Part shown: one piece after another, positions 1 to 64,000 of the stretch
How positions within the stretch are numbered: the stretch's first letter is position 1
Layout: each line of letters starts with the position of its first letter
Origin: a bacterium
GTDB taxonomy: Bacteria > UBA8248 > JACPRG01 > G963555815
Assembly: GCA_963555815.3 (NCBI GenBank)
Contig: CAUVWX020000002.1
Coordinates: forward strand, 64,001-128,000
DNA length: 64,000 bases
Direction of reading: 5' to 3'
Notes under the pieces: model-generated
What the model saw: only the letters and a program-made list of their open reading frames with translations
The model's database searches: none
What the model was told of the DNA's origin: nothing
Position numbers and translations under genes: made by a program

Positions 1-543
1 ACGGGCGAGGACAATGCCTCTGGCGATCTGCCGAGCGTAGCGCTCCTCACCGTAGGTGCGCAGGATATCAGTCAGTTCTTCCGCCGAAAGGTCCCGCACC
101 AGGTCCTCTGCTTTCCTCTCCTGGCGCTGGTCCATGCGCATGTCCAGAGGGCCGGGACGCCTAAAGCTGAACCCCCGCTTTCCATCCTCTACAAGAGGGG
201 ACGATAGGCCGAGGTCGAAGAGGATTCCCTGCACGGAAGGGACCCCGGCCTCCGCGAGAAGCTGCGTCAGGGCGGAGAAGTTCCCCCGGATGAGGGTCAC
301 CTGTTGACGGAAAGGGTCTAAACGTTTTAGGGCTGCCGAGATCGCCTGCCCGTCGCAGTCAAACCCGATGAGCCGAATGCCTGACCCTCCAGCCTGCAAC
401 AGGGCCTCCGCGTGGCCCCCGTAGCCGACCGTGGCGTCCACGAGGACGCCCCCTCGGCCGGGCTCCAGGAGGCGGCATACCTGCTCTAGCAGGGCAGGGC
501 GGTGATCCTCACCATGGCCCTCAAAGCGCTCCCCGGAAGACAT
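1..543 (-). CDS. rsmH: 16S rRNA (cytosine1402-N4)-methyltransferase RsmH/MraW, partial (runs off the window edge)
   Basis: Manual translation MSSGERFEGHGEDHRPALLEQVCRLLEPGRGGVLVDATVGYGGHAEALL... with DLGLSS further on; GGAGGAG RBS at 553-559; downstream of mraZ. In-frame upstream ATGs at 564 and 609 are alternative starts. Absent from the ORF track. Confidence 0.93.
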   Translation of the reverse strand, partial: MSSGERFEGHGEDHRPALLEQVCRLLEPGRGGVLVDATVGYGGHAEALLQAGGSGIRLIGFDCDGQAISAALKRLDPFRQQVTLIRGNFSALTQLLAEAGVPSVQGILFDLGLSSPLVEDGKRGFSFRRPGPLDMRMDQRQERKAEDLVRDLSAEELTDILRTYGEERYARQIARGIVLAR

Positions 544-647
544 CAGGGGGGGCTCCTCCAGCATTGGATCTAGAGTGGCTTGTGCGCTGTTATGCTGAAG
601 AGTATTCATCCCTCTCGATCCTTCGTCGAGAGCGCGTGCGCCCGGGT

Positions 648-809
648 CTAAAAGGCCGGCACAACGCTGTTCAAGAAGGTTGGGAGACGACCTCCCAATA
701 TGTTCAACGCAACGATGGCGCCCAGTGCCACGACTGAAATGAGGAAAACGTACTCCACCAGCCCCTGGCCCTCATCATTCCTCAACCACCCTGAAATTCT
801 TCTCCACAT
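648..809 (-). CDS. flp: Flp family (type IVb/IVc) pilin, 53 aa
   Basis: Manual translation MWRRISGWLRNDEG/QGLVEYVFLISVVALGAIVALNILGGRLPTFLNSVVPAF*: prepilin cleavage Gly, E+5/Y+6 Flp motif, hydrophobic helix; AGGAGG RBS at 823-828. Below the ORF-track size cutoff. Confidence 0.88.
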   Translation of the reverse strand: MWRRISGWLRNDEGQGLVEYVFLISVVALGAIVALNILGGRLPTFLNSVVPAF

Positions 810-836
810 CTCTTCTCTTCCCCCTCCTGAAAGGAG

Positions 837-1274
837 TTAAAACCCTATCCCTGAGGATTCGGCGATATCTTCGAGCCTTCCCCGAGAGGCCTCCAAGGTC
901 TTTTGCCACCGTCCTTTGCTCCAGACCTCTATCTTGTTCCCGACCCCGACCACGACGACCTCCTTCTCCAGCCCGGCCTCGCGCCTGAGAACCTCGGGGA
1001 TGAGGATTCGACCCTGACGGTCCAGGGGGCAGTCCGCCGCGTTGGCATAGAAGACCCTCACAAAGGTCCTGACATCCCTACGGCTGGTTGGAAGTTCCCG
1101 CGCCTTTCGCTCCACTTCGTGCCACTCGTCAAGGGGATAGGCGACGATGCAGCCGTCAAATAGGGTGAGGACGAGCTGCGTGAGGGAACGGCCGTTCAAG
1201 ACGTCACGGAATTTAGAAGGGATACTGAGCCTTCCCTTGGGGTCGAGGGTAAGCTCGTATTTGCCCAAAAACAT
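837..1274 (-). CDS. mraZ: Division/cell wall cluster transcriptional repressor MraZ
   Basis: MFLGKYELTLDPKGRLSIP and LDRQGRILIP give the two DxxGR motifs; start moved from 1349 to the ATG at 1274. Confidence 0.97.
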   Translation of the reverse strand: MFLGKYELTLDPKGRLSIPSKFRDVLNGRSLTQLVLTLFDGCIVAYPLDEWHEVERKARELPTSRRDVRTFVRVFYANAADCPLDRQGRILIPEVLRREAGLEKEVVVVGVGNKIEVWSKGRWQKTLEASRGRLEDIAESSGIGF

Positions 1275-1284
1275 GGAGAATACC

Positions 1285-1320
1285 TCCACTCCTTCCCACT
1301 TTGGCCCATTTTTCACCCAA
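1285..1320 (-). promoter_or_regulatory. MraZ operator (dcw boxes)
   Basis: Minus strand reads TTGGG-TGAAAA-ATGGG-CCAAA-GTGGG-AAGGA-GTGGA, i.e. TGGG repeats at ~10 bp period just upstream of mraZ. Confidence 0.85.
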
Positions 1321-1349
1321 ATTATTGACTCCTCTCCTACCCTTGTCAA
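1321..1349 (-). promoter_or_regulatory. Sigma70-type promoter of the dcw operon
   Basis: Minus strand TTGACA-N17-AATAAT, directly abutting the MraZ boxes. Confidence 0.8.
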
Positions 1350-1539
1350 GGGAAATTATTGAAAATCTTGCCTGTGGCACTTTGCCGCGAATTTCTCAAG
1401 AAGGGGGGGGGGCTGCCGAATATCCTTGGGGATTCCCGTTCATCCAAAAGAATCCCGTCCCTCGCGATTTTTCACCAGAGAGGGCGCTTTTGAGCTTATT
1501 GGGCCATATCAGGGAAAATCAGTTGGTGCGAAGGGCTTC

Positions 1540-2274
1540 TTATCCCACCGAGGTCAGAAGAACGAGGGTTTCTCCCATTTCCGCAATCGCTCCGTACGTA
1601 GCCCGCGTGAGGCCGCCAAGGCTTCGCTTGAAATAGGCCCGGGCGGCCGCGCTCCCGGCCCAGAGGATGAGGAGCAGGATAAGGCCGCGCAGGCCAAGGG
1701 CAAGTCCCCCCACGAGGACAGAGATGACCGTGGCGATGGCCAGGCCTCCCCCTTTCAGCTGCCCCACAAAGCCCAGCTCTCCGCTGGGCGCCAGGTAGGG
1801 CTCCTTGTAGCTGAGATAGGTTGTTGTCCAGCGGGAGAGGGCAGCAGCGGTGATGAGGGTTGCCGGCCCGGCCCCTGAGGGAATATTGGAGAGGGCGATG
1901 ACCTTGATGAGGAGAAGGCCGAGAAGGCTGAGGGCCCCGATGGTCCCCAGGTGGCTTTCACCCATGAGCCGGAGGCGCTCCTGCGGCGTTCGCCCGATGA
2001 GGAGGCCCTCCAGGACGTTGGCCAGGCCCTCGGCTTGGGCGGCTCGGGTGAAGATGAGAAGGGAAAGGGCGGCGATTACGCCAAAGAGGGCTGGAGAGAA
2101 GAGCGCGGTAAAGATGCCTCCGGTGATTGCCGCCGCCGCTCCAACGAGGATCCCCACCAGCGGAAAGTAGGCCGCCCCCGCGGCAAGAGGCGCCCCCCTT
2201 TTCCCTCCTCCCGGCCAGAGGGTCATGAAGCGAAGGGCAGAGAGGAACCTTCTCCAGTCGCGCAGGAAGTCCAT
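1540..2274 (-). CDS. cobS: CobS-like membrane protein (adenosylcobinamide-GDP ribazoletransferase homolog, degenerate motifs)
   Basis: ALRFMT and YFPLVG motifs plus CobS topology; AAGGAGGGG RBS before ATG 2274; conserved acidic motifs are altered. Confidence 0.75.
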   Translation of the reverse strand: MDFLRDWRRFLSALRFMTLWPGGGKRGAPLAAGAAYFPLVGILVGAAAAITGGIFTALFSPALFGVIAALSLLIFTRAAQAEGLANVLEGLLIGRTPQERLRLMGESHLGTIGALSLLGLLLIKVIALSNIPSGAGPATLITAAALSRWTTTYLSYKEPYLAPSGELGFVGQLKGGGLAIATVISVLVGGLALGLRGLILLLILWAGSAAARAYFKRSLGGLTRATYGAIAEMGETLVLLTSVG

Positions 2275-2444
2275 TGAGTTCCCCTCCTTGGCAGAGATCA
2301 TCCTGAATCAGATAAACTTGTCATTCTTATCATCTGGCAGAAGAGCGAGTCAATTTTATATCAGAGGTGCTCGCTTTGCGACGTAGCCCCGGATTGAGAA
2401 GGAGGCGCGGGTTTTAGGCGAAGCGGGCTGCCCAGACCGGGCTC

Positions 2445-3278
2445 TCACTCGTAGCAATGCTCATCGGTCGGGAAAGTTCCCTCGGTGACTTCCCGAACGT
2501 ACTGGGTGACGGCGGCCTTCACCTGCTCCCCAAGAGGGGCATAGGCCTTTGTGAATTTGGGCGCCAGCTCATCGTAGAGACCCAGGAGGTCCTGAAGGAC
2601 CAAGATTTGTCCGTCGCAGTGGGGACCGGCCCCGATCCCGATGGTGGGGATGTGGACCGCCTCGGTGATGTGGACCGCCAAGGCCGCCGGGATGGCCTCC
2701 AGGATGAGGGAAAAGGCGCCTGCTTCGGCAACGGCCCGGGCGTCTTCCAGCACCTGCTCGGCTTCCTGACCGCGGCCCTGCACATGAAACCCCCCCAGAT
2801 GGTGGACGGCCTGAGGATTGAGGCCCACGTGACCCATCACCGGGATATTGGCCTGCACGAGGGTCCGCACCGTGTCCCCGACGTCGACGCCCCCCTCCAG
2901 CTTGACCGCCTCGGCCCCGCCCCACTGGAGCAGCCGACCGGCATTATCCAGCGCTCGTTCCGGGGCACCGTGATAAGAAAGAAAGGGCATGTCGGCCACC
3001 AGGAGGGCCCGAGGCTTCGCCCGGGAAACCGCAGCCGTGTGGTGGAGCATATCCGCCATGGTCACGCCGATGGTGTTGGGGAGCCCCATCATCACCATCC
3101 CCAGGGAGTCCCCGACCAGGATGATGTCCACCCCGGCGGCGTCCACGAGACGGGCGAAGGTGTAATCGTAGGCCGTGATGGCGGCAATTTTTCGGGCCCC
3201 ATCTTCTGCGGCCTTTTTCCCCGCGTGGGGCTTTCGGGCTCGAATGTCAGTCGTTGTCACCTTGGCCCGCTCTGCCAT
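2445..3278 (-). CDS. panB: 3-methyl-2-oxobutanoate hydroxymethyltransferase
   Basis: ITAYD, LVGDSLG, VKLEGG, GHVGLNPQ and IGIGAG...DGQILV motifs. Confidence 0.97.
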   Translation of the reverse strand: MAERAKVTTTDIRARKPHAGKKAAEDGARKIAAITAYDYTFARLVDAAGVDIILVGDSLGMVMMGLPNTIGVTMADMLHHTAAVSRAKPRALLVADMPFLSYHGAPERALDNAGRLLQWGGAEAVKLEGGVDVGDTVRTLVQANIPVMGHVGLNPQAVHHLGGFHVQGRGQEAEQVLEDARAVAEAGAFSLILEAIPAALAVHITEAVHIPTIGIGAGPHCDGQILVLQDLLGLYDELAPKFTKAYAPLGEQVKAAVTQYVREVTEGTFPTDEHCYE

Positions 3279-3287
3279 CACTCCTCC

Positions 3288-3321
3288 AAAAAAAACCCCC
3301 AGGACAAAGCCCGGGGGGTTC
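3288..3321 (-). terminator. Intrinsic terminator/attenuator in the panB leader
   Basis: Minus strand AACCCCCCGGG-CTTTG-TCCTGGGGG followed by T8, immediately before the panB RBS. Confidence 0.8.
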
Positions 3322-3351
3322 TAGAAGACAAGCACTCTTCGTAGGCTCTAC

Positions 3352-3383
3352 CCCGTCTCGGTCCCTTGAGGATCCAAGCGGCT
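3352..3383 (-). ncRNA. pan RNA motif-like cis-regulatory hairpin
   Basis: Minus strand GCCGCTTGGATCC-TCAAG-GGACCGAGACGG bulged hairpin upstream of panB and a terminator; recognised from memory of the pan motif. Confidence 0.7.
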
Positions 3384-3494
3384 GTTTAAAAAATAGCGCG
3401 CTCTCCTTCCCGCTGTTAATCCAGAAACTCCCCCGCGTGTTTCACATGTAAAAAGGAAAACCCGGACAAGAGAAGAAGAGGTTTGGCCAGCCCC

Positions 3495-5048
3495 TCATTT
3501 TCTGGGGGCGGTCGGCTTGAGTGGGCGCCAGGCGGCCACCAGCTCCGTGAGCATCCTCACCCCGACGCCAGAGGCCCCCTTCGGGGTATACGGAAGGTCG
3601 GTGTCCCGCCAGGCGGGGCCCGCGATGTCCAGATGGGCCCAGGGGAACTCTTCGGCGAAGCGAGCGAGGAAGGCCGAGGCCGTGATGGCTCCTCCCCAGC
3701 GCCCCCCCGTATTCTTGATGTCTGCGATGTCACTCCTGATGAGGTCGAAATATTCGTCCCACAAAGGGAGTTGCCACACCCGGTCTCCGGTCTTCTCGGC
3801 GGCCTGGCGGACCCGATCGACGAGCCCTTCATGGTTTCCAAGGAGTCCGGAGCAGTCCTCGCCAAGGGCCACGACACAAGCGCCTGTGAGGGTCGCGAGG
3901 TCGATGACCGCCGCCGGCTTGAACCGCCTCGCATAGGTCAGCGCGTCACTAAGAATGAGCCTGCCCTCGGCGTCCGTGTTGTCGATCTCAATGGTGATCC
4001 CCGACATAGAGGTCACGACATCCCCCGGGCGGTTGGCCTTCCCACTCACCATGTTCTCGGTACAGGGAAGGAGGCCCACGACGCGGGTCGGCAGTTGAAG
4101 GCGCGAGATGGCCTGGAGGGCGCCCAGTACCGCCGCGGCCCCCGCCATGTCCATCTTCATGGTCCGCATGCCGCTTGAGGACTTGAGATCGAGGCCCCCG
4201 CTGTCAAAGGTGACCCCCTTTCCTATGAGGACGACAGGTGGGCCGGGGCGCCCCCGGCCGGGGTACTCGAGGACGATAAACTTGGCGGGAGCCGCGCTCG
4301 CTTGGGCGACGCTTAAGAGGGCCCCCATCTTGAGCGCTTGGATCTCCCGCGTCCCAAGGACTCGGCATCGCAACCTGTGCTTTCGGGTGAGCTTCTGGGC
4401 CTCTCGGGCGAGAAAGGCCGGCGTGTGGACGTTTCCCGGATGGGTGACCAGATCACGGGCGAAGTGGACCCCCTCGGCCAGAATTTCTCCCCGGCGGACA
4501 CCACGGCGAAGGGTCTCGGCCTCCTTTCGCTGTGGTGTCAGGAGGCTGACAGACTGGAGCTTCTGGGTGTTCTCCTTCTCTCGCCGCTTGTAGGCCTCCA
4601 TTCTGTAGAGACCCATCCTCGCCCCCTCGACCCAGGCCTGGGCCCGGGCCTCAGGAGTGGCCCCGGCGAGTGGGGGAAGCTCCACACAGAAGTTCTTCAG
4701 GGCCAGGTCTCGGACGGACTTGGCGGCGGCGGCGGCCGCCCCTCGAATGCCGTCGAGCGTGAACTTCTCCTCCTCTCCAAGACCCACCAGGAGAAGGCGC
4801 CTTGGCGTCACTCCTTTTGGGCGCTCGAGGAGGGGAATCAGACGGGTCTTTCGGAGTTCGGGTTTGAACTCCCCCGACGCCACCATTCGCCCAATGGCCC
4901 CTCTGAGGGCCTTGTCCGCCTCCCGGGCGGCCCCGCGAAGGGCCTTCTTGCCCTTGAAAACGCAGAGGACGGCCAACTCGCTCTTGGCCCCCATCAGGGG
5001 CCCTACGGAGACCCTTGTTTGCAAGCTTTCTGTTCTCCCAAAAAACAT
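3495..5048 (-). CDS. pepA: Leucyl aminopeptidase (M17)
   Basis: GKGVTFDSGG, MKMDMAG and NTDAEGRL signatures. Confidence 0.96.
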   Translation of the reverse strand: MFFGRTESLQTRVSVGPLMGAKSELAVLCVFKGKKALRGAAREADKALRGAIGRMVASGEFKPELRKTRLIPLLERPKGVTPRRLLLVGLGEEEKFTLDGIRGAAAAAAKSVRDLALKNFCVELPPLAGATPEARAQAWVEGARMGLYRMEAYKRREKENTQKLQSVSLLTPQRKEAETLRRGVRRGEILAEGVHFARDLVTHPGNVHTPAFLAREAQKLTRKHRLRCRVLGTREIQALKMGALLSVAQASAAPAKFIVLEYPGRGRPGPPVVLIGKGVTFDSGGLDLKSSSGMRTMKMDMAGAAAVLGALQAISRLQLPTRVVGLLPCTENMVSGKANRPGDVVTSMSGITIEIDNTDAEGRLILSDALTYARRFKPAAVIDLATLTGACVVALGEDCSGLLGNHEGLVDRVRQAAEKTGDRVWQLPLWDEYFDLIRSDIADIKNTGGRWGGAITASAFLARFAEEFPWAHLDIAGPAWRDTDLPYTPKGASGVGVRMLTELVAAWRPLKPTAPRK

Positions 5049-5120
5049 TCCACCTATGGGTTTAGGCGGATGAGATTAGACGGTCGAATCCTTCGCCACA
5101 GTCCCTGGCGCCCAGGGACA

Positions 5121-5696
5121 TTATTTCTGTCCCTTCCAGCGCGTGAAGAGCTCGTTCGGGATGCCGAGGGAGTCCAGCGTCTTTCCGACGACGTGGTTTA
5201 CCAGGTCATCGATGGTCTTCGGGGCGTGATAGAAGCCCGGGGCCGCCACGACAATGTGCACTCCTATCCGGGACAGGTTCAGCATGTGCTCCAGGTGGAT
5301 GGGGCTGAGCGGAGTCTCCCGGGGGACGAGGACGAGGCGGCGCTTGTCCTTCAGGATGACGTCAGCCGCGCGGCCAAGGAGGTTTGTGGCTGCGCCCGTC
5401 GCGATCATGCTGAGGGTTTTCATGGAACAGGGGACGATCACCATCTTGGTGAAGCAGGCCGAGCCGCTGGCAGGAGTTGCCCCACTGTCGGCGATGTCAT
5501 AGACGACGTCGGCGTATGTCTGAAGTTCCTTATAGCCGATGCCCACCTCATGCTGCAGGACCCGGATCCCGTCCTTGGTGCAGATGAGGTGGACTTCGAT
5601 GTCGCTGTCTTTGAGGGCCTGAAGGAGGCGAAGCCCGTAGACGGTTCCGCTTGCCCCCGAGATCCCGACGATGAGTCTCTCTCTCTGTTCGGCCAT
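5121..5696 (-). CDS. ubiX: Flavin prenyltransferase UbiX/Pad1
   Basis: GISGASG, PCSMKTL, RAADV and VPRETP motifs; start set at ATG 5696 (GAGGGA RBS). Confidence 0.95.
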   Translation of the reverse strand: MAEQRERLIVGISGASGTVYGLRLLQALKDSDIEVHLICTKDGIRVLQHEVGIGYKELQTYADVVYDIADSGATPASGSACFTKMVIVPCSMKTLSMIATGAATNLLGRAADVILKDKRRLVLVPRETPLSPIHLEHMLNLSRIGVHIVVAAPGFYHAPKTIDDLVNHVVGKTLDSLGIPNELFTRWKGQK

Positions 5697-5872
5697 GCCA
5701 TCCCTCATGTAGGAGAAAATGGAGTCTACCATAAAACCCGCAGGGGACATTTTACCCAAACAAGATTGCTGGAAGGAAGGTGTTCAATCAGGGCGGCGGG
5801 ATCTCCACGGTGAGTGTGAGCCAAAAACCCGGCCAAATTGAGAAAGGCCACCCGCGATGTTAGATTAGGCGC

Positions 5873-7261
5873 ATGCGAAAAGAACACGTCGCCGCCCTGA
5901 GACAAAAAATACCGGTCGAGAGGGTTCTCGCCGAGGTCGAGGAGCGGCTCGCCTACGCCAAGGACGGGACTCAGCGGGCTGAGGTCCTTCCGGACGTTGT
6001 TGTTCGCGCTCTCTCAGTCGAGGAAGTGGAGTTTGTCCTCTCCATCGCCGGGGAGGCGAAGATCCCAGTGACCCCGCGAGGGGCCGGAACCGGCACGACG
6101 GGAGGCGCCGTCCCCCTCTTGGGTGGGATCGTCCTCGATCTCTCGGGGATGAGACAGATTAAGGAGATCGACGAGGAGAACCTCATCGCCGTCGTCGAGC
6201 CCGGCGTTGTGACCGGCGAGTTTCAGGCCGCCGTTGAAGCCCGAGGTCTTTTTTATCCTCCGGACCCCGCCAGCAAGGACGTCTGCACCCTTGGGGGAAA
6301 TGCAGCCGAGTGCGCCGGGGGCCCTCGCGCGGTGAAATACGGTGTCACTAAGGACTACGTCATCGGTCTTGAGACGGTGACGCCCGCCTTCGGGCGGATA
6401 CGGACGGGCGTGCGGACGGCCAAGGGGGTGGTCGGCTATGACCTGACAAAGCTCCTCGTGGGTTCAGAGGGGACCTTGGGCGTCATCACGGAGCTCGTCC
6501 TTCGTCTCCTCCCTCAGCCCGAGGCGAGGGGGACTCTGATGGCCACTTTCCCGGATGTCGATCTGGCCTCAAAGTCGGTCTCCTCGATCATCGCCTCCAA
6601 GATCCTCCCCTCGAAGCTTGAGTTCCTGGACCGATCGGCCATCGGGGCCGCTGAGGATTACTTGGGGATCGGCCTGCCGGTCAATTCGGATGCCATGCTC
6701 CTCATCGAGGTGGATGGGCCGCAAGAGTCTATCCCTCGCCAGCTCGAGCGAATTGCCTCGCTTTGCCGGAAGATGGGGGCCGAGAAGGTCGCGGTGGCCC
6801 GGAACGAGGAGGAGGCAGAGGACCTCTGGAGGGCGCGACACTGCCTGTCCGCGGCCCTTATGAGGCTGAAGCCCACCAAGATCAACGAGGACATCACGGT
6901 CCCGCGCTCCCGGCTCCCCGAGATGATCCGCAAGCTTCGCGAAATCGGTGAGCGCTATCACCTCCTCATCGCCAACTTCGGCCACGCTGGAGACGGTAAC
7001 CTCCATGTGAATGTCCTGACGGATGAGCGAGACCGAGAGGGGCTGTCACGGGCCTTGGAGGCGGTGCGGGAGATTATGGTGGCGACGGTGGAGATGGGGG
7101 GAACCCTCTCGGGGGAACATGGAATCGGGATGACGAAGTCTGAATATCTTCGTTTGGAGCAGTCAGAAGATCTGATTGAGCTTCAGCGGCAGATCAAAGC
7201 TGTTTTTGACCCCCACCACATCTTAAACCCGGGCAAAATCTTCTGGCCTCCGAACCCCTGA
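5873..7261 (+). CDS. FAD-linked oxidase, GlcD/D-lactate dehydrogenase family
   Basis: PRGAGTG, YPPDPAS, GSEGTLG, GHAGDGNLH, SGEHGIG and LNPGK motifs. Confidence 0.92.
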   Translation: MRKEHVAALRQKIPVERVLAEVEERLAYAKDGTQRAEVLPDVVVRALSVEEVEFVLSIAGEAKIPVTPRGAGTGTTGGAVPLLGGIVLDLSGMRQIKEIDEENLIAVVEPGVVTGEFQAAVEARGLFYPPDPASKDVCTLGGNAAECAGGPRAVKYGVTKDYVIGLETVTPAFGRIRTGVRTAKGVVGYDLTKLLVGSEGTLGVITELVLRLLPQPEARGTLMATFPDVDLASKSVSSIIASKILPSKLEFLDRSAIGAAEDYLGIGLPVNSDAMLLIEVDGPQESIPRQLERIASLCRKMGAEKVAVARNEEEAEDLWRARHCLSAALMRLKPTKINEDITVPRSRLPEMIRKLREIGERYHLLIANFGHAGDGNLHVNVLTDERDREGLSRALEAVREIMVATVEMGGTLSGEHGIGMTKSEYLRLEQSEDLIELQRQIKAVFDPHHILNPGKIFWPPNP

Positions 7262-7308
7262 TTCCTCGGGGGAGTTGGGAAAAAGGGCTTGGCGGGCGGC
7301 CTGACGAT

Positions 7309-9333
7309 GTGCTAAAAATGGAACCCTTTTTTAAATCAAGGTCTTCGACGCCGGGGAGTCCGCAGATGAGAGAAGAAGTTGGGCTTTCGCCTGGAAAGGC
7401 AGTCGGGGACCCTCAGCATCTCTCGGGCCCCCTTCGCGGCAAGCTGGATAGGGCCATCAAGAAGGCCCAGTCCTGGATCTTGGAGCGCCAGGACCCTCAA
7501 GAGGGTTTTTGGGTGGCGGAGCTTCAGGCCGACACCACCCTCACTTCCGATTACGTCATCCTGAAAAGCTTTCTGGAGGCCCTGGAGCCTCGCAGGCGGG
7601 AGAAGGCTGTCCGCCATCTGGAGATGACCCAGCTCCCCGATGGGGGCTGGAACATCTACCACGGTGGCCCCAGCGAGATCAACGCCACCGTGAAGGCCTA
7701 CTTTGCCTTGAAGCTGGGGGGGGTGGCGCAGGGCGCCCCCATCCTGGAGCGGGCGAGGGAGGCCGTCCTTCGGATGGGAGGCCTTGAGCGCGCCAACATC
7801 TTCACGAAGATGTACCTCGCTCTGCACGGTCAGTTCGAGTGGGAAGACATCCCCTCCATGCCCGTCGAGATGATGTTCCTGCCCACGTGGTTCTATCTCA
7901 ATATTTATGAGTTCTCCTATTGGACTCGGACCATCATCGTTCCTCTTTTCATTACAGCGGCCCTGAAGCCGATGAAACAGATTCTTCCCCCTGGAAGCCT
8001 GAAGGAGCTCTCTATTGGCCCGGCCAGCAAGCGGCGCTGGTTCAATAGTCAGGAATCCTCCGAGGGTTTCATTCGAACCCTCATCCTCAACGCCGATGGC
8101 GCCCTGAAGTTTGCAGAGGGCATACAGCTGTCAGGCCTTCGCCAGCGCGCCATCGAGAGGGCCAAGGATTGGATGATCGAGCATCATCGCATGACGGGTG
8201 GGCTGGGGGCCATCTTCCCCGCCATGGGCAACGCCATTGTTGCTATGAAGGCCCTTGGCTACGACCCCAACCGGGATCTCACCCTGGCCAAGGCCATCCG
8301 AGATTTTGATGCCCTGGTCATTGAGGAGGAGGATCACTTGCGGGTCCAGCCCTGCCACTCACCCGTGTGGGATACCGTCCTCACTTGCTATGCCCTCCTG
8401 GAGGCGGAACTCCCCGGGGGGCATCCCTCTCTCGTCCGGGCCGGTGAGTGGCTTCTCGAAAAGCAGACCAGACACCTGGGCGACTGGCAAGTCAAAAACG
8501 CCGGGGTGGAGCCTGGAGGTTGGTTCTTTCAGTTCGAAAACGAGTTTCACCCTGACAACGATGACACCGCGGTGGCTCTGCTTGCCCTGCGCCAGATGAA
8601 GCTGCCAGGCCAGGAGGCCCAGAAGGAGGCCATCCAGCGGGGGCTGAACTGGGTCCTGAGCATGCAGGGGAGCGATGGAGGCTGGGGGTCCTTTGAGCGC
8701 GACAACAGCAAGACCATTCTCAACAACATTCCTTATGCCGACCACGGCGCGGTCCTGGACCCTAGCACGAGCGACCTGACCGGTCGACTCCTCGAAATGA
8801 TGGGTCGTTTGGGCTTTGGGATGGATCACCCTCGGGTCCAACGGGCGATCCGCTTTCTGAAGAAAGAACAGGAGAAAGAGGGCTGCTGGTACGGCAGGTG
8901 GGGCGTGAATTATATCTACGGGACCCACCTCGTCCTTCAGGGCCTTGCCGCCGTGGGGGAGGACCTCTCGGCCCCCTACGTCCAGCGGGCCGTCCGCTGG
9001 TTCCTCGACCATCAGCTCGAGGATGGCGGCTGGGGGGAGACCTGCGGCACCTACTGGGACCCCTCGACGGCCGGCCAGGGTCCAAGCACCGCCTCCCAGA
9101 CCGCCTGGGCCATCCTGGGACTATGCGCTGTGGGTCTTGCCGACTCCCCGACCGTGCGGCGGGGCGTAGAGTTCCTCATGGAACGTCAGACAGACGAGGG
9201 GACCTGGCAGGAAGAGAATTTTACAGGCACCGGATTTCCCAAGGTCTTCTATCTGCGCTACCACTTCTACCGCCACTACTTTCCCCTGGCAGCCCTCGGC
9301 CGGTGGCGGCGTCTCGTCGCCAAGGCGCCTTGA
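7309..9333 (+). CDS. shc: Squalene-hopene cyclase
   Basis: DNDDTA (DXDD) motif, multiple QxxDGGW repeats, WYGRWGVNY and GTGFP motifs. True start may be ATG 7318 or 7366. Confidence 0.96.
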   Translation: MLKMEPFFKSRSSTPGSPQMREEVGLSPGKAVGDPQHLSGPLRGKLDRAIKKAQSWILERQDPQEGFWVAELQADTTLTSDYVILKSFLEALEPRRREKAVRHLEMTQLPDGGWNIYHGGPSEINATVKAYFALKLGGVAQGAPILERAREAVLRMGGLERANIFTKMYLALHGQFEWEDIPSMPVEMMFLPTWFYLNIYEFSYWTRTIIVPLFITAALKPMKQILPPGSLKELSIGPASKRRWFNSQESSEGFIRTLILNADGALKFAEGIQLSGLRQRAIERAKDWMIEHHRMTGGLGAIFPAMGNAIVAMKALGYDPNRDLTLAKAIRDFDALVIEEEDHLRVQPCHSPVWDTVLTCYALLEAELPGGHPSLVRAGEWLLEKQTRHLGDWQVKNAGVEPGGWFFQFENEFHPDNDDTAVALLALRQMKLPGQEAQKEAIQRGLNWVLSMQGSDGGWGSFERDNSKTILNNIPYADHGAVLDPSTSDLTGRLLEMMGRLGFGMDHPRVQRAIRFLKKEQEKEGCWYGRWGVNYIYGTHLVLQGLAAVGEDLSAPYVQRAVRWFLDHQLEDGGWGETCGTYWDPSTAGQGPSTASQTAWAILGLCAVGLADSPTVRRGVEFLMERQTDEGTWQEENFTGTGFPKVFYLRYHFYRHYFPLAALGRWRRLVAKAP

Positions 9334-9367
9334 AGCGTCGGGTCTTTCCCTGACATGGGTTGAAAAA

Positions 9368-10144
9368 ATGCCGTCGAGAGGAAGTGTAGGGATCCTCTGC
9401 GCGTTGAGACCTGAGATCTCGGGTCTTCTTCGAACGGCCCAGACCGAGAACCTGAGGCGAGGAGCCCTTTGGAGGGGAGACCTGGAGGGGGTACCCCTTT
9501 TTTTTTGTCGGGGCGGGGTGGGGCTCAAGCGGGCCGCGGCAGGGGCACGGACTCTCATTGAGGAAGCGGCCCGAACAGGGGGTGGTGACCCCGGGTTGTC
9601 GACTCTCCTTTGTGTTGGGGCGGCTGGCGGGCTGGACCCTCGTCTGCGGCCGGGGGACATCGTGGTGGCCAAGGAGGTCTTAGGACCAAAAGAGGATCGC
9701 CCTTTGGGAGCCCCTCCCTTTTTAGTTCGCCTCGCCCAAGAAGCCGCCCGGGCGAATGGCCTCTCCCTGCGTGAGGGGAGGCTCTTGAGCGTGCCTCAGC
9801 CCCTTGTTGGCCCGAAGGAGAAAGCCCGGTCTTTCTCGGCGTATCGGGCCCTTGCCGTGGATATGGAAAGCCTGGGGGCGGCAAGGGTCGCCCGGGAGAT
9901 CGGGGTGCCTTTTCTTGCCCTTCGGGTCATCGCTGACGACGCCAGGATGACTCTGCCGATGCCGTCAGGTCTTTCGCCCCACCGCCTTGTGATAGAAGGT
10001 GCTCGTTTCGTCGCCAAGGTTCCCCGGTTTCGCCGAGCCCTCCTGAATCTCAATCGTTTCCTCGCGGCGTTCATCGTCCAGTTAGGTCTCTCCCCTGAAT
10101 GGGTTCGTAGACCCGATGAGGAGGTTCCCTCGGTCCAGCCATGA
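9368..10144 (+). CDS. Nucleoside phosphorylase superfamily protein (HpnG-like)
   Basis: GAAGGLDP, AVDMES and LRVIAD motifs; directly downstream of shc. Confidence 0.8.
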   Translation: MPSRGSVGILCALRPEISGLLRTAQTENLRRGALWRGDLEGVPLFFCRGGVGLKRAAAGARTLIEEAARTGGGDPGLSTLLCVGAAGGLDPRLRPGDIVVAKEVLGPKEDRPLGAPPFLVRLAQEAARANGLSLREGRLLSVPQPLVGPKEKARSFSAYRALAVDMESLGAARVAREIGVPFLALRVIADDARMTLPMPSGLSPHRLVIEGARFVAKVPRFRRALLNLNRFLAAFIVQLGLSPEWVRRPDEEVPSVQP

Positions 10145-12372
10145 ACCAGAGAAATTCCTCTACAAGGGGCAGACCTACTAGAGAGCCAATACGCATCACT
10201 CGTCGGGCCACCTTGGGCCGGGCCGTAGTGCACGGGATCCTTCTTGGACTTTTTCTGGGGGCCCTGGAACCCTATCTGGTACTCTATCTCACCTTCTTTG
10301 AAGCCGATCTCGCCACGCGCATGAGCGCCCTGCATCTCATTGCAGTCTCTCTCATCCTGAACACGGCCGTCTCCATCTCCGTGGCGGTGCTGGCGGCTTT
10401 TCTTTACCGTCTCTGGAGCCTTTGGAGAAAGAAGATCCCCACGGGAAGGGGAACGGTGGCCGCTTGCTGGGCAGCCTTCGCCGTCCTCTTCTTGGGGCTC
10501 CTCTTCTCCGGCTACCTCAACTCTCAATTTCTCACTGAGCGTAGGACAGGGCTGAACTTGGCGTTGAACGGATTTTTTGTTTTGGCGGCTATTGCTTTTG
10601 CCGTGGTATTCCATCACTGGCTCGTGAGGCGGCGCGTCCATCTGATCAGCTGGGGCAGTGGTCTGGCGGCGGCCAGCCTTGTCGTCTCTCTGGGCCTTAT
10701 CCCTGTCCTCTTTGGGTCCGAGGCCAAGCCCTTCAGGGGGCAGTCGTGGCGAAAGATGGACCCGTCGCTCGCCCGGGCGCCAAACATCATCGTGATCCTG
10801 CTGGACACCCTGCGGGCGGACCACCTCTCAGTCCATGGGTATGAGCGTCCCACATCCCCCGAGCTTGAGCGCATCGCCAGGGAGGGTGTCCTCTTCGAAA
10901 ACGCTTTCGCCCACTCCAACTGGACGCCCCCTTCCATAACGACTCTTCTGACCTCTCTCTATGAGTCGGTGCACGGCGTGGACCAGGTGGACAGCATTGT
11001 CCCTGACTCCATCACCACCCTTGCTGAAGCCCTTGGGCAGGCCGGTTACACCTCGGCATTCTTGTCCGCCAACAACCTGGTCCAAAAGCCTACCAACTAC
11101 ACCCAAGGTTTTGACTACATCTACCATGTCTTCTCAGATGGCTACCAGGCGGTCAGGGGACGAAATCGCCTTCCCCCCTTTCAACTCTATGCCTGGCGAG
11201 TTGCCGAAAGGCTCATCCCAGGGGCCTTAGAAACCTTGGACACGGTCAACGTCTTTTTCGAGCACCTCTTCAACGAGGTGGGAGTGGACAAGAGAAATGG
11301 CCGGGAAGTGGAAGGACAGTGGCCCTCGATTGCCATCAAGCCCGAGGCGGGTTTGGCACGGGGGGCCAAGGCGGACTGGATATATGAACACGTCCGGGCC
11401 TATCTCTCCTACATGACGGCGAAGTCCGGTTACGACTCCAAGCAGAACAAATTCTTCCTTTATCTACACTACTTCGAGCCCCATTCCCCCTATCGGGCGC
11501 CTCGACATTACAAACACCTATATGACCCGGAGTTCAAGGGGCACTACGTGGAAGGCCCCAATGGCAAGCAGGTGTGTGAATACGTCGAAGGACCTCTCGC
11601 ACAAAGTGAATGCTTCGTCGAGAAGCCTCCCAGTAAAGGTCAGCCTGTCCTCGGCGAACGGGAGCAGCGCAACCTGGTGGCCCAATATGACGGCGAGATC
11701 ACGTTTCTCGACCTCTACCTTGGAAAGCTGGTGGACTTCCTCAAAGAAGAAGATCTCTTCGATGACACTCTCATCGTGATCACTGCGGATCACGGTGAAG
11801 CTTTTTGGGAACACGGGTACTACGCACACGGCGTGGACGTATTTCAGGAGGAGGTCCATATCCCCCTGATCGTCACCTGGCCCAAAGGGCTTCCCGGTGG
11901 CATCCGAAAACCGGACCCCGTGGGGCTGGTGGACATCATGCCGACCCTTCTCGAGGCGGCGGGCCTGCCGCCCGTCCTGGGCATGCAGGGACGATCCTTC
12001 CTAAACGTCCTGCGAGGAGAGGGCCAGCGCCGGGAACTTTACGGCGAGACCGGCTTTGATGACGTAAGGGTCTTCCTTGTTCGGGACCGCCTTAAGCTCA
12101 TCTATCACCTGGGCGACCCTCTCGAAGCCATCTTCTCCCCCCGCCCGGTGAAAAAACTTTTATTTAATCTGGAAGATGATCCCACTGAGCAGTCGAACCT
12201 CCTGTCCAATCACACCGAGACCGTCGGAATAAAGGCGGTGGAATCGCTTCAGACCGATCTTGCGAGGTGGCACGCGCTCGTCCGGGAGGCCAGCGGGACC
12301 CACGAGCCCAAAGAGGCTGAATTGCCAAAAGAGGTCGAGGAACGCCTCAAGGCCCTCGGTTATTTGGAGTAG
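10141..12372 (+). CDS. Membrane-anchored sulfatase-like / alkaline phosphatase superfamily protein
   Basis: About 5 N-terminal TM helices, then PNIIVILLDTLRADH, SNWTPPS, TADHGE and C-terminal LKALGY; ATGA overlap with the previous gene. Confidence 0.88.
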   Translation: MNQRNSSTRGRPTREPIRITRRATLGRAVVHGILLGLFLGALEPYLVLYLTFFEADLATRMSALHLIAVSLILNTAVSISVAVLAAFLYRLWSLWRKKIPTGRGTVAACWAAFAVLFLGLLFSGYLNSQFLTERRTGLNLALNGFFVLAAIAFAVVFHHWLVRRRVHLISWGSGLAAASLVVSLGLIPVLFGSEAKPFRGQSWRKMDPSLARAPNIIVILLDTLRADHLSVHGYERPTSPELERIAREGVLFENAFAHSNWTPPSITTLLTSLYESVHGVDQVDSIVPDSITTLAEALGQAGYTSAFLSANNLVQKPTNYTQGFDYIYHVFSDGYQAVRGRNRLPPFQLYAWRVAERLIPGALETLDTVNVFFEHLFNEVGVDKRNGREVEGQWPSIAIKPEAGLARGAKADWIYEHVRAYLSYMTAKSGYDSKQNKFFLYLHYFEPHSPYRAPRHYKHLYDPEFKGHYVEGPNGKQVCEYVEGPLAQSECFVEKPPSKGQPVLGEREQRNLVAQYDGEITFLDLYLGKLVDFLKEEDLFDDTLIVITADHGEAFWEHGYYAHGVDVFQEEVHIPLIVTWPKGLPGGIRKPDPVGLVDIMPTLLEAAGLPPVLGMQGRSFLNVLRGEGQRRELYGETGFDDVRVFLVRDRLKLIYHLGDPLEAIFSPRPVKKLLFNLEDDPTEQSNLLSNHTETVGIKAVESLQTDLARWHALVREASGTHEPKEAELPKEVEERLKALGYLE

Positions 12373-12588
12373 TTCCCCCCTTCGTCTCTCTGCATCACGT
12401 CGAAGTCGGACGGGAAGTGCCGTAGGGATGAAGAGAAAAAGGCTTCTTGCACCTTTCCCTGGGGAAGGCCTATAGTGAATTGTTTTTTTGCTCAGGTTTG
12501 GAGGCGGAGGTGACCTGGGATTGGTTTGCCCGTCAGTTTGCGGGAGTTTTTTTTGACTCGAAATGCTGAGGGGGAGCTGAGGGATTAG

Positions 12589-13824
12589 ATGAAACGGATC
12601 AGCGGATGGATCGAGGGTTTTTTCGTCTCGGTCTTGATCCTCCTTCTTTGGGTTTCGCCGGGACTCTCACAGCTGCCTTTGCCTGACACCTCTCTTGGCC
12701 CTCGGACCCGGCCCCTTTTTCTGCCCCTTCCGGCCTTCGGGAGTTCCCCCAGTAAGGGGAACGACTTTGGCATCCTGCCGGTGTGGCTTTTCTTTGATTC
12801 TGAGGGGAAGATCAACAATATCTTGGCCCCTTCGGCCATCTTCAACGACGAGACGGGCCTGAAGGGGGCCTTCCGCTGGATTGGCTTTCTCCCTGACTCT
12901 GCCAAGTTCCGCCTCATCGCCGTTCGCTCCACCAACGTGGACGAGGACTACGTAGCGGAGCTGGAGGCCCCTCGCCTCTTTGGGGAACGCTTCGCCTTCT
13001 TTGGCGAGTTACGCTACTTTCGGGACCCCACCTTCCAATTCTTCGGCCTTGGCCCCGAGACCAGGGAGACGGACGAGACGGGTTTTACCCAGCGGGAGCT
13101 GCGCGCGAGCCTCAGCTTCGGGGTGAATTTCCTCTCCGCCTTCAGGATCACCTATGACGAACGGACTCGTTTCGTGACCATTAAGGGTGGAGGCCGGACC
13201 ACGGAGGCCTTCATAGCGGAGAGCTTTCCTGGGACCCCGGGTGTGGGGGAAGACATCCTCACCTCGACCCGAGGGTTCACCCTGAGCTTTGACACCCGAG
13301 ACTTCATCGACCTTCCGACCCGGGGCTTTTTCGGAAAGGCCGCCATTGAGGTTTCTTCAGAGGCCTGGGGGAGTGAAGAGTCGTATACACGTTTTACCCT
13401 GGAGGGCCGTGCCTTTGTCCCCTGGCCGGACGATCGATGGATCACCTCCCTTCGCCTTACCTCGAGCTTCGTGGACAACCAAAGTGCCCCTTTCTATGAG
13501 CAGAGCTCCTTGGGGGGAAAAGACTTTCGGGCTTTTCCAGACGATCGTTTCATCGATAAAGGAAGCATTCTCCTGAATCTAGAAGAGCGATATCGCCTCT
13601 TTCGCAAGTCGATCTTCCAGGTGGACACGGACATCGAGGTGGCCCCCTTCATCGAGCTGGGCCAGGTCTTTGAGGATTCCGACGAGATCGCCACCGAGCA
13701 TGTCCGGCTCGCCTTCGGGATCGGATTGCGGGCCGTCGTCCGCCCCAACGTGGTGGGAAAGGTGGATGTGGGGTACGGCGAGGAGGGGGCTCGTCTCTTC
13801 GTAGGTCTGGGCTATCCCTTCTAA
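12589..13824 (+). CDS. BamA/TamA (Omp85) family outer membrane barrel without POTRA domains
   Basis: Signal peptide, DTRD, LGG..FRAF...RF, amphipathic strands and terminal GLGYPF. Confidence 0.8.
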   Translation: MKRISGWIEGFFVSVLILLLWVSPGLSQLPLPDTSLGPRTRPLFLPLPAFGSSPSKGNDFGILPVWLFFDSEGKINNILAPSAIFNDETGLKGAFRWIGFLPDSAKFRLIAVRSTNVDEDYVAELEAPRLFGERFAFFGELRYFRDPTFQFFGLGPETRETDETGFTQRELRASLSFGVNFLSAFRITYDERTRFVTIKGGGRTTEAFIAESFPGTPGVGEDILTSTRGFTLSFDTRDFIDLPTRGFFGKAAIEVSSEAWGSEESYTRFTLEGRAFVPWPDDRWITSLRLTSSFVDNQSAPFYEQSSLGGKDFRAFPDDRFIDKGSILLNLEERYRLFRKSIFQVDTDIEVAPFIELGQVFEDSDEIATEHVRLAFGIGLRAVVRPNVVGKVDVGYGEEGARLFVGLGYPF

Positions 13825-13948
13825 TTAAAACCCCCATCTCCACGGATTCCAATCCTGTAGAGGCTCTTCTGCCCTTCGGTTGATGTAGGGTGTATATTTC
13901 TCTGCACGGGGTATTTTTTTGCCGAGCGGATGTCCGAGGGAAGGGCCG

Positions 13949-14932
13949 ATGGTTGACTTTGGTCCCGTCTTAGACCGGTTCGCCAGTGCACGGGTCATGG
14001 TGGTCGGGGACCTGATGGCGGACAAATATGTCTGGGCCGACGGCCAAGGGTCCATACGGGGCGCGACGGAGGTCTTGAAGGTAAAGCGGGAGAATTACGC
14101 CCTGGGTGGGGCGGCCAACGTCGCCAACAACCTTCGAGCCATGGGGTCTGAGGTCTTCCTTTGCGGTATTGTTGGTTACGACGACGCCGCCCACTGGTTT
14201 CGCAGGGGCTGCCACGAGGCAGGGATTGATACCAGCGGCATCTTCCCCGTTAACGATCGGCCAACGACCCTGAAGATCCGGATCATGACGGGGGACCGAC
14301 CTGCTCCCCTCTTTCGCGTCGATTATGAGCGGGCCGACGCGGCTGACGCCTCGGAGCAGGCCTCGATGCTAACCTACGTGGAGCACTATCTGCCCATGGT
14401 GGACGCCCTCATCCTGTCCGACTATGACAGGGGAATCTTCGCCTCGGCGGACTTTACCCTTGGCCTAATGGAGCGAGCCTCCCATCACCAGAAGATTACC
14501 GTCATCGAGCCGAAAGGTCCGCGGCTCGACTTCTGCAAGGGGGCTCATCTGGTCATCCTGGGCGACATCGAGGCTGAGGATTTTTGCCTGCGCGCCTTTC
14601 AACCGGCCCCCGCGAACTGGGAGGCCCTTGGCGGCCGCTTGAGAGAAACCCTGGGCTGTGAGGCCTTGGCGGTCCTTCGCTCGGAGGAGGAACTTTGGTA
14701 CCACTACCGGGAAGGGGAAACGGGTCGCCATGTCGTCGAGACTGTCGATCGCCGGATGGTGCGGGACGCAACGGGCGTGAAGGATACCATCACGAGCGCC
14801 CTCGCTTTGAGCCTCATCGCTGGGGTCGATCCTCCAGCGGCGGCCCGCCTCGCCCTGAAGGTGGCAGAGAAAGTAGTCAGCAGGATCGGAACCGCCACCG
14901 TTTCTCTGGCGGAACTCAGGCGGACGCTCTGA
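13949..14932 (+). CDS. PfkB-family kinase, HldE/RfaE domain I-like (divergent)
   Basis: VVGDLM, GGAANVANNL, RPTTLKIR and LSDYDRG motifs; DATGVKDT replaces DVTGAGDT. Confidence 0.82.
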   Translation: MVDFGPVLDRFASARVMVVGDLMADKYVWADGQGSIRGATEVLKVKRENYALGGAANVANNLRAMGSEVFLCGIVGYDDAAHWFRRGCHEAGIDTSGIFPVNDRPTTLKIRIMTGDRPAPLFRVDYERADAADASEQASMLTYVEHYLPMVDALILSDYDRGIFASADFTLGLMERASHHQKITVIEPKGPRLDFCKGAHLVILGDIEAEDFCLRAFQPAPANWEALGGRLRETLGCEALAVLRSEEELWYHYREGETGRHVVETVDRRMVRDATGVKDTITSALALSLIAGVDPPAAARLALKVAEKVVSRIGTATVSLAELRRTL

Positions 14933-15030
14933 GCGGCGGAACTTCCCCGATGAACCCTCTGACGTGAAGGCGATCCCCGGGATGGGAGCCCTTCCTTTAT
15001 GCGATCTTCCTTTGGGGTGCCCGACTGCCT

Positions 15031-15930
15031 ATGAAACCCAGTGAAGAGACCCTGAGATCTCTGGAAGCCCATGCCGTTGAGATGGCCCGGGGGGCAGGAG
15101 ATCTCTTGGCCGCCCGTTTCGGCAAAGACCTCAAGGTGGAATTCAAGGACCGAAAGAAAAAGAGGGACCCCTTAACAGACGCTGATCAGGAGAGTCAGGC
15201 CTATCTTCGGAGGGCCATTGAGAAGAATTTTTCTGGACATGGGATTTTGGGCGAGGAGGCCCTTGAGGTTCAGGGAAAAGACGGTGAGTTCCTTTGGGTA
15301 GTGGACCCTTTAGACGGGACGACCAACTTTCTTCGAAGGCTTCCGATCTACGGGGTCTCGGTGGGCGTCCTTCACGCGGGCCAGCCCGTTGTGGCCGCCA
15401 TCTCCCTTCCCGGCCAAGGGGGCCGACCGACCGAGGTCTTTCACGCCCGGGCGGCTGGGGGGGCCTTTTTAGACGGCCGCCCCATCCATGTGAATGAGAT
15501 CAAGCGACCGGCCCCTACGCAGCTCGTCTGTCTTCCAGGCCGCTACGGCTCCATGTTCCGATTTGTCGGAGACCTTAGGAGGCATCCGGGCGAGGTCCGA
15601 GGGACAGGCAGCATCGCCTTTGAACTCGTACACGCGGCCCTGGGGACCTTCCAGTACGCCCTCTTTGTTAGTCCCAAGATATGGGATGTGGCGGCAGGTG
15701 TCCTTCTGGTCAAGGAGGCGGGCGGAGAGGCCCTCATGCGTCGCAAGGCGGGAACAGCCTGGCGTCCTCTTGAGCGCTTCGGGCCAGATGATCCCACAGC
15801 CCCCCGGACTCTAGATGGGCTGCGTAACTGGCGAGCCTCCTTGATCGTGGGAAACCGGGACGTGGTGCGTTTCGTCACGGCCCATATCCGTCGTCCCTTT
15901 CGCTTGAGAATCCCCCGCTCCCGTCGATAG
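15031..15930 (+). CDS. Inositol monophosphatase family protein
   Basis: LGEE, WVVDPLDGTTNF and WDVAAG motifs. Confidence 0.92.
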   Translation: MKPSEETLRSLEAHAVEMARGAGDLLAARFGKDLKVEFKDRKKKRDPLTDADQESQAYLRRAIEKNFSGHGILGEEALEVQGKDGEFLWVVDPLDGTTNFLRRLPIYGVSVGVLHAGQPVVAAISLPGQGGRPTEVFHARAAGGAFLDGRPIHVNEIKRPAPTQLVCLPGRYGSMFRFVGDLRRHPGEVRGTGSIAFELVHAALGTFQYALFVSPKIWDVAAGVLLVKEAGGEALMRRKAGTAWRPLERFGPDDPTAPRTLDGLRNWRASLIVGNRDVVRFVTAHIRRPFRLRIPRSRR

Positions 15931-15985
15931 TCAACGTCAAACCCGCTCTCTTCTGCTGCACAACCCGGCGAGGGCCTCCAGAGGC

Positions 15986-16752
15986 TCAGTAGAGGGGCCA
16001 AGGGGTGGCGTGGTGTGTCGGGGGAAGGGGATAGAGGGGAGAGGCCAAGAGGCGGTCCAGTCGCTCCCCGAGGGCATTCACCTCGCTTCCTTCAAGAAGG
16101 GCCAAAAGGGCCCGGCGAAGGTTGCTCTCCTCGTCCAGTCGTCTTCGGAAGACCTTTAAGTCGGAAAGAAGACCTCCCGGTATGGGCTGGCCTCGGAAGT
16201 CCCAGAGGATGGTCCTGAGCTTTGGTTCAGTGTGGAAGGTGAGGCCATGGTCAATGGCCCACACCCGCGCGTCCTGTGCCCGAAAACAGTGGCCCGCCTT
16301 TCTGTCCGCATTATTGACAAGGACATCGAAGAGGGCGATCTGGCGCAGGGCCTCACCGTGCTCGCGCTGAAGAGCGGCGTAGTCGCACTCGGAATCTGGT
16401 GCGATGTAGAGCTGGAGTGAGCCCACACCGTGGGGGCCCGGGCGGATCACGGTCGGCGGAACCAGGTGCCAGCCCAGGGTCTCGCTGACGAGGAAGGCGG
16501 CGAGCTCCCGCTTGTAGAGGGTTCCTGCCGGAAAATCCCAAAGGGTATCTCCCCCTCTTCTGGCTTGTAGATGGCGAGAAGAGACAGACCGTCCCCCGCT
16601 ATCAAAGAGACGGCGAAGGTGTAATTGGACGCCCAGGGGACGAGCTGGAGGTCGCCCATCTGACCTTCCTGGAGGAGGTCTAGGGCCTCAGTGAGCGAGC
16701 AGGTCAGGCTGCTATCGGCAGAGTGCTCCTTTTTCTTTCGTGGCTGTTTCAA
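15986..16752 (-). pseudogene. SCO1664-family (PI3/PI4-kinase-like) protein, one frameshift near 16543
   Basis: SNYTF..YKPEEGEIP in one frame continues as LWDFPAGTLYKRELAA..VPPTVIR..NNADRKAGH..IDHG in another; a single missing base restores the gene. Confidence 0.85.
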
Positions 16753-16839
16753 TCCAAATGGTCTCTGAGAATAGATGAGGATCTCTTTGAGAACCGCGAG
16801 ACACCCAGTCTTTCACGTTTCTGGCTGTGTGGTTCCCTT

Positions 16840-17400
16840 TCAGGATCCTTTGCCCGCTTCCTGGGCCAGGGTTTGGCCATTTGAACGGGGACAGAAGTGG
16901 CCTTGGGAGTCAATGGGGTTTTGACAGAGGGGACATATCGGACGACCTGACGCACACACCGTCAAAGCCTCCTCAGCCAGCACCGCCAATTGTGCCCGAC
17001 GAGCCTGAAAACTCAAGGTGGGAAGGATCTCAAGGCCCTCTTCTTCCGACTCTTCTTGCTCCTCGGGGATGACATCGGTGTCGTGAACGAAGAAGATGAA
17101 TCGGCCTCTTTCCTCGTCATGGTCCATCCCGAGACGGCCGATCTTAAACTCGAGGGTCTGATACTCGGGGGGATCAGCAAAAGCCTCCAGCTCGGCCTCC
17201 GCGTCCTTTTTGAAGGGAGTTGTCCTCAGGATTCTACGGATGGCGAGGGCGAGGCCGTAGAGCTGTTCCTTCTCGATCCAAAGACAGGCGCCCCCCTTTC
17301 GGGCATCTACGAGGAGGCGAAAAGTCCGCCTCCCCGATGTGCCGATGGCCTCGGCCTTGAAGGCGTTAACGTCGCCAAGCTTATGGTGACTTTCTTCCAT
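16840..17400 (-). CDS. DUF3090 family protein
   Basis: AIG..GRRTFRL, EKEQL and C-terminal GRPICPLC..P....GHFCPRSNG; upstream of the SCO1664 gene, the usual pairing. Confidence 0.85.
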   Translation of the reverse strand: MEESHHKLGDVNAFKAEAIGTSGRRTFRLLVDARKGGACLWIEKEQLYGLALAIRRILRTTPFKKDAEAELEAFADPPEYQTLEFKIGRLGMDHDEERGRFIFFVHDTDVIPEEQEESEEEGLEILPTLSFQARRAQLAVLAEEALTVCASGRPICPLCQNPIDSQGHFCPRSNGQTLAQEAGKGS

Positions 17401-17576
17401 GAAAAATGACCCTCTTATGCAAGTCTATGCTTTATAGCGCAGGATGTGAACATTGTAAATCCTGGGCGTCTGTTTGAAAGTCTTCCCAATCTCACGTTCA
17501 GAGGGTATCCTCTTCGGCGAGATTTTCTGCCGGGGCCGGGCGCAGAGACCGCTCCGGGACCTGGAGAAAGGGAGGT

Positions 17577-19350
17577 ATAGGCCAGCCCTGCGACATCCTG
17601 GGCCTCGTCTGTTATGGACAGCATGACGCCGCTGCGGTCCTGGTGCGCGACGGCCGAATCCTCGCAGCAGCGGAAGAGGAGCGATTCACCCGCAAGAAAC
17701 TGGATAACTCATTCCCAGAAGAGGCAATCGCCTTTTGCCTGGAGAAAGGTGAGATCGACGTTCAGGATTTAACGGCCGTCGCCCTTGGCTGGGACCCTCG
17801 AGCCCACCGTCTGAACAAGACCCTTTATCTCCTGCGAAACCTCCCCCTCTCTATTTTCCTCGTGGCCCGGTCAGGGAGGCGCCAGTGGCGGATCTTTCGG
17901 ATGGCCTCCCACTTTGTGGAGCAGACCCGATATCGGGGTCCCATCCACCCGATCCGTCACCACCTGACGCATGCGGCCAGCGCCTTCTCCCCCTCCCCCT
18001 TCGAGGAGGCCGCCATCCTCACGGTGGACGGGGTGGGCGAGTGGGAGACCCTTTGGATGGGGTCGGGCCGCGGCCTTTCTATCAAAGAGACCACCTCCGT
18101 GGGATGGCCCCATACCCTCGGGGGGCTCTACGCGGCCGTGACCCAGCATCTGGGGTTTGAGATGTTCGCAGACGAGTACAAGGTGATGGGACTTGCCGCC
18201 TACGGCCGGCCAGTATATCTCGGCCGCTTCCGAGAGATGATCGTCCTCACCGAGGGTGGCTTCCGAATCGATCCAAGCTACTTCGCCTACTTTGTGGGGT
18301 GGAGAATACGGGCCATGGGGCTCATGATCTGTTCCAGAAAGTTCGACAGGGAACTCGGGCCGCCGCGCGCTGCTGGGGACCCCGTTGAAGAGCGCCACGC
18401 TGACCTCGCTGCTTCTCTCCAGGCCAGGACCGAGGAGGTCCTGATTCATTTCGCCCGGGAGGCCGTCAGGCGGTCCGGGCTCCTGAATCTGTGCCTGGCA
18501 GGGGGGGTGATGCTGAACTCGGTGGTGGTGGGGAAGATCATGGAGTCGGGGATAGCCGACTCCATATTCGTGCCCCCCTGCGCCGGGGACGCTGGGGCCT
18601 CCCTCGGGGCTGCCCTCTATGTCTCCCACGTGATGCTGGGCCTCAAGCGTGCGGAGGCGTTTCAGGACGCACGCCTCGGACCGGAGTGGGGGAGAGGAGG
18701 ATATACGGAGGGCCGTCGAGAGGGCTTCCCTTCGATGGACGCAGGCAGATGATCCTGTCGCCTTGACGGTGGAGGCCCTGGAGGCGGGCCAGATCGTGGG
18801 CTGGTTTCAGGGAAGGATGGAGTTCGGACCGAGGGCCCTTGGGGCCAGAAGTATCCTGGCCGATCCCCGAAGGGACAACATGAAGGACCTCGTCAACGTC
18901 AAGGTGAAATTTCGAGAACCCTTTCGGCCCTTTGCCCCCGCAATTCCGGAAGAGCGGTTTTCAGATTTCTTCTTGGGGGCGCCACCCTCCCCGTTCATGA
19001 CGCAGGTGTATCAGGTGAGGGAGGACAAGCGGCATCTGATACCGGCCGTGACCCACATCGACGGGACCGCCCGGGTCCAGACCGTCCGGCGGGACGTGGA
19101 CCCTCTCTTCTGGAGGCTGCTTGAGGCCTTCGGGGATCGAACGGGAGTTCCTGTTCTTTTGAATACCTCCTTTAACGTGAAGGGCGAGCCCATCGTCAAC
19201 AGCCCGACGGACGCCGTCCACTGCTTCCTCAAGGCGGGCCTCGACCTTCTCGTCATGGGCCGCTTTTTGGCTAGAAAGAGGTTGGCCGAGGGCGCCCCCG
19301 AAGAGGAGACTGCTCCCTTAGCCTTCTTTCCCCGGGGTGGGGCGGACTGA
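17577..19350 (+). pseudogene. NodU/CmcH-family carbamoyltransferase, frameshift at G5 18688-18692, no canonical start
   Basis: ILGL..HDAAA..EEERF, HHLTHAASAF, DGVGE, EYKVMGLAAYG, then EFGPRALGARSIL and NTSFN in a shifted frame. The conserved N-terminus extends upstream of 17643 to an ATA at 17577. Confidence 0.88.
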
Positions 19351-19514
19351 GCCTGAAATGAGTTGATCTAGGAAACTGGATGACCCGAGGTCTTCTGCAC
19401 GAGGAGATCCGGGGTATTCAGTTCGTCCTAAGAAGGTTGGCACTTACCGCGACTCCTCTCTAAAACATAAAGCGGCCCTGAAACCGAAGGAGAGAAGGGT
19501 TTACCCTGTGTGGA

Positions 19515-20198
19515 CTATCCCTGGCCCCTCGACATCTCCCGAAAGAGGTACCGGAGGAATCGGAGTCCCGTGGTGAGGGAATGGGCCTTGCTTTCGCCCC
19601 CGATGCGGTGTCCCTCGATGGTGGGGATCTCGCCCACCTTGAGGCCCAGTTTGAGGGCGCGAATGGACATCTGAAACTCGATAGCGAACCCCTCTGCGTC
19701 GGGGTTCATTCGCTGGAACGCCTCCCGAGTGACCCCCCGAAAGCCGTTGATGGAGTCTGAGAGCCGCCCCCCCCAGATGAGGTTTGCCCACCAGGTAAAG
19801 GCACGGTTTGCCCAGGCCCGCCAGGGCAAGCGAAGTTCATCCTCCTCATTCTTCGATCCCGGGAGGAATCTCGAAGCGACGGCCATGTCGTGGCCCAGGC
19901 GGAGGAGATCCAGGAGCTTTGGGATGTCGCTTGGGTCTTCGTTCCCATCAGGGCTGAAGAAAATGAGCCAATCTCCCCGAGCCTCCTGGACGGCCAGACG
20001 AAAGGCCTCTCCCCGGCCGGGTCTTGGCTGAAGGAGGATCCGGCCTCCCCGCTCCCGCCATAGCTCGATGGTCCCGTCCGTTGATCCCCCATCGACGACA
20101 AACCACTCATCCACCGCGTGAAAGGGAACACGGTCTACGAGGGCTCGCGAGCCTTCAATCTCGTTGAAGGTGAGGATGACGAGGGTGGACTGGGTCAC
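19515..20198 (-). CDS. GT2 glycosyltransferase, polyprenol-phosphate sugar synthase-like
   Basis: TFNE, VDGGSTDGT, GRGEA, PDG, ASRF and DSINGFR motifs; GTGA overlap with the upstream epimerase. Confidence 0.9.
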   Translation of the reverse strand: MTQSTLVILTFNEIEGSRALVDRVPFHAVDEWFVVDGGSTDGTIELWRERGGRILLQPRPGRGEAFRLAVQEARGDWLIFFSPDGNEDPSDIPKLLDLLRLGHDMAVASRFLPGSKNEEDELRLPWRAWANRAFTWWANLIWGGRLSDSINGFRGVTREAFQRMNPDAEGFAIEFQMSIRALKLGLKVGEIPTIEGHRIGGESKAHSLTTGLRFLRYLFREMSRGQG

Positions 20199-21175
20199 CG
20201 TTTGAGGGCGGTCTGGGTGAGGTACCACTCAACTGTCCTTTGAAGCCCCTCCGCTAGCGGGGTTCGGGCGTGAAATCCGCACCTCTCCCGCGCCTTGGTG
20301 GTGTCGCAATTTCGGCGTGGCTGGCCTGCCGGTTTAGAGGGATCAAAGCGGATCTCCAACTCGCGCCCTGAGATCTGGATGAGCCTCTCGACCAGTTCGC
20401 GGATGGTGACCTCCTCCTCAGTGCCGAGATTGACCGGGTCCGGTTCAGAACAATGTTCCGCCAGGCGAAGGAGGCCCTCCGCCAAGTCCTCCACATAGAG
20501 GAAGGACCGCGTCTGATCTCCATCTCCCCACACGACGACAGGATTCTCCCCCCCGAAGACCCGCCTGATGAGAGCTGGGATGACGTGGGCTTTTTCCTCA
20601 TCAAAATGGTCTCGGGGGCCGTAGGCGTTATAAGGCCTGGCGATGGCGATGGACATCCCGAACTCCTCGTGGTACATCCGGGCCGCCACCTCGGCGAACC
20701 GTTTCGCCCAGCCATATCCGAGATTGGTGGGTTCTGGCTCCCTGACAAATCCTTCGCTTTCAGGTGTGGGGATGAGGCAGTCGCGGGGGTAGACACAGGC
20801 GCTGCTGACCACCAGGTAGCGCTGCACGCCTTCCTTGCGGGCGGCTTCCAGAAGCTGGATCCCGAGGAGGGCGTTATCACGGAACATGATTCCCTGGTGG
20901 GATAGATTGTAAGCGATCCCTCCCACCCGGGCCCCGAGATTGAGCACCACCTCTGTCCCGCTGACCGTTCGCTGGCAGCACTCTGGCTCTCGGAGATCGT
21001 CCTGAATCCACTCAATATCGTCGAAGACGCCCTCCAGGTTGGCCAGGTCCCCGTTCTCCAGATTGTCGGCGACTCGGATTTGTGCCCCTAAGCTCAGCAG
21101 GCGCTCAACGACGTGGGAGCCGATGAAGCCCGCCCCACCTGCCACGAGAACCCTCTTGTCCTTCCAGAACCCCAT
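20195..21175 (-). CDS. NAD(P)-dependent GDP-sugar epimerase/reductase (Fcl/GME/ColC-like)
   Basis: GGAGFIG, ARVGGI, SSACVYP, YGWAK and HVIPALI motifs. Confidence 0.88.
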   Translation of the reverse strand: MGFWKDKRVLVAGGAGFIGSHVVERLLSLGAQIRVADNLENGDLANLEGVFDDIEWIQDDLREPECCQRTVSGTEVVLNLGARVGGIAYNLSHQGIMFRDNALLGIQLLEAARKEGVQRYLVVSSACVYPRDCLIPTPESEGFVREPEPTNLGYGWAKRFAEVAARMYHEEFGMSIAIARPYNAYGPRDHFDEEKAHVIPALIRRVFGGENPVVVWGDGDQTRSFLYVEDLAEGLLRLAEHCSEPDPVNLGTEEEVTIRELVERLIQISGRELEIRFDPSKPAGQPRRNCDTTKARERCGFHARTPLAEGLQRTVEWYLTQTALKR

Positions 21176-21387
21176 CCAATCCCATCCTGCAAAAAGTTTC
21201 GAAAGCCAAGCGAAGTATATTATACTTTTCAGCCGGAGGAGATCCAGATCCTTCTCAAGGAGGGGGTGAGGTCGCCTTTTTCGAGTACGATATACAGGGA
21301 CAAAGACAGGTATCCCCGGGTAAAAAAGGGGGATTCATCCTCTAAGAGGGCCCCAATAAGGCCCTTTTTCCATGGCGGAATGGTTTC

Positions 21388-22415
21388 TTGAAGCAGCGCG
21401 TCCTCGTCACCGGTATTAGTGGCTTCGCCGGAGGTCATCTGGCTGAGTATGCGGCTGGGCTCCCGGATGTGGAGCTCTACGGGATGGTGCGCTGGCGAAG
21501 CCAAACGAGGCACCTACGTCATCTCGACAAGCGGTTGACGCTCATCGAGGGGGATGTGAGGGACCAGTCCTCGGTCCTGCGTGTGATGCAGTCCGTGAAG
21601 CCTCACCGCATCTTTCATCTGGCGGCCCAAAGCTATGTCCCGACCTCCTGGAACGCCCCCGAGGAATCCTTGACGACGAACGTCCTGGGGACCCTTCACC
21701 TCCTTGAAGCGGCCCGGCAGGTGGGGGGCGACCCCCTGATCCACATCGCCTGCTCTAGTGAGGAGTACGGCCTTGTCTATCCTGAGGAACTTCCTATTCG
21801 GGAGGGCCAACCCTTTCGTCCTCAGAGCCCCTACGCCGTGAGCAAGGTGACGCAAGACCTCTTGGGCTATCAATATTTCTGGAGCTATGGACTGCGGATC
21901 ATCCGGACCCGCGCCTTTAACCACACCGGCCCAAGACAGCGTGAGGTCTTCGCCGTATCTAACTTTGCCAGGCAAATCGTGGAGCGGGAGCAGGGGCTGC
22001 AAGGGGAGCACTCCGGGTGGGAGACCTCCAGGCAGTCCGTGACTTCATGGATGTGGGCGATGCAGTGCGGGGCTACTGGCTCGCCCTGGAAAGGGGTGAG
22101 CCAGGGGAAGTCTACAATATTGCTTCAGGAAAGGGGTATCCGATGGAAGACATCCTGGCTCAGCTCATGGCGACGGGAAAAGTCCAGCTGGACCTGGAGG
22201 TGGATACCTCGCGGCTTCGCCCATCGGACGTGCCGAGGCTGGTCGGAGACGCGTCGAAGTTCAAGGCCCGGACAGGATGGGCGCCCGAAATTCCCTTCGA
22301 GAATACCTTGGCGAACCTCTTGGAATACTGGCGAGGTCAGCTCGCGGTCACGGGCAAGGGACATGAGACCACGAAGCGGGCCGTCGCCAACCCTCCGATC
22401 TCCAAGAGTATCTGA
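21388..22415 (+). pseudogene. GDP-mannose 4,6-dehydratase / Rmd-type SDR, frameshift at G4 22003-22006
   Basis: GISGFAG, HLAAQSYV, SSEEYG, SPYAVSK and FNHTGP; continues as ALRVGDLQAVRDF..YNIASG..LRPSD in another frame. Confidence 0.88.
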
Positions 22416-22479
22416 CGTCTTCCCGCCTGGGGAGAGGAGAGATGCGCCCAGGCCGGCACCGATCGCCAAAAGCTTTCCG

Positions 22480-23706
22480 TTACCCAGAAGCCTGCGATCC
22501 CCTCTCGAAAAATGTCGTGAATGCCTCAATCACGTAGTCGAGGTCTTCTTGGGTGAGGCCTTGATGACACCCGACATAAAAGCCTCGTTGCTCTATGGAC
22601 TGGGCCACCGGATATTGAGCCCCCAGGTTTCCAAAGAGCTTTTGATAAACGGGTTGGCTCAGGAGGGGAAAGAACGGGCGGGTCTCGATCCCCCGGGCCT
22701 CAAGATGCATCAGAAGGGGGGTCCTCACCCCATCCCCCGTTGCCATGAGGGGAAACATCATGAAGGCGTGGCCCCGGTCATCAGGCAGATAGGGCAGTTG
22801 GAGGTGATCCTCAAAACCTTTCAGGTGGCGCAAGAGGTATTCGGCGTTCTGGCGGCGTCGCTGCATCATGGCCTCTCTCTCTTCCAGCTGGGCCAGGGCG
22901 ATGGCCGCTTCGATCTCTGTGGCGCGGTAGCTGTAACCCAATCGGACGAATGAGAAGCGCCGCTCGATCATGGCGGCCATCCGGTCGTCCTCGTCCAGAT
23001 TGTCGTCATCGTCGATGCTGAGATAAATGGAGTCCCGCCCGTGGGCGATGAGGCTCCGGCATATCTCGGCGGACTTTGGGTCGTTCGTCGTAATCAGCCC
23101 CCCCACCCCTGACACCAAGAGATGGGCAGCATAGGTCGAGAAACAGGCGAGATCCCCCATTGATCCGGCGGGACGACCCTTGTAGGCGACGAACATCGTT
23201 TGGGCCGAATCTTCCAGCACATGCAGCTTCTTTTTTTTGGCAATGTCCAAGATGGGATCCATGTCGCAGATGAGACCACAGAGGTGGACTGGGATGATGG
23301 CCCTCGTGCGATGCGTCATCCGCCTTTCGATCTGAGCCGGGTCGAGGTTGTAAGTCCGCGGATCCACATCCACGAAAACAGGGGTCAGCTGATTCTGGAG
23401 CACGATATTCGATGTGGCCACGAAGGTGATGGCGGGTACCAGAATCTCATCTCCATCAGAAAAATCGTATTGCTCCTTTAGACAGGCCAGGGCGACTTGG
23501 AGGGCACTGGTCCCGCTGTTGCAGAAGATGGCGTGGCGACAACCGTGCTCGCGAGCGAAGGCCTCTTCCAGCCGGCGGGTGTATGTCCCATACGTGAGGC
23601 GGTTTGAGTCCAAGACGGCATGGGTATACCTGCGCGCGCGCTCGCTTATCTCGAGATGGCCCAGTCCGATCCGTCGCACCGCGCCCCCATCATCCACCTT
23701 GTTCAA
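22480..23706 (-). CDS. DegT/DnrJ/EryC1/StrS-fold PLP enzyme with His in place of the catalytic Lys (ColD/E1-like 3-dehydratase)
   Basis: NSGTSAL, TFVAT, EDSAQ and FSTYAAHLLVSGVGG motifs. Confidence 0.88.
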   Translation of the reverse strand: MNKVDDGGAVRRIGLGHLEISERARRYTHAVLDSNRLTYGTYTRRLEEAFAREHGCRHAIFCNSGTSALQVALACLKEQYDFSDGDEILVPAITFVATSNIVLQNQLTPVFVDVDPRTYNLDPAQIERRMTHRTRAIIPVHLCGLICDMDPILDIAKKKKLHVLEDSAQTMFVAYKGRPAGSMGDLACFSTYAAHLLVSGVGGLITTNDPKSAEICRSLIAHGRDSIYLSIDDDDNLDEDDRMAAMIERRFSFVRLGYSYRATEIEAAIALAQLEEREAMMQRRRQNAEYLLRHLKGFEDHLQLPYLPDDRGHAFMMFPLMATGDGVRTPLLMHLEARGIETRPFFPLLSQPVYQKLFGNLGAQYPVAQSIEQRGFYVGCHQGLTQEDLDYVIEAFTTFFERGSQASG

Positions 23707-25355
23707 TCTTTTCTTTGAAACACAGCGATCTTCTCGGGCAATGGCCTGCGGATGAGCCCGAGGAGCCGGACGTCCTTTTCAAACCGCTTTATCAGGACGA
23801 AGTCTTCTCTCTCCATGAGCTTCTCCAGGAGATCCCGCTCCTGGGGATTGGAGTCAGAGGTGAAGGAGATGAAATATTGGAATCGGCCCAAGGGGGCAGA
23901 AAGCTCTGGAGTTATTGAGAACTGGAGGGCCGGAAACAGTGAGGGATCATTGAAAGGATATTCACTCCGGTTGATCCCCACGTGGGTCTCCGCCGGGATA
24001 TTCTTCAGAACCCAGCGGAAGGCCTCGGGCCTCACATACGTGTCCTGGATCCGAAGGGACAGGGGATTTAGCGCGCCGCGTCCCAGAAGGAGGAGAGGAA
24101 TGAGGACAAGGACGCCTCCCAGGGCGTAACGATATCCGCTCCTTCCCATCCGATCACTCCATCGCCTCCAAACGACCCATAGAAAATAGGAGGCGAGAAC
24201 CAGAAAGAGGGGAATGACCGGCATGAAATAGCGGCCAAGGACAAATTGGGGTGGGCTGAGGAGAAATTTCCCCAGGAAGAGGACAAGCACCAGGGCGCAG
24301 AACCTCTCCGGCAGGCTTCCCCGGAGGCCGACCAGGATGGCCCCACCCAGGGCGCTCAACGCCAAAAGCCAAGCGCCGTTCATGGAAAGCTGCCTTCCAA
24401 TGGCCACGAAACTCTTCAGAAAGGGAAGATAAAGGCCAGTAGAGGTGGAAGGGACGTGCTGGTTGCCGATCCATGCCAGGTCCGAGATAAATCCCCTGTA
24501 GTCCAAGAAGGAATAGGGGTTCCCGAACGCGAAGCCGAGAAGCAGGAACCCCAGGCCCAGGTAGAGGCGCCAGTCACGAAGTTTTTCCAGAAAGGGAAAG
24601 GAGTGTCCCTTGCCGCGGTGAGGTCTCATCCAGTGAGCCAGAAGGATGGCCGGCATGAGGACGAGGGAATTGTACTTGGTCGCCACGGTCAGACCCCCTA
24701 CGAATCCCGTGAGGGCGTAGAGCCCTCACCCCCGGTTTTCTCCCGAGAGCAGGCGGAGGCAGAGGAGCAGGAAGACTAAGGAGAAAAAGGTCACGGGAAG
24801 GTCGGCTGTCATGGAGGGGTAAAACTCCAAGAAGCTTGGGTATAAAGAGAGAAAAGTCGCGGCGAGAAGTCCAACCCCCGGGCCGTAAAGCTTGAATCCC
24901 AACAGGTAAACTCCGACGATGATGCCAAGGGCTGAAAGGATGGAAACCCATCTCCCGGCAATGTAGACCCTTCGAAGTTCTTCGGGACGTTCAACGAAAT
25001 ACCCCTGCCCTGGAACGGCGGGGAGCTCTATCAGCCTCGTTAGGCTGGCCAGGCCCACAGACGCCCCTACGAGATAGGTGTTCAACGGGCCGACGAAAAA
25101 CGTTTCCAGGCCGAAATAAAGTTTTGACGGCCTCCAACCCTGTATGTTTGCTATGGTCCTGTCCTCGTTCGGAGAGAGGGAGAAGGAATTTGGGACGTTG
25201 GTCAAACTGTGGTCCAATTGAACGACTGCCGACACGAGTGTCCCGATGAGCAGGAGCGGGAGGATGAATCTGGCAAGGGCGTGGGGATGGCGAAAGAAGC
25301 CTTGCTGTTTGTGACGGTCGTCGGATTTTCCGCTCTTGTCCCCTTTGGGAAACAA
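23703..25355 (-). pseudogene. ArnT/PMT-like GT-C glycosyltransferase interrupted by an in-frame TGA at 24726-24728
   Basis: The two ORFs share one frame: ...ENRG*GLYALTGFVGGLTVATKYN...; GRWVS, multi-TM and RYFMP motifs. Confidence 0.8.
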
Positions 25356-25750
25356 ACTATCTAACCTCTCTCAGAGATGACTGGTGATTCATCAAGCCCT
25401 ACAGAGCGCTGGCTTCAATCTTCCTAAGCCGTCCATTCGGGATTGTGCGGGCATCGAAGGTGGCCACATTCTCGGGTTTTCAGTGACCGATGTTGAATAC
25501 GCTGGATGCGTTTTTGTCTGCGCACCGCCTTTTCCACGACGCCTTGGTGCTGTCGCCAGACGAATCCTTGTATATTCTTCTTTTCTCAGCCGGAAAGCTA
25601 TGCTGAGATAGATATCGGGGCCGGTTTATCCTCAATTTGGGGACATCTCAAGTCTGGCTCGAAGCGGAAATGGGAGGGGCCGCTTCAGGGTGTCCTAAGG
25701 ACCCAAACAAGTTTTGTTTGTCCTCGACCAGAGGCGAAAAGTCGAAGCTC

Positions 25751-27409
25751 ATGCAAAGCAGACGCGGCTTCCTCATCCTGGCAGTCTTTTTGGCGGTGGG
25801 CCTGTGGTGGGTCTTTCCCTCTTCCCACCCCTTTCTCGTTGTCTTTCTCCTATCGACTTTTGTCGTGGTCCTCCTTCGAAGGTTTGCCCCTTCTTCCGAC
25901 TTCCCCTTCCTCCTGAAAATTTTCGTTGCCTCTCTTATCCTCCGTGTTGCCTTGGCTGTCGCCACTCATCATGGACTTGGGGGAAGCCTCAGCCTTCCGG
26001 CCCTGGCCCCGGACGCCGAGCGCTACTCTGCCTGGGGGTGGTACATCTCCATGCTTCTACAGGGCCATCAGCTTCAGCTCATGTCCCCAGAGGCCTTCTG
26101 GAGCACCTTCCAGGACACCATCCCCTACGTCCTCCATCAGGACTTTGTGGAGATCGCCGGAGGCGATCGATTTCCCCCCTACTCGGCCTATGCGGTGGGC
26201 TGGTATCCCTATTCCCTGGGGGGACTCTATTACTTGACCGGTTACTTTCCCATCCTCCCGCGCCTCCTGAATACGCTGGTGGGAAGCCTTCTGGTCCTGG
26301 CTGCTTACGCTCTCGGCCGTGAGATTTTTAGTCCGAAGGTGGGCCGTCTCGCGGGCATTCTTTGTGCCTTCTTTCCCTCTCTCATTCTGTGGTCCACCAC
26401 GGGGCTGAAGGACCCTTATCTTGTGCTGCTGATGGTCCTGGCCTGGTTGGGCCTCGTCAAATGGATTCGGATCTGGAAGGTTCGCTGGATAGCGATTTTT
26501 GCCGTTGGGATTTTTGGAATGTGGATGGTGAAACCTGTCTTTGGGGCCATGGGCCTTCTGGCGGCGGGGGGATGGGGGGTGGCTCACTTCGTCCACTTGG
26601 CTGGCAAGAAGACGCGTGTTGCCCTTCTCGTTCTTCTCATCCTCGTCGCCGGCGCCTCCGCATGGCAGTCCTCCATCCCAAGGGACCTCTATGGGAGGGT
26701 CGCCCTCAGCGCGGCCAGGATCCAATTCAAAAATTACTGGAGCGGGGGCCAGGTTTACGCCACCCTTCCCATTTCCACTTTCTCCCAAGCGGACTATCCG
26801 TCGCAACCCCACCCCCCCGGGACCTTTTTCGTCTCACTCCTTCGCGGCTACACCTATTTCTTCTTCGCCCCCTTTCCGGGCCAGGGACATTCGCTGAAAG
26901 ATCTCGCTCTTTCCCTCCACATGGTCCTCGGATATCTCTTTCTTCTGCCGGGGGTGTTGGGGTATTTTCGCGCCTTTCGGTCAGACTGGCGGGCGAATTT
27001 CCCCATCGGCCTCTACCTTCTTCTGGCGGCCACCTTGATGGCTGCCATTGAGGCGAACTTCGGCACCCTCATCCGGCATAGGGATTTTTTGATGCCGCTT
27101 TTGTTGATCTATGCCGCTGGAGGGCTGGCGTTCCTCACCCCTTTGGGGTCTCGGCTCTGGGGGCGAAAGGGCGCCGTTGCCAGAGGACCTGAAGCCCCAG
27201 GGCGGCAAAAAAAGGATGGGGGGGCTCATGGCTTGCACTCTCACCCTCAGGAGGGCGTAGAAGACAAGGGGGACGAGAAACCAGAAGCCGAGGAAGATAA
27301 AGAGGAGGATCGATCCCTCCCAATTTTGGCGCGCCCGAGGGAGACCCAGGAAGGCCAGGAGCATCAGGAGAATGTAGGGGACCCCCAAGACGATCCAGTT
27401 CCTGAGTGA
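25751..27409 (+). CDS. Multi-pass membrane GT-C/ArnT-like (or Wzy-like) protein
   Basis: PDAERY, FPSLILWS..LKD and NFGTLIRHR motifs. The hydrophilic tail after ~27150 overlaps the convergent gene and is probably an artefact of local indels. Confidence 0.75.
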   Translation: MQSRRGFLILAVFLAVGLWWVFPSSHPFLVVFLLSTFVVVLLRRFAPSSDFPFLLKIFVASLILRVALAVATHHGLGGSLSLPALAPDAERYSAWGWYISMLLQGHQLQLMSPEAFWSTFQDTIPYVLHQDFVEIAGGDRFPPYSAYAVGWYPYSLGGLYYLTGYFPILPRLLNTLVGSLLVLAAYALGREIFSPKVGRLAGILCAFFPSLILWSTTGLKDPYLVLLMVLAWLGLVKWIRIWKVRWIAIFAVGIFGMWMVKPVFGAMGLLAAGGWGVAHFVHLAGKKTRVALLVLLILVAGASAWQSSIPRDLYGRVALSAARIQFKNYWSGGQVYATLPISTFSQADYPSQPHPPGTFFVSLLRGYTYFFFAPFPGQGHSLKDLALSLHMVLGYLFLLPGVLGYFRAFRSDWRANFPIGLYLLLAATLMAAIEANFGTLIRHRDFLMPLLLIYAAGGLAFLTPLGSRLWGRKGAVARGPEAPGRQKKDGGAHGLHSHPQEGVEDKGDEKPEAEEDKEEDRSLPILARPRETQEGQEHQENVGDPQDDPVPE

Positions 27410-28369
27410 GGACCCGCCCCAGGTGGGCCTCCAAAAGTTGACGAGCTTTCCTGGCAGGACGGCGAAGAATCGCCCCGGGTGCTCTCTGACGTACTCGAAG
27501 AAGGCCTTGGAGTGGAGGGCGTCTTTTTTTGTCTCTGAGATACCCGAAGGGACGAGATAGGGAAGTGGGCAATCTGCCAGGAGTCGTGGTATCCGTCGTT
27601 TCCCCCCTCGGAGAGGGGATTCGTCCCGGCCCAGAGGGCCTCTCCCGTCCGGGGGACGCCCACAAGGAAATTTCCTTGAAGCTTCAGGTTGTGAAGGGCC
27701 CAAGGAAGGAGCATCAGGACCACCACCCCGGTGGCGAGGGAAACCCCTATCGTCGTCCGGCGGAGCTTTCGTCTTCCCCTCCAGAAGAGATAGGGGATCA
27801 TCAGGAGGACAAGTGTGAGGTAGCCCGGACGGATCAGGGCCGTCGTCCCGGAGAAGAGACCCGCCCAGAAAAAATCTCCCGGTCTTCCCTCTTCTCCCGC
27901 ACGATAGATGAAGAGGAGGGTAAGGCTCGCCAAAAGGATCGTGATCGTCTCTGTCAGAAGGATCGGCACATAGAAGAGATAGAAGGGATACAGGGCGGCC
28001 ATGAAGCCGGCGGTGACCCCCACCCCGCTTCCGAAGAGGCGGCGGCCAAGGAAAAAGAGGACGAGGGCGTTAGCCGCGTGGAGCAGGGACTGGACGAGTC
28101 CGATCCAAAGGGCGGATTCCCCAAAGAGCCAAAAGAGCCCCGCGAGGAAAAGGGGATAGCCTGGCAGCCAACGGGAGGTGGGCACCCCGTCGATGAGATA
28201 GCCCTCCCCCCCCAGAATGGAGCGGGCGAGGGCGGCGTATTGTGTCGAGTCTGGCGTGGTGAGGGCCACCCCCCTCCCCGAAGCTGGAGAAGTTAGCGAG
28301 CGCGGTCCATAAGACCGCCGCCCCAAGGGCTACTCCGAAGATGGCCCACTTCCAGTTAGCCGAGCTCAT
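27135..28369 (-). pseudogene. ArnT-like GT-C glycosyltransferase with three frameshifts
   Basis: Joined segments MSSANWKW..SSFGE / VALTTPDSTQY..PGYPLFL..LTET..RP..PW..HN..AHF / PYLVPSG..KLVNFWR..RVR / FAALGLQVLW..PKG*; breaks at C6 28269-28274, G3 27560-27562 and A7/G7 27207-27224. Confidence 0.78.
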
Positions 28370-28438
28370 GGCTCGCCACTATAGCAAAAAATATTTACCC
28401 TTCCTCAGACAGATTTGAGTTTTTTGCCGCAAGCTTCT

Positions 28439-28447
28439 TGCTATAAT
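28439..28447 (+). promoter_or_regulatory. Extended -10 promoter element
   Basis: TGcTATAAT in the divergent intergenic region ~80 bp before the 28530 CDS. Confidence 0.5.
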
Positions 28448-28529
28448 CTTCGGGGACTGTCGAGCAGCGGCCCTTGCTGTCGAAGACGAGAACCTGCGAC
28501 CCCCACAAGTTCTGGCGAGGACATGGCAG

Positions 28530-30275
28530 GTGAAAGGATCTAGGCAGAATTTCCAAAAAGAGTTTCTTATCTTGATCGCCATCCTGGTCGGGGCGGGACT
28601 TCTTCGTTTCTACTCTCTTGGACACCCCTTTTATCATACCGATGAGGCCGCTCAGCTTCTCTCCTCTCTCCGGCTGTATCAGACAACTCCATTTCAGTTC
28701 TCGCCTCTCGCGTCCAATTTCTTTGCCCAGATTTTTTCCTATCAGTATGGTTTTGCCTCGGTAACCCTCCCATTTTTCTTCTACTGGATTCTCTCAACCC
28801 TGGGCATCCCCCTTCGGGAGTGGGTCCTCATCTTGCCGAGCACGCTCGCGGGGATGGCCGCTATTGTGATGGTCTACGTTCTGGGACGCCGGCTCTTTTC
28901 ACCAGGGGCGGGCCTTTTGGCGGCGGCCCTCTTGGCCGTCCTCCCCGAGGCGGTGGCCCACTCGCGAACCGTGCGCTGGATGAGCTACACAACCGTCGTC
29001 CAGGGCCTCACCGTCCTTGCCTTTGTCCGCTACTTTGAAAGGCCCACCCGAGGGAGGGCGTATCTGGCCTCGGCCGCCATCGCCCTTGAGATGGGAACCA
29101 ATAACACCTTTCCTTTCACCCTTCTGGCCGTCGGAGTCCTTGGACTCATCACCCTCGGGCCACAAGGGGGATCGACTTTCTGGGCGCGGCTCCGCGAGCT
29201 GCTGAGGAGCCTGCTTCGGCCGGCGGTATGGATCTTTCCGGTGGTCGTCCTCGGCATCTACTCCCTCCAATACACCTTGTCTTATCGCACAGGATTTCCC
29301 GTGGGCTTTCTGCAGCGGATCCTGGAGAAGCCCGATGGAATCGGTTCCTATGGCGAGATCTTTTGGCCGGCAGCGTTTTTGGCCTTCACGCCCCTCGTCT
29401 GTCTTGCCCTGGGGGGTGCCCTCCTCTTTGTCCTCTTTCGGTTTCGGGCCCGCCCTCACCTTCTATTCCCCGCGGTGTGGTTAACGACGATGGCCGGGGC
29501 AAGCCTGCTCTTCGTCCCCTTAGGCCGGTTCAAAATGTTGCTGATGATGGTTCCGGCGGTCCTCCTTCTGGGGGCGGTCTTTTCTGATGTGGCCTCTCTG
29601 AGCGGGCGGGTCTTCTCTTCAGCCCGGACCGCTGGTCGGTTGGCCGTGGGGGGCCTGGTGGGTCTTCTTGTCCTCTCTCCCCTGAGCTATACCCTGGCGG
29701 AGAACTTCCGATTGGACCCCCTGAGGCTTGGACTTCGTCCTGGCGTCGGTGCGGTGGGGGTGGGGGACCGGAACCGGGCCATGAAGACGGTAGGCTACTA
29801 CCTTCGGAAGCTCACCCCCCCGGAGAGCACCGTCTTTACGCCCGGTAAGGTATATGAGCGGACCATGCCCTCGGAACTCTACTTTGGCAAGCGAGTGCTC
29901 AAGGGAAGCGAGGGGGAACCGACCCTCTTCCTCACTATCCCCGAGGCCCGTGGGCAGCGCGTAGACTATGTCGTCATTTTCGAGGACGGGCCCTTTCTCT
30001 CAGAAAACGATCGGGGCTTAAACGAGGGGGCGAGGCGCCAGGCCCGAGAGTGGGGGATGAGGCTGGTGGCCAGGGTGCGGGACGGTGAAGACGTCCTGGC
30101 CGTCATCTACGGAAAGGAAGGAGAGGTCCAAGACCTCGACGTGAAGATCTATGATCCCCTGTTTGACCGGGAGTTCACCAATATCCGCCGGTGGGCTCCT
30201 GACTTCTACCTGGGCGGTTTCAAGATGGCGCGCTCCCCGCTCTTGGGGTTTTCGGAAGAGAGGGGGGAGGTTTAA
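28530..30275 (+). CDS. ArnT/PMT-like GT-C glycosyltransferase
   Basis: LRFYSLG....TDE after TM1, HSR..R.Y-like loop, many TM helices and a soluble C-terminal domain. Confidence 0.8.
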   Translation: MKGSRQNFQKEFLILIAILVGAGLLRFYSLGHPFYHTDEAAQLLSSLRLYQTTPFQFSPLASNFFAQIFSYQYGFASVTLPFFFYWILSTLGIPLREWVLILPSTLAGMAAIVMVYVLGRRLFSPGAGLLAAALLAVLPEAVAHSRTVRWMSYTTVVQGLTVLAFVRYFERPTRGRAYLASAAIALEMGTNNTFPFTLLAVGVLGLITLGPQGGSTFWARLRELLRSLLRPAVWIFPVVVLGIYSLQYTLSYRTGFPVGFLQRILEKPDGIGSYGEIFWPAAFLAFTPLVCLALGGALLFVLFRFRARPHLLFPAVWLTTMAGASLLFVPLGRFKMLLMMVPAVLLLGAVFSDVASLSGRVFSSARTAGRLAVGGLVGLLVLSPLSYTLAENFRLDPLRLGLRPGVGAVGVGDRNRAMKTVGYYLRKLTPPESTVFTPGKVYERTMPSELYFGKRVLKGSEGEPTLFLTIPEARGQRVDYVVIFEDGPFLSENDRGLNEGARRQAREWGMRLVARVRDGEDVLAVIYGKEGEVQDLDVKIYDPLFDREFTNIRRWAPDFYLGGFKMARSPLLGFSEERGEV

Positions 30276-30287
30276 GCTGGAGGGCGG

Positions 30288-30922
30288 TCAGGAGCTCGGC
30301 AAAAGATCTCTTTCGACGAGAAATTCCCGGATGGCCCTGGCGGCGATCTGACCGCCGAGCCGGTTGATGTGCGGGTTTCCCGGTCGAATGCTGATGGTTT
30401 CTCCCTCCAATCCGCGGTAATGAGGATAGAGGTCGAGGACGAGGATTCCCTTCTCCTCAGCTGCCTGTTGGACCCTGCGGTGGGTTTCGAAGAGAAGGTT
30501 AGTGCTCACCTGTGAGGATACCAGACTCCTACATGGGGAAGATCGCCAGGACGACATTCATCCCCCCCGCCTTCCTGGAACACCTCGCACGGGTCGTTGA
30601 GGATATAACCAATCAACACCAGGTCCGGCGAGGATTTGAGGGCACAATTGTTCAGATGATGAAGCTCATCGCACGAGTCATAGCCCGGGACGCCGTGCTT
30701 CGAGATGCACTCTCGATTCGGGGCGAGAGTATAGTTCTGGTCCATCGTAGAAGCGTACCTATTCAATTTTGCGCAACTACCCCAGTCTAAAAGGCCGGAG
30801 GAGATGGTGCCCCGAATGGTGACTTCCCCCAGTAAAAACAAGACCACCATCGCACCCAAAAGGAGAGAAAAATTTTGAGCGAGAGCCACTCCGCGTCGGC
30901 GACCGAGGCTCCCCATTTCCAT
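30288..30922 (-). pseudogene. SGNH/GDSL hydrolase-like remnant
   Basis: N-terminal TM..GEVTIR, GVPGY, PDLVLIGYILND, then in a shifted frame VLDL..PHINRLGGQIAA; the GDS block and large internal parts are missing. Confidence 0.65.
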
Positions 30923-30986
30923 TTCCCTTTGTCTAGGGCCTACCGTGGCGAAAATTCTGGCATACGCGACGCCAATTCGCCTGAAA

Positions 30987-31015
30987 TTGACTGACTCGCG
31001 CCCTCTGTGTATAGT
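30987..31015 (+). promoter_or_regulatory. Sigma70-type promoter
   Basis: TTGACT-N17-TATAGT upstream of the 31084 CDS. Confidence 0.7.
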
Positions 31016-31083
31016 CCTTGAACAGGCCGCGGCCGGGTTTTTCAGGGCAAGCGGCTGAACCGCCTCAACCGGACGTGTGAAGA

Positions 31084-32949
31084 TTGAATTCACCTCACAG
31101 CTCTGATCGCGCTCCCTTTTGGAAACTTGTCTTCGCCTCCCTGGTCTTTGTGGTCTTGGCGGAAGTCCTGAAGCCCCACCTCTACCGGGATGAGCTGCCG
31201 GGCTGGTGGGTGGTTTTTGTCTTCTGGGGTTTCTGTTTCGCCTTTGCCGAGTTCGTCCGACCCAGCTCCGCCCAGCGCCCCCATTGGACCATCCCAGCCG
31301 GCTCCCATTTGGCCGTCCTGGCGGGCCTCTTCCTGGTCATCTTCTACCCCCTTCGGCCCGGGATGCTCGAACCCTGGGCCTATCCTTCTTCGGGCCTCCC
31401 GGCCTGGCTCTTGCGGGTGGCCCTTCTCTTGATCCTGGGGGCCTGCGGGGGGGCCTTCGCTCGAACCTGGCGGGCGGGCGAAGGTTTGACCCCCTCCCTG
31501 GCGCCCTGTCTTCCACTCACTTTATTGTTCCTGGTGTGGGTGGGACGAGGCCTGGGAGGTGGTCTGGTGACCCCCGCCGTTGAAGGGTTTACGCTCTTTG
31601 GCGTGGCAGGTGTTCTGCTCTTCGTCTCCCGAGGGACCCGGGCCGCTCAAGTCGCCAAGAATTTGGCGTCTGGCCTCTGGCGGGAACCCTTCTTTCTCGT
31701 CTTTCTATTTCTCTTTGCGACCTCTCTTCGAGCCCTCTTCGCCTTCCAGCTCATGCAAGCGGACCTCGACCCTCGCTTCCTTGCGGGACCGGACAGCGGG
31801 ACGTACGACATTGCGGCCTGGGGGCTAACGAGCGGGGAATACGGATTTCTGGACCGAAAACTCCCCATCTTCTTTCACAACCCTGGCCCGACCCTCTTTT
31901 ACTCTGGGGTCTATTGGATCATCGGCCACCAGCCTGACGTGATTCGCTTCCTCCAGGCAGTGATGGGCGGCGTGACGTGCCTCTTCGTCTACTGGATCGG
32001 CAAGCGCGTTTTCGATGAGACGACGGGAAAGATCGCGGCCCTCCTGGTCGCAGGGCGGGGCTATCTGGTGATCTATGGGACTTATCTTGGGGCGGAGGCC
32101 CTGGGGCTCCTTTTTGTGACGGCGACGGTCCTTCTCCTCCTCAAACCTTCCAGCTGGGAGGTCGGGCGGCGGTGGGGAGGCCGGGCGTTTCTCATCGGGG
32201 CTTTTCTCGGGGTGGCCACCTTGATGCGGCCGGAGTACCAGATCTTTCCTCTGGCGGTCCTTCTCTATTTCCTGGCCCGCCTGACGAAAAGGAAGGTGGC
32301 AGTGCCTCTTCTCTTCCTCCTTGGCTTTACGGTGGTTCTCGTCCCATTGGTGGTGAGAAACGGGGCGGTCCATGACCAGTTCGCCCTCAGCGCACCAGCG
32401 GTGGTCAAGACCCAATACGCCCTGACGTCCCTGAACCCGCGGGTAGGGATCCCCCAGTCCATCTCCGACTTTGATTTCTTCCGTCGCCTGGGACAGACTT
32501 TTGTGGAAAGTCCGGGCTGGACCCTTCGCGCCATTGGGAGCGATGTGGGCTATAACTTCGGCCGGTTCTGGTGGTGGCGGTTTCAGGTTTTTAATCCCGC
32601 CTTTGTTTATTTTGAGCGAGAGGTGGGGCTTATGAATCTGATTGGCTTCCTCCTCCAGGGTTTTTTTGTCCTCGGGCTTTGGGCGGGATGGCGGTATCGG
32701 CGGCCTCTGGGTCTCCTCCTCCTCATCGTCGGCTATAAGACCCTCTTTCACCTCTTCGTGAGCGGAAATGAGTGGGGACGGGTGACGGCCGAACCCTTCG
32801 TCAATCTCATTCAGGCCTTCGGGCTGACAGTGTTCCTCACTTGGTGGTTCTCACTGAGGGGCGGGGCCCATCCCTCATCCCTCAATGGGGTCAATGAGGA
32901 ACGTACGGGTGGTGGGGGACGGCCGATTTTTGGAGCTACTGAGACTTGA
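31084..32949 (+). CDS. ArnT-like GT-C glycosyltransferase with extra N-terminal TM segment
   Basis: DSGTYD, PG.TLF, AEALG, MRPE and VRN motifs; multi-TM. Confidence 0.78.
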   Translation: MNSPHSSDRAPFWKLVFASLVFVVLAEVLKPHLYRDELPGWWVVFVFWGFCFAFAEFVRPSSAQRPHWTIPAGSHLAVLAGLFLVIFYPLRPGMLEPWAYPSSGLPAWLLRVALLLILGACGGAFARTWRAGEGLTPSLAPCLPLTLLFLVWVGRGLGGGLVTPAVEGFTLFGVAGVLLFVSRGTRAAQVAKNLASGLWREPFFLVFLFLFATSLRALFAFQLMQADLDPRFLAGPDSGTYDIAAWGLTSGEYGFLDRKLPIFFHNPGPTLFYSGVYWIIGHQPDVIRFLQAVMGGVTCLFVYWIGKRVFDETTGKIAALLVAGRGYLVIYGTYLGAEALGLLFVTATVLLLLKPSSWEVGRRWGGRAFLIGAFLGVATLMRPEYQIFPLAVLLYFLARLTKRKVAVPLLFLLGFTVVLVPLVVRNGAVHDQFALSAPAVVKTQYALTSLNPRVGIPQSISDFDFFRRLGQTFVESPGWTLRAIGSDVGYNFGRFWWWRFQVFNPAFVYFEREVGLMNLIGFLLQGFFVLGLWAGWRYRRPLGLLLLIVGYKTLFHLFVSGNEWGRVTAEPFVNLIQAFGLTVFLTWWFSLRGGAHPSSLNGVNEERTGGGGRPIFGATET

Positions 32950-35027
32950 TGGGGTCCTTAGAAGGCATCGAAAGGAGAGGATCCTATCGGGGCCTCCCGT
33001 GGTCGGCTTTCCTCATCGCCCTCGGGGTGTCTTTCGTCTTTATCCTCTGGCGTCCGCTCCCTGTCTCTCCCGATTTTGAATCCTATGACAATCTTGCCTG
33101 GCATCTGGTCCAGGGAGAAGGGTTCACGCAGGGGGGAGACCCACGGGGATATCCCGAGCTCTTCCGAACGCCTGGCTATCCTTGGTTTCTTGCCCCCTTT
33201 TATTGGACTTTTGGTCGCAGCTATCTGCCAGTTTACTTTGCCCAGGCGATCCTCCTTGGGCTGACCGCCCTCCTCATCTTTTCTTTGGTCCGACGCTCAT
33301 TGGGGGAGGGTGTGGCACGCCTTTCTTCCTACGTTGTGGCCCTCTATCCCCTTTCGGCCCTCTATGTCCCGACCATTCTGGCCGAGGTGCTTTCGATATT
33401 CGCCGTCGCCCTCTCCATCTGGATGTTCCTCTGGACCTTGGACAAAACCACCGTCTGGAGGGCGAGCTTGACGGGAGCGGTCATGGCGTACAGCGCCCTG
33501 GTCCGTCCGTCCTTCCTGCTCCTCGCCCTCGCCTGCTTTCTGGCAGCGGTTCTGGCCCAATATCCCTGGCGAAAACTTCTCAAACCCTTCTTGGTCCTCC
33601 ATCTCTCATTGGTCATCGTCCTGGGGTCCTGGGCGGTCCGAAACCTCCGGGTTTCGGGCGAGTTCATTCCCCTGAGCATTCAGGCCCCTTTGCAACTCTG
33701 GCTGGCCACTTTCAACTATGGCCCTTACACCGACCAGTTCTGGAAAAACCCTGAATATTTCTCCCAGCAGTTCTCTCTCGCCAGTCACCTCCCCCACGTC
33801 TTTGACCGGGAGGACAGGGCCTATCCTGTGGAGATCCGGCTTGAGGGCGCCGAGGCCCTGCGACCTGTGAAATTGCACTACCGCCTGGATGGCGAAGGTC
33901 CCTTCCTTGAGGTGGGTATGAGGGAAGCGGAGGACGGGCGATTCGTGGCCGAGATCCCGCCTCAGCCCTTTGGTACCAGGGTCCAGTACTACTTCAGCCT
34001 GCGAGACCTATTTCAGCCCGAGGCGCGTCTGCGCCATCCAAACCCGAAGGCCCGGGCGTTTTTTTTCTACCGGGTCCTCGAGGATGTCCTGGCGGACCCC
34101 GGACCGGAGCTGGTGGATATTCATGACGTAATCCAGTTGGGCTCAACACTTCAGGCCCCAGATCAACATCCCCTCTCTCTCCTTCACGACATTGATCGGG
34201 ACGGACGCCTGTCGGAAGCAGATCTGGAGAAGCTCTTAAAGAGATTGGGGGGCAATATGGCGCCCGCCTATCAGTTCCACCGAGAGAAGGGAGGGGGCTC
34301 TCTTCAGCTGAAGTTTGAAGATGGTTCCCAACTCGATCTCCCCCTGGCCGGGGGTCCTCACAAGGTCAACCTGTCTCGCCTGGTCCGAAGCCCTCTTATG
34401 GGTTCGGCCGGGAGGTTTGTGACCGTGGCAATACCAAGGAGGCAACCCGCCGAGGGGCTCGTCTGGCGCAAGCCAGGGGAGAACCGATTGTTCTCTTGTT
34501 CTTTCAGACGGGGCTCTCTCTCCCCCTCCCAGACGGGGGCCGGGGTGAGCGACCACCCGTTCCCCTGCTTCTGGAAAGCGGGAGGGGAGGACATCCCGGC
34601 CCAACTCATGGAGTTCAGGGCCTATCGCTCTCTCGCGCGAGACAACTTCCTGAGGGCCCCCATGACTTACTTTGGGGGGAGTCTTCTCCGGATGCCCCGG
34701 ATCTGGGTCACGGTGGGGACGACGACACCGGGACAGACCTATCTCGTACGGGGGGCGGCCTGGCTATTTCCCGCCCTCGCCGTGAGCACCCTGGGCCTCT
34801 TCGTCTTGGCGGTCATTGGCTATTGGACGGTTCGGGCGAGATGGCGCGCCCATTGGTATATCTTCGTCCCCATCCTGTACATCTCTCTTGTCCACGCCCC
34901 CTTCCACCCGGAGGCCCGCTATTCCCTTCCGGGACGGGCCTTTCTCCTGGTCTATGTGGCTGTGGCCCTGGCGGGTATTTGGCAATGGTGGAAGGGGGGA
35001 CAAGAGCAGACTACTTCCGACCCCTGA
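32949..35027 (+). CDS. ArnT-like GT-C glycosyltransferase with a large inserted soluble domain
   Basis: DFESY, FRTPGYP, LAE, VRP, W.VRN and C-terminal EARYSLP motifs; TGATG coupling to the previous gene. Confidence 0.8.
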   Translation: MGSLEGIERRGSYRGLPWSAFLIALGVSFVFILWRPLPVSPDFESYDNLAWHLVQGEGFTQGGDPRGYPELFRTPGYPWFLAPFYWTFGRSYLPVYFAQAILLGLTALLIFSLVRRSLGEGVARLSSYVVALYPLSALYVPTILAEVLSIFAVALSIWMFLWTLDKTTVWRASLTGAVMAYSALVRPSFLLLALACFLAAVLAQYPWRKLLKPFLVLHLSLVIVLGSWAVRNLRVSGEFIPLSIQAPLQLWLATFNYGPYTDQFWKNPEYFSQQFSLASHLPHVFDREDRAYPVEIRLEGAEALRPVKLHYRLDGEGPFLEVGMREAEDGRFVAEIPPQPFGTRVQYYFSLRDLFQPEARLRHPNPKARAFFFYRVLEDVLADPGPELVDIHDVIQLGSTLQAPDQHPLSLLHDIDRDGRLSEADLEKLLKRLGGNMAPAYQFHREKGGGSLQLKFEDGSQLDLPLAGGPHKVNLSRLVRSPLMGSAGRFVTVAIPRRQPAEGLVWRKPGENRLFSCSFRRGSLSPSQTGAGVSDHPFPCFWKAGGEDIPAQLMEFRAYRSLARDNFLRAPMTYFGGSLLRMPRIWVTVGTTTPGQTYLVRGAAWLFPALAVSTLGLFVLAVIGYWTVRARWRAHWYIFVPILYISLVHAPFHPEARYSLPGRAFLLVYVAVALAGIWQWWKGGQEQTTSDP

Positions 35028-35092
35028 AAGGGGTCTGACACGTCTTGCGCTACGCCAGCGACGGAAGAAGACCGGATTGCCCTGGCGCTGTG

Positions 35093-36262
35093 TTATTCCA
35101 TCTGTGGGACAGGGACGGCCTTTCGGCCGCGGCGGTTTCCATCTTTCTGGATGGCGGCGTTTAAGCGGGAGATGGAGACGCCTTCGCTCACGTACTTCTC
35201 CAGGCAGTGCAGGGCCTCTTCGTCCGGCATCTGGACCGGAGGGTGCTTCATGGTGTAGGCGGAGACGGGCAAGAGGGCCCCTGCCTCCCCCCGCTCCCGG
35301 GCCAGGCGGCAGTAGCGAATGGCATCGATGATGACACCGGCACTGTTCGGGGAATCCTCCACCGAGAGCCTCAGCTCCAGGTTGATGGACACCCCTCCAA
35401 ACCCCTGGCCTTCAATCCTCAGGAAGCAGAGCTTGTTGTCCTTCTGCCAAGGGACGTAATCGCTCGGGCCGATGTGGATATTCTCGGGGGCAAAGGGGAT
35501 TTCAAGCTGGGACTGGACAGCCTCGGTCTTAGAAACCCGCTTGGAGAGGAGGCGGTCCTGGTTCAGCATGTTCAGGAAATCTGTGTTCCCGCCCGTATTG
35601 AGCTGATAGGTCCGCTCGAGCTCAATCCCCCGGTCCCTGCAGAGCTTAACGAGGGTCCGGTGGAGGATGGTTGCCCCCAGCTGCGACTTCACGTCGTCGC
35701 CCACGATGGGGATCCCCCGCTCCCGGAAGCGGGTTTCCCAGGCGGGGTCCGACGCGATGAAGACCGGTATGCAGTTGATGAGGCTGACGCCCACCTCGAG
35801 ACAGGCCTCGGCGTAATGGCGGGTTCCCTCCTCAGTGCCGACTGGCAAGTAGTTCAGTAGTATCTCAGCCCCACTTTTATCGAGAACCGCCGCCACGTCC
35901 ATCGGCTCTTTTTCGGCGACCAAGAACGTCCTCTCCAGGGGGTGGTCCTTCATGTGAGGCGAGACCCCGTCCAAGACAGGGCCCATGGAGACCGTCACGC
36001 CATAATTGGGCAAGTCTTCGACAAGGGTCATGGTGCAATTGGGAGGGGCGAAGGCAGCCTCATGGAGGGGTTTCCCAACCTTGCGGGCGTCCACGTCAAA
36101 GGCGGCCACCACCTGGATGTCGCAAGGCCGGTAGCCCGCTAGACGGTAGTGCATCAGGCCAATCGCCGTTTTCTCCGGCGTCTGTCGATAGTGTTCGATC
36201 CCCTGGAGGAGCGAGCTGGCGCAGTTGCCAATTCCGGTGATGGCGATTTTAATCGGGTCCAT
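35093..36262 (-). CDS. ino1: myo-inositol-1-phosphate synthase
   Basis: GIGNCASSL, NYLPVG, GDDVKSQLGAT, YQLNTGGNTDFLNM, SKT and EDSPNSAG motifs. Confidence 0.96.
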   Translation of the reverse strand: MDPIKIAITGIGNCASSLLQGIEHYRQTPEKTAIGLMHYRLAGYRPCDIQVVAAFDVDARKVGKPLHEAAFAPPNCTMTLVEDLPNYGVTVSMGPVLDGVSPHMKDHPLERTFLVAEKEPMDVAAVLDKSGAEILLNYLPVGTEEGTRHYAEACLEVGVSLINCIPVFIASDPAWETRFRERGIPIVGDDVKSQLGATILHRTLVKLCRDRGIELERTYQLNTGGNTDFLNMLNQDRLLSKRVSKTEAVQSQLEIPFAPENIHIGPSDYVPWQKDNKLCFLRIEGQGFGGVSINLELRLSVEDSPNSAGVIIDAIRYCRLARERGEAGALLPVSAYTMKHPPVQMPDEEALHCLEKYVSEGVSISRLNAAIQKDGNRRGRKAVPVPQME

Positions 36263-36791
36263 AGTGCTTTTACCTCGCCCTGCTTGAACGAGAGGTTGCA
36301 AGGCTTCTGCCGGCCTCCTCTGTCGGTGTCAAAGCCGAAAAAACCCTGGTGAGCGGGCTGCTTACGAAACCGCTCCATGTTTGGCCGGGGAAGAAAGAAG
36401 GTTTTTCAGGCAGACCATTTCCCTTGAGGAAACGGGGCGGGGAATCATCTTGTCTGAAAAGTAGGAATCTAGAAGAAGATAAGGAGGGATGAACAGGTCT
36501 ATCTGGGGGGAGGGGACACTCCTGCTGCCCCGCTATTCGATAGTTGCTTTTTGCCAGGCGGACCCGGTTTAAGAAATGCCGCTGCCAGACCCACGGGGAT
36601 CGGCGGACTCGGGGGTTGTCCCGGGCAGGGGCGGAGGGTGAACCGTCAGAGCGAAATTTTTCTCTCGTCAAACCTTCGGACCTCACCGTCCACCTCAACA
36701 GGGAACTCTCAGAGGGATTCCCCTTCACGGAAACGCCTATTCAAGCCGAATCTCCCGGTCTCTGTCAAGCCGGAATTCTCCCCATTTCCCC

Positions 36792-37053
36792 TCAAGCTCC
36801 CCCCAGGAGGGAGTCGAGCTCGCCCGAATCCTCCAGGCGCAAGAGATCGGGTAAGCCCCCGATAGCACGGCCGTCGATGAGGATCTGAGGGACGGTCCTC
36901 CCCTTTGTCAGGTCTCTCATCTCATCCCAATCCGGGGTCCCTCCGAAGACCATCTTCTCCTCAAACTTGACCCCCTTTTTCTTGAGGAACTGTTTGGCCA
37001 TTACACAATAGCTACAAGGGTTTGTGGAGTAGACAATCACCTTCGCCGTCCAT
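36792..37053 (-). CDS. grxC: Dithiol glutaredoxin (GrxC-like); ATG at 37053 is out of frame by one base, alternative GTG start at 37040
   Basis: VIVYST..CSYC..AK..L, TVPQI and IGG motifs. Confidence 0.88.
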
Positions 37054-37348
37054 CCCCCCCCTTTCCCTTCTGGGGAGCGGGAGTGACCACCCTTGCGCCC
37101 AAGAACCATTCGAAGAAATGTGAACATGCTGGTCAACAAGTTTAATCGTCTCCCCTTCACTTTGGGGCGCGAGTCATCTTGCCCCCGCGGCCCAGGACCG
37201 TCGGTAGAAATACTAATCAGACTGATTACAAATCTAACCGCCTCGACCCGTCTCGTCAATATCGTTGCCGGTGGGGCCTCGGTCCCTTTGTGGGCGACCC
37301 TGAGGAGCTCAAAACCCCTGTGGGAGGTCTGGTGGGGCGGTCTTGAGC

Positions 37349-37377
37349 TTGACATCCCGCTTGAGGCCCAATACCCT
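37349..37377 (+). promoter_or_regulatory. Sigma70-type promoter of the trp operon
   Basis: TTGACA-N17-TACCCT, 28 bp before the leader ORF. Confidence 0.7.
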
Positions 37378-37405
37378 TGGGCAAGAATGAAGGAGTATCA
37401 GGAGG

Positions 37406-37480
37406 ATGGTCGTGAAGTTTGTTTTTTGTTTAAACCTCTGGTGGGGGCTTGCCAAGGGGAGGGCTGCGGCCAGGGCCTGA
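37406..37480 (+). CDS. trpL: trp operon leader peptide
   Basis: MVVKFVFCLNLWWGLAKGRAAARA* has tandem TGG codons; AAGGAG/GGAGG RBS; followed by a terminator before trpE. Confidence 0.88.
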   Translation: MVVKFVFCLNLWWGLAKGRAAARA

Positions 37481-37495
37481 GGACAACAGGAGGTT

Positions 37496-37543
37496 AGGGG
37501 CCGCGCTCCCACCTGGAAAGGGGGCCGCGGCCTTTTTGTTTTT
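37496..37543 (+). terminator. trp attenuator terminator
   Basis: AGGGGCCGCG-CTCCC...GGGGG-C-CGCGGCCTT followed by TTTGTTTTT. Confidence 0.85.
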
Positions 37544-37609
37544 CAGCGAAATCGGAGGAGTTGGGTCACGCGGGAGAGGGGGTTTCACCTGCTGTGATTC
37601 CGTCAGGAC

Positions 37610-39127
37610 ATGTACCGACCTTCTTTTGAAGAATTCAAGGTCTTGGCTGGCCAGGGCAATCTTATCCCGGTCTACCGGGAGGTTTTGGCTGATCTGGAGA
37701 CACCGGTCTCGGCCTTCCTGAAGGTGGGGGGCGGGGATTATGCCTTTCTCCTCGAGAGCGTGGAGGGGGGCGAGAAATGGGCCCGCTACTGTTTCCTGGG
37801 GGCAGAGCCTTCCCTTGTGTTTCGAAGCAAGGGAAGACACATCACGATCGAGGGTGAAGGGAAACGAGAGGAGAGGGAGGGAGACCCCCTCGAGGTCTTG
37901 AAGGAGCTCCTCGGGGCCTACCGCCCTGTCCAGGTGGAGGGCCTCCCTCGCTTTTACGGCGGGGCCGTCGGCTACATGGGCTACGACATGGTCCGTTTCT
38001 TTGAGCGCCTGCCCGAGCGGACGGAGGATGACCTCAACCTTCCTGACTCCCTCTTCCTTCTGACCGACACCTTACTCATCTTCGACCACGTGTCGCAGAA
38101 GATTAAAGTGGTCGCCAATGCAAAGCTGGAAGGGGTGGATGTGGGCGCCGCCTACGGAGAGGCCATCGCGAAGATTGAGGCCCTGGTCGAAAAGCTCCAA
38201 GGGGGGTTGCCCGCTCCCGCGTCAACGGGGGACCACGCTGGGACAGAGTCCCCTGCCGCCTTGACCGTGACCTCGAACTTCACTGGTAAGGGGTTTGAGA
38301 AGGCCGTCACCAGGGTCAAAGAATTTATCCGGACGGGTGAGGCTATCCAGGTGGTCCTCGCTCAACGCCTCGAGGTCCCCCTCGCGTCCTCCCCCTTCGA
38401 CGTCTACCGAGCCCTTCGGATCATCAACCCCTCGCCCTACATGTTTTACCTGAAGCTCAAAGACCTCCAGCTGGTGGGTTCCTCCCCGGAAGTCCTGGTC
38501 CGTCTGGAGGGGGATCGGATCGAGGTCCGGCCCATCGCCGGGACGCGCCCTCGGGGGGCGACGGAAGAGGAGGACCGGGCCCTCGCCGAGGAGCTCCTGC
38601 GCGATGAAAAGGAGCGAGCCGAGCACATCATGCTTGTCGACCTCGGGCGGAACGACATCGGCAGGGTGGCTCGAAAGGGGACCGTAGAGGTCAATGAGCT
38701 CATGATCATCGAGCGCTATTCCCACGTCATGCACATTGTGAGCAACGTCCGTGGGCAGATCGAGGACGGGATGGACGCCTTTGACTTGATGCGGGCGTGC
38801 TTTCCGGCCGGGACGGTCTCGGGGGCCCCCAAGGTGCGGGCCATGGAGATTATCGAGGAACTGGAGCCTACGCGTCGGGGGCCCTATGCCGGGGCCGTCG
38901 GCTATTTTGGCTACTCCGGCAACATGGATACTTGCATCGCGATTCGCACCCTTGTCCTGACCGGCGGTCGGGCCTATCTGGGGGTGGGGGCCGGGGTGGT
39001 GGCCGACTCTGTGCCGGAGCGGGAGTACCAGGAGACGCTGAACAAGGCCCGGGCCCTCCTTCGAGCCATGGAGTTTGCCCAAGGGGGCTTGGAACAGAGA
39101 AGCGGGCGAGAACGTGAAAAAGAGTGA
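37610..39127 (+). CDS. trpE: Anthranilate synthase component I
   Basis: LLES, NPSPYM, GSSPE, PIAGTRPRG, EHIMLVDLGRND and SGAPKVRAM motifs. Confidence 0.96.
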   Translation: MYRPSFEEFKVLAGQGNLIPVYREVLADLETPVSAFLKVGGGDYAFLLESVEGGEKWARYCFLGAEPSLVFRSKGRHITIEGEGKREEREGDPLEVLKELLGAYRPVQVEGLPRFYGGAVGYMGYDMVRFFERLPERTEDDLNLPDSLFLLTDTLLIFDHVSQKIKVVANAKLEGVDVGAAYGEAIAKIEALVEKLQGGLPAPASTGDHAGTESPAALTVTSNFTGKGFEKAVTRVKEFIRTGEAIQVVLAQRLEVPLASSPFDVYRALRIINPSPYMFYLKLKDLQLVGSSPEVLVRLEGDRIEVRPIAGTRPRGATEEEDRALAEELLRDEKERAEHIMLVDLGRNDIGRVARKGTVEVNELMIIERYSHVMHIVSNVRGQIEDGMDAFDLMRACFPAGTVSGAPKVRAMEIIEELEPTRRGPYAGAVGYFGYSGNMDTCIAIRTLVLTGGRAYLGVGAGVVADSVPEREYQETLNKARALLRAMEFAQGGLEQRSGREREKE

Positions 39128-39133
39128 GATGCC

Positions 39134-39709
39134 ATGATTCTCATGATCGACAACTACGACTCCTTCACCTACAACTTGGTCCAGTATCTGGCCGAGCTAG
39201 GGGCGCAGGTCGAGGTCCGCCGAAATGACGCCATCGGCCTGGACGAGGTGGTGCAGCTGAACCCCGAACTGATTGTGATCTCCCCCGGTCCGGGGAGGCC
39301 TGAGGGGGCGGGGGTGACGGTCGAGCTTGTTCGAAGATTCGCGGGGAAGATCCCCATTTTCGGCGTCTGCCTCGGACACCAGGCCATTGCGTTTGCCCTG
39401 GGAGGCCGGATTGTCCAGGCGAACCGCATCACGCACGGAAAGACCTCGCCCATCCATCACGACGGAGGCGGGATCTTCCAGAGACTTCCCAGCCCCTTTG
39501 AGGCGACGCGCTACCACTCTCTTCTCGTCGAGCGACAGGGTTTTCCGGAGACACTCGAGGTGTCAGCTGAGACCCAGGAGGGTGAGGTGATGGGTCTTCG
39601 GGGAAGGGGGATGCCCCTTGAGGGAGTCCAGTTCCATCCCGAGTCTATTCTCACCCGGGAGGGGAAGGCCCTCCTTCAAAATGTCCTCATGATGGCCCGA
39701 AAATCCTAA
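39134..39709 (+). CDS. trpG: Anthranilate synthase component II (glutamine amidotransferase)
   Basis: IDNYDSFT, SPGPG, GVCLGHQ, RYHSL and QFHPES motifs. Confidence 0.96.
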   Translation: MILMIDNYDSFTYNLVQYLAELGAQVEVRRNDAIGLDEVVQLNPELIVISPGPGRPEGAGVTVELVRRFAGKIPIFGVCLGHQAIAFALGGRIVQANRITHGKTSPIHHDGGGIFQRLPSPFEATRYHSLLVERQGFPETLEVSAETQEGEVMGLRGRGMPLEGVQFHPESILTREGKALLQNVLMMARKS

Positions 39710-39845
39710 GGGTTTCTGGCCCTGGGAGGGAAATCTTGCCTGTCAGGGAAAAACCTGATTTCGGACGGCACTCAACTCTAGAACGACTGTTTCTTGGCCT
39801 GAACAGCTCATCCGGGCGGCGTGCGGCTGAAAACCGGAAAGCGGA

Positions 39846-40127
39846 TCAACCCTTCATCGACCTCCTAGACGCCTTGACAGGGTTCAACTTGCTGTCCACG
39901 GTGCTCTTGGCCTTGTCGAGGTGGGTGGCGAAGGAACAATCCCCCAAGGCCCATCTGGACGCCGGCTCTGCATAGATGGCGCAATACTCGCCCGTTGGAA
40001 AGTTCCGGATGTAATCACAGCCGGCGCACTGCTCGACAACGGGATGACACTCCCCCTCGTCGAAGGAGCACCCCTCGCGGGTCATAAAGACGCAGTCTGT
40101 CCCTTTTCGAACGGTGACACATTCCAT
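39846..40127 (-). CDS. PxxKW-family small cysteine-rich protein
   Basis: 8 Cys, PASRW..G.C..ATH and KLNPVKASRR tail; own TTGACG-N16-TATATT promoter at ~40260-40287. Confidence 0.82.
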   Translation of the reverse strand: MECVTVRKGTDCVFMTREGCSFDEGECHPVVEQCAGCDYIRNFPTGEYCAIYAEPASRWALGDCSFATHLDKAKSTVDSKLNPVKASRRSMKG

Positions 40128-40556
40128 CGGTTTTCAGCTCCTCTTGCGGCGTCCCTTCGGACGGGAGCCGCCCGAAGGTGAAAAAATCGCGCCGGTAAAG
40201 GCCCTCGGCGAGACGCCCTCAAAGGGTGGGACTTTCCCCACGCGGTCAGGATTCACGAAAATATACGATGTTTCTTTCAACCGTCAAGGGGGAAAAGAGG
40301 CGATTTCAGACTGCAGGCCGTGGGAGGCCGTCCAGCGGACCCCCTTCAGGGGATTGTCCTCAGGGTGTGTGATGTGCTATGCAGATTTCTGTGGGGAGTT
40401 CAAAGGCCTTGAAAATCCTTGGCTCTGCTGGAGATGGGAGGGTCCCCTCCCAGGCTTTCAGGGGTGAGCCGTATGGGATTGGTTTCAATGAACCCTTCTG
40501 AGAACCAACGGTAAAGAATGGGTATGTATCGTAACCCGACGGGCAGGCGCTGAGCG

Positions 40557-41498
40557 ATGAAGGTTTTGGACGAGCGGGGGAGAATCGCGGGTCTCATCAA
40601 CATCTTTGATCTCGTGATCCTTCTGGCCGTCGTCTTTCTTGCCTTTTACTACTGGGTGGAGGTGCCGAGGCTTCTCAATCCTCCGGCCAGAGGCCTCGCG
40701 GCCCCTCCGGCACGCTCGGATGATGAGCAACTTGGGGTGTTGCTGAGGAAACAACCGGGGATTTTGGAGGACATCGTTTTCATCTTTAAAGACATAGACC
40801 CCGAGGTGGCCCCCCTCATCCAGTCGGGAGACCGAGACACCACCCATCCTCAAACACAAGTGGAGATTACGGAGATACTGGGCATTGAGCCGATGCGGGT
40901 CGCTATTAATTTGGGGTCGAGGCAGACGTTGGCCAGTGTCCCCGGGGAGAAGCTCCTGGTCCAGGCGAAGGTGAAGATTGACGGAGTCATGCAGGGGGAG
41001 GACTTTTTTTATAAGGATCAGCCCCTTCTTCATGCGCAGTTCTATAGCTTCGTCACGGATAAATATTCCCTCATTGGGGAACTCCTCCGTCTCGATGACA
41101 CCTTCCTTCAGGGCAGGCTACCCATTAAACGACAGATCGAGGTGGTGGGGGTGTTCGAGGATCTCCCCGAAAACTTCGCCACTCTCATTCAGCCGGGTGA
41201 TAAAGCGGTCTTGACGGTCCGAGGAGGTCAACCCGAAGGCGAGACGACTTTGGTCATTAGAGAGGTCATGCTAGAGCAGGAGTCGCCCGCTGACCCAGGA
41301 TCTAAATACAATGCTCAGATCGTCCTGGAATGCCTTTGCCAACTCGACAACCGCGGCTATTCCTTCAACGAACAGTTCATCCGCGTGGGGGGGGCCTTTA
41401 ATTTCACCACCGAGCTTTATGTTTTCACCATGCGGGTTCATCAGATTGAAGTCCTGGGTATTCCGGGTAGAGATTCCCTCTCATCGCCCAAGCCTTAG
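40557..41498 (+). CDS. DUF4330-like membrane-anchored protein with two tandem domains
   Basis: MKVLDERGRIAGLINIFDL plus a TM helix; internal duplication visible. Confidence 0.65.
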   Translation: MKVLDERGRIAGLINIFDLVILLAVVFLAFYYWVEVPRLLNPPARGLAAPPARSDDEQLGVLLRKQPGILEDIVFIFKDIDPEVAPLIQSGDRDTTHPQTQVEITEILGIEPMRVAINLGSRQTLASVPGEKLLVQAKVKIDGVMQGEDFFYKDQPLLHAQFYSFVTDKYSLIGELLRLDDTFLQGRLPIKRQIEVVGVFEDLPENFATLIQPGDKAVLTVRGGQPEGETTLVIREVMLEQESPADPGSKYNAQIVLECLCQLDNRGYSFNEQFIRVGGAFNFTTELYVFTMRVHQIEVLGIPGRDSLSSPKP

Positions 41499-41552
41499 GG
41501 GGGCTATCCCGCAGATCCCGATGCCTTTGGTCGTCCATTTTCCGAAGGGCTC

Positions 41553-42581
41553 ATGATCAAGGAAGCCATCAGCCGCGTGGTCGAACGGCAGAACCTCTCT
41601 GCTGAAGAGGCCGAGACCGTGATGAATGGGATCATGGGAGGCGAGTGCACCCCGGCCCAGGTCGCGGCCTATGTGACGGCTTTACGGATGAAGGGGGAGA
41701 CCATTGAGGAGATCACCGGAAGCGCCCGGGCCATGCGGGCGAAGGCGACCCCCATTCGCTCCCGTCACCGGGTGCTGGTAGACACGGCGGGCACAGGGGG
41801 AGATGGCTCTCGGACCTTCAACATCTCAACCACGGCAGCCTTGGTGGCAGCGGGGGCCGGGGTTCCGGTGGCCAAACACGGAGGGCGAGGGGTTTCCAGC
41901 GGGTTCGGGAGCGCGGACCTGATGGCGGCCCTGGGCATCGACATTGAGGCCTCCCCGGAACAGGTGAGCGCCTGCCTCGACGAGGTGGGGATCGCCTTCC
42001 TCTTTGCTCCCCTCCTCCATGGGGCCATGAAGTACGCCGTCGGCCCCCGACGAGAGATGGGGATCCGGACCGTCTTTAATATCATGGGGCCCATTACGAA
42101 CCCCGCGGGCGCCCATTGCCAGGTCATCGGCGTCTACGATGGGGCGCTGACGGAGACCTTGGCCCGCGTCCTGGCCAACCTCGGCTCTCGGCGTGCCTTC
42201 GTTGTCCACGGTTCAGACGGCCTGGACGAGGTCACCCTGAGCGGCCCCACGCGAGTTTCGGAGCTTCGAGAGGGGGAGGTTCGAACGTACGACGTCACGC
42301 CCGAGGATTTTGGGTTGAAGAGGGGATCCATCGAGGCGTGCCGGGTGACGTCCCAGGAGGACAACGTCCAGATGACCCTCATGGTCCTCAACGGCCGCAC
42401 GGGCCCTCCCAGAGACATCGTCCTCATGAACGCTGCGGTCGCCATCTACGTGGGCGAGGGGGAGGAAAGCTTGCCGAAAGCCCTCTTGGCCGCCAAGAAC
42501 TCCATCGATTCCGGAAGCGCCCTGCGAAAGCTCCAAGCCATTCGGGAGTTTTCCAACCGGTCCGTCTCCTCTCGGGAATAG
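41553..42581 (+). CDS. trpD: Anthranilate phosphoribosyltransferase
   Basis: GTGGDG, FNIST, AKHG, GSAD and DGLDE motifs. Confidence 0.97.
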   Translation: MIKEAISRVVERQNLSAEEAETVMNGIMGGECTPAQVAAYVTALRMKGETIEEITGSARAMRAKATPIRSRHRVLVDTAGTGGDGSRTFNISTTAALVAAGAGVPVAKHGGRGVSSGFGSADLMAALGIDIEASPEQVSACLDEVGIAFLFAPLLHGAMKYAVGPRREMGIRTVFNIMGPITNPAGAHCQVIGVYDGALTETLARVLANLGSRRAFVVHGSDGLDEVTLSGPTRVSELREGEVRTYDVTPEDFGLKRGSIEACRVTSQEDNVQMTLMVLNGRTGPPRDIVLMNAAVAIYVGEGEESLPKALLAAKNSIDSGSALRKLQAIREFSNRSVSSRE

Positions 42582-42585
42582 GTCC

Positions 42586-43386
42586 GTGGGAATACCCAAA
42601 ACGAGCGGTATCCTGGGGGAGATCCTGGAGAGTGTGCGGGGGGCACTTCAGGTTGAGAGCTCCAAGATCCCCCTCGATGAGCTTCGCTCTCTCGCTCGGG
42701 ACGCCTCACCCCCCAGGGATTTTCAGGCTGCGCTCACCAGGGGAGAACCTCCTCGCATTATCGCTGAGACCAAGGGGGCCTCGCCCTCGGCCGGCACTCT
42801 GGCGAAAGCCTATGAACCCGTTCCCCTGGCCCAAGCCTATCAGGAAGGTGGGGCCGTCGCTCTCTCGGTCCTGACGGAGCCCAAATATTTTCGTGGGGCC
42901 CTCAGTCATCTCTCCGCCGTCCGGGAAGCCACCGGTCTTCCCGTCCTCCGAAAAGATTTTCTGGTCGACCCCTATCAGCTTTACCAGGCCCGGGCCGCTG
43001 GGGCCGACGCCGTTCTCTTGATTGTCCGCTGCCTCGAAGATGGGCCCCTGCAGGAGTTTTTGGGGCTGGCAGAGGATCTGGGGATGTCCGCCCTGGTCGA
43101 GGCCTACGATGAGGGTGAAGTGGACCGAGCGGTCTCGGCGGGGGCCCGCATCATCGGCATCAATCAGCGGGACCTAAAAACCTTTGAGACGGACCCAATC
43201 TCCTCTCTAAAACTTTCGGCGCGCCTTCCTCCTTCCTGTATCGGTGTGGCCGAGAGCGGGATTAAGACGCGGAACGATATCAAGAGGCTCATGGCCGGCG
43301 GGTTCGAATGCTTTCTTGTGGGGGAGACTCTGATCCGGTCGAGAGACCCGGCCCGGAAGATCCGCGAACTTCGTGGGGCGGGCTAA
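42586..43386 (+). CDS. trpC: Indole-3-glycerol phosphate synthase
   Basis: IAE.K.ASPS, SVLTEP, LRKDF, IGIN.RDL and ESGI motifs. Confidence 0.96.
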   Translation: MGIPKTSGILGEILESVRGALQVESSKIPLDELRSLARDASPPRDFQAALTRGEPPRIIAETKGASPSAGTLAKAYEPVPLAQAYQEGGAVALSVLTEPKYFRGALSHLSAVREATGLPVLRKDFLVDPYQLYQARAAGADAVLLIVRCLEDGPLQEFLGLAEDLGMSALVEAYDEGEVDRAVSAGARIIGINQRDLKTFETDPISSLKLSARLPPSCIGVAESGIKTRNDIKRLMAGGFECFLVGETLIRSRDPARKIRELRGAG

Positions 43387-43609
43387 ATGCTTAGAGATCA
43401 GGGCTCCAGTGGGGGACTGGAGCTTTTGTGCCGAGGAGGTTTCACTCGACACGAGAGCAGAGGGGCTGAATCCTTTTGAACGGGATGGGGGTCCAACAAA
43501 TAGGGCAGTTATCCAGCTTGAGGAATAATTTGCAAAAAAGATGGGTAATCTATAAGAGAGTGAGAGTAATAGATGGGTTGGTTTTTGAGGAAAGTTTGAG
43601 GAAAGAAGG

Positions 43610-44149
43610 ATGAGGCGGAAAAGTTTTGTCCTTATTGGGTTTCTTTTGATCCTCACGGGTGTGGCTTCGGCCCAGACCTACAAAACCTATAGTCCGCAAA
43701 TTCAGGTGCGGGCCACGCGGCCAGGAGCGCCCTCCATCGTCACCTTTCAAGCGCCCGAGCGAATCATCCCCAGCCACCATTTGCCGGTCTATGTGGCGGC
43801 GAAGGCGGGAGACAGTGACCTCAAGGACATCGTGTGGAATTTTTACTGCTGTGGCTCCCAGTACGAAGGTGGGGCCTACCATGTCAAGGAAGGGGAAGGG
43901 GAGGATCTGGACGGAAAGTTTTTCATTAATACGCTCTCTGTCCTCAACTACGGCAGTCCCTTCCGCGCCGCATGGTTAGTCCTTCATCTGAGCGTCTGGG
44001 CTGTGGACCAAGAGGGCAGGTCGAGCGAAAAGATATTTTTTGATGTCACACTGGACCCCACGGCCCCGGATACCTTTCCACCCCCCGAGGACGGTCGCAC
44101 CTATGCGAAAGATTTTGGAGACATCAAAGGGCACATCTTTTTCCCCTAG
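43610..44149 (+). CDS. Hypothetical exported protein
   Basis: Signal peptide MRRKSFVLIGFLLILTGVASA and a beta-rich mature part. Confidence 0.6.
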   Translation: MRRKSFVLIGFLLILTGVASAQTYKTYSPQIQVRATRPGAPSIVTFQAPERIIPSHHLPVYVAAKAGDSDLKDIVWNFYCCGSQYEGGAYHVKEGEGEDLDGKFFINTLSVLNYGSPFRAAWLVLHLSVWAVDQEGRSSEKIFFDVTLDPTAPDTFPPPEDGRTYAKDFGDIKGHIFFP

Positions 44150-44262
44150 GCGCCGGGGGGCATTCAGCCCTAGGGCGCGCCGCCAGTCCAAGACAACAGG
44201 GTTTTTCATTTCGGCGAACCTTTGAGGCAAGGATCCCTCTTCTCTAGGGTAAGAAAGACGAT

Positions 44263-45213
44263 TTGAGCTACGTCTTCGGTCCTGTTCCATCGAGGCGGCT
44301 CGGCCTCTCTCTGGGCGTGGACCCCCTCCCTTATAAAACCTGCAACCTGGACTGCGTCTATTGTGAGCTTGGGCGGACCCAACGCCTCACAGCCCAGCGG
44401 AAGGTGTATATCCCCGTGGACGCGGTCCTGGCCGATGTCCGGGAGGCCCTGAAGACCTGTGCCCGGGTTGACTACATCACCGTGACGGGGTCCGGAGAGC
44501 CGACCCTTCACTCGGGCCTTGGGGCCATCCTGCGGGGGATCAAGGCCATGACGGAGATCCCCCTTGCCGTCATCACCCACAGCAGCCTTCTCCACCTCCC
44601 GGAGGTCAGGGCCGATCTTGCCGCCGCCGACCTCCTCATCCCGAGCCTGGACGCGGTCTCTCCAAAAATCTTCCGTCGTCTCAACCACCCGCACAGTTCT
44701 GTTTCCCCCGAACGGATGGTGGAGGGGCTCGTCGCCCTTCGGGAGGAGTACTCGAGACCCATCTGGTTGGAGATTCTCATCGTCAAGGGTCTGAACGACG
44801 GGCCCGAGGAGGTGGGGCGCCTGCGCGAGGCCGTGAGGCGCATCCGGCCCGATCGCGTGCAACTCAATACGGTGGCCCGCCCGCCCGCCTACCCTTTTGC
44901 CGAGCCTCTTAGCCGAGAGACCCTGGAGGCCCTGAAGGAGTCCTTTGGAGAGGGGGCGGAGGTGATTGCCGAATTTCCCTCCCAGGTCCAGCCAGAGGCC
45001 CCTTCGGACCCTGAAAGGGCCATTCGGACCTATCTGGAACGACGGCCCGCGACCCTCTTTGACCTCATCTCGGCCCTGGGCCTAAAGGCCGAGACCGCTG
45101 AGGGGCATCTGAGGGCCCTTGTGGAGGAGGGTGAGGTGGAGCAGATGGGGGCGGCCGATTCTACGTTTTATTCCACTTACTACCGGTTCCGCCGCCAGAA
45201 GGTTCGGACGTAA
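44263..45213 (+). CDS. Radical SAM protein
   Basis: FGPVPSRRLG, CNLDCVYC and GEPTL motifs; C-terminal wHTH-like segment. Confidence 0.9.
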   Translation: MSYVFGPVPSRRLGLSLGVDPLPYKTCNLDCVYCELGRTQRLTAQRKVYIPVDAVLADVREALKTCARVDYITVTGSGEPTLHSGLGAILRGIKAMTEIPLAVITHSSLLHLPEVRADLAAADLLIPSLDAVSPKIFRRLNHPHSSVSPERMVEGLVALREEYSRPIWLEILIVKGLNDGPEEVGRLREAVRRIRPDRVQLNTVARPPAYPFAEPLSRETLEALKESFGEGAEVIAEFPSQVQPEAPSDPERAIRTYLERRPATLFDLISALGLKAETAEGHLRALVEEGEVEQMGAADSTFYSTYYRFRRQKVRT

Positions 45214-45292
45214 GGGGCGCCCTCGCCCCATCGCCTTCCCCTCAGTGCCGAAAATCTCCAAAAAACCTCTTCTCGACCGACCACCACCCGTT

Positions 45293-46423
45293 TCAGCCCT
45301 CCTGATAAGGGTGAACCCTGCCCTCAAAATTTCTGAAGACCGTTCGGGGGCCTTCCTGGCTTTGTCGGTATTCGGGTACGAGGGGGATCTTGCCGCCCCC
45401 CCTGGTCAGGTCCACGACGAAGCTCGGGACCGCATAGCCCGAAGTGTGGCCGATCAGGTTCTCCATGAGGGACAACCCGGTGGAAAGGGGGGTTCGAAAA
45501 TGGGCCGTCCCCTCCACCTGGTCACACTGAAAGAGGTAGTAGGGCCGGACTCGGATCTGAAGGAGTTTCTGCATGAGGGCCGTCATGGTCTTGGGGTCAT
45601 CGTTGATGCCGGCCAGGAGGACGGTCTGGCTTCCGAGGGGGAAGCCGCAGTCGGCCAGGCGCTGGCACGCCCTTTCCACCTCCGGCGTGACCTCCTTGGG
45701 GTGGATGAAGTGAAGGCTGAAGTAGAGGGGCTGCAACCTTCGAAGCCCCCGAAGGAGCCTCGGCGTCACTCGCTGGGGGAGGGTGATGGGGACGCGGGTT
45801 CCGATCCGCAGGATCTCCACGTGGGGGATGGCCCGAAGGCGCGAAACGAGCCCGATGAGCCGCTCATCGCTTAGCGTGAGGGGGTCTCCCCCGGAGATGA
45901 GGACATCCCGGACCTCGGGTCTCCCCTCCAGGTAGGCGATCCCCTCCTCCCACTGGGCGTTCGTCACGGCGTGCCTTGAGTCCCCGACAAGGCGGCGGCG
46001 GTTGCAATACCGACAGTACATGGAGCACACGTTGGAGGCCAGGAAGAGGGCGCGGTCAGGATAGCGATGGATGATGGCCGGGACCGGGGAGTGGGCCTCC
46101 TCATCCAGTGGGTCGGGAGAGTCGATAACCGCCGGGTAGGATTCCTCGATCCGGGGCATGGCCTGGCGCCGAAGAGGACAGTTCGGGTCCTCGGGGTCCA
46201 TGAGGCTGGCGAAGTAGGGGGTAATGCCGAAGGCGAAATTTTTAGCGGCATATCGGGCGCCCTTCTCCTCTTCGGGCGATAGTCGAAAGTACCGCTTTAG
46301 GTCTTCCAAGCAGATGAGTCGATGGGACATCTGCCAGCGCCAATCGTCCCACTGGCGACGGGTTGCCCCAAAGCGCCGCCAGGGACGCTCGACTGAAGCC
46401 CATCGGGGATTTGTCCTGTCCAT
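45293..46423 (-). CDS. KamA-family radical SAM (lysine 2,3-aminomutase-like)
   Basis: HRYPDR, CSMYCRYC, SGGDPL, QTVLL.GIND, RPYYL and GGGKIP motifs. Confidence 0.92.
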   Translation of the reverse strand: MDRTNPRWASVERPWRRFGATRRQWDDWRWQMSHRLICLEDLKRYFRLSPEEEKGARYAAKNFAFGITPYFASLMDPEDPNCPLRRQAMPRIEESYPAVIDSPDPLDEEAHSPVPAIIHRYPDRALFLASNVCSMYCRYCNRRRLVGDSRHAVTNAQWEEGIAYLEGRPEVRDVLISGGDPLTLSDERLIGLVSRLRAIPHVEILRIGTRVPITLPQRVTPRLLRGLRRLQPLYFSLHFIHPKEVTPEVERACQRLADCGFPLGSQTVLLAGINDDPKTMTALMQKLLQIRVRPYYLFQCDQVEGTAHFRTPLSTGLSLMENLIGHTSGYAVPSFVVDLTRGGGKIPLVPEYRQSQEGPRTVFRNFEGRVHPYQEG

Positions 46424-46497
46424 CGTGTCCTCCTTGAGGTTCAGAGTTTTCTCCCGTCAAAAGAGTGTGGATCGAGTTCCGCTCCCTTTGGCGTCCC

Positions 46498-47145
46498 TCA
46501 GAGGAGGTTTCCTTCTCCCTGCAGGGCGATGAGGAAGGGGTTCGTGGCCCGCTCCTGGCGGATGCTGGTGGCCGGCCCGTGGCCGGGGTACACGAGGAGG
46601 GCATCGTCCAGGGGAAGGATCTTCGTGCAAAGGGTCTCGGCGAGTTGACGAGGATCCGCCCCCGGGATGTCGGTCCTTCCGACGGACCCGGCGAAGAGCA
46701 CATCCCCGCCGATGAGCCGGTCCGAAAACAGATAACCCAGACTGCCGGGGCTATGACCGGGCAGGTGGATGGCCCGAAAGGAGATCCGCCCCAGGCTGAA
46801 CTCGTCCCCTTCCCGAGGGTGGTGAGTCACCCGGGGAGGCTCGACACCCTCGATGCCAAAGGCGGCGGCCTGCTCGGAGAGACCCTCCAGGAGAAAGAGG
46901 TCATCCTCGTGGAGGTAGAAGTCGACTCCCGTCTCCTGCTGGATCCTCGCCACCGCGCCCACATGGTCGAAATGGCCGTGGGTGTTCAGGATGCGGACCA
47001 GAGTCAGGCCGTGGTCCGCAAGGCGGCCGAGGATCCGCTCCGGCTCGTCGCCCGGGTCGAAGAGGATGGCCTGACGCGTCTCTTCATCCCCCAGGAGGTA
47101 GCAGTTCTCCAGGATGGGGCCGACTGTCAACATCTCTAGGAGCAT
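46498..47145 (-). CDS. MBL-fold metallo-hydrolase (glyoxalase II-like)
   Basis: THGHFDH, PGHSPG, GDVLF and PGHG motifs. Confidence 0.93.
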   Translation of the reverse strand: MLLEMLTVGPILENCYLLGDEETRQAILFDPGDEPERILGRLADHGLTLVRILNTHGHFDHVGAVARIQQETGVDFYLHEDDLFLLEGLSEQAAAFGIEGVEPPRVTHHPREGDEFSLGRISFRAIHLPGHSPGSLGYLFSDRLIGGDVLFAGSVGRTDIPGADPRQLAETLCTKILPLDDALLVYPGHGPATSIRQERATNPFLIALQGEGNLL

Positions 47146-47485
47146 GGGAGAAGACCCGTGGTGTTCAATGCTGGGGAAGGATTGCGCTGACCTTCTATCC
47201 TATTGTTCAAGCGTCTGTCAACTCATATTTCTTGTCCGGATTCCTTTGATTAGACCGGAAATCCCGGGTTCGACATTTCTCTTGCCCGGCTTGCGGAGAG
47301 GCGATATGCTGACAAGACTTGGTCAGGTGATGTTCTTTTTCGGGAGAAGGACAAGAGGCTTATTTCTGTCCCCCGGTGGAGAACGACGGTTGGGAGAAAC
47401 GGGCGGCATTGTGGGGAGGAGTTTTCGGACTCTAACTTGCCAGGAAGGGTGCCCTGTTTCTCCGGTCGAAGGGAGGGTTTGGCCA

Positions 47486-47751
47486 TGCAAATGGGTCAGG
47501 AAGGTGGTTTGGAGTTTTCAACGAGTAAGGGGAATGACGTCAGTGAGCTTCACTCCGAGAAACGGGACAAAGCCTTCCACCATCTGGTGGAAGAATTGGA
47601 CGCCCTCTGCCGAAGGCATATTGTCAGGTCTGACTTATTGAAAACCATCGATCTCCTCTCGGCCTTGAACCTGGTGTCAGAGCAGATGCGCGTTAATCTA
47701 GTGGCTGACACCCTGAGACGGACACTGAGCTCCGTGAAGATTGAGATCTGA
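47486..47751 (+). CDS. Small hypothetical protein
   Basis: Isolated ORF with GGAGG-like RBS before ATG 47486 (alternative starts downstream); predicted helical. Confidence 0.5.
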
Positions 47752-47981
47752 AAGTCGGACAGCCGATCCCCCTTGCATCTGAAAAGGGGTGAAAAATTGT
47801 GTTTTTGGGCTCTAAAAAGTCTTTGTCCATAGGCTGAAGAACGGCTCCTCCAATCCCCGCGGGCCAGGTTTTGGAGCATCACCCCCACCGCGAGAGACCT
47901 CCCTCATCGCCTCCCTGGTAGCCCAGAAGGGTTTTCCGGTATACTCGCAAGGGCTTATAAAACCTTTCTGGTGACATTTCC

Positions 47982-49223
47982 TTGGAGGGGGTTCCCTTTT
48001 TGACAGACTACCCGAAGCTTCGTCCCGTTGAGGCCTTTCCCGCTGACCAAAATGGCCAGCAGGTCCTCTGCCTTCGAGACCCCCTGAACTACGCCGAGAG
48101 CATCCTGTTTGTCCCGATGGACCTGATCCCCATCCTGGGTCTCCTGGACGGCTCCCGGGACCTGAAAGACATTCAGGCCGATCTTGGGAGGGAGACGGGC
48201 GAGGGGGTTCCCTCGGGCCAAATTCAAGAGATCATCAACCTTCTGGAAGAGCACTTTTTCCTCGAGGGAGATCGTATTCAGGCGCGCCGGGCGGAGCTTG
48301 AGGGAAGCTTTCTCGCCTCCCGCCTTCGGGCCCCCTTCCTGGCGGGGCGGGGATATGCCAGCGATCCGGCGCAGCTCTCGACTGCCATCGACGGCTTTTT
48401 CTCCCACCCTGACGGTCCGGAGCCTCTTGAAAGTCCTGGGGTGGGCCCTCCTGTCAAAGGGGTCCTGGCCCCTCACATCGATTTTATGAGGGGGGGGCCT
48501 GTTTTTGCTCATGCCTACAAAGCCTTGGCCCAGGGTGGGGATCCGGAGGTCTGCGTCGTCCTTGGGACCGCCCATGCAGGGGCCGATGGCCTCTACGCCT
48601 TGACGCGGAAGGATTTCGACACCCCGCTTGGCCCCCTTCGGACAGACCAGGACTTCATCGATGACCTGATAGCGGAGGCGGGCGAAGATTATTTCGCTGA
48701 TGAGCTCTCCCACCGGGCCGAGCACTCGGTGGAGCTTCAGGCGGTTTTCCTAAAGCATGTCTTTGGAAGAAGGGGCCCTGTTCGCTTGGTTCCCATCCTC
48801 TGCGGGTCCTTTCATGAATTTATCCTTTCTGGGGTCTCCCCTCAGAAGGATGAGCGGGTCGCTAAATTCCTTCGGGGGCTGCGAAGAGCGTCCGAGTCCC
48901 GGCCTGGACGGGTCTCTTTTATCGCCAGTGCCGATCTGGCCCACGTGGGGCCCCGCTTCGGGGATCGCTCCCCGCTCTCCCAGGATGGACTGGACTCTGT
49001 CGGTGCGGCCGACCGGGCCATGCTCGCCCACGTGGAGGCCTTGGACGCCGAGGGGTTTTTTGGGTCTGTGCAGGCGGAGGGGGACCAGCGGCGGGTGTGC
49101 GGGCTTTCCCCTCTCTACACCCTCCTTCATGTCGTGGGAGCAAGGGAAGGAAGACTTCTAAAATATGCCCAGTGGCCGGACCCCCAGGGGACCGTGACCT
49201 TTGCCAGCATGGTCTTCTCTTAA
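47982..49223 (+). CDS. AmmeMemoRadiSam system protein B (MEMO1) with N-terminal extension
   Basis: APHIDF, GTAH, TPLG, EHSVE, ASADLAHVG..FGD and CG motifs. Confidence 0.88.
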   Translation: MEGVPFLTDYPKLRPVEAFPADQNGQQVLCLRDPLNYAESILFVPMDLIPILGLLDGSRDLKDIQADLGRETGEGVPSGQIQEIINLLEEHFFLEGDRIQARRAELEGSFLASRLRAPFLAGRGYASDPAQLSTAIDGFFSHPDGPEPLESPGVGPPVKGVLAPHIDFMRGGPVFAHAYKALAQGGDPEVCVVLGTAHAGADGLYALTRKDFDTPLGPLRTDQDFIDDLIAEAGEDYFADELSHRAEHSVELQAVFLKHVFGRRGPVRLVPILCGSFHEFILSGVSPQKDERVAKFLRGLRRASESRPGRVSFIASADLAHVGPRFGDRSPLSQDGLDSVGAADRAMLAHVEALDAEGFFGSVQAEGDQRRVCGLSPLYTLLHVVGAREGRLLKYAQWPDPQGTVTFASMVFS

Positions 49224-49357
49224 GGATTATGTGACGTGACACCTGGGTTATAAATAATTGAAATAGAAATCATAAGGAGACAACCTTTAGAGGGAAATGA
49301 AAGCGGCTTGGGTTTTTTGTGCTTTTTGTGGGAGTACAGGCAAAGGAGACTTTTTGG

Positions 49358-52300
49358 GTGAGCCCTGAGCCCCGCGCGCTGATCCACGCCCTATTGCGAT
49401 CCGCCGGACGACGTGTCCGGGCCCTCTTGGCGGCGCAGTCTGCCCTGTGGGCTCTCACCTTGGGCTGTCTCCTTCTCCTCCTTGGAATCGGAGCCGAGGC
49501 CCTGAAGAACCTCTGGCCCTTCTCGCCGCCCGTCTTTACAGGGTTTGCCCTGGTGGTCATGGGCTGGGCCGTCTTTCGCACACTCTATTTGGCTCTCAGG
49601 TCGATTCCGGCGGACCACGTGGCCTTCCTCATTGAGCAGGTGCACCCGGAGCTCAAAAACGCTCTCATCAGCTCAGTCCAGTTGACGGCAAAGGAGTCCC
49701 CATCCTCTGCGTCTTCGCCGGACCTATTGCGGGCCCTCCTTGAGAACACCTCTGAACAGGTCGGGGGTATCCGTCCCCAGGTGGCGGCCGACCGAAGCCG
49801 CCTGAGGCGACCCCTTCTCGCTGCGGTCTCGGCCGGTGCCGTGACCCTCGCTGTGGGTCTTCTCACGCCGGGTGTCCTGAAAGGGTCCGTTGACCTTCTT
49901 CGCCATCCGGTGGCCAGCATACCTTCTCAGGCCATTGTCCTCGAGGTCTCCCCGAAGGGCGAAAAGGTCCTCCTGGGCGGGAGGGTGAAGATACACGTGG
50001 AGGTTCAAGGGCGCCTCCCCAAAGACGTTTCGCTCGAGCTTCTTCCCGAGACAGGTGCCCCTGAGAGGGTGAAGATGAGCTCTGCGCAAAGGGCTAAATT
50101 CTCTTACGAGACAGGTCCTGTCCGGTCATCCTTCACGTACCGGGCCTTCGCCGAGGGGCACTCCTCTCCCACTTACCAGATAGACGCCATTCCACCCCCG
50201 GTCATTGAAGTTTTGAGTCTGCACTATCTCTACCCCCGGTACACCGGTCTCGCTCCCGATGTCCAGGAGGGAAGGGGCGACGTTCGGGGCCTGAAGGGGA
50301 CAGAGATTACGTTGGAGCTCCAGGCCAACAAGCCGGTGAGGGCCGGTCGGATTGTCTTCGGCTCGGGAAATGAGTTTCCCTTGGAGGTATTAGAGGGGCG
50401 GAACCTCAGGGGGCAGTTCCTCCTCCTCGAAAATGACGACTATCGAATCCTCTTGGAGGATCAGTGGGGCTTTGAGAATCTGGAGCCGGTTCGCTACCCC
50501 ATCGAGATCATCCCGGACGAGTTCCCGGCCATAGAGCTTATTTTCCCGACCGACGAAGTCTTTCAGGTGGACTCGAGGGAGGTCATTCCGATGGGCTACG
50601 TTGCCCGCGACGACTTCGGCATCGGGGACATCCGCGTCGTGGCAGAGGGGTCTGGTGTGGGCCGTCGCGAGGACGGGATCAGCCGGGCGGAGGGGGCCAG
50701 ACGCCTGGAGAGCGGACAGCATGAGTGGGATCTAGGGGGTCTCCCGATCCAGCCGGGGTCTGTTCTCAGGGTGCACCTGGAGGCCAAAGACAACGATCAG
50801 ATTTCTGGTCCCAAGGTGGCGGTTTCCCGATCCTTTGAGGTTCGGGTCAGCAGCCCCCACGAGGATCACCAGAACGTCAGAGAACTCCAGCGGGAAATTG
50901 CCGAGCGCCTCATCGGTCTCCTGGGGGACCAGCTGGAACTGGAAGAGGATGTGGAGGACCGCCTGGAGAAGGAGGCGGCGGGACAAACACCCGTCCTCCC
51001 TCCAGAGGAGGCGGACCAGTTCTCGGAGCGAGCGGAGCATATCGAGCAGGGGGTCAAGGAGCTCCTCGCCCAGATCGGCCGGACCCTCCAGCAGGTGGCC
51101 CGGGATCCCCTCAGCGGTTTTAACGCCTTTACGGACCTCAACACCCTGAGGTCAAACCTCTCCTACCTCAGACGCGAGATGATACCGAGGGCGAGGCGTA
51201 CTCTGGAGAAGAGGGTTCCAGGTCTGGAAGCGGCCTCGCCCAAAGGCGAAGACCAAAGGTCGTTGCTACAAAAGTTCCAGCAGGCCCAAAAGGAAGTCAC
51301 GGCTGAGTTGGAACGGATGGCCCTCCTGGCCGACGACATCGGAAAGCGGTCGGGGATTCAAGACCTGGCCAATATCGGCGAAAGACTCGCCCAGGCCCAG
51401 AACCAGTTGCTGGACGCCTTTGATCAGGCTCTCAGGGAAGGAAGCCTCCAGGCCCGCGAGGCCCTCTCCGAGGCCCTTAAGAAAGTCGAGGAACTCCTTC
51501 AGGAACTGGCCAGGGGTTTTCAAAACCTTCCTATCCAGCTTCCTGATGAATTCCTCAACAGCCCCCTCGGGGAATTGGCGGATCTCGGCGACCTCTCACA
51601 GAGGCTTCAGGAGATCCAGCGGCATCTCGAGGCGGGGGCCCTTGAGGAGGCCCGGCGCCTGGCCGAGGAGCTGATCCAGTCCCTGTCTCAGATGATTGCC
51701 GCTCTGCAGGGCGCCATCGGAGAAGCGCTGGCAGGGTTCTCTCAACAGTTCGGGGAGTCGGCGGGCCGCGAGGCTGGCGTCCTGGAGGAGCTTCTGAGGC
51801 GACAGCGCGCCATCCTGGAGGAAACTCAGGACGTGGAAGGCCCTCTTCGCGAGCGGTTGTACGGAGTTCAGGAGGAGGGCTACGAGGCGGCAATGGGGCA
51901 GGGCGAAGAGGCACTGGACCGTCTGGATCAACTCTCGCGTGAGGTCCCAGAAGGGGTCCTTCCTCTGCGGAGCCCCCTTCGAGGTGTGGTGGGAGAGCGG
52001 GCAAATACGCTTGAAGAGTCCCTGGAGCAGCAGAAAGTGCCGGAGGCGGTGAAGGGGGCCCGGGCCCTGGCGGAGTTGTCACAGGAGATTGCCAGAAGGC
52101 TAGAAAGTGTGACCCTCGACGGTCAGCCTCTTGCACTCCGGGATGAGGCTGTGGCGCTGGCGGAGGAATTTCGTTCCCTGGCGAGGGACCTCGAAGGGCT
52201 TCCCAAAGACCCTCGGCTCTTCCTCACGCCCGAGGAGGGGACGCAACTCACTGAGCTTGAAGAAGAGCAGCGGGCCGTCCAAGAAGAGACCGACACCGTG

Positions 52301-52777
52301 CACCGTCACCTGGAAGAGCTCTCCCGCGTTCTCCCTTTCATCGGCCCAGAAGTTCTTCAGAACCTGAAATTAGCGAAGGAGGCCATGGGGAAGGCCGCAG
52401 GCCATCTGTTGGAGCAGGAGACCCGTGAGGCCATTCCCCCGGAACAAGAGGCCGTCTATCGGTTGTCTCGGGCTCGGAGCAATACGCAAAGGGCCATGGG
52501 GCAGCTCGCCCGTCGGGGCCGCTTCGGAGCGAGCCCGGCGCCCGGCCTCGTTCAGCCCGGGGGCTCGCCTTCTCTGGGCTTTCGCTATCGGCCCCCGACT
52601 GGCCCGGAGGAGGGAGGTCGGACAGGGGTGAGTGCCCGCGATTTTCAACTCCCCGCCAAGGACGCCTACAAGGTGCCGAAGCTCCACCGGGAAGAGGTCG
52701 TTGAAGCCCTGAAAGGGAAGTACCCGCCCGCTTACAAGGAGCAGATCGAGCGGTACTTCAAGAACCTCGTAGAATGA
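49358..52777 (+). CDS. DUF4175-family membrane protein (TM, Ig-like domains, long coiled coil)
   Basis: N-terminal TMs, YP.YT, ARDDFGI, AKDND..SGPK, Q/E-rich coils and C-terminal P..YKEQIERYF; AAGGAG RBS before GTG 49358. Confidence 0.8.
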   Translation: MSPEPRALIHALLRSAGRRVRALLAAQSALWALTLGCLLLLLGIGAEALKNLWPFSPPVFTGFALVVMGWAVFRTLYLALRSIPADHVAFLIEQVHPELKNALISSVQLTAKESPSSASSPDLLRALLENTSEQVGGIRPQVAADRSRLRRPLLAAVSAGAVTLAVGLLTPGVLKGSVDLLRHPVASIPSQAIVLEVSPKGEKVLLGGRVKIHVEVQGRLPKDVSLELLPETGAPERVKMSSAQRAKFSYETGPVRSSFTYRAFAEGHSSPTYQIDAIPPPVIEVLSLHYLYPRYTGLAPDVQEGRGDVRGLKGTEITLELQANKPVRAGRIVFGSGNEFPLEVLEGRNLRGQFLLLENDDYRILLEDQWGFENLEPVRYPIEIIPDEFPAIELIFPTDEVFQVDSREVIPMGYVARDDFGIGDIRVVAEGSGVGRREDGISRAEGARRLESGQHEWDLGGLPIQPGSVLRVHLEAKDNDQISGPKVAVSRSFEVRVSSPHEDHQNVRELQREIAERLIGLLGDQLELEEDVEDRLEKEAAGQTPVLPPEEADQFSERAEHIEQGVKELLAQIGRTLQQVARDPLSGFNAFTDLNTLRSNLSYLRREMIPRARRTLEKRVPGLEAASPKGEDQRSLLQKFQQAQKEVTAELERMALLADDIGKRSGIQDLANIGERLAQAQNQLLDAFDQALREGSLQAREALSEALKKVEELLQELARGFQNLPIQLPDEFLNSPLGELADLGDLSQRLQEIQRHLEAGALEEARRLAEELIQSLSQMIAALQGAIGEALAGFSQQFGESAGREAGVLEELLRRQRAILEETQDVEGPLRERLYGVQEEGYEAAMGQGEEALDRLDQLSREVPEGVLPLRSPLRGVVGERANTLEESLEQQKVPEAVKGARALAELSQEIARRLESVTLDGQPLALRDEAVALAEEFRSLARDLEGLPKDPRLFLTPEEGTQLTELEEEQRAVQEETDTVHRHLEELSRVLPFIGPEVLQNLKLAKEAMGKAAGHLLEQETREAIPPEQEAVYRLSRARSNTQRAMGQLARRGRFGASPAPGLVQPGGSPSLGFRYRPPTGPEEGGRTGVSARDFQLPAKDAYKVPKLHREEVVEALKGKYPPAYKEQIERYFKNLVE

Positions 52778-54393
52778 TGAAACCTCTGAGGTGTCAGACG
52801 GCAATTCTCCTCTTTCTAGCCCTCGTTTTGGGGGTGTGGGGAGGACAGGGCGACCCGGTCTTCGCGGCTAAATCTCTTGAAGCGACACAGGCGCAGGCCG
52901 AAGAGCTTCTTCAGACGTGGCGGGCCAAAGAGGCCCTGGAGCAGGTTGAGATTCTCATCTCGGAGAGGCCACAGGAGGAAGATCTCCTCGTCCTGAAATC
53001 TCAGGCCCTCTTTCATCTGGGCCGATATGAAGAGGCCCTGGAAACGGCTCAGGCGGCTCAAGGGATCTCAACGGACCCTCAGGAATTTTCGTCCTTGGTC
53101 GGTTTCATCGATCAGACCCTTCGGGCCCGGGAGGGGTTTAAGACCTACGAGAGCCCTCACTTTCGTCTCAGCCTGGACCCCGGCCAGGATGGCCTCCTCG
53201 TCGAGATGGCCCTGGAGGCCGCCGAGAAGAGCTATGAGGCCTTGGGGGAGGCCTTGGGTTGGCGTCCTGAGGAGCCCATCCGGATTGAGATCTACCCGAC
53301 GGCCCAGCGATTTCAATGGGCCTCGGGCCTCTCCCGGCGGGACATCGAGGTGACGGGGGCTGTCGGGATCACTGCGTTCAACAAGCTCGCCCTCTTCTCC
53401 CCCCGTGCCCTGGCGAGAGGCTACCGGTGGCTCGATTCCCTCAGCCACGAGTACGTCCATTACGCCCTCATCTTTTTGACCCGCAATAACGCGCCCATTT
53501 GGTTTCACGAGGGGATGGCAAAATTCTTCGAGACCCGCTGGCGCTCTGCCGATCTCACCTACCTCAGCCCGAGTTATCGCACCCTCCTGGCCACCGCCCT
53601 GCAGCACAACGAGTTTGTAAGTTTTGAGGCCATGGAACCTTCTTTAGTGGAACTCCCCAATCCCCGTCAGGTCCACTTGGCATACGCCGAGGGGGCCTCA
53701 GCCGTCGACTTTATCTTGAGGGAGAAGGGCAGGGAAGGGCTCTTGGGCATTCTGAGGTCTCTCTCGGAGGACCCGGAACGCAAGATGGCAGAGGTCATCA
53801 CAGAGAGCCTCCAACAGTCCATGGATGAGTTCGAGGCGAGCTGGAAGGAGGATCTGGGGGGCCAAGGTTTTCGGCCCCTGGAAGGGGTGTGGATTCCTCA
53901 GTACAGAGTGAGGGGTGAGGGTGACCCCTTCGATGAGGCTGAGGAATTCCGGGCCCTCCAGTCGGCGGTCGCCCGAAATCACCTCAGGCTCGGGGACCTC
54001 CTGTTGGAGCGCGGAAGGGTCCGGCCGGCCCTGATGGAGTACGGGCGGGCTCTTGAGCGAAGCCCCGGGTCTCCCTATCTCAGGCGGAAGCTGGCGCAGA
54101 CCTTGCTGTCTCAGGGAAAGGCCGAGCAGGCTGAGACCCATCTGGAGGAGGCCCGGCAGGTGGCCCCCGACTATGTGGCCACCTATACGCTCCTGGGCCA
54201 CCTTCATCTTCGGGCGCAACGGTTTCAGGAGGCGCGGGCGGCCTACGAGGAGTCCTTGCAGATCAACCCCTTTGACCCCAGCGTCCATGAGGGCCTGGCC
54301 CTGGTCTATCGCGAGCTGGGGGAGGAGAAGAAGGCGAGGGACGCCGAGGAGGCCCATCAGCGTCTCCTCCGCTCCCTGAGGCAGGGGTCATGA
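52774..54393 (+). CDS. Exported TPR-repeat protein with peptidase MA (gluzincin) domain
   Basis: Signal peptide; HEYVH..(P)IWFHEG..AY motif flanked by TPR repeats. Confidence 0.85.
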   Translation: MMKPLRCQTAILLFLALVLGVWGGQGDPVFAAKSLEATQAQAEELLQTWRAKEALEQVEILISERPQEEDLLVLKSQALFHLGRYEEALETAQAAQGISTDPQEFSSLVGFIDQTLRAREGFKTYESPHFRLSLDPGQDGLLVEMALEAAEKSYEALGEALGWRPEEPIRIEIYPTAQRFQWASGLSRRDIEVTGAVGITAFNKLALFSPRALARGYRWLDSLSHEYVHYALIFLTRNNAPIWFHEGMAKFFETRWRSADLTYLSPSYRTLLATALQHNEFVSFEAMEPSLVELPNPRQVHLAYAEGASAVDFILREKGREGLLGILRSLSEDPERKMAEVITESLQQSMDEFEASWKEDLGGQGFRPLEGVWIPQYRVRGEGDPFDEAEEFRALQSAVARNHLRLGDLLLERGRVRPALMEYGRALERSPGSPYLRRKLAQTLLSQGKAEQAETHLEEARQVAPDYVATYTLLGHLHLRAQRFQEARAAYEESLQINPFDPSVHEGLALVYRELGEEKKARDAEEAHQRLLRSLRQGS

Positions 54394-55412
54394 CGGATTT
54401 TCAGAAGAACGAGGGGGATCTGGCAGACATTGAGGCCATCAGACGAGGCCGAAAGGAAATCCTCCGGGAGATCCGAAAGGTCATCGTGGGCCAGGACACC
54501 GTCATCGATGAACTCCTCATTGCCCTCTTTGCCCGCGGGCACTGCCTTCTGGTGGGGGTCCCGGGTCTCGCCAAGACCCTCCTCATTAATACGTTAGCCC
54601 AAGCCCTGGACCTAAAATTCTCCCGAATTCAGTTCACGCCGGATCTGATGCCCTCCGACATCACGGGGACAGACATCCTCCAGGAGGATCCGGAGACGGG
54701 CCGTCGCCATTTTCATTTCCTCAAGGGGCCCCTCTTTGCCAACATCCTGCTGGCCGACGAGATCAACCGCACCCCACCCAAGACCCAGGCAGCGCTCCTT
54801 CAGGCTATGCAGGAGTATCGGGTCACGGCCAGCGGCAAGACTTATTCACTGGACCTTCCCTTCTTCGTCCTGGCGACCCAGAACCCCATCGAGCAGGAGG
54901 GGACCTACTCCCTGCCCGAGGCCCAGCTGGACCGCTTCATGTTCAACCTCCACATCGACTATCCCTCCCATGAGGAGGAGGTGGAGATCGTCAACCGAAC
55001 CACCTCAGCCGACCCCCCCAAGGTAGAGGCCGTGGGGGTTGCCCGCGAGATCTTGGCCCTTCAGTCTCTCGTCCGCAGGGTCCCGGCGGCCGATTACGTG
55101 GTCCGTTACGCCGTGAATCTCGCCCAAGGCACCCGGCCTGATCAGCCCGGCGCCCCAGACTTTGTGCAAAACTATGTGAGCTGGGGGGCGGGTCCCCGGG
55201 CCTCTCAGTATCTCGTCCTGGGGGCCAAGGCGAGGGCCATTCTGGACGGCCGATTTGCGGCGGCTGTGGAGGATGTTCGCGCCCTCGCCCCCTCGGTCCT
55301 GCGCCATCGCATCCTCACGAACTTCAACGCCGAGGCGGACAGGGTCAAGGCCGATGGAATTGTGGAGAAGCTCCTGGAGATCGTCGAACCCGAGGCGGCA
55401 CTTCGCCGCTAG
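54390..55412 (+). CDS. moxR: MoxR-family AAA+ ATPase
   Basis: GVPGLAKT, RIQFTPDLMPSD, LADEINR, ATQNP and AQLDRF motifs. Confidence 0.96.
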   Translation: MTDFQKNEGDLADIEAIRRGRKEILREIRKVIVGQDTVIDELLIALFARGHCLLVGVPGLAKTLLINTLAQALDLKFSRIQFTPDLMPSDITGTDILQEDPETGRRHFHFLKGPLFANILLADEINRTPPKTQAALLQAMQEYRVTASGKTYSLDLPFFVLATQNPIEQEGTYSLPEAQLDRFMFNLHIDYPSHEEEVEIVNRTTSADPPKVEAVGVAREILALQSLVRRVPAADYVVRYAVNLAQGTRPDQPGAPDFVQNYVSWGAGPRASQYLVLGAKARAILDGRFAAAVEDVRALAPSVLRHRILTNFNAEADRVKADGIVEKLLEIVEPEAALRR

Positions 55413-55457
55413 GGCCTTGCTTGGGTCCGATCGCTTGCCGGGAAGCCCGGGTCTTCC

Positions 55458-56327
55458 ATGAAATATCTCGACCCCAATCTGCTCAATCGCGTCGCGCGTC
55501 AGCAGTTTGAGTCACGCTTTGTCATGGCAGGCAACCTCTCCGGACTCCACCGCAGCCCCTATCGAGGGTTCAGCGTAGAGTTCACGGCCCACCGTGAATA
55601 CGCCCCGGGAGACGAGCTTCGACATCTGGACTGGAAGATCTATGGCAGATCGGATCGTTTCTTTGTCAAGGAGCACGAGGCCGAGACCAACCTCAAGGCT
55701 TTCGTCTTCCTCGATGTGAGCGGCTCTATGGCCTATGGGGATGGGCAGACCAAGTTTGACTACGGCTGCCATCTGGCCACGGCCCTTACCTTCCTTTTCC
55801 TCAAGCAGGGGGACCAGGTCGGTCTCGTCCTTTTTGACGAAGGGCTCCGCCGCCATCTCCCCCCGAGCGGTCGTCGGACCCAGCTCCTCTCGGTGGCCGA
55901 TGCGCTGGAAAGAGAGGCCCCCTCAGGAAAGAGTGGAGTTGTGCGAGCCCTTCAGGAGACCGCCGCGAATGTGAGCCACCAGGGTCTCGCCGTCGTCATC
56001 TCTGACCTCCTGGAGGAACCCCAGGCGGTCATGAAGGCCCTCAAGCTTTACCGCCACAAAAGATTCGAGGTGGTGGTCTTTCACCTTCTCCACGCCGACG
56101 AGGTGGATTTCCCCTTTGACGGGGTGATTCGGTTTGAGGATCTGGAGCTCCCCCGACGGGTCACTGCCGACCCCAAGGCCATCGGCGGGAATTACCGCAG
56201 GCTCGTCTCTGACTACGTTCAGGAATATCAGACCCTTTGCCGAAGAGAGGGCATCGACTATCAGCTCTTTCGCACCGATGTCCCCCTCGAGACGGCCCTC
56301 GTTCGCTACCTGGCCTCGAGGGGTTAG
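55458..56327 (+). CDS. DUF58 (vWA-type) protein
   Basis: G.HRS, EF..HREY.PGD..R.LDW, DVSGSM and VISD motifs. Confidence 0.93.
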   Translation: MKYLDPNLLNRVARQQFESRFVMAGNLSGLHRSPYRGFSVEFTAHREYAPGDELRHLDWKIYGRSDRFFVKEHEAETNLKAFVFLDVSGSMAYGDGQTKFDYGCHLATALTFLFLKQGDQVGLVLFDEGLRRHLPPSGRRTQLLSVADALEREAPSGKSGVVRALQETAANVSHQGLAVVISDLLEEPQAVMKALKLYRHKRFEVVVFHLLHADEVDFPFDGVIRFEDLELPRRVTADPKAIGGNYRRLVSDYVQEYQTLCRREGIDYQLFRTDVPLETALVRYLASRG

Positions 56328-56354
56328 AACCGGGTGACCTAAGGCTAGAAAGAG

Positions 56355-58478
56355 ATGCCTCTTCAATTTCTCAACCCTATCTTCCTGTGGGGAGCCGCAG
56401 CGGCGGCTGTCCCCATCCTGATCCACCTCATCCGCCGCAGGAAGACCCGGACGATCCGGTTCGCCATGCTGGATTTCATCCTCCAGTCCCAGAAGAAAAT
56501 GGCCCGCAGGTTTCAGCTCAAGGAGTGGCTTCTGCTGGCCATTCGGACCGGCCTGATCCTGGGGCTCGTCGGCCTTGGGGCGCACCCGGTGTTCTCCCTG
56601 TCCCCCGATCCCGGTTTCCCCGGTCCCCCGGGGAGAGGGCCGACTCACCTCGTCGTTATCTTGGACAATTCTATGAGCATGAGCTTCGTCGAAGGCGAAA
56701 TAACGCGTCTTCAGACTGCTCGGGAGTGGGCGAAGGAACGCCTAGGATCTCTTCGCAGAACCCAGATCGCTGTCCTCTCCACAGGGCCTAGTGGGCAGGG
56801 GTTGCCCCAATTCCAGGATGCCCCCTCGGCCATCGCCACCCTCGATGCGGTTTCGCCCTCTCACGGGGAGGCCGATATCCTGGGTGCTTTCAGAAGGGCC
56901 TATGGCCTCTTTCGGTCTATCTCTGGAGCCGACAAGGAGATCCTCCTTCTCACAGACGGGGCGAACACGGGTTGGGACACCTTTTCTATCGGGAATCTGA
57001 AGACGGTGGACCCTGATGTGAAAATCCGCCTCGTCCGCTTCGGGAAGAAGGAGGGGGACCCGAACGCGGCTATCCTCTCTTTGCGCTTGAAGGAGGAGAG
57101 GGTGGCCAGAGGGGTCGCGGCGACTCTCCTGGTGCGGGTAAAGAACTTCGGTCTTCAAGCGTTGAGGGACTTCGTCTTGGAACTCCACGTGGGGGGACGA
57201 AAGGTGGATGAGCGGGCCCTTCGGCTGGGTCCGGGCGCCGAGGAGGACGTGACCTTTGAATCTGTCTTTGGAGAAACCGGAGAGATCCCGGGCACTGTCC
57301 GGCTTCGCTCAGACTCCCTTGCCGAGGACAACACCCATCACTTCGCCCTCTTTGTCCGGGAGCCCCCCCGTGTCCTGGCGGTGGACGGAGATCCAAAAAC
57401 CTCTCTTCTGGGGAGTGAGACTTTTTATCTTTTGAACGCCCTCGACCCGGCTGGCGTGACAGAGGCCCCCAGGTTTCGAGTCCGCTGGGTGACGCCGGAG
57501 GGTCTGGATGGTGAGGATCTCGGTGATCATGACGCCGTCATCCTGGCCAACGTCAGCGAGGTCCCGGCGTCGGTCCGGGCGGCGCTCAGCGAATTTGTCT
57601 GGGGCGGAGGGGGCCTCCTGTTTTTCCTGGGAGACCGAGTCTCTCCGGAGGGATATAATAGAGATTTCGGTGAGTCGGATCTTCTTCCCGCTCGATTCCT
57701 GAGCGTTCAGACGAGAGGGGAAGATGCCCCGGAGAGCGTCGGGGAGATGACGGCCTCACATCCAGCCCTTAGGGCCTTTGAGGACCTGGGGCTCGAGGCC
57801 TTCTCGGGTGTTCGGGTTTGGCGCTACTTCGCCCTGGAGGAAAGGGGGGGGGCGCGGAGTCTCCTTCGCCTGGAGGGAGGGTCTCCCCTCCTGGTGGAGC
57901 GCTTGCTGGGAAAGGGCCGGGTCATGGTCTTCGCCTCGACGGCCGACCGGGACTGGAATAATTTTTCCATCCAGGCGCCCTACCTTCCCTTCATCCAGAA
58001 TCTCCTCCTTTATTTGGGTTGCCGGGGTTGCCCGGAGGGAGAGCTCCCCAGGGCCCTTGCCGAAGACCTGCCGGTGGGGGAGGAAAAGGAGATCGTGCTT
58101 GCCCCCCATCTGGTAGGCCAGGAGGTCACGGTGGAAGATCCCGAGGGCCGAAGGGAGGGGTTTCTGGCCTCTGGGGAGGGTCAGGCCAGGGTGGTCTACC
58201 GGGCGACCCACCGGCCGGGGATCTACCGGGCCCGCTGGGTGGGCGGGGCCACCACTTTTTCCGTCCATCCGCCCGCCCAAGAATCCGATCTGACCCCCAT
58301 CGAGCCCGAGGAGCTGAAGAAGAAATTTGGCCGCCTTCCCCTGGAAGGGCTCTGGCGTCACGAGTTGCCTGAGAATTACAATCCCTGGCAGAGGGCGCAG
58401 CGGGATCTCACGTCTGCCTTCCTTTGGGTCCTGTTTGGGCTGCTGGCGGTCGAAATTGTCGTGGCGAACCGGTTCTGA
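56355..58478 (+). CDS. BatA-domain / vWA membrane protein
   Basis: FLNP....PILIHL BatA N-terminus, LDNSMSM MIDAS, LTDG, Ig- and GATase-like modules, ESDL and a C-terminal TM. Confidence 0.88.
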   Translation: MPLQFLNPIFLWGAAAAAVPILIHLIRRRKTRTIRFAMLDFILQSQKKMARRFQLKEWLLLAIRTGLILGLVGLGAHPVFSLSPDPGFPGPPGRGPTHLVVILDNSMSMSFVEGEITRLQTAREWAKERLGSLRRTQIAVLSTGPSGQGLPQFQDAPSAIATLDAVSPSHGEADILGAFRRAYGLFRSISGADKEILLLTDGANTGWDTFSIGNLKTVDPDVKIRLVRFGKKEGDPNAAILSLRLKEERVARGVAATLLVRVKNFGLQALRDFVLELHVGGRKVDERALRLGPGAEEDVTFESVFGETGEIPGTVRLRSDSLAEDNTHHFALFVREPPRVLAVDGDPKTSLLGSETFYLLNALDPAGVTEAPRFRVRWVTPEGLDGEDLGDHDAVILANVSEVPASVRAALSEFVWGGGGLLFFLGDRVSPEGYNRDFGESDLLPARFLSVQTRGEDAPESVGEMTASHPALRAFEDLGLEAFSGVRVWRYFALEERGGARSLLRLEGGSPLLVERLLGKGRVMVFASTADRDWNNFSIQAPYLPFIQNLLLYLGCRGCPEGELPRALAEDLPVGEEKEIVLAPHLVGQEVTVEDPEGRREGFLASGEGQARVVYRATHRPGIYRARWVGGATTFSVHPPAQESDLTPIEPEELKKKFGRLPLEGLWRHELPENYNPWQRAQRDLTSAFLWVLFGLLAVEIVVANRF

Positions 58479-58488
58479 AGGAGATGGC

Positions 58489-59280
58489 TTGAATCGGCGA
58501 AGGTTCTTAAAAGTGCTGACAGGGGCGATGGCTTGGCCTTGGGTGGAAAATCTTGTGGTCCCTCGTCTGGTTCTGGGCCAAGGCTTGGGAGTTGACGACG
58601 CAGCCCGCAGCCCAGAGAATTTCGTCTTCGCCCAACTTCAATACCGAGGGGGTTCCTGGGATCCGCACCCCCTGGCCTATCCCACGCTGCTTCAGGAGGT
58701 CATGGACCGCACGAGTGTCGAAGCTGACCTGCAGCGCAAGATTCTGCGGCCGGGGGACCCCCAGATCTTTTCCTATCCCTTTCTCTATCTTGCGGGCGCT
58801 GAGGCCTTTGAGCCGTTCAGCCGGGAGGAGCGAACCCTCCTTCGGAGGTTTCTCGAGAGCGGCGGTTTTCTCCTGGCCGATGACGCCGCCGGTGTTGTCG
58901 AGAGCGGCTTCGACGCCTCCTTCCGGGAGGAGATGCGAAACCTCTTTCCCCAAATCGATCTTCAGCGTCTTTCCTCTAATCACACGGTTTTCCGAACCTT
59001 CTATCTCGTAAAGCAAGTCGCCGGGCGGCGAATCGTCCGCCCCTATCTGGAGGGGATCACCATCGGGGACGTAACACCCGTGATCTATGCTCGTAACGAC
59101 CTTGGCGGGGCCTGGGAACGAGACCTGGCTGGACACTGGCTATACCCCTGCGAACCCGGCGGAGAGCCGCAGCGCCGTGAGGCCTTCAAATTGGGGGTCA
59201 ACCTCGTGCTCTACACCCTGACGGCTACCTACAAGGATGACGATATTCACACGCCTTTCATCAGACGGCGCGTGGGATAG
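58489..59280 (+). CDS. DUF4159-domain protein with twin-arginine signal
   Basis: TTG start with AAGGAG RBS; NRRRFLK Tat motif; YPFLY, GGFLLADD, NDLGGAW and GVNLVLY..T..YK.D motifs. Confidence 0.88.
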   Translation: MNRRRFLKVLTGAMAWPWVENLVVPRLVLGQGLGVDDAARSPENFVFAQLQYRGGSWDPHPLAYPTLLQEVMDRTSVEADLQRKILRPGDPQIFSYPFLYLAGAEAFEPFSREERTLLRRFLESGGFLLADDAAGVVESGFDASFREEMRNLFPQIDLQRLSSNHTVFRTFYLVKQVAGRRIVRPYLEGITIGDVTPVIYARNDLGGAWERDLAGHWLYPCEPGGEPQRREAFKLGVNLVLYTLTATYKDDDIHTPFIRRRVG

Positions 59281-59294
59281 CGGATGGGATCGCC

Positions 59295-61580
59295 ATGAAT
59301 CCAGACTCCTTTGTCCGGGAAACCTTCTACTGGGGTCAGACGCCTTCTCTGGCCTGGTTTCTGCCCCTTTCGATTTCTGCCCTGGTCCTCCTTCTCGCCT
59401 ATGTGTTCTGGACTCGACAGCGGTTGGGGACGCCGATGGCCCTAGCCTTGGCGGGTCTCAGGTTCCTCACTTTTGGGGTCCTCCTCAGCTTTTTCTTTCA
59501 TCCCACGCTCCTTCGACAAACCTTGAGACGCCTTCCCTCCGAGGTGGCCGTTCTGGTAGACACGTCCGGTAGCATGGACATCCGGGAAAAGGGTGCGAAG
59601 GAGACGCGCCTCGAGCGGGCGAAGGCGCTCCTCTCAGCAGAGGACTCACCGCTTCGCCGCATCCTCTCTGAGGCGGGAAGGATCCACTACTTCGCCTTTG
59701 ACCGAAAGACCAAAACCCTTCGGGAGGCCGATCTTCCCGGGCTGGAGGCCGAAGGAACGGGGACGGATATCACGGAGGCCCTGGATGAAATAAAGAGGGC
59801 CTTCCCGGGAACTCCCCTCTCGGCGGCCATCCTCCTGAGCGATGGAGCGGCGAATCTGGGCGCCTCGGAGGGGGTTGGGGCGGCCGAGGGTTTCGGGGCC
59901 CCTGTGGTGGCCATCGGGGTGGGGGATCGATCCAGGTTCAAGGACCTGCAGGTCCTCGACCTGAACGCGCCAGACCTGGCCTTTATCGACCACGAGGCGA
60001 ACGTCCGCTTCAAGGTGCGGGCCCTCGGGTTCCAGGGAAAGCGGGTGCCCCTGGTCCTCAAGAGGGAGGGCCAGGTCATCGCCACCCGGGTCCTCACTGT
60101 TTCGGAGGATTCCTCTGAGCAGGAAGTGGAGTTCAAGTTTGTCCCCCAGGAGGTCGGCCAATTCCGGTTCTCCGTGGAGGTCGCCTTCCAGGTGGGCGAG
60201 CACAGTCGCGATAACAATTCGCGCTCCTTTCCCCTTCAAGTCTTGCGGGATAAACTCCGCATCCTCTATGTGAGCGGGCGGCCCTCTTGGAATTACCGCT
60301 TTTTCCGGCAGGCCTTGAAGGGCGAGCCCGGCTTTGACCTCGTTTCCTTCGTCATCCTGCGCACCATCACCGATTCGGTTGACATCCCCCAGAACGAGCT
60401 GAGTCTGATCTCCTTCCCTACGGAGCGAATCTTTACCAAAGAGCTCCAGAATTTTGACCTCCTCATCTTCGACAACTTCTCCTTCCGAGTCTATTTCCCC
60501 TATTACTATCTGGAGAACATTGCCCGGTACGTTGAGCAGGGGGGGGCCTTCCTCATGCTGGGAGGGGAGGACTCCTTCGGGGGAGGCGGCTATGCCAACA
60601 CCGCCGTGGAGGCCATCCTTCCGGTGGAGCTCAACCGCCCGGCGCAGCCTTATGTCGTCGCCCCGGTGCAGCCAAGCCTGAGCAGTACCGGAAAGACTCA
60701 CCCCATCACCCAGCTCTCACCGGACCCCGAAGAAAACCTCAGGATCTGGTCGCGCCTGCCCGCCCTTCGTGGCTATAACCCGACCCTTCGGACCAAGCCG
60801 GAGGCGACGGTCCTGGCCGTCCTGGGGACAGAGGAAGGCCCGGGAGAATTTGGCTCGCCTCTCATGGCAGTGATGGATTCAGGCCGGGGGAGGACGATGG
60901 CCATCCTCACGGATTCCCTCTGGCGGTGGAACTTTGAGATGGTTGGGGCGGGGTTGGGAAATCAGCCCTATCTGCGGCTGGTGAAGAGTGCCATTCACTG
61001 GCTCTCCCGGTCTCCTTCGCTGGATCGGGTCCGCCTCTCCTCCCTTCAGAGCCACTACCGGACCGGGGAGGAAGTGGAGATCCGCCTGCGCATTCTCGGT
61101 GAGGACTACCGCCCCTCCCCGGCGGGCGAGGTGGTGGGCTCTCTCATGGACCCAAACGGGCTTCAAGTTCCCCTTCGGTTCGAGGCCGCCAGCGAGCCCG
61201 GCCTCTATGTGGCCCGCTCCCTTCTCAAAGTTCTTGGTCCCTATCGGGTCTCGGCAGAGGCCCGTCGGGGAGATATGACGCTGGGGACCAGCGAGATTTC
61301 CCTGACCGCGCAACGCTTTGACCTGGAGGCGGAGGACGCGTCCCCCCGTGGGGAGTATCTTCGCGCCTTGGCCCGGGCCGCGCGCGGGGCTTATTTTGAG
61401 GCTTCGGCCTTTGATGACACCTCTGCCGAGGAGGTGGGCCGCCTTCTTGAAGGACGGGCCCGGCACGACCTGGTGGAGGAGCGGGAGCTGCCCTTGTGGC
61501 GGATTGAATATGTCTTCGCCGCCCTTGTCCTTCTTCTGGGCCTCGAATGGGTGCTTCGCCGAAGGAGGGGGCTTTCTTGA
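59295..61580 (+). CDS. Membrane protein with vWA and class-I GATase-like domains
   Basis: DTSGSM, LSDG, LSLISFP, GGAFLMLGG..SF, WRW and C-terminal EWVLRRRRGL motifs. Confidence 0.85.
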   Translation: MNPDSFVRETFYWGQTPSLAWFLPLSISALVLLLAYVFWTRQRLGTPMALALAGLRFLTFGVLLSFFFHPTLLRQTLRRLPSEVAVLVDTSGSMDIREKGAKETRLERAKALLSAEDSPLRRILSEAGRIHYFAFDRKTKTLREADLPGLEAEGTGTDITEALDEIKRAFPGTPLSAAILLSDGAANLGASEGVGAAEGFGAPVVAIGVGDRSRFKDLQVLDLNAPDLAFIDHEANVRFKVRALGFQGKRVPLVLKREGQVIATRVLTVSEDSSEQEVEFKFVPQEVGQFRFSVEVAFQVGEHSRDNNSRSFPLQVLRDKLRILYVSGRPSWNYRFFRQALKGEPGFDLVSFVILRTITDSVDIPQNELSLISFPTERIFTKELQNFDLLIFDNFSFRVYFPYYYLENIARYVEQGGAFLMLGGEDSFGGGGYANTAVEAILPVELNRPAQPYVVAPVQPSLSSTGKTHPITQLSPDPEENLRIWSRLPALRGYNPTLRTKPEATVLAVLGTEEGPGEFGSPLMAVMDSGRGRTMAILTDSLWRWNFEMVGAGLGNQPYLRLVKSAIHWLSRSPSLDRVRLSSLQSHYRTGEEVEIRLRILGEDYRPSPAGEVVGSLMDPNGLQVPLRFEAASEPGLYVARSLLKVLGPYRVSAEARRGDMTLGTSEISLTAQRFDLEAEDASPRGEYLRALARAARGAYFEASAFDDTSAEEVGRLLEGRARHDLVEERELPLWRIEYVFAALVLLLGLEWVLRRRRGLS

Positions 61581-61753
61581 AAAGAGTGGATCTCTCAGGT
61601 TGAACTTTCGTCGAGGGTGGGGCTTATAATTGCTAAAGTCATCCGTGGCAGGCGGGGTGTCCCGCCCCGGAGGAGAGGTCGTGGACGAAGGCTTCGAAGG
61701 TCAACGCTTAGGGGAGAAAGAGAGAAGTTCGATGGCAATACCAACTACGCCCC

Positions 61754-62557
61754 GTGGCAGGTGGTGACGTGAACCTTCGGGTGGAGACAACCCCCCGCAG
61801 GTCTCGGCGCACCCTGGGAGTGGTCCTCGCGGTCCTTGGGGTGTTTATGCTGACCGCCTGCGCCAGGACCGTCAAAGAGCGTTCTCTCGAACGCTCCAGC
61901 GTGCTTTGGGATTTTCGGGTGGATATCCCCTCTGACCCATGGGAGGAGGGGCTTGGGGTGTCCCCCTTCGTTCAGCGGGAGACGAGTGTTCTCACGGATT
62001 TGGCCTATCACAATCCCTTCACCGGGGGGGCCATCTTCCTTCGGGTCCGTCCCCTCTGGTTTCGCTACGGGGATTTTAGCATGGAGGATCATGCCCGGGG
62101 GGCCTATCGGGCCTTTATCGAGATTGAAGGAAACGATCTCCGGGTCTATAAGGACGGCCATTTCGTGCCGCTGGAAGAGGGGTGGCAAACGAAGAACGTG
62201 GCGGGGAAGTATCAGAAGATTGAGATCCCCTTGAGGGGGAGCATCTCCCGATTCGAGGAGGTGGATGAGGAGGCCGAGAAGAGGAGGGTTGAAGCGGAGG
62301 TGGAGGAAGAAGAGGAAGAAGAGGATAAGTTCGGCCCGGAGGACAGGATCGAGGAGCAACGAAGGAGGAATGCGCTGAGGCGCACACTATCCCGGATCAC
62401 CCAGGACACTTTGGCCAAGATTGTCATCATCTTGCGGCGTTCCGTTCCCTCCGATCTTCTCTATGCGTTTTATTTCGTCGGCCACGAGCTGGCCTCTCCG
62501 CAGGACCTCGAGGCTTTTGACCGCCTCGTGGAAAGTTTTGAGATATCGAGGAAGTAG
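61754..62557 (+). CDS. Hypothetical lipoprotein
   Basis: Hydrophobic stretch ending in the lipobox LTAC; acidic coil; TATAAT at 61625-61630 upstream. Start codon uncertain. Confidence 0.6.
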   Translation: MAGGDVNLRVETTPRRSRRTLGVVLAVLGVFMLTACARTVKERSLERSSVLWDFRVDIPSDPWEEGLGVSPFVQRETSVLTDLAYHNPFTGGAIFLRVRPLWFRYGDFSMEDHARGAYRAFIEIEGNDLRVYKDGHFVPLEEGWQTKNVAGKYQKIEIPLRGSISRFEEVDEEAEKRRVEAEVEEEEEEEDKFGPEDRIEEQRRRNALRRTLSRITQDTLAKIVIILRRSVPSDLLYAFYFVGHELASPQDLEAFDRLVESFEISRK

Positions 62558-62639
62558 ACATTCTCCCGCCTTGCTCCCGATGGTTGGATTCCCAGTGGTG
62601 GAGGACCCAGGGAAAACTGGGTCAACCAGTCTTTAGACC

Positions 62640-63188
62640 GTGAAGTGGCCCTTTGTCATCGGTGTCCTCTCGGATACCCATGGGTACCTTGACCCGCAGG
62701 TCTTCTCCCTTTTTAAGGATGTGGACCACATCCTCCACGCGGGGGACCTCGGCTCTGAAGAGGTGGCCGTCGAGCTCGAGGCCCTGGCGCCCCTGACGGC
62801 CGTTTCAGGGAATGTGGATGGCCACCTCCCCCCTGGACGGTTTCCTCCCTTCAAGCGTTTTAAGGCGAGAGGATGGAGTTTCCTCGTTACGCACGAGGCC
62901 CTGATGGGAGATCGGATGGTTGGGGAGCTGGAGCGGGTCCTAGAGCTTGAGCGGGCCGACGTGGTTATCTTTGGCCATTCCCATCAGCCCTTCTATGGTC
63001 AGATTGGGGACCAATACCTCTTCAACCCTGGCGCCGCCGGGAAGAAGAGATTTCGCCTCCCAAGGACGGTGGGGCGCCTGGTGATGGAAAAGGAGGGGAC
63101 CTTGAGGGGCTCCGTTATCTCACTGGAGGGTGAATCCGGGGATGAGGGAACCTTTGTGGTCAGGGGCCCTCTCGGGGGAGAGAAGTAG
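62640..63188 (+). CDS. YfcE/MJ0936-family metallophosphoesterase
   Basis: SDTH, HAGD, GNVD, GHSH.P and NPG motifs. Confidence 0.92.
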   Translation: MKWPFVIGVLSDTHGYLDPQVFSLFKDVDHILHAGDLGSEEVAVELEALAPLTAVSGNVDGHLPPGRFPPFKRFKARGWSFLVTHEALMGDRMVGELERVLELERADVVIFGHSHQPFYGQIGDQYLFNPGAAGKKRFRLPRTVGRLVMEKEGTLRGSVISLEGESGDEGTFVVRGPLGGEK

Positions 63189-63288
63189 AGACGGGAGAGG
63201 CGGGGGCTTGCCAATCGGGTGGGGGGGACTATATGTTTTGTTTTTATAAGGCTATCGAAGAGCTGGGCTTCACAACGGAGGTGAGTCC

Positions 63289-64000
63289 ATGGGAGTAATC
63301 CTGGCGAAGACGGCGGGTTTTTGCTGGGGCGTGAAGCGCGCCATTGACATCGCCCTCGATACGGCCAGCGAGGCAGAGGGCAAGGTCTACACCCACGGCC
63401 CTCTCATTCATAACCCACAGGCCGTTCAGTTCCTGGAACAGAAGAATGTTCAGGTCCTGCCGGCTGAGGAACACCCTCAAGAGGGAACGGTGGTGATCCG
63501 GGCCCACGGTGTCTCCCCTCAGACCCGGGCCGAGATCAAGAGCTGGGGGCTGGCATTCAAGGACGCGACCTGTCCTATTGTGGCCCAGGTCCAGGGGGTC
63601 ACGAAAAAGTACGCCCGAAAGGGCTACACGACCGTCATCATCGGTGAGGTAGGACACCCCGAGATCGTGGGCCTCCTGGGCTTTTCTCAGGGAAGGGGGA
63701 TCGTGGTCCGGTCCATTGAAGATGTGAAGCGCCTTCCCCCCTTGGAAAAGGTCAATGTGGTCGCCCAGACGACGACCAACACGCTGGAGTTTAAAAAGAT
63801 CGTTAAGGCGCTGGAGGAAAAATATCCTGGCTGCCTCGTCCATAACACCATCTGCCAGGACACCATCGACCGGCAAGAAGAGATCGTGACGCTGGCCCAG
63901 GCCGTGAACGCCTTGGTGGTCGTCGGAGGGTACAACAGCGGCAACACCCAGCGCTTGGCCGAGATCTCACGCTCTTTCGGGACCCCCACCTTTCACGTGG
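63289..64000 (+). CDS. ispH: 4-hydroxy-3-methylbut-2-enyl diphosphate reductase, partial
   Basis: Manual translation MGVILAKTAGFCWGVKRA..LIHNP..IRAHG..DATCP..HPE..QTT..TIC..VGGYNSGNT; absent from the ORF track because it is truncated. Confidence 0.95.
   Translation, partial: MGVILAKTAGFCWGVKRAIDIALDTASEAEGKVYTHGPLIHNPQAVQFLEQKNVQVLPAEEHPQEGTVVIRAHGVSPQTRAEIKSWGLAFKDATCPIVAQVQGVTKKYARKGYTTVIIGEVGHPEIVGLLGFSQGRGIVVRSIEDVKRLPPLEKVNVVAQTTTNTLEFKKIVKALEEKYPGCLVHNTICQDTIDRQEEIVTLAQAVNALVVVGGYNSGNTQRLAEISRSFGTPTFHV

Follow-up and report, generated by a model that had tools for sequence, protein, structure and literature searches.

We found that a gene for a Flp-type prepilin is inserted between mraZ and rsmH, on the same strand as both, in the dcw cluster of an uncultured bacterium and of its only congener. 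We consider it reasonably probable that this gene is a promoter-less flp duplicate which was captured by the mra promoter, and that its product, after processing in trans by the only CpaA, serves as a secondary pilin. The features at this junction are collected in Table 1, with positions in the window, by which we mean the whole stretch of 64,000 nucleotides that was analysed. An initial annotation had described a 53-residue Flp prepilin here and this was confirmed, the ORF being intact and its neighbours matching the NCBIfam models TIGR00242 and TIGR00006, both above their cut-offs. Of the span of 648-839 that had been assigned to the gene, 648-809 is the ORF, and the remainder consists of the 27 nt separating the flp start from the mraZ stop, and of that stop codon itself (839-837); the mraZ start, an ATG at 1274, was placed by alignment with relatives. 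The gene had also been thought to be missed by ORF calling, but the NCBI and ENA collections already contain the exact protein as a called gene, and standard callers catch it. In the DNA run X6 one contig spans 512-3400 with 10 differing letters, which places the mraZ-flp-rsmH arrangement in a further assembly. Our survey covered 51 genomes of the GTDB phylum, 49 of them with an mraZ match; G000 denotes this genome and G001 its only congener.

Table 1. Features at the mraZ-flp-rsmH junction, in window coordinates
Feature	Position	Strand	Basis or remark
rsmH, 5' part	1..609	-	TIGR00006, 165.9 bits
7-bp inverted repeat 3' of flp	612..632	-	no U run, z 0.25
flp, Flp-type prepilin gene, 53 aa	648..809	-	intact 53-codon ORF
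Flp motif G14-QGLV-E19-Y20, predicted peptidase cut after G14	750..770	-	sequence
Shine-Dalgarno-like AGGAGG of flp	823..828	-	ends 13 nt before ATG (10 nt in G001)
CTCCT directly 3' of mraZ stop	832..836	-	predicted pairing with flp SD; kept in G001
mraZ, 145 aa	837..1274	-	PF02381, TIGR00242 (141.5 bits) above cut-off
Three RTGG boxes (ATGG, GTGG, GTGG), 10-nt period, MraZ-type operator	1286..1309	-	consensus match
Sigma-70-type promoter TTGACA-17-AATAAT, 11/12	1321..1349	-	sole one in 500-1700

The flp product consists of a 14-residue leader (MWRRISGWLRNDEG) and a predicted 39-residue mature pilin (QGLVEYVFLISVVALGAIVALNILGGRLPTFLNSVVPAF), and about 20 hydrophobic residues follow the G14-QGLV-E19-Y20 motif, so that a short leader, a GXXXXEY motif and a hydrophobic helix are all present. 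GXXXXEY is the defining motif of Flp (type IVc) pilins (PMC10934763), and across 13 aligned Flp sequences G14, Q15, G16, L17, E19 and Y20 were invariant. The Flp_Fap profile (PF04964) matched the dcw Flp over 44 of its 46 positions at 15.3 bits (E 0.017), but this lies below the cut-off of 32.2; the pilin of the tad cluster itself scores just 32.1 bits, which indicates that the cut-off is strict for this lineage. Since the Class_IIIsignal score (16.8 bits, cut-off 23.7) was likewise sub-threshold and the NCBIfam profile search of the dcw Flp gave no match, the family assignment rests on the motif and the paralogs. Among the class-wide matches the best paralog was the tad-cluster Flp (51% over 51 residues, E 2e-13). 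Besides the two clusters of the dcw Flp itself, a protein search returned two PF04964 proteins, 52% and 48% identical, that carry the name 'pilus assembly protein Flp/PilA', and the Atlas neighbours listed, at a score of 0.90, comprised one Flp-named cluster, one with Flp_Fap in 17% of its members and one unnamed. A PDB sequence search yielded chance matches only, and single-sequence AlphaFold2 gave a helix over residues 2-52 (pLDDT 81.8, pTM 0.47), a result of low specificity. The protein is small, with a single predicted helix and no globular head, and it is predicted to be cleaved by a peptidase and may polymerise into a pilus. It resembles the Flp/Fap pilins such as Aggregatibacter Flp1 and Caulobacter PilA in its 53 residues, its short charged leader, its motif and its helix, and also in that a cognate Tad machine and peptidase are present in the genome. 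It differs from them in its sub-threshold Pfam score, its divergent mature region and the position of its gene, which stands outside the tad locus and has no consensus promoter of its own.

The only consensus promoter in 500-1700, a stretch for which shuffled sequences give a mean of 0.2 matches, stands before mraZ, and a TTGACA occurs at a similar position before mraZ in the relatives compared. GTGG-type boxes with 6-nt spacers at the mraZ promoter constitute the MraZ operator (PMC12957436; bioRxiv 2022.02.09.479790), and boxes of this kind, which are expected of a member of the MraZ regulon, were found at 1286-1309. A whole-genome scan with a relaxed triple box gave 4 matches, one of them the mraZ promoter; across the phylum, triple boxes occur at 44 and double boxes at all 47 of the mraZ promoters counted, the other 2 of the 49 having been dropped because a contig end cuts their upstream region. 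The locus is like the mra/dcw head described in the same two reports, with its TTGACA promoter, its three boxes repeating every 10 nt and its gene order from mraZ and rsmH through ftsI to ftsZ, and it is unlike the usual head in carrying a 53-codon pilin gene after mraZ and ATGG instead of GTGG as its first box. Beyond rsmH the dcw genes continue outside the window in the standard series, the whole order being mraZ, (flp), rsmH, ftsI, murE, murF, mraY, murD, ftsW, murC, murB, ftsA and ftsZ, while the ORFs at the ftsL, murG and ftsQ positions gave no match at E 1e-10. For rsmH two starts on the minus strand are candidates, 609 and 543; the latter has the better SD, and the amino acids of the first 15 codons from 609 are unchanged in G001.

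Within 300 bp upstream of flp we found no consensus promoter, and nothing resembling a promoter or a terminator was seen between mraZ and flp or between flp and rsmH. The inverted repeat 3' of flp was rejected as a terminator for want of a U run and of significance (Table 1), and an Rfam search of 480-1560 returned no family. A single consensus promoter with three boxes before mraZ, together with the lack of a terminator between the genes, makes it likely that flp is co-transcribed with mraZ and rsmH from the mraZ promoter and that MraZ represses it. The promoter search used the sigma-70 consensus, so departing promoters would escape it, and this counts against the captured duplicate. The RNA runs X1 and X2 contain 0.10 and 0.04 of the words, with no contig over flp or mraZ and with 86 nt of rsmH as the sole organism-like piece, and they have no bearing on expression. 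At the level of sequence, the proposal that pilin supply is tied to the division genes agrees with the absence of an own promoter, the boxed mraZ promoter, the absence of a terminator, the retention of the gene in G001 with few amino-acid changes and the existence of Tad genes in this genome. The larger proposal, MraZ-controlled Tad pilus production, was not upheld: the tad cluster carries an flp gene of its own, a double MraZ box was found upstream of none of the 4 other flp genes (300 bp, both strands), at most one divergent pilin of five would be under the mraZ promoter, and the arrangement occurs in 2 of 49 genomes. Boxes precede neither the tad cluster nor the other pilins, and control of pilus production by MraZ is unsupported.

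The pilin gene is alone only locally, for the genome holds five Flp matches, the dcw flp and four others, and one tad cluster (G000:C2:373034-382888) about 310 kb from the dcw flp. As the initial annotation had noted, the window contains no tad genes; consistent with this, tblastn of ten tad-cluster proteins against the whole genome matched at C2:373-383 kb only, with no second copy. By names assigned from Pfam families, the cluster comprises flp, the CpaA peptidase, TadE, CpaB, a secretin-N/RcpC protein, a secretin, TadG-like, TadZ-like, TadA, TadB and TadC; TadD/CpaO and RcpB/CpaD were not among the genes recognised by this search, which is not specific to them. PF01478, the A24 prepilin peptidase family, has one match in the genome, in the tad cluster. 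Two further observations concern the machinery genes. Within the stretch L044:10528-13759 (minus strand), the 355-aa secretin-N/RcpC gene combines the N-terminal domain of a secretin with an RcpC/CpaB domain and is in parts about 52-54% identical to its two neighbours, an apparent chimeric duplication. In cpaA of G001 (L050, G001:C5) one base is missing from a run of G close to the start of the gene, either a real frameshift or an assembly error.

The dcw flp is colinear with the flp of the tad cluster, with 108 of 162 nucleotides (67%) and 26 of 53 amino acids identical, and the similarity reaches into the RBS and a few bases beyond the stop, from which we infer that the dcw flp may have originated by duplication of the tad-cluster gene. 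In a tree of 34 Flp rows the dcw pair sits on a long branch (0.85) and the parent copy is not resolved, which speaks against the captured duplicate. A near-identical second copy of the tad-cluster flp lies on C1, and the C1 flp pair, in contrast to the dcw flp, shares with the tad locus its upstream region and a 39-aa ORF. This ORF, with one hydrophobic helix, a basic tail and an M[EG]IGT start, lies upstream of the tad-cluster flp (G000:C2 about 382975-383095, minus strand) and of the C1 pair (G000:C1 about 1243935-1244055, minus strand), and the same holds in G001 (L135, L136). A c-di-GMP-like riboswitch was considered for the region before the tad flp and rejected, since Rfam gave nothing significant there and most of the region encodes the 39-aa ORF. 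The upstream flp of the C1 pair (G000:C1:1243690-1243860, minus strand, L003) has GY for EY and no in-frame start and looks decayed; the corresponding locus of G001 holds three flp genes, one with a Gly/Pro/Arg-rich tail. A divergent orphan flp (G000:C1:929009-929176, minus strand, L004) is closely followed by a tRNA gene and carA; before carA G001 has only the 3' part of that tRNA, as after integration, and this flp was not found there. Among 34 flp loci of the phylum, a tad match lies within about 1.5 kb in 18 and none in 16, linkage being judged by tblastn with the proteins of this genome, a search that could overlook distant tad genes. Of the 16, several run across or stop at a contig edge, and 9, from 6 genomes, have full flanks. 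By this count orphan flp genes are common in the phylum.

The flp gene is conserved at the same mraZ-rsmH position in G001 (89% amino acid identity) but not in the other 47 of the 49 genomes. In these 47 only 80-136 nt lie between the mraZ stop and the conserved H-x-P-V motif of RsmH, which leaves no room for flp with its 162 nt; in G000 and G001, both with flp, the span is 332 and 338 nt. A metagenome scan with a family-level MraZ pattern found 3 loci of a sister genus, none with flp, although one ends about 125 nt past mraZ, with the RsmH motif already visible. Since flp occurs in G000 and G001 only and the gap is too short elsewhere, the insertion belongs to this genus, and within the surveyed phylum flp between mraZ and rsmH is, on these sequences, a genus-specific insertion; that only two species carry it counts against the captured duplicate. 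A GTDB scan with the dcw Flp peptide gave, among the matches listed, 3 ordinary flp loci in other phyla, and beside these no mraZ or rsmH was recognised among their ORFs. Within the same family, G003, G004 and G006 gave no flp, save for one match at E 0.8 in G006 that contains a stop, and G003 and G006 gave no A24 peptidase, which indicates that Tad pili are patchy in the family.

The ribosome-binding site of flp had been called strong. Its AGGAGG does pair well with the anti-SD, at a computed -10.5 kcal/mol, but it ends rather far from the ATG (13 nt) and folding predicts that pairing partly sequesters it, both of which count against the captured duplicate. When the five bases of the CTCCT next to the mraZ stop are covered, the predicted probability that the flp SD is unpaired rises from 0.35-0.45 to 0.91-0.96 in both species, and an SD-pairing arm of this type was found at 11 of 748 SD-like sites. 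These folding models offer hints, weak and found post hoc, that translation of flp may be coupled to mraZ through the CTCCT arm. Such an arm would suit a selected coupling, in which the position is retained because this pilin is a non-redundant subunit whose supply must track division-gene expression, and MraZ would indirectly gate or tune pilus assembly. The same holds for the position and frame of flp, kept in both species while the other flp copies vary (three at the pair locus in G001 vs two in G000, one of them apparently decayed), and for two precedents, the orphan flp4 that is essential for predation in Bdellovibrio (PMC5430801) and the timing of Caulobacter pilA by CtrA (PMC11264516). 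However, the tad cluster and the other pilins are without MraZ boxes, the insertion is absent from 47 of 49 genomes, many of which have flp genes, and published work presents MraZ as repressing its own operon and not as oscillating with the cell cycle (bioRxiv 2022.02.09.479790). Moreover, the 51-nt region of the CTCCT/SD hairpin has a z of 0.78, and in G001 the arm is predicted to pair only weakly with the SD (0.19) when a longer upstream context is free, and we regard a selected coupling as unlikely.

Between G000 and G001 the dcw flp differs by 3 synonymous and 7 nonsynonymous changes, a pN/pS of 0.76, compared with values of 0.14 in mraZ and 0.15 in the tad flp; with just 10 changes and low divergence at both site classes, this ratio by itself is no demonstration of constraint. 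Together with the long branch, it would fit a nearly neutral passenger, a duplicate in a tolerant junction that is weakly translated and slowly decaying, and so would the lowest Pfam score among the five Flp copies of the genome, the long SD spacing and the coming and going of flp copies within the genus. Yet amino-acid changes are fewer than the neutral rate predicts: 7 of 120 nonsynonymous sites are changed, where twelve other genes give a background pS of 0.142 (p 0.003). The mature part holds 3 changes in 85 sites against the same background (p 0.001), all three conservative (I/V, V/M and I/L), the leader accounting for the other 4 of the 7, and five alleles of the dcw flp keep the motif and the length without an indel or a stop, despite a 3-nt indel just upstream of the gene. 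These data lend modest support to purifying selection on the dcw flp, and a neutral passenger appears improbable. That the gene encodes a repurposed, pilin-derived single-helix membrane peptide, which acts on proteins of division or of the cell wall and has ceased to enter a pilus, is very unlikely. A divergent mature part with two prolines speaks for it, as does the location of the gene ahead of the ftsL position and ftsI in a dcw cluster that is otherwise ordinary. Against it, the cleavage motif and E+5/Y+6 are invariant, Flp paralogs of G050 and G040 (that of G050 being a tad-linked one) share one of the prolines at its C-terminal position, and the nearest Atlas clusters (0.90) include a Flp-named one.

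For the captured duplicate, we propose the following course. A divergent Flp copy would have landed between mraZ and rsmH, likely with little beyond its own RBS, and would since be transcribed, likely, from the division-operon promoter that MraZ represses. The prepilin is predicted to be cut by the single prepilin peptidase of the genome, CpaA, and the mature Flp may then join the lone Tad machine, encoded about 310 kb away, as a secondary pilin. MraZ control would be a consequence of the landing site, and the outcome would be a steady, growth-linked supply of one subunit and not a switch for pilus production.

An orphan flp gene under separate regulation is already known, and the dcw position was not found in print: our search of the open literature, as distinct from subscription papers, returned no report of a Flp pilin in the dcw/mraZ position. 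Bdellovibrio flp4 stands apart from the tad operon, is free of control by FliA and is non-redundant and required for predation, and flp3 is silent (PMC5430801); the Sinorhizobium orphan flp smc02446 is co-transcribed with an unrelated gene (PMC10934763). The dcw flp is like these genes in being a pilin paralog beyond the tad operon and under other control, and unlike them in that its host operon is the dcw cluster and its likely regulator MraZ, whose regulon in B. subtilis is essentially mraZ-mraW-ftsL-pbpB (bioRxiv 2022.02.09.479790). It also recalls Caulobacter, where a Tad pilin gene is linked to a division or cell-cycle regulator; that gene encodes the major pilin and is transcribed from a CtrA promoter of its own, with a timing shown by experiment (PMC11264516), whereas here a secondary pilin would have been captured in cis, as read from sequence.

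The reach of the finding is small, comprising two uncultured species and one of five pilin copies, with the pilus machine outside MraZ control. If the dcw flp is functional and on the mra transcript, a pilin would stand inside the MraZ regulon, a pairing that we did not find in the literature, and a simple insertion would have sufficed to tie a surface appendage to the division genes. We give little credence to the stronger form, that the division operon captured a non-redundant Tad pilin which is MraZ-repressed and translationally coupled to mraZ by a hairpin opened at the mraZ stop. Should it be true, pilus assembly or composition would follow division-gene expression, and this would be an independent one-gene route to the link between pilus and division that Caulobacter makes via CtrA.

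Follow-up and report, generated by a model that had tools for sequence, protein, structure and literature searches.

A cysteine-free His-for-Lys PLP enzyme that recurs with an Fcl-like reductase and a DPM-synthase-like GT2, with a predicted role in lipid-linked dideoxysugar synthesis

Analysis of a 64,000-nucleotide stretch of DNA (the window) and of related loci revealed that a DegT-fold PLP enzyme with His in place of the Schiff-base Lys, an Fcl-like reductase and a DPM-synthase-like GT2 glycosyltransferase recur together across unrelated genomes. As judged from its sequence, the window PLP enzyme is not an orthologue of ColD; it belongs to a large Cys-free His clade with a predicted 3-dehydratase function. 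We give even chances to the reading that the three enzymes together make a GDP-L-colitose-type sugar and load it onto polyprenyl phosphate for transfer by a GT-C glycosyltransferase.

Gene arrangement and strain variation

The gene of the GT2 (19515..20198, minus strand, 227 aa), a member of a DPM-synthase-like subfamily and a predicted polyprenyl-phosphate glycosyltransferase, overlaps that of an Fcl/ColC-like GDP-4-keto sugar epimerase-reductase (20195..21175, minus strand) in the tetranucleotide GTGA, which holds the stop of the latter and the likely GT2 start at 20198, so that the overlap reported in the original prediction is real. In the ORF layout, a divergent intergenic region (21176..21387) separates this pair from the gene of an Rmd/DmhA-fold GDP-sugar SDR (21388..22415, plus strand), which in turn is convergent with the His enzyme gene (22480..23706, minus strand), encoding the predicted ColD-mechanism 3-dehydratase. 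The latter is translationally coupled, through a 4 bp overlap, to the gene of a GT-C (PMT_2) membrane glycosyltransferase (23703..25355, minus strand, 550 codons); this gene was missing from the earlier list. The four genes listed earlier are not one operon, and the locus is organized in three transcription units. Promoter and terminator scans returned counts at chance level, the region 21176..21387 containing a single weak sigma-70-like site no better than chance. An invertible segment around the SDR was ruled out, its ends carrying no long inverted repeat. Five more PMT_2-like membrane proteins are encoded at 25637-27409 (+), 27364-28326 (-), 28530-30275 (+), 31084-32949 (+) and 32946-35027 (+), the first of them below the Pfam cut-off; genome-wide there are 16 PMT_2 matches, 14 of which exceed it.

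The SDR reading frame is broken at about 22000-22002, where the assembly misses one base. The extra base is present in seven of eight sequencing runs (X1, X2, X4, X8, X12, X13 and X21), while the eighth, X14, has no listed contig spanning the site; the frameshift is an assembly error. The GT-C (PF13231, 44 bits) is interrupted in the window strain by one in-frame TGA at 24726-24728, which is TGG in other populations; the substitution T24726C was found in runs X1, X4 and X8, and not in X2. Another genome of the same genus, G001, has kept the SDR and lost the remaining genes by two deletions, one covering GT2 and Fcl-like gene and the other His gene and GT-C, and the 5' remnant of its Fcl gene shows that G001 lost the genes and that the window genome did not gain them. 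The G001 copy of the SDR carries a frameshift and D56G, with pN/pS values of 0.24 and 0.53 versus 0.19-0.34 for its neighbours (simple counting method, used to look for relaxed selection). One RNA run yielded three short pieces, which were set aside.

Partner enzymes and their co-occurrence

Among the 46 loci anchored on the His enzyme, 18 encode a Gmd-type protein, 18 an Fcl-like protein, 27 a polyprenol-type GT2 of any kind and at least 17 a PMT-family protein, and none encodes HddA or RmlA. The GT2 of the window subfamily is present in 14 and missing from 32 of these loci; in six, a degenerate GT2 is fused to the His enzyme, and one clade locus (L193) contains a WbgN-like GT11. Complex prediction for the fused degenerate GT2 and the intact GT2 of locus L021 gave an uninformative score of 0.01. 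In the reverse survey, 80 loci anchored on the GT2 comprised 49 with an Fcl-like, 34 with a His-type and five with a Lys-type partner, the flanks being only 7 kb, so that missing His genes may lie beyond; GT-C genes were detected in 4/80 by BLAST, a count left out of the argument because the search was too insensitive. After collapse at 90 and 75% identity, co-occurrence persisted in 17/30 and 9/19 clusters, respectively. The 34 His-type partners fall into four lineages (22 of the window clade, seven Cys-rich His enzymes, four true ColD and one of the D. magneticus type), which suggests that the GT2 follows the product.

The Fcl-like protein contains SSACVYP with its Cys, YGWAK, and AHVIPAL with its His, and alignment to GDP-L-fucose synthase 8DU0 (best PDB match, 168 bits; GME, 159) confirmed both epimerase residues, Cys and His, as well as YxxxK, which we take to be the catalytic residues. 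The protein scores 189.6 bits against the NCBIfam Fcl model, short of the equivalog cut-off of 500, and shares 25% identity with ColC of O55 and 30-31% with Fcl of E. coli.

The GT2 matches PF00535 and shows S-P-D-G-N-E-D in place of DxD, together with the motifs NEED, NGFR and RxGGES. Its S-P-D, which is subfamily-wide (partly by construction of the search), aligns to D-A-D of DPMS, and the canonical DxD metal motif is absent. The best PDB sequence match (E 7e-12) and the top Foldseek hit of the model (pLDDT 93, TMq 0.81) are both DPMS 5MLZ; GpgS, a glycosyltransferase with a soluble acceptor, is close behind in the fold search, and profile search ranks DPMS (E 2.7e-22), then ArnC and GtrB, all three above GpgS. 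Hydropathy analysis revealed no transmembrane segment, and two Trp/Phe/Arg-rich helices span residues 126-142 and 207-224. The DPMS-nearest GT-A fold, the RxxGxSK loop (presumably a hallmark of polyprenyl-phosphate GT2s) and the membrane-interface helices are thus all present, and the enzyme is predicted to be of the polyprenyl-phosphate type and linked to the dideoxysugar pathway, as had been proposed; the link draws on co-occurrence and fusions.

Of its two partners, Fcl accompanies the GT2 more closely than the His enzyme does. In the 35 GT2-anchored loci of at least 8 kb, Fcl-like genes occur in 30 and His-type genes in 22, the latter being missing in 13 and eight having Fcl without His; similarly, 13 of the 14 His-anchored loci with the subfamily GT2 also encode Fcl. 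These counts would fit a subfamily of polyprenyl-phosphate L-fucose synthases paired with Fcl, the His enzyme being optional or serving another glycan. We nevertheless regard this as unlikely, given the six His-GT2 fusions, the joint loss in G001, the pairing with four His lineages and the short flanks, beyond which further His genes may be located.

The SDR, which comprises two PF16363 halves, is a candidate non-canonical GDP-mannose 4,6-dehydratase. It falls below the score cut-off of canonical Gmd (TIGR01472) and lacks the GQDG and NHESPRR motifs, and no Gmd over the cut-off was found anywhere in the window genome. Its N-terminal half best matches Rmd 2PK3 (147 bits), ahead of the heptose dehydratase 7US5 (134) and Gmd (about 102). 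In its GPRQ, a Gln of the Rmd kind occupies the site of the Gmd Arg, where reductases 2PK3 and 6X3B have GPGQ and dehydratases 7US5 and 7KF3 have Arg; this Gln is reportedly significant for Rmd. For this originally described Gmd/Rmd-type neighbour, both the role and the link to the pathway are made uncertain by the best match, by GPRQ and by its survival alone in G001. Together with its position on the opposite strand, these same observations favour an Rmd-type C4 reductase, with the paralogue at C2:623.5 kb as dehydratase and GDP-D-rhamnose, or GDP-tyvelose (D-arabino) after the His enzyme, as product, independent of or beside the L-sugar route. Several findings make this improbable. The SDR groups (support 95) with first-of-pair genes and not with the second-of-pair reductase-like genes; such a first gene is followed by a paralogue that looks like Rmd in 14 of 16 class-level loci, and in one case by an Fcl-like gene; the RWRS loop is retained, as is S-S-E; at L013 and L018, from genomes without Gmd over the cut-off, a member of this family takes the place of Gmd beside the His gene; the paralogue is itself atypical (NVTGPRH); and the G001 copy is damaged.

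The His-for-Lys enzyme and its clade

The ORF 22480-23706 encodes a DegT-fold protein (PF01041, E 6.5e-98; pLDDT of the predicted structure, 94.6). Its codon 23122..23124 (minus strand) is CAT within FSTYAAH, and the deduced His195 falls in the same alignment column as the perosamine synthase (PerA) Lys, the His of E1 and H188 of ColD; the catalytic Lys of the PerA/ArnB aminotransferases is absent. HGRDSIY stands where E1 has the GRDCxC loop, and both features agree with the original prediction. Since the His is kept in all 120 top-listed proteins (query included) and at all 46 clade loci, it is not a chance change. None of the 120 has CxC or CxxC after HGR, leaving no cysteine cluster to bind Fe-S, and the window enzyme lacks the [2Fe-2S] cysteine motif of E1/RfbH/SpnQ. 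The proposed His-type, Fe-S-free PLP 3-dehydratase is supported at this level, and the best NCBIfam match is RfbH (225 bits, below the cut-off of 423).

The identification with ColD itself was not upheld. Identity to ColD is 28%, and although PLP-site and substrate-site positions G56, D159, S183, H188, H215, R219, R250, E329 and R331 are retained, S187, H189, E194 and N248 are replaced by A, L, V and S. The first three are kept in 0/27 clade rows and Ser substitutes for N248 in 26/27; the window copy further has Q169, where 26/27 rows have Glu. The Glu of ETR, presumably guanine-binding, is common to the window enzyme and the GDP-sugar enzymes ColD and PerA, and is not found in E1 or ArnB. The nearest solved enzyme by sequence and fold is the aminotransferase PerA (32% identity; Z-score 52.2, versus 50.5 for E1 and 47-48 for ColD). 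Homologues are labelled perosamine synthetase or aminotransferase in their source annotation, as anticipated, and in RefSeq even ColD of E. coli O55 carries such a name. The literature found contains no assay of any member of the His clade or GT2 subfamily.

In the careful phylogenetic tree, the His enzymes are all united in a single clade (100/98) separate from Lys aminotransferases. ColD groups with E1 (100/96) and the window clade stands apart (100/98), its closest rows being Cys-rich His enzymes; grouping it with ColD gave p=0.085 in the AU test and was thus not rejected. The phylogeny suggested earlier thus confirmed the distance from Lys enzymes, but not an association with ColD. Vertical inheritance of the His enzyme was rejected, 40 relatives having no close homologue (best E 3e-47). 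In plasmid and phage collections, no His-clade member occurred among the matches listed (best 36%) and GT2 matches were only distant (34%). Among 300 genomes sampled from the phylum of locus L012, seven encode a His-type enzyme anywhere, none of these seven has the subfamily GT2, and the single GT2-bearing genome has neither partner within 16 kb.

It is unlikely that the enzyme instead transaminates, yielding an amino sugar as in Arn, or needs an external reductant as E1/SpnQ do. PerA as closest solved relative, the four altered positions and the Cys-rich nearest rows would agree with this, as would SpnQ, a His enzyme that transaminates without its reductase (PMC8987622). The commonest neighbour, however, is an Fcl-like C4 reductase, which needs a 4-keto substrate, the cysteine cluster is missing and the clade is nested among His enzymes.

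Predicted pathway and its meaning

ManB/ManC homologues, present elsewhere in the genome, would supply GDP-mannose. Conversion to GDP-4-keto-6-deoxymannose may be the work of the window SDR or of the paralogue on C2, the window copy being the slightly favoured candidate. The His enzyme very probably then takes off the 3-OH in the manner of ColD (mechanism described in PMC8987622): PLP and glutamate would give PMP, which forms a Schiff base, and with His195 as acid/base ammonia would be released without Fe-S cluster or reductase. The Fcl-like enzyme would epimerise C5 and reduce C4; the L-xylo product, colitose, is somewhat favoured, and an L-ribo product is possible. Loading onto undecaprenyl phosphate by the GT2, with inversion, is fairly likely. 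The unlinked GtrA-family gene product on C1 may flip the lipid-linked sugar, which the coupled GT-C or a neighbour would transfer to a surface acceptor, the five PMT_2-like proteins being possible alternative users; with inversion at both transfers, the linkage would be beta-L.

The established GDP-L-colitose route Gmd-ColD-ColC (E. coli O55 WbdK/WbdJ; PDB 2GMS) shares the His-for-Lys PLP fold without Fe-S motif, the Fcl-like partner and R219/R250/E329/R331; it differs in the low identities of both enzymes, the separate clade, the four substitutions and the canonical Gmd, and its cluster has a GT11 alpha-1,2-transferase with Wzx/Wzy, whereas the window has a polyprenyl-phosphate GT2 and a GT-C. 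The Fe-S dependent 3-dehydrases E1/RfbH and SpnQ likewise have His for Lys and a long insertion after GR, but the window enzyme lacks their cysteines and adjoining CDP/TDP pathway genes. With the Arn (ArnB/ArnC/ArnT), Gtr and dolichol-P-mannose three-component systems, the window genome shares a polyprenyl-phosphate type GT2, a PMT_2 GT-C (TGA-interrupted in the window strain) and an unlinked flippase-type gene of the GtrA family; unlike theirs, its donor is predicted to be a GDP-dideoxy sugar, its GT2 has no transmembrane anchor and S-P-D for DxD, and, unlike ArnB, its DegT enzyme has no Lys.

A 3,6-dideoxy-heptose of the kind made by Campylobacter jejuni HS:5/HS:11, or a GT2 with a soluble acceptor, is very improbable: the SDR resembles a GDP-heptose 4,6-dehydratase in its second-best match, a related His enzyme and GT2 lie among heptose genes in D. 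magneticus and GpgS folds similarly, but HddA has no match in the genome at E 1e-10 nor in any of the 46 loci, the two GHMP kinases resemble IspE and homoserine kinase (names we assigned from motifs), and DPMS, ArnC and GtrB outrank GpgS by profile. The C. jejuni GDP-3,6-dideoxy-heptose pathway (PMC10440746) likewise uses a 4,6-dehydratase, PLP C3-dehydratase, C5 epimerisation and C4 reduction, and the passages describing it mention no lipid-monophosphate carrier; its C3-dehydratases are 62-67% identical to ColD, unlike the window enzyme.

Since all parts are known folds with precedented chemistry, the preferred route to a lipid-linked colitose-type sugar would combine known elements in a new way and would not amount to a new kind of system. 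More broadly, we tentatively propose that a widespread GT2 subfamily makes polyprenyl-phosphate-colitose, which a GT-C attaches outside in beta-L linkage, fed by a second, independently Fe-S-free PLP 3-dehydratase lineage that in some genomes is GT2-tethered via a fused degenerate copy. If true, a large family (46 loci and 120 top-listed proteins examined) makes deoxy and not amino sugars despite its current labels, and a 3,6-dideoxyhexose joins the known lipid-monophosphate sugar donors. With Cys-rich enzymes in the rows closest to the clade and ColD grouped with E1, the number of origins of Fe-S-free C3 deoxygenation can be tested directly on this clade, and a GT2 charging lipid with L-fucose-type sugars would be a glycoengineering tool.

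The cluster and its His-type DegT-fold enzyme

According to ORF and family scans, the window, positions 64001-128000 of contig C2 in a two-contig genome of 2.08 Mb, carries a split carbamoyltransferase gene of the NodU/CmcH type (17643-19350, +), followed by a GT2 gene (19515-20198, -), an Fcl-like SDR gene (20195-21175, -), a second, middle SDR gene (21388-22415, +), a DegT-fold gene (22480-23706, -) and a GT-C gene (23703-25355, -), with five further PMT_2-like membrane proteins encoded to the right of GT-C, up to position 35027. Overlaps of 4 bp couple the Fcl-like gene to GT2 and GT-C to the DegT-fold gene; since the middle SDR has the opposite orientation, the genes form three transcription units. 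Farther along the window lies a block of MoxR-like, vWA, BatA, DUF4159, DUF4175 and TPR-peptidase genes (49319-61580).

The DegT-fold enzyme indeed bears, as the original prediction stated, His at the aminotransferase Lys position: His195 aligns with the Lys of perosamine synthase (PerA), the His of E1 and H188 of ColD from the E. coli O55 cluster. According to a review (PMC8987622), the Lys-to-His exchange is a mark of 3-dehydratases, ColD has no Fe-S cluster, and SpnQ is able to transaminate in the absence of its reductase. A protein search yielded 3993 matches at E 1e-40, and the best 120 of these all possess His, replace the Glu of EGG with Val, Ile or Ala and lack CxC/CxxC after HGR; the source databases label them aminotransferase or perosamine synthetase, apart from one CDP-3-dehydrase. 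Of the 62 loci from a genome scan, 46 belong to the Cys-free window clade, 15 are more distant and the remaining one is a fragment. Most of the more distant loci have His too, together with a Cys-rich loop, and an enzyme from a D. magneticus plasmid also carries such a loop. The His enzyme is 28% identical to ColD, 28% to RfbH and 32% to PerA; the ColD positions retained include G56, D159, S183, H215, R219, R250, E329 and R331, and S187, H189, E194 and N248 are altered. Its predicted model (pLDDT 94.6) best matches PerA (Z 52.2, rmsd 1.4), then E1 (50.5) and ColD (47-48).

In a tree of 32 rows, hand-picked out of 64, all His enzymes form a single clade (100/98, starred), ColD groups with E1 (100/96, starred), and the window clade (100/98, starred) pairs with Cys-rich rows (92/91 and 93/86, unstarred). 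Constraining the window clade to ColD cost 25.7 log units and was not rejected (AU p=0.085). The proposed ColD-type reading thus keeps its His without an Fe-S Cys motif; we infer a ColD-like mode of working and regard identity as a ColD as at most putative. A further His-type DegT clade (L057-L070 and L078:7989-9194), with the Cys-rich loop CxCxxC...C, adjoins Gmd and Fcl and is possibly an Fe-S dependent GDP-sugar counterpart of E1.

Middle SDR, reductase and predicted sugar product

The source genome encodes ManB and ManC homologues and no canonical Gmd; its only dehydratase candidates are the middle SDR and a solitary paralogue at 623.5 kb of contig C2. The N-terminal half of the middle SDR scores higher with Rmd (147 bits) than with GDP-heptose dehydratase (134) or Gmd (about 102), and HddA was found neither in this genome nor at the 46 His loci. 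Of 51 genomes of the phylum, 18 have the SDR family, and at L013 and L018 a member of it adjoins the His gene. At class level, 14 of 16 loci have it at the head of a tandem pair, ahead of an Rmd-looking paralogue, and one has it before an Fcl-like gene. The window SDR clades with the first-of-pair genes (95, starred) and shares their RWRS loop; it reads GPRQ, as do second-of-pair genes, where its relatives read GPRR, with an Arg that is reportedly (King et al. 2009) important for dehydratases. The middle SDR may therefore be a dehydratase or a pure Rmd, the latter being a case that, without a link to the other genes, would speak against the original prediction. The tandem Rmd-fold pairs themselves (L083-L098) suggest a non-canonical Gmd-Rmd pair making D-rhamnose; G012, the one tandem-pair genome examined, lacks canonical Gmd.

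Elsewhere, an archaeal non-canonical Gmd-type gene adjoining a His enzyme (L018:3156-5144) contains an intein with a LAGLIDADG domain. Second Gmd paralogues adjoin His enzymes at L036:2349-3371, L038:10132-11100 and L070:2348-3295, the two aligned (L036 and L070) being devoid of RR motifs; all three are candidate reductases to a D-series dideoxy sugar, e.g. tyvelose.

In the Fcl-like reductase, the Cys, His and YxxxK of Fcl are retained. Its nearest match is GDP-fucose synthase, closely followed by GDP-mannose 3,5-epimerase, and it scores under the Fcl cut-off. Because C4-reductases of C. jejuni sharing 41-44% identity yield L-ribo versus L-xylo products (PMC10440746), the product is likely colitose, its stereochemistry not being fixed.

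GT2 subfamily and gene co-occurrence

By sequence, profile and fold, GT2 is nearest to dolichol-P-mannose synthase (DPMS), then to ArnC and GtrB, with GpgS also near in the fold search. It has two aromatic/basic helices and no TM segment, and founds a subfamily with S-P-D-G-N-E-D where DxD is expected. In 6 of 46 loci the His enzyme is fused to a GT2 copy; the seven fused domains examined have lost all SPDGNE, NEED, NGFR and RxxG motifs, and an intact copy accompanies the fusion within the locus in five of the six, the sixth genome having one at another site. The fused copy may serve as a tether. GT2 is also fused to a multi-TM, GT-C-like domain at L012:10120-12627, L033:11049-13250 and L039:14095-16326; the L012 fusion, with a GT2 of the window's subfamily, is the last gene of a gmd-His-Fcl operon.

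The 46 His-anchored loci include Gmd in 16, a non-canonical Gmd in 2, an Fcl-like gene in 18, the window's GT2 subfamily in 14 and any polyprenol-type GT2 in 27, with PMT-family proteins in at least 17 (68 picked proteins scanned). Among the best 80 of 533 metagenome matches to GT2, 49 have an Fcl-like gene, 34 a His-type and 5 a Lys-type enzyme, and 5 Gmd; the 35 of these loci of at least 8 kb have 30 Fcl-like and 22 His-type genes, pairing amounts to 17 of 30 clusters after collapsing at 90% identity and to 9 of 19 at 75%, and the His partners fall into four His lineages, true ColD among them. As a background, 300 sampled genomes of the phylum of L012, a set unmatched to metagenome contigs that would miss ColD and E1, hold seven scoring for His clades (six inspected, all His) and one for GT2. 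Against a GT2-His link, the seven and the one do not overlap, and no partner genes were found within 16 kb of GT2 in this last genome. A Haladaptatus plasmid (L081:168-5125) groups GtrA, GT2, gmd, SDR and a ColD-clade gene, and may represent an archaeal form of the lipid-carrier route that relies on a true relative of ColD. A Synechococcus phage (L082:2029-5942) encodes two nucleotide-sugar epimerases, a ColD-clade His enzyme and a glycosyltransferase.

Proposed pathway, natural loss and strain variation

Around the observed genes, motifs, co-occurrence, fusion and co-loss, we infer all enzyme activities and the acceptor. Starting from GDP-mannose, dehydration would be followed by C3 deoxygenation, C5 epimerisation and C4 reduction. 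The resulting sugar would be put onto undecaprenyl phosphate and flipped, contig C1 having a GtrA-family gene, before GT-C transfers it. On the model of DPMS and Arn, GDP-beta-L-colitose would undergo two inversions and end up as a beta-L glycoside, in contrast to E. coli O55 with its alpha-1,2 GT11. The cluster flanks (7309-16752 and 35093-36301) encode squalene-hopene cyclase, phosphorylase, sulfatase, Omp85, a PfkB-family sugar kinase, inositol monophosphatase and inositol-1-phosphate synthase; hopanoid or inositol lipids are possible GT-C acceptors. Literature searches combining colitose with ColD, lipid carriers, GT-C or Patescibacteria, in a collection with few subscription papers, listed no paper on the window clade or on lipid-monophosphate colitose.

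The same-genus genome G001 (90-93% identical, 95% complete, syntenic with the window) lacks ~19331-21143 and ~22440-25672, neither of which matches any other part of it; as the Fcl-like gene still has its first codons there, these gaps are deletions. The joint loss of His enzyme, GT-C, reductase and GT2 fits a single function. The middle SDR is kept, with a one-base insertion, D56G and no clear excess of replacements.

In the window, the SDR frame is split at ~22000-22002; one extra base is present there in seven of eight sequencing runs (the eighth has no listed contig over the site) and in G001, so the split is an assembly error. The GT-C frame is interrupted by a TGA at 24726-24728, which is TGG in runs X1, X4 and X8 and unchanged in X2, and therefore represents either a strain allele or an error common to the window and a possible source run. 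Populations also differ by indels at 18688 in the carbamoyltransferase and at 27207 and 27559 in two membrane glycosyltransferase-like genes (within 25637-28326). The locus is a real feature, a variation on known systems, and these three indels and the GT-C stop suggest that surface glycosylation is switched, or is decaying, at the level of strains.
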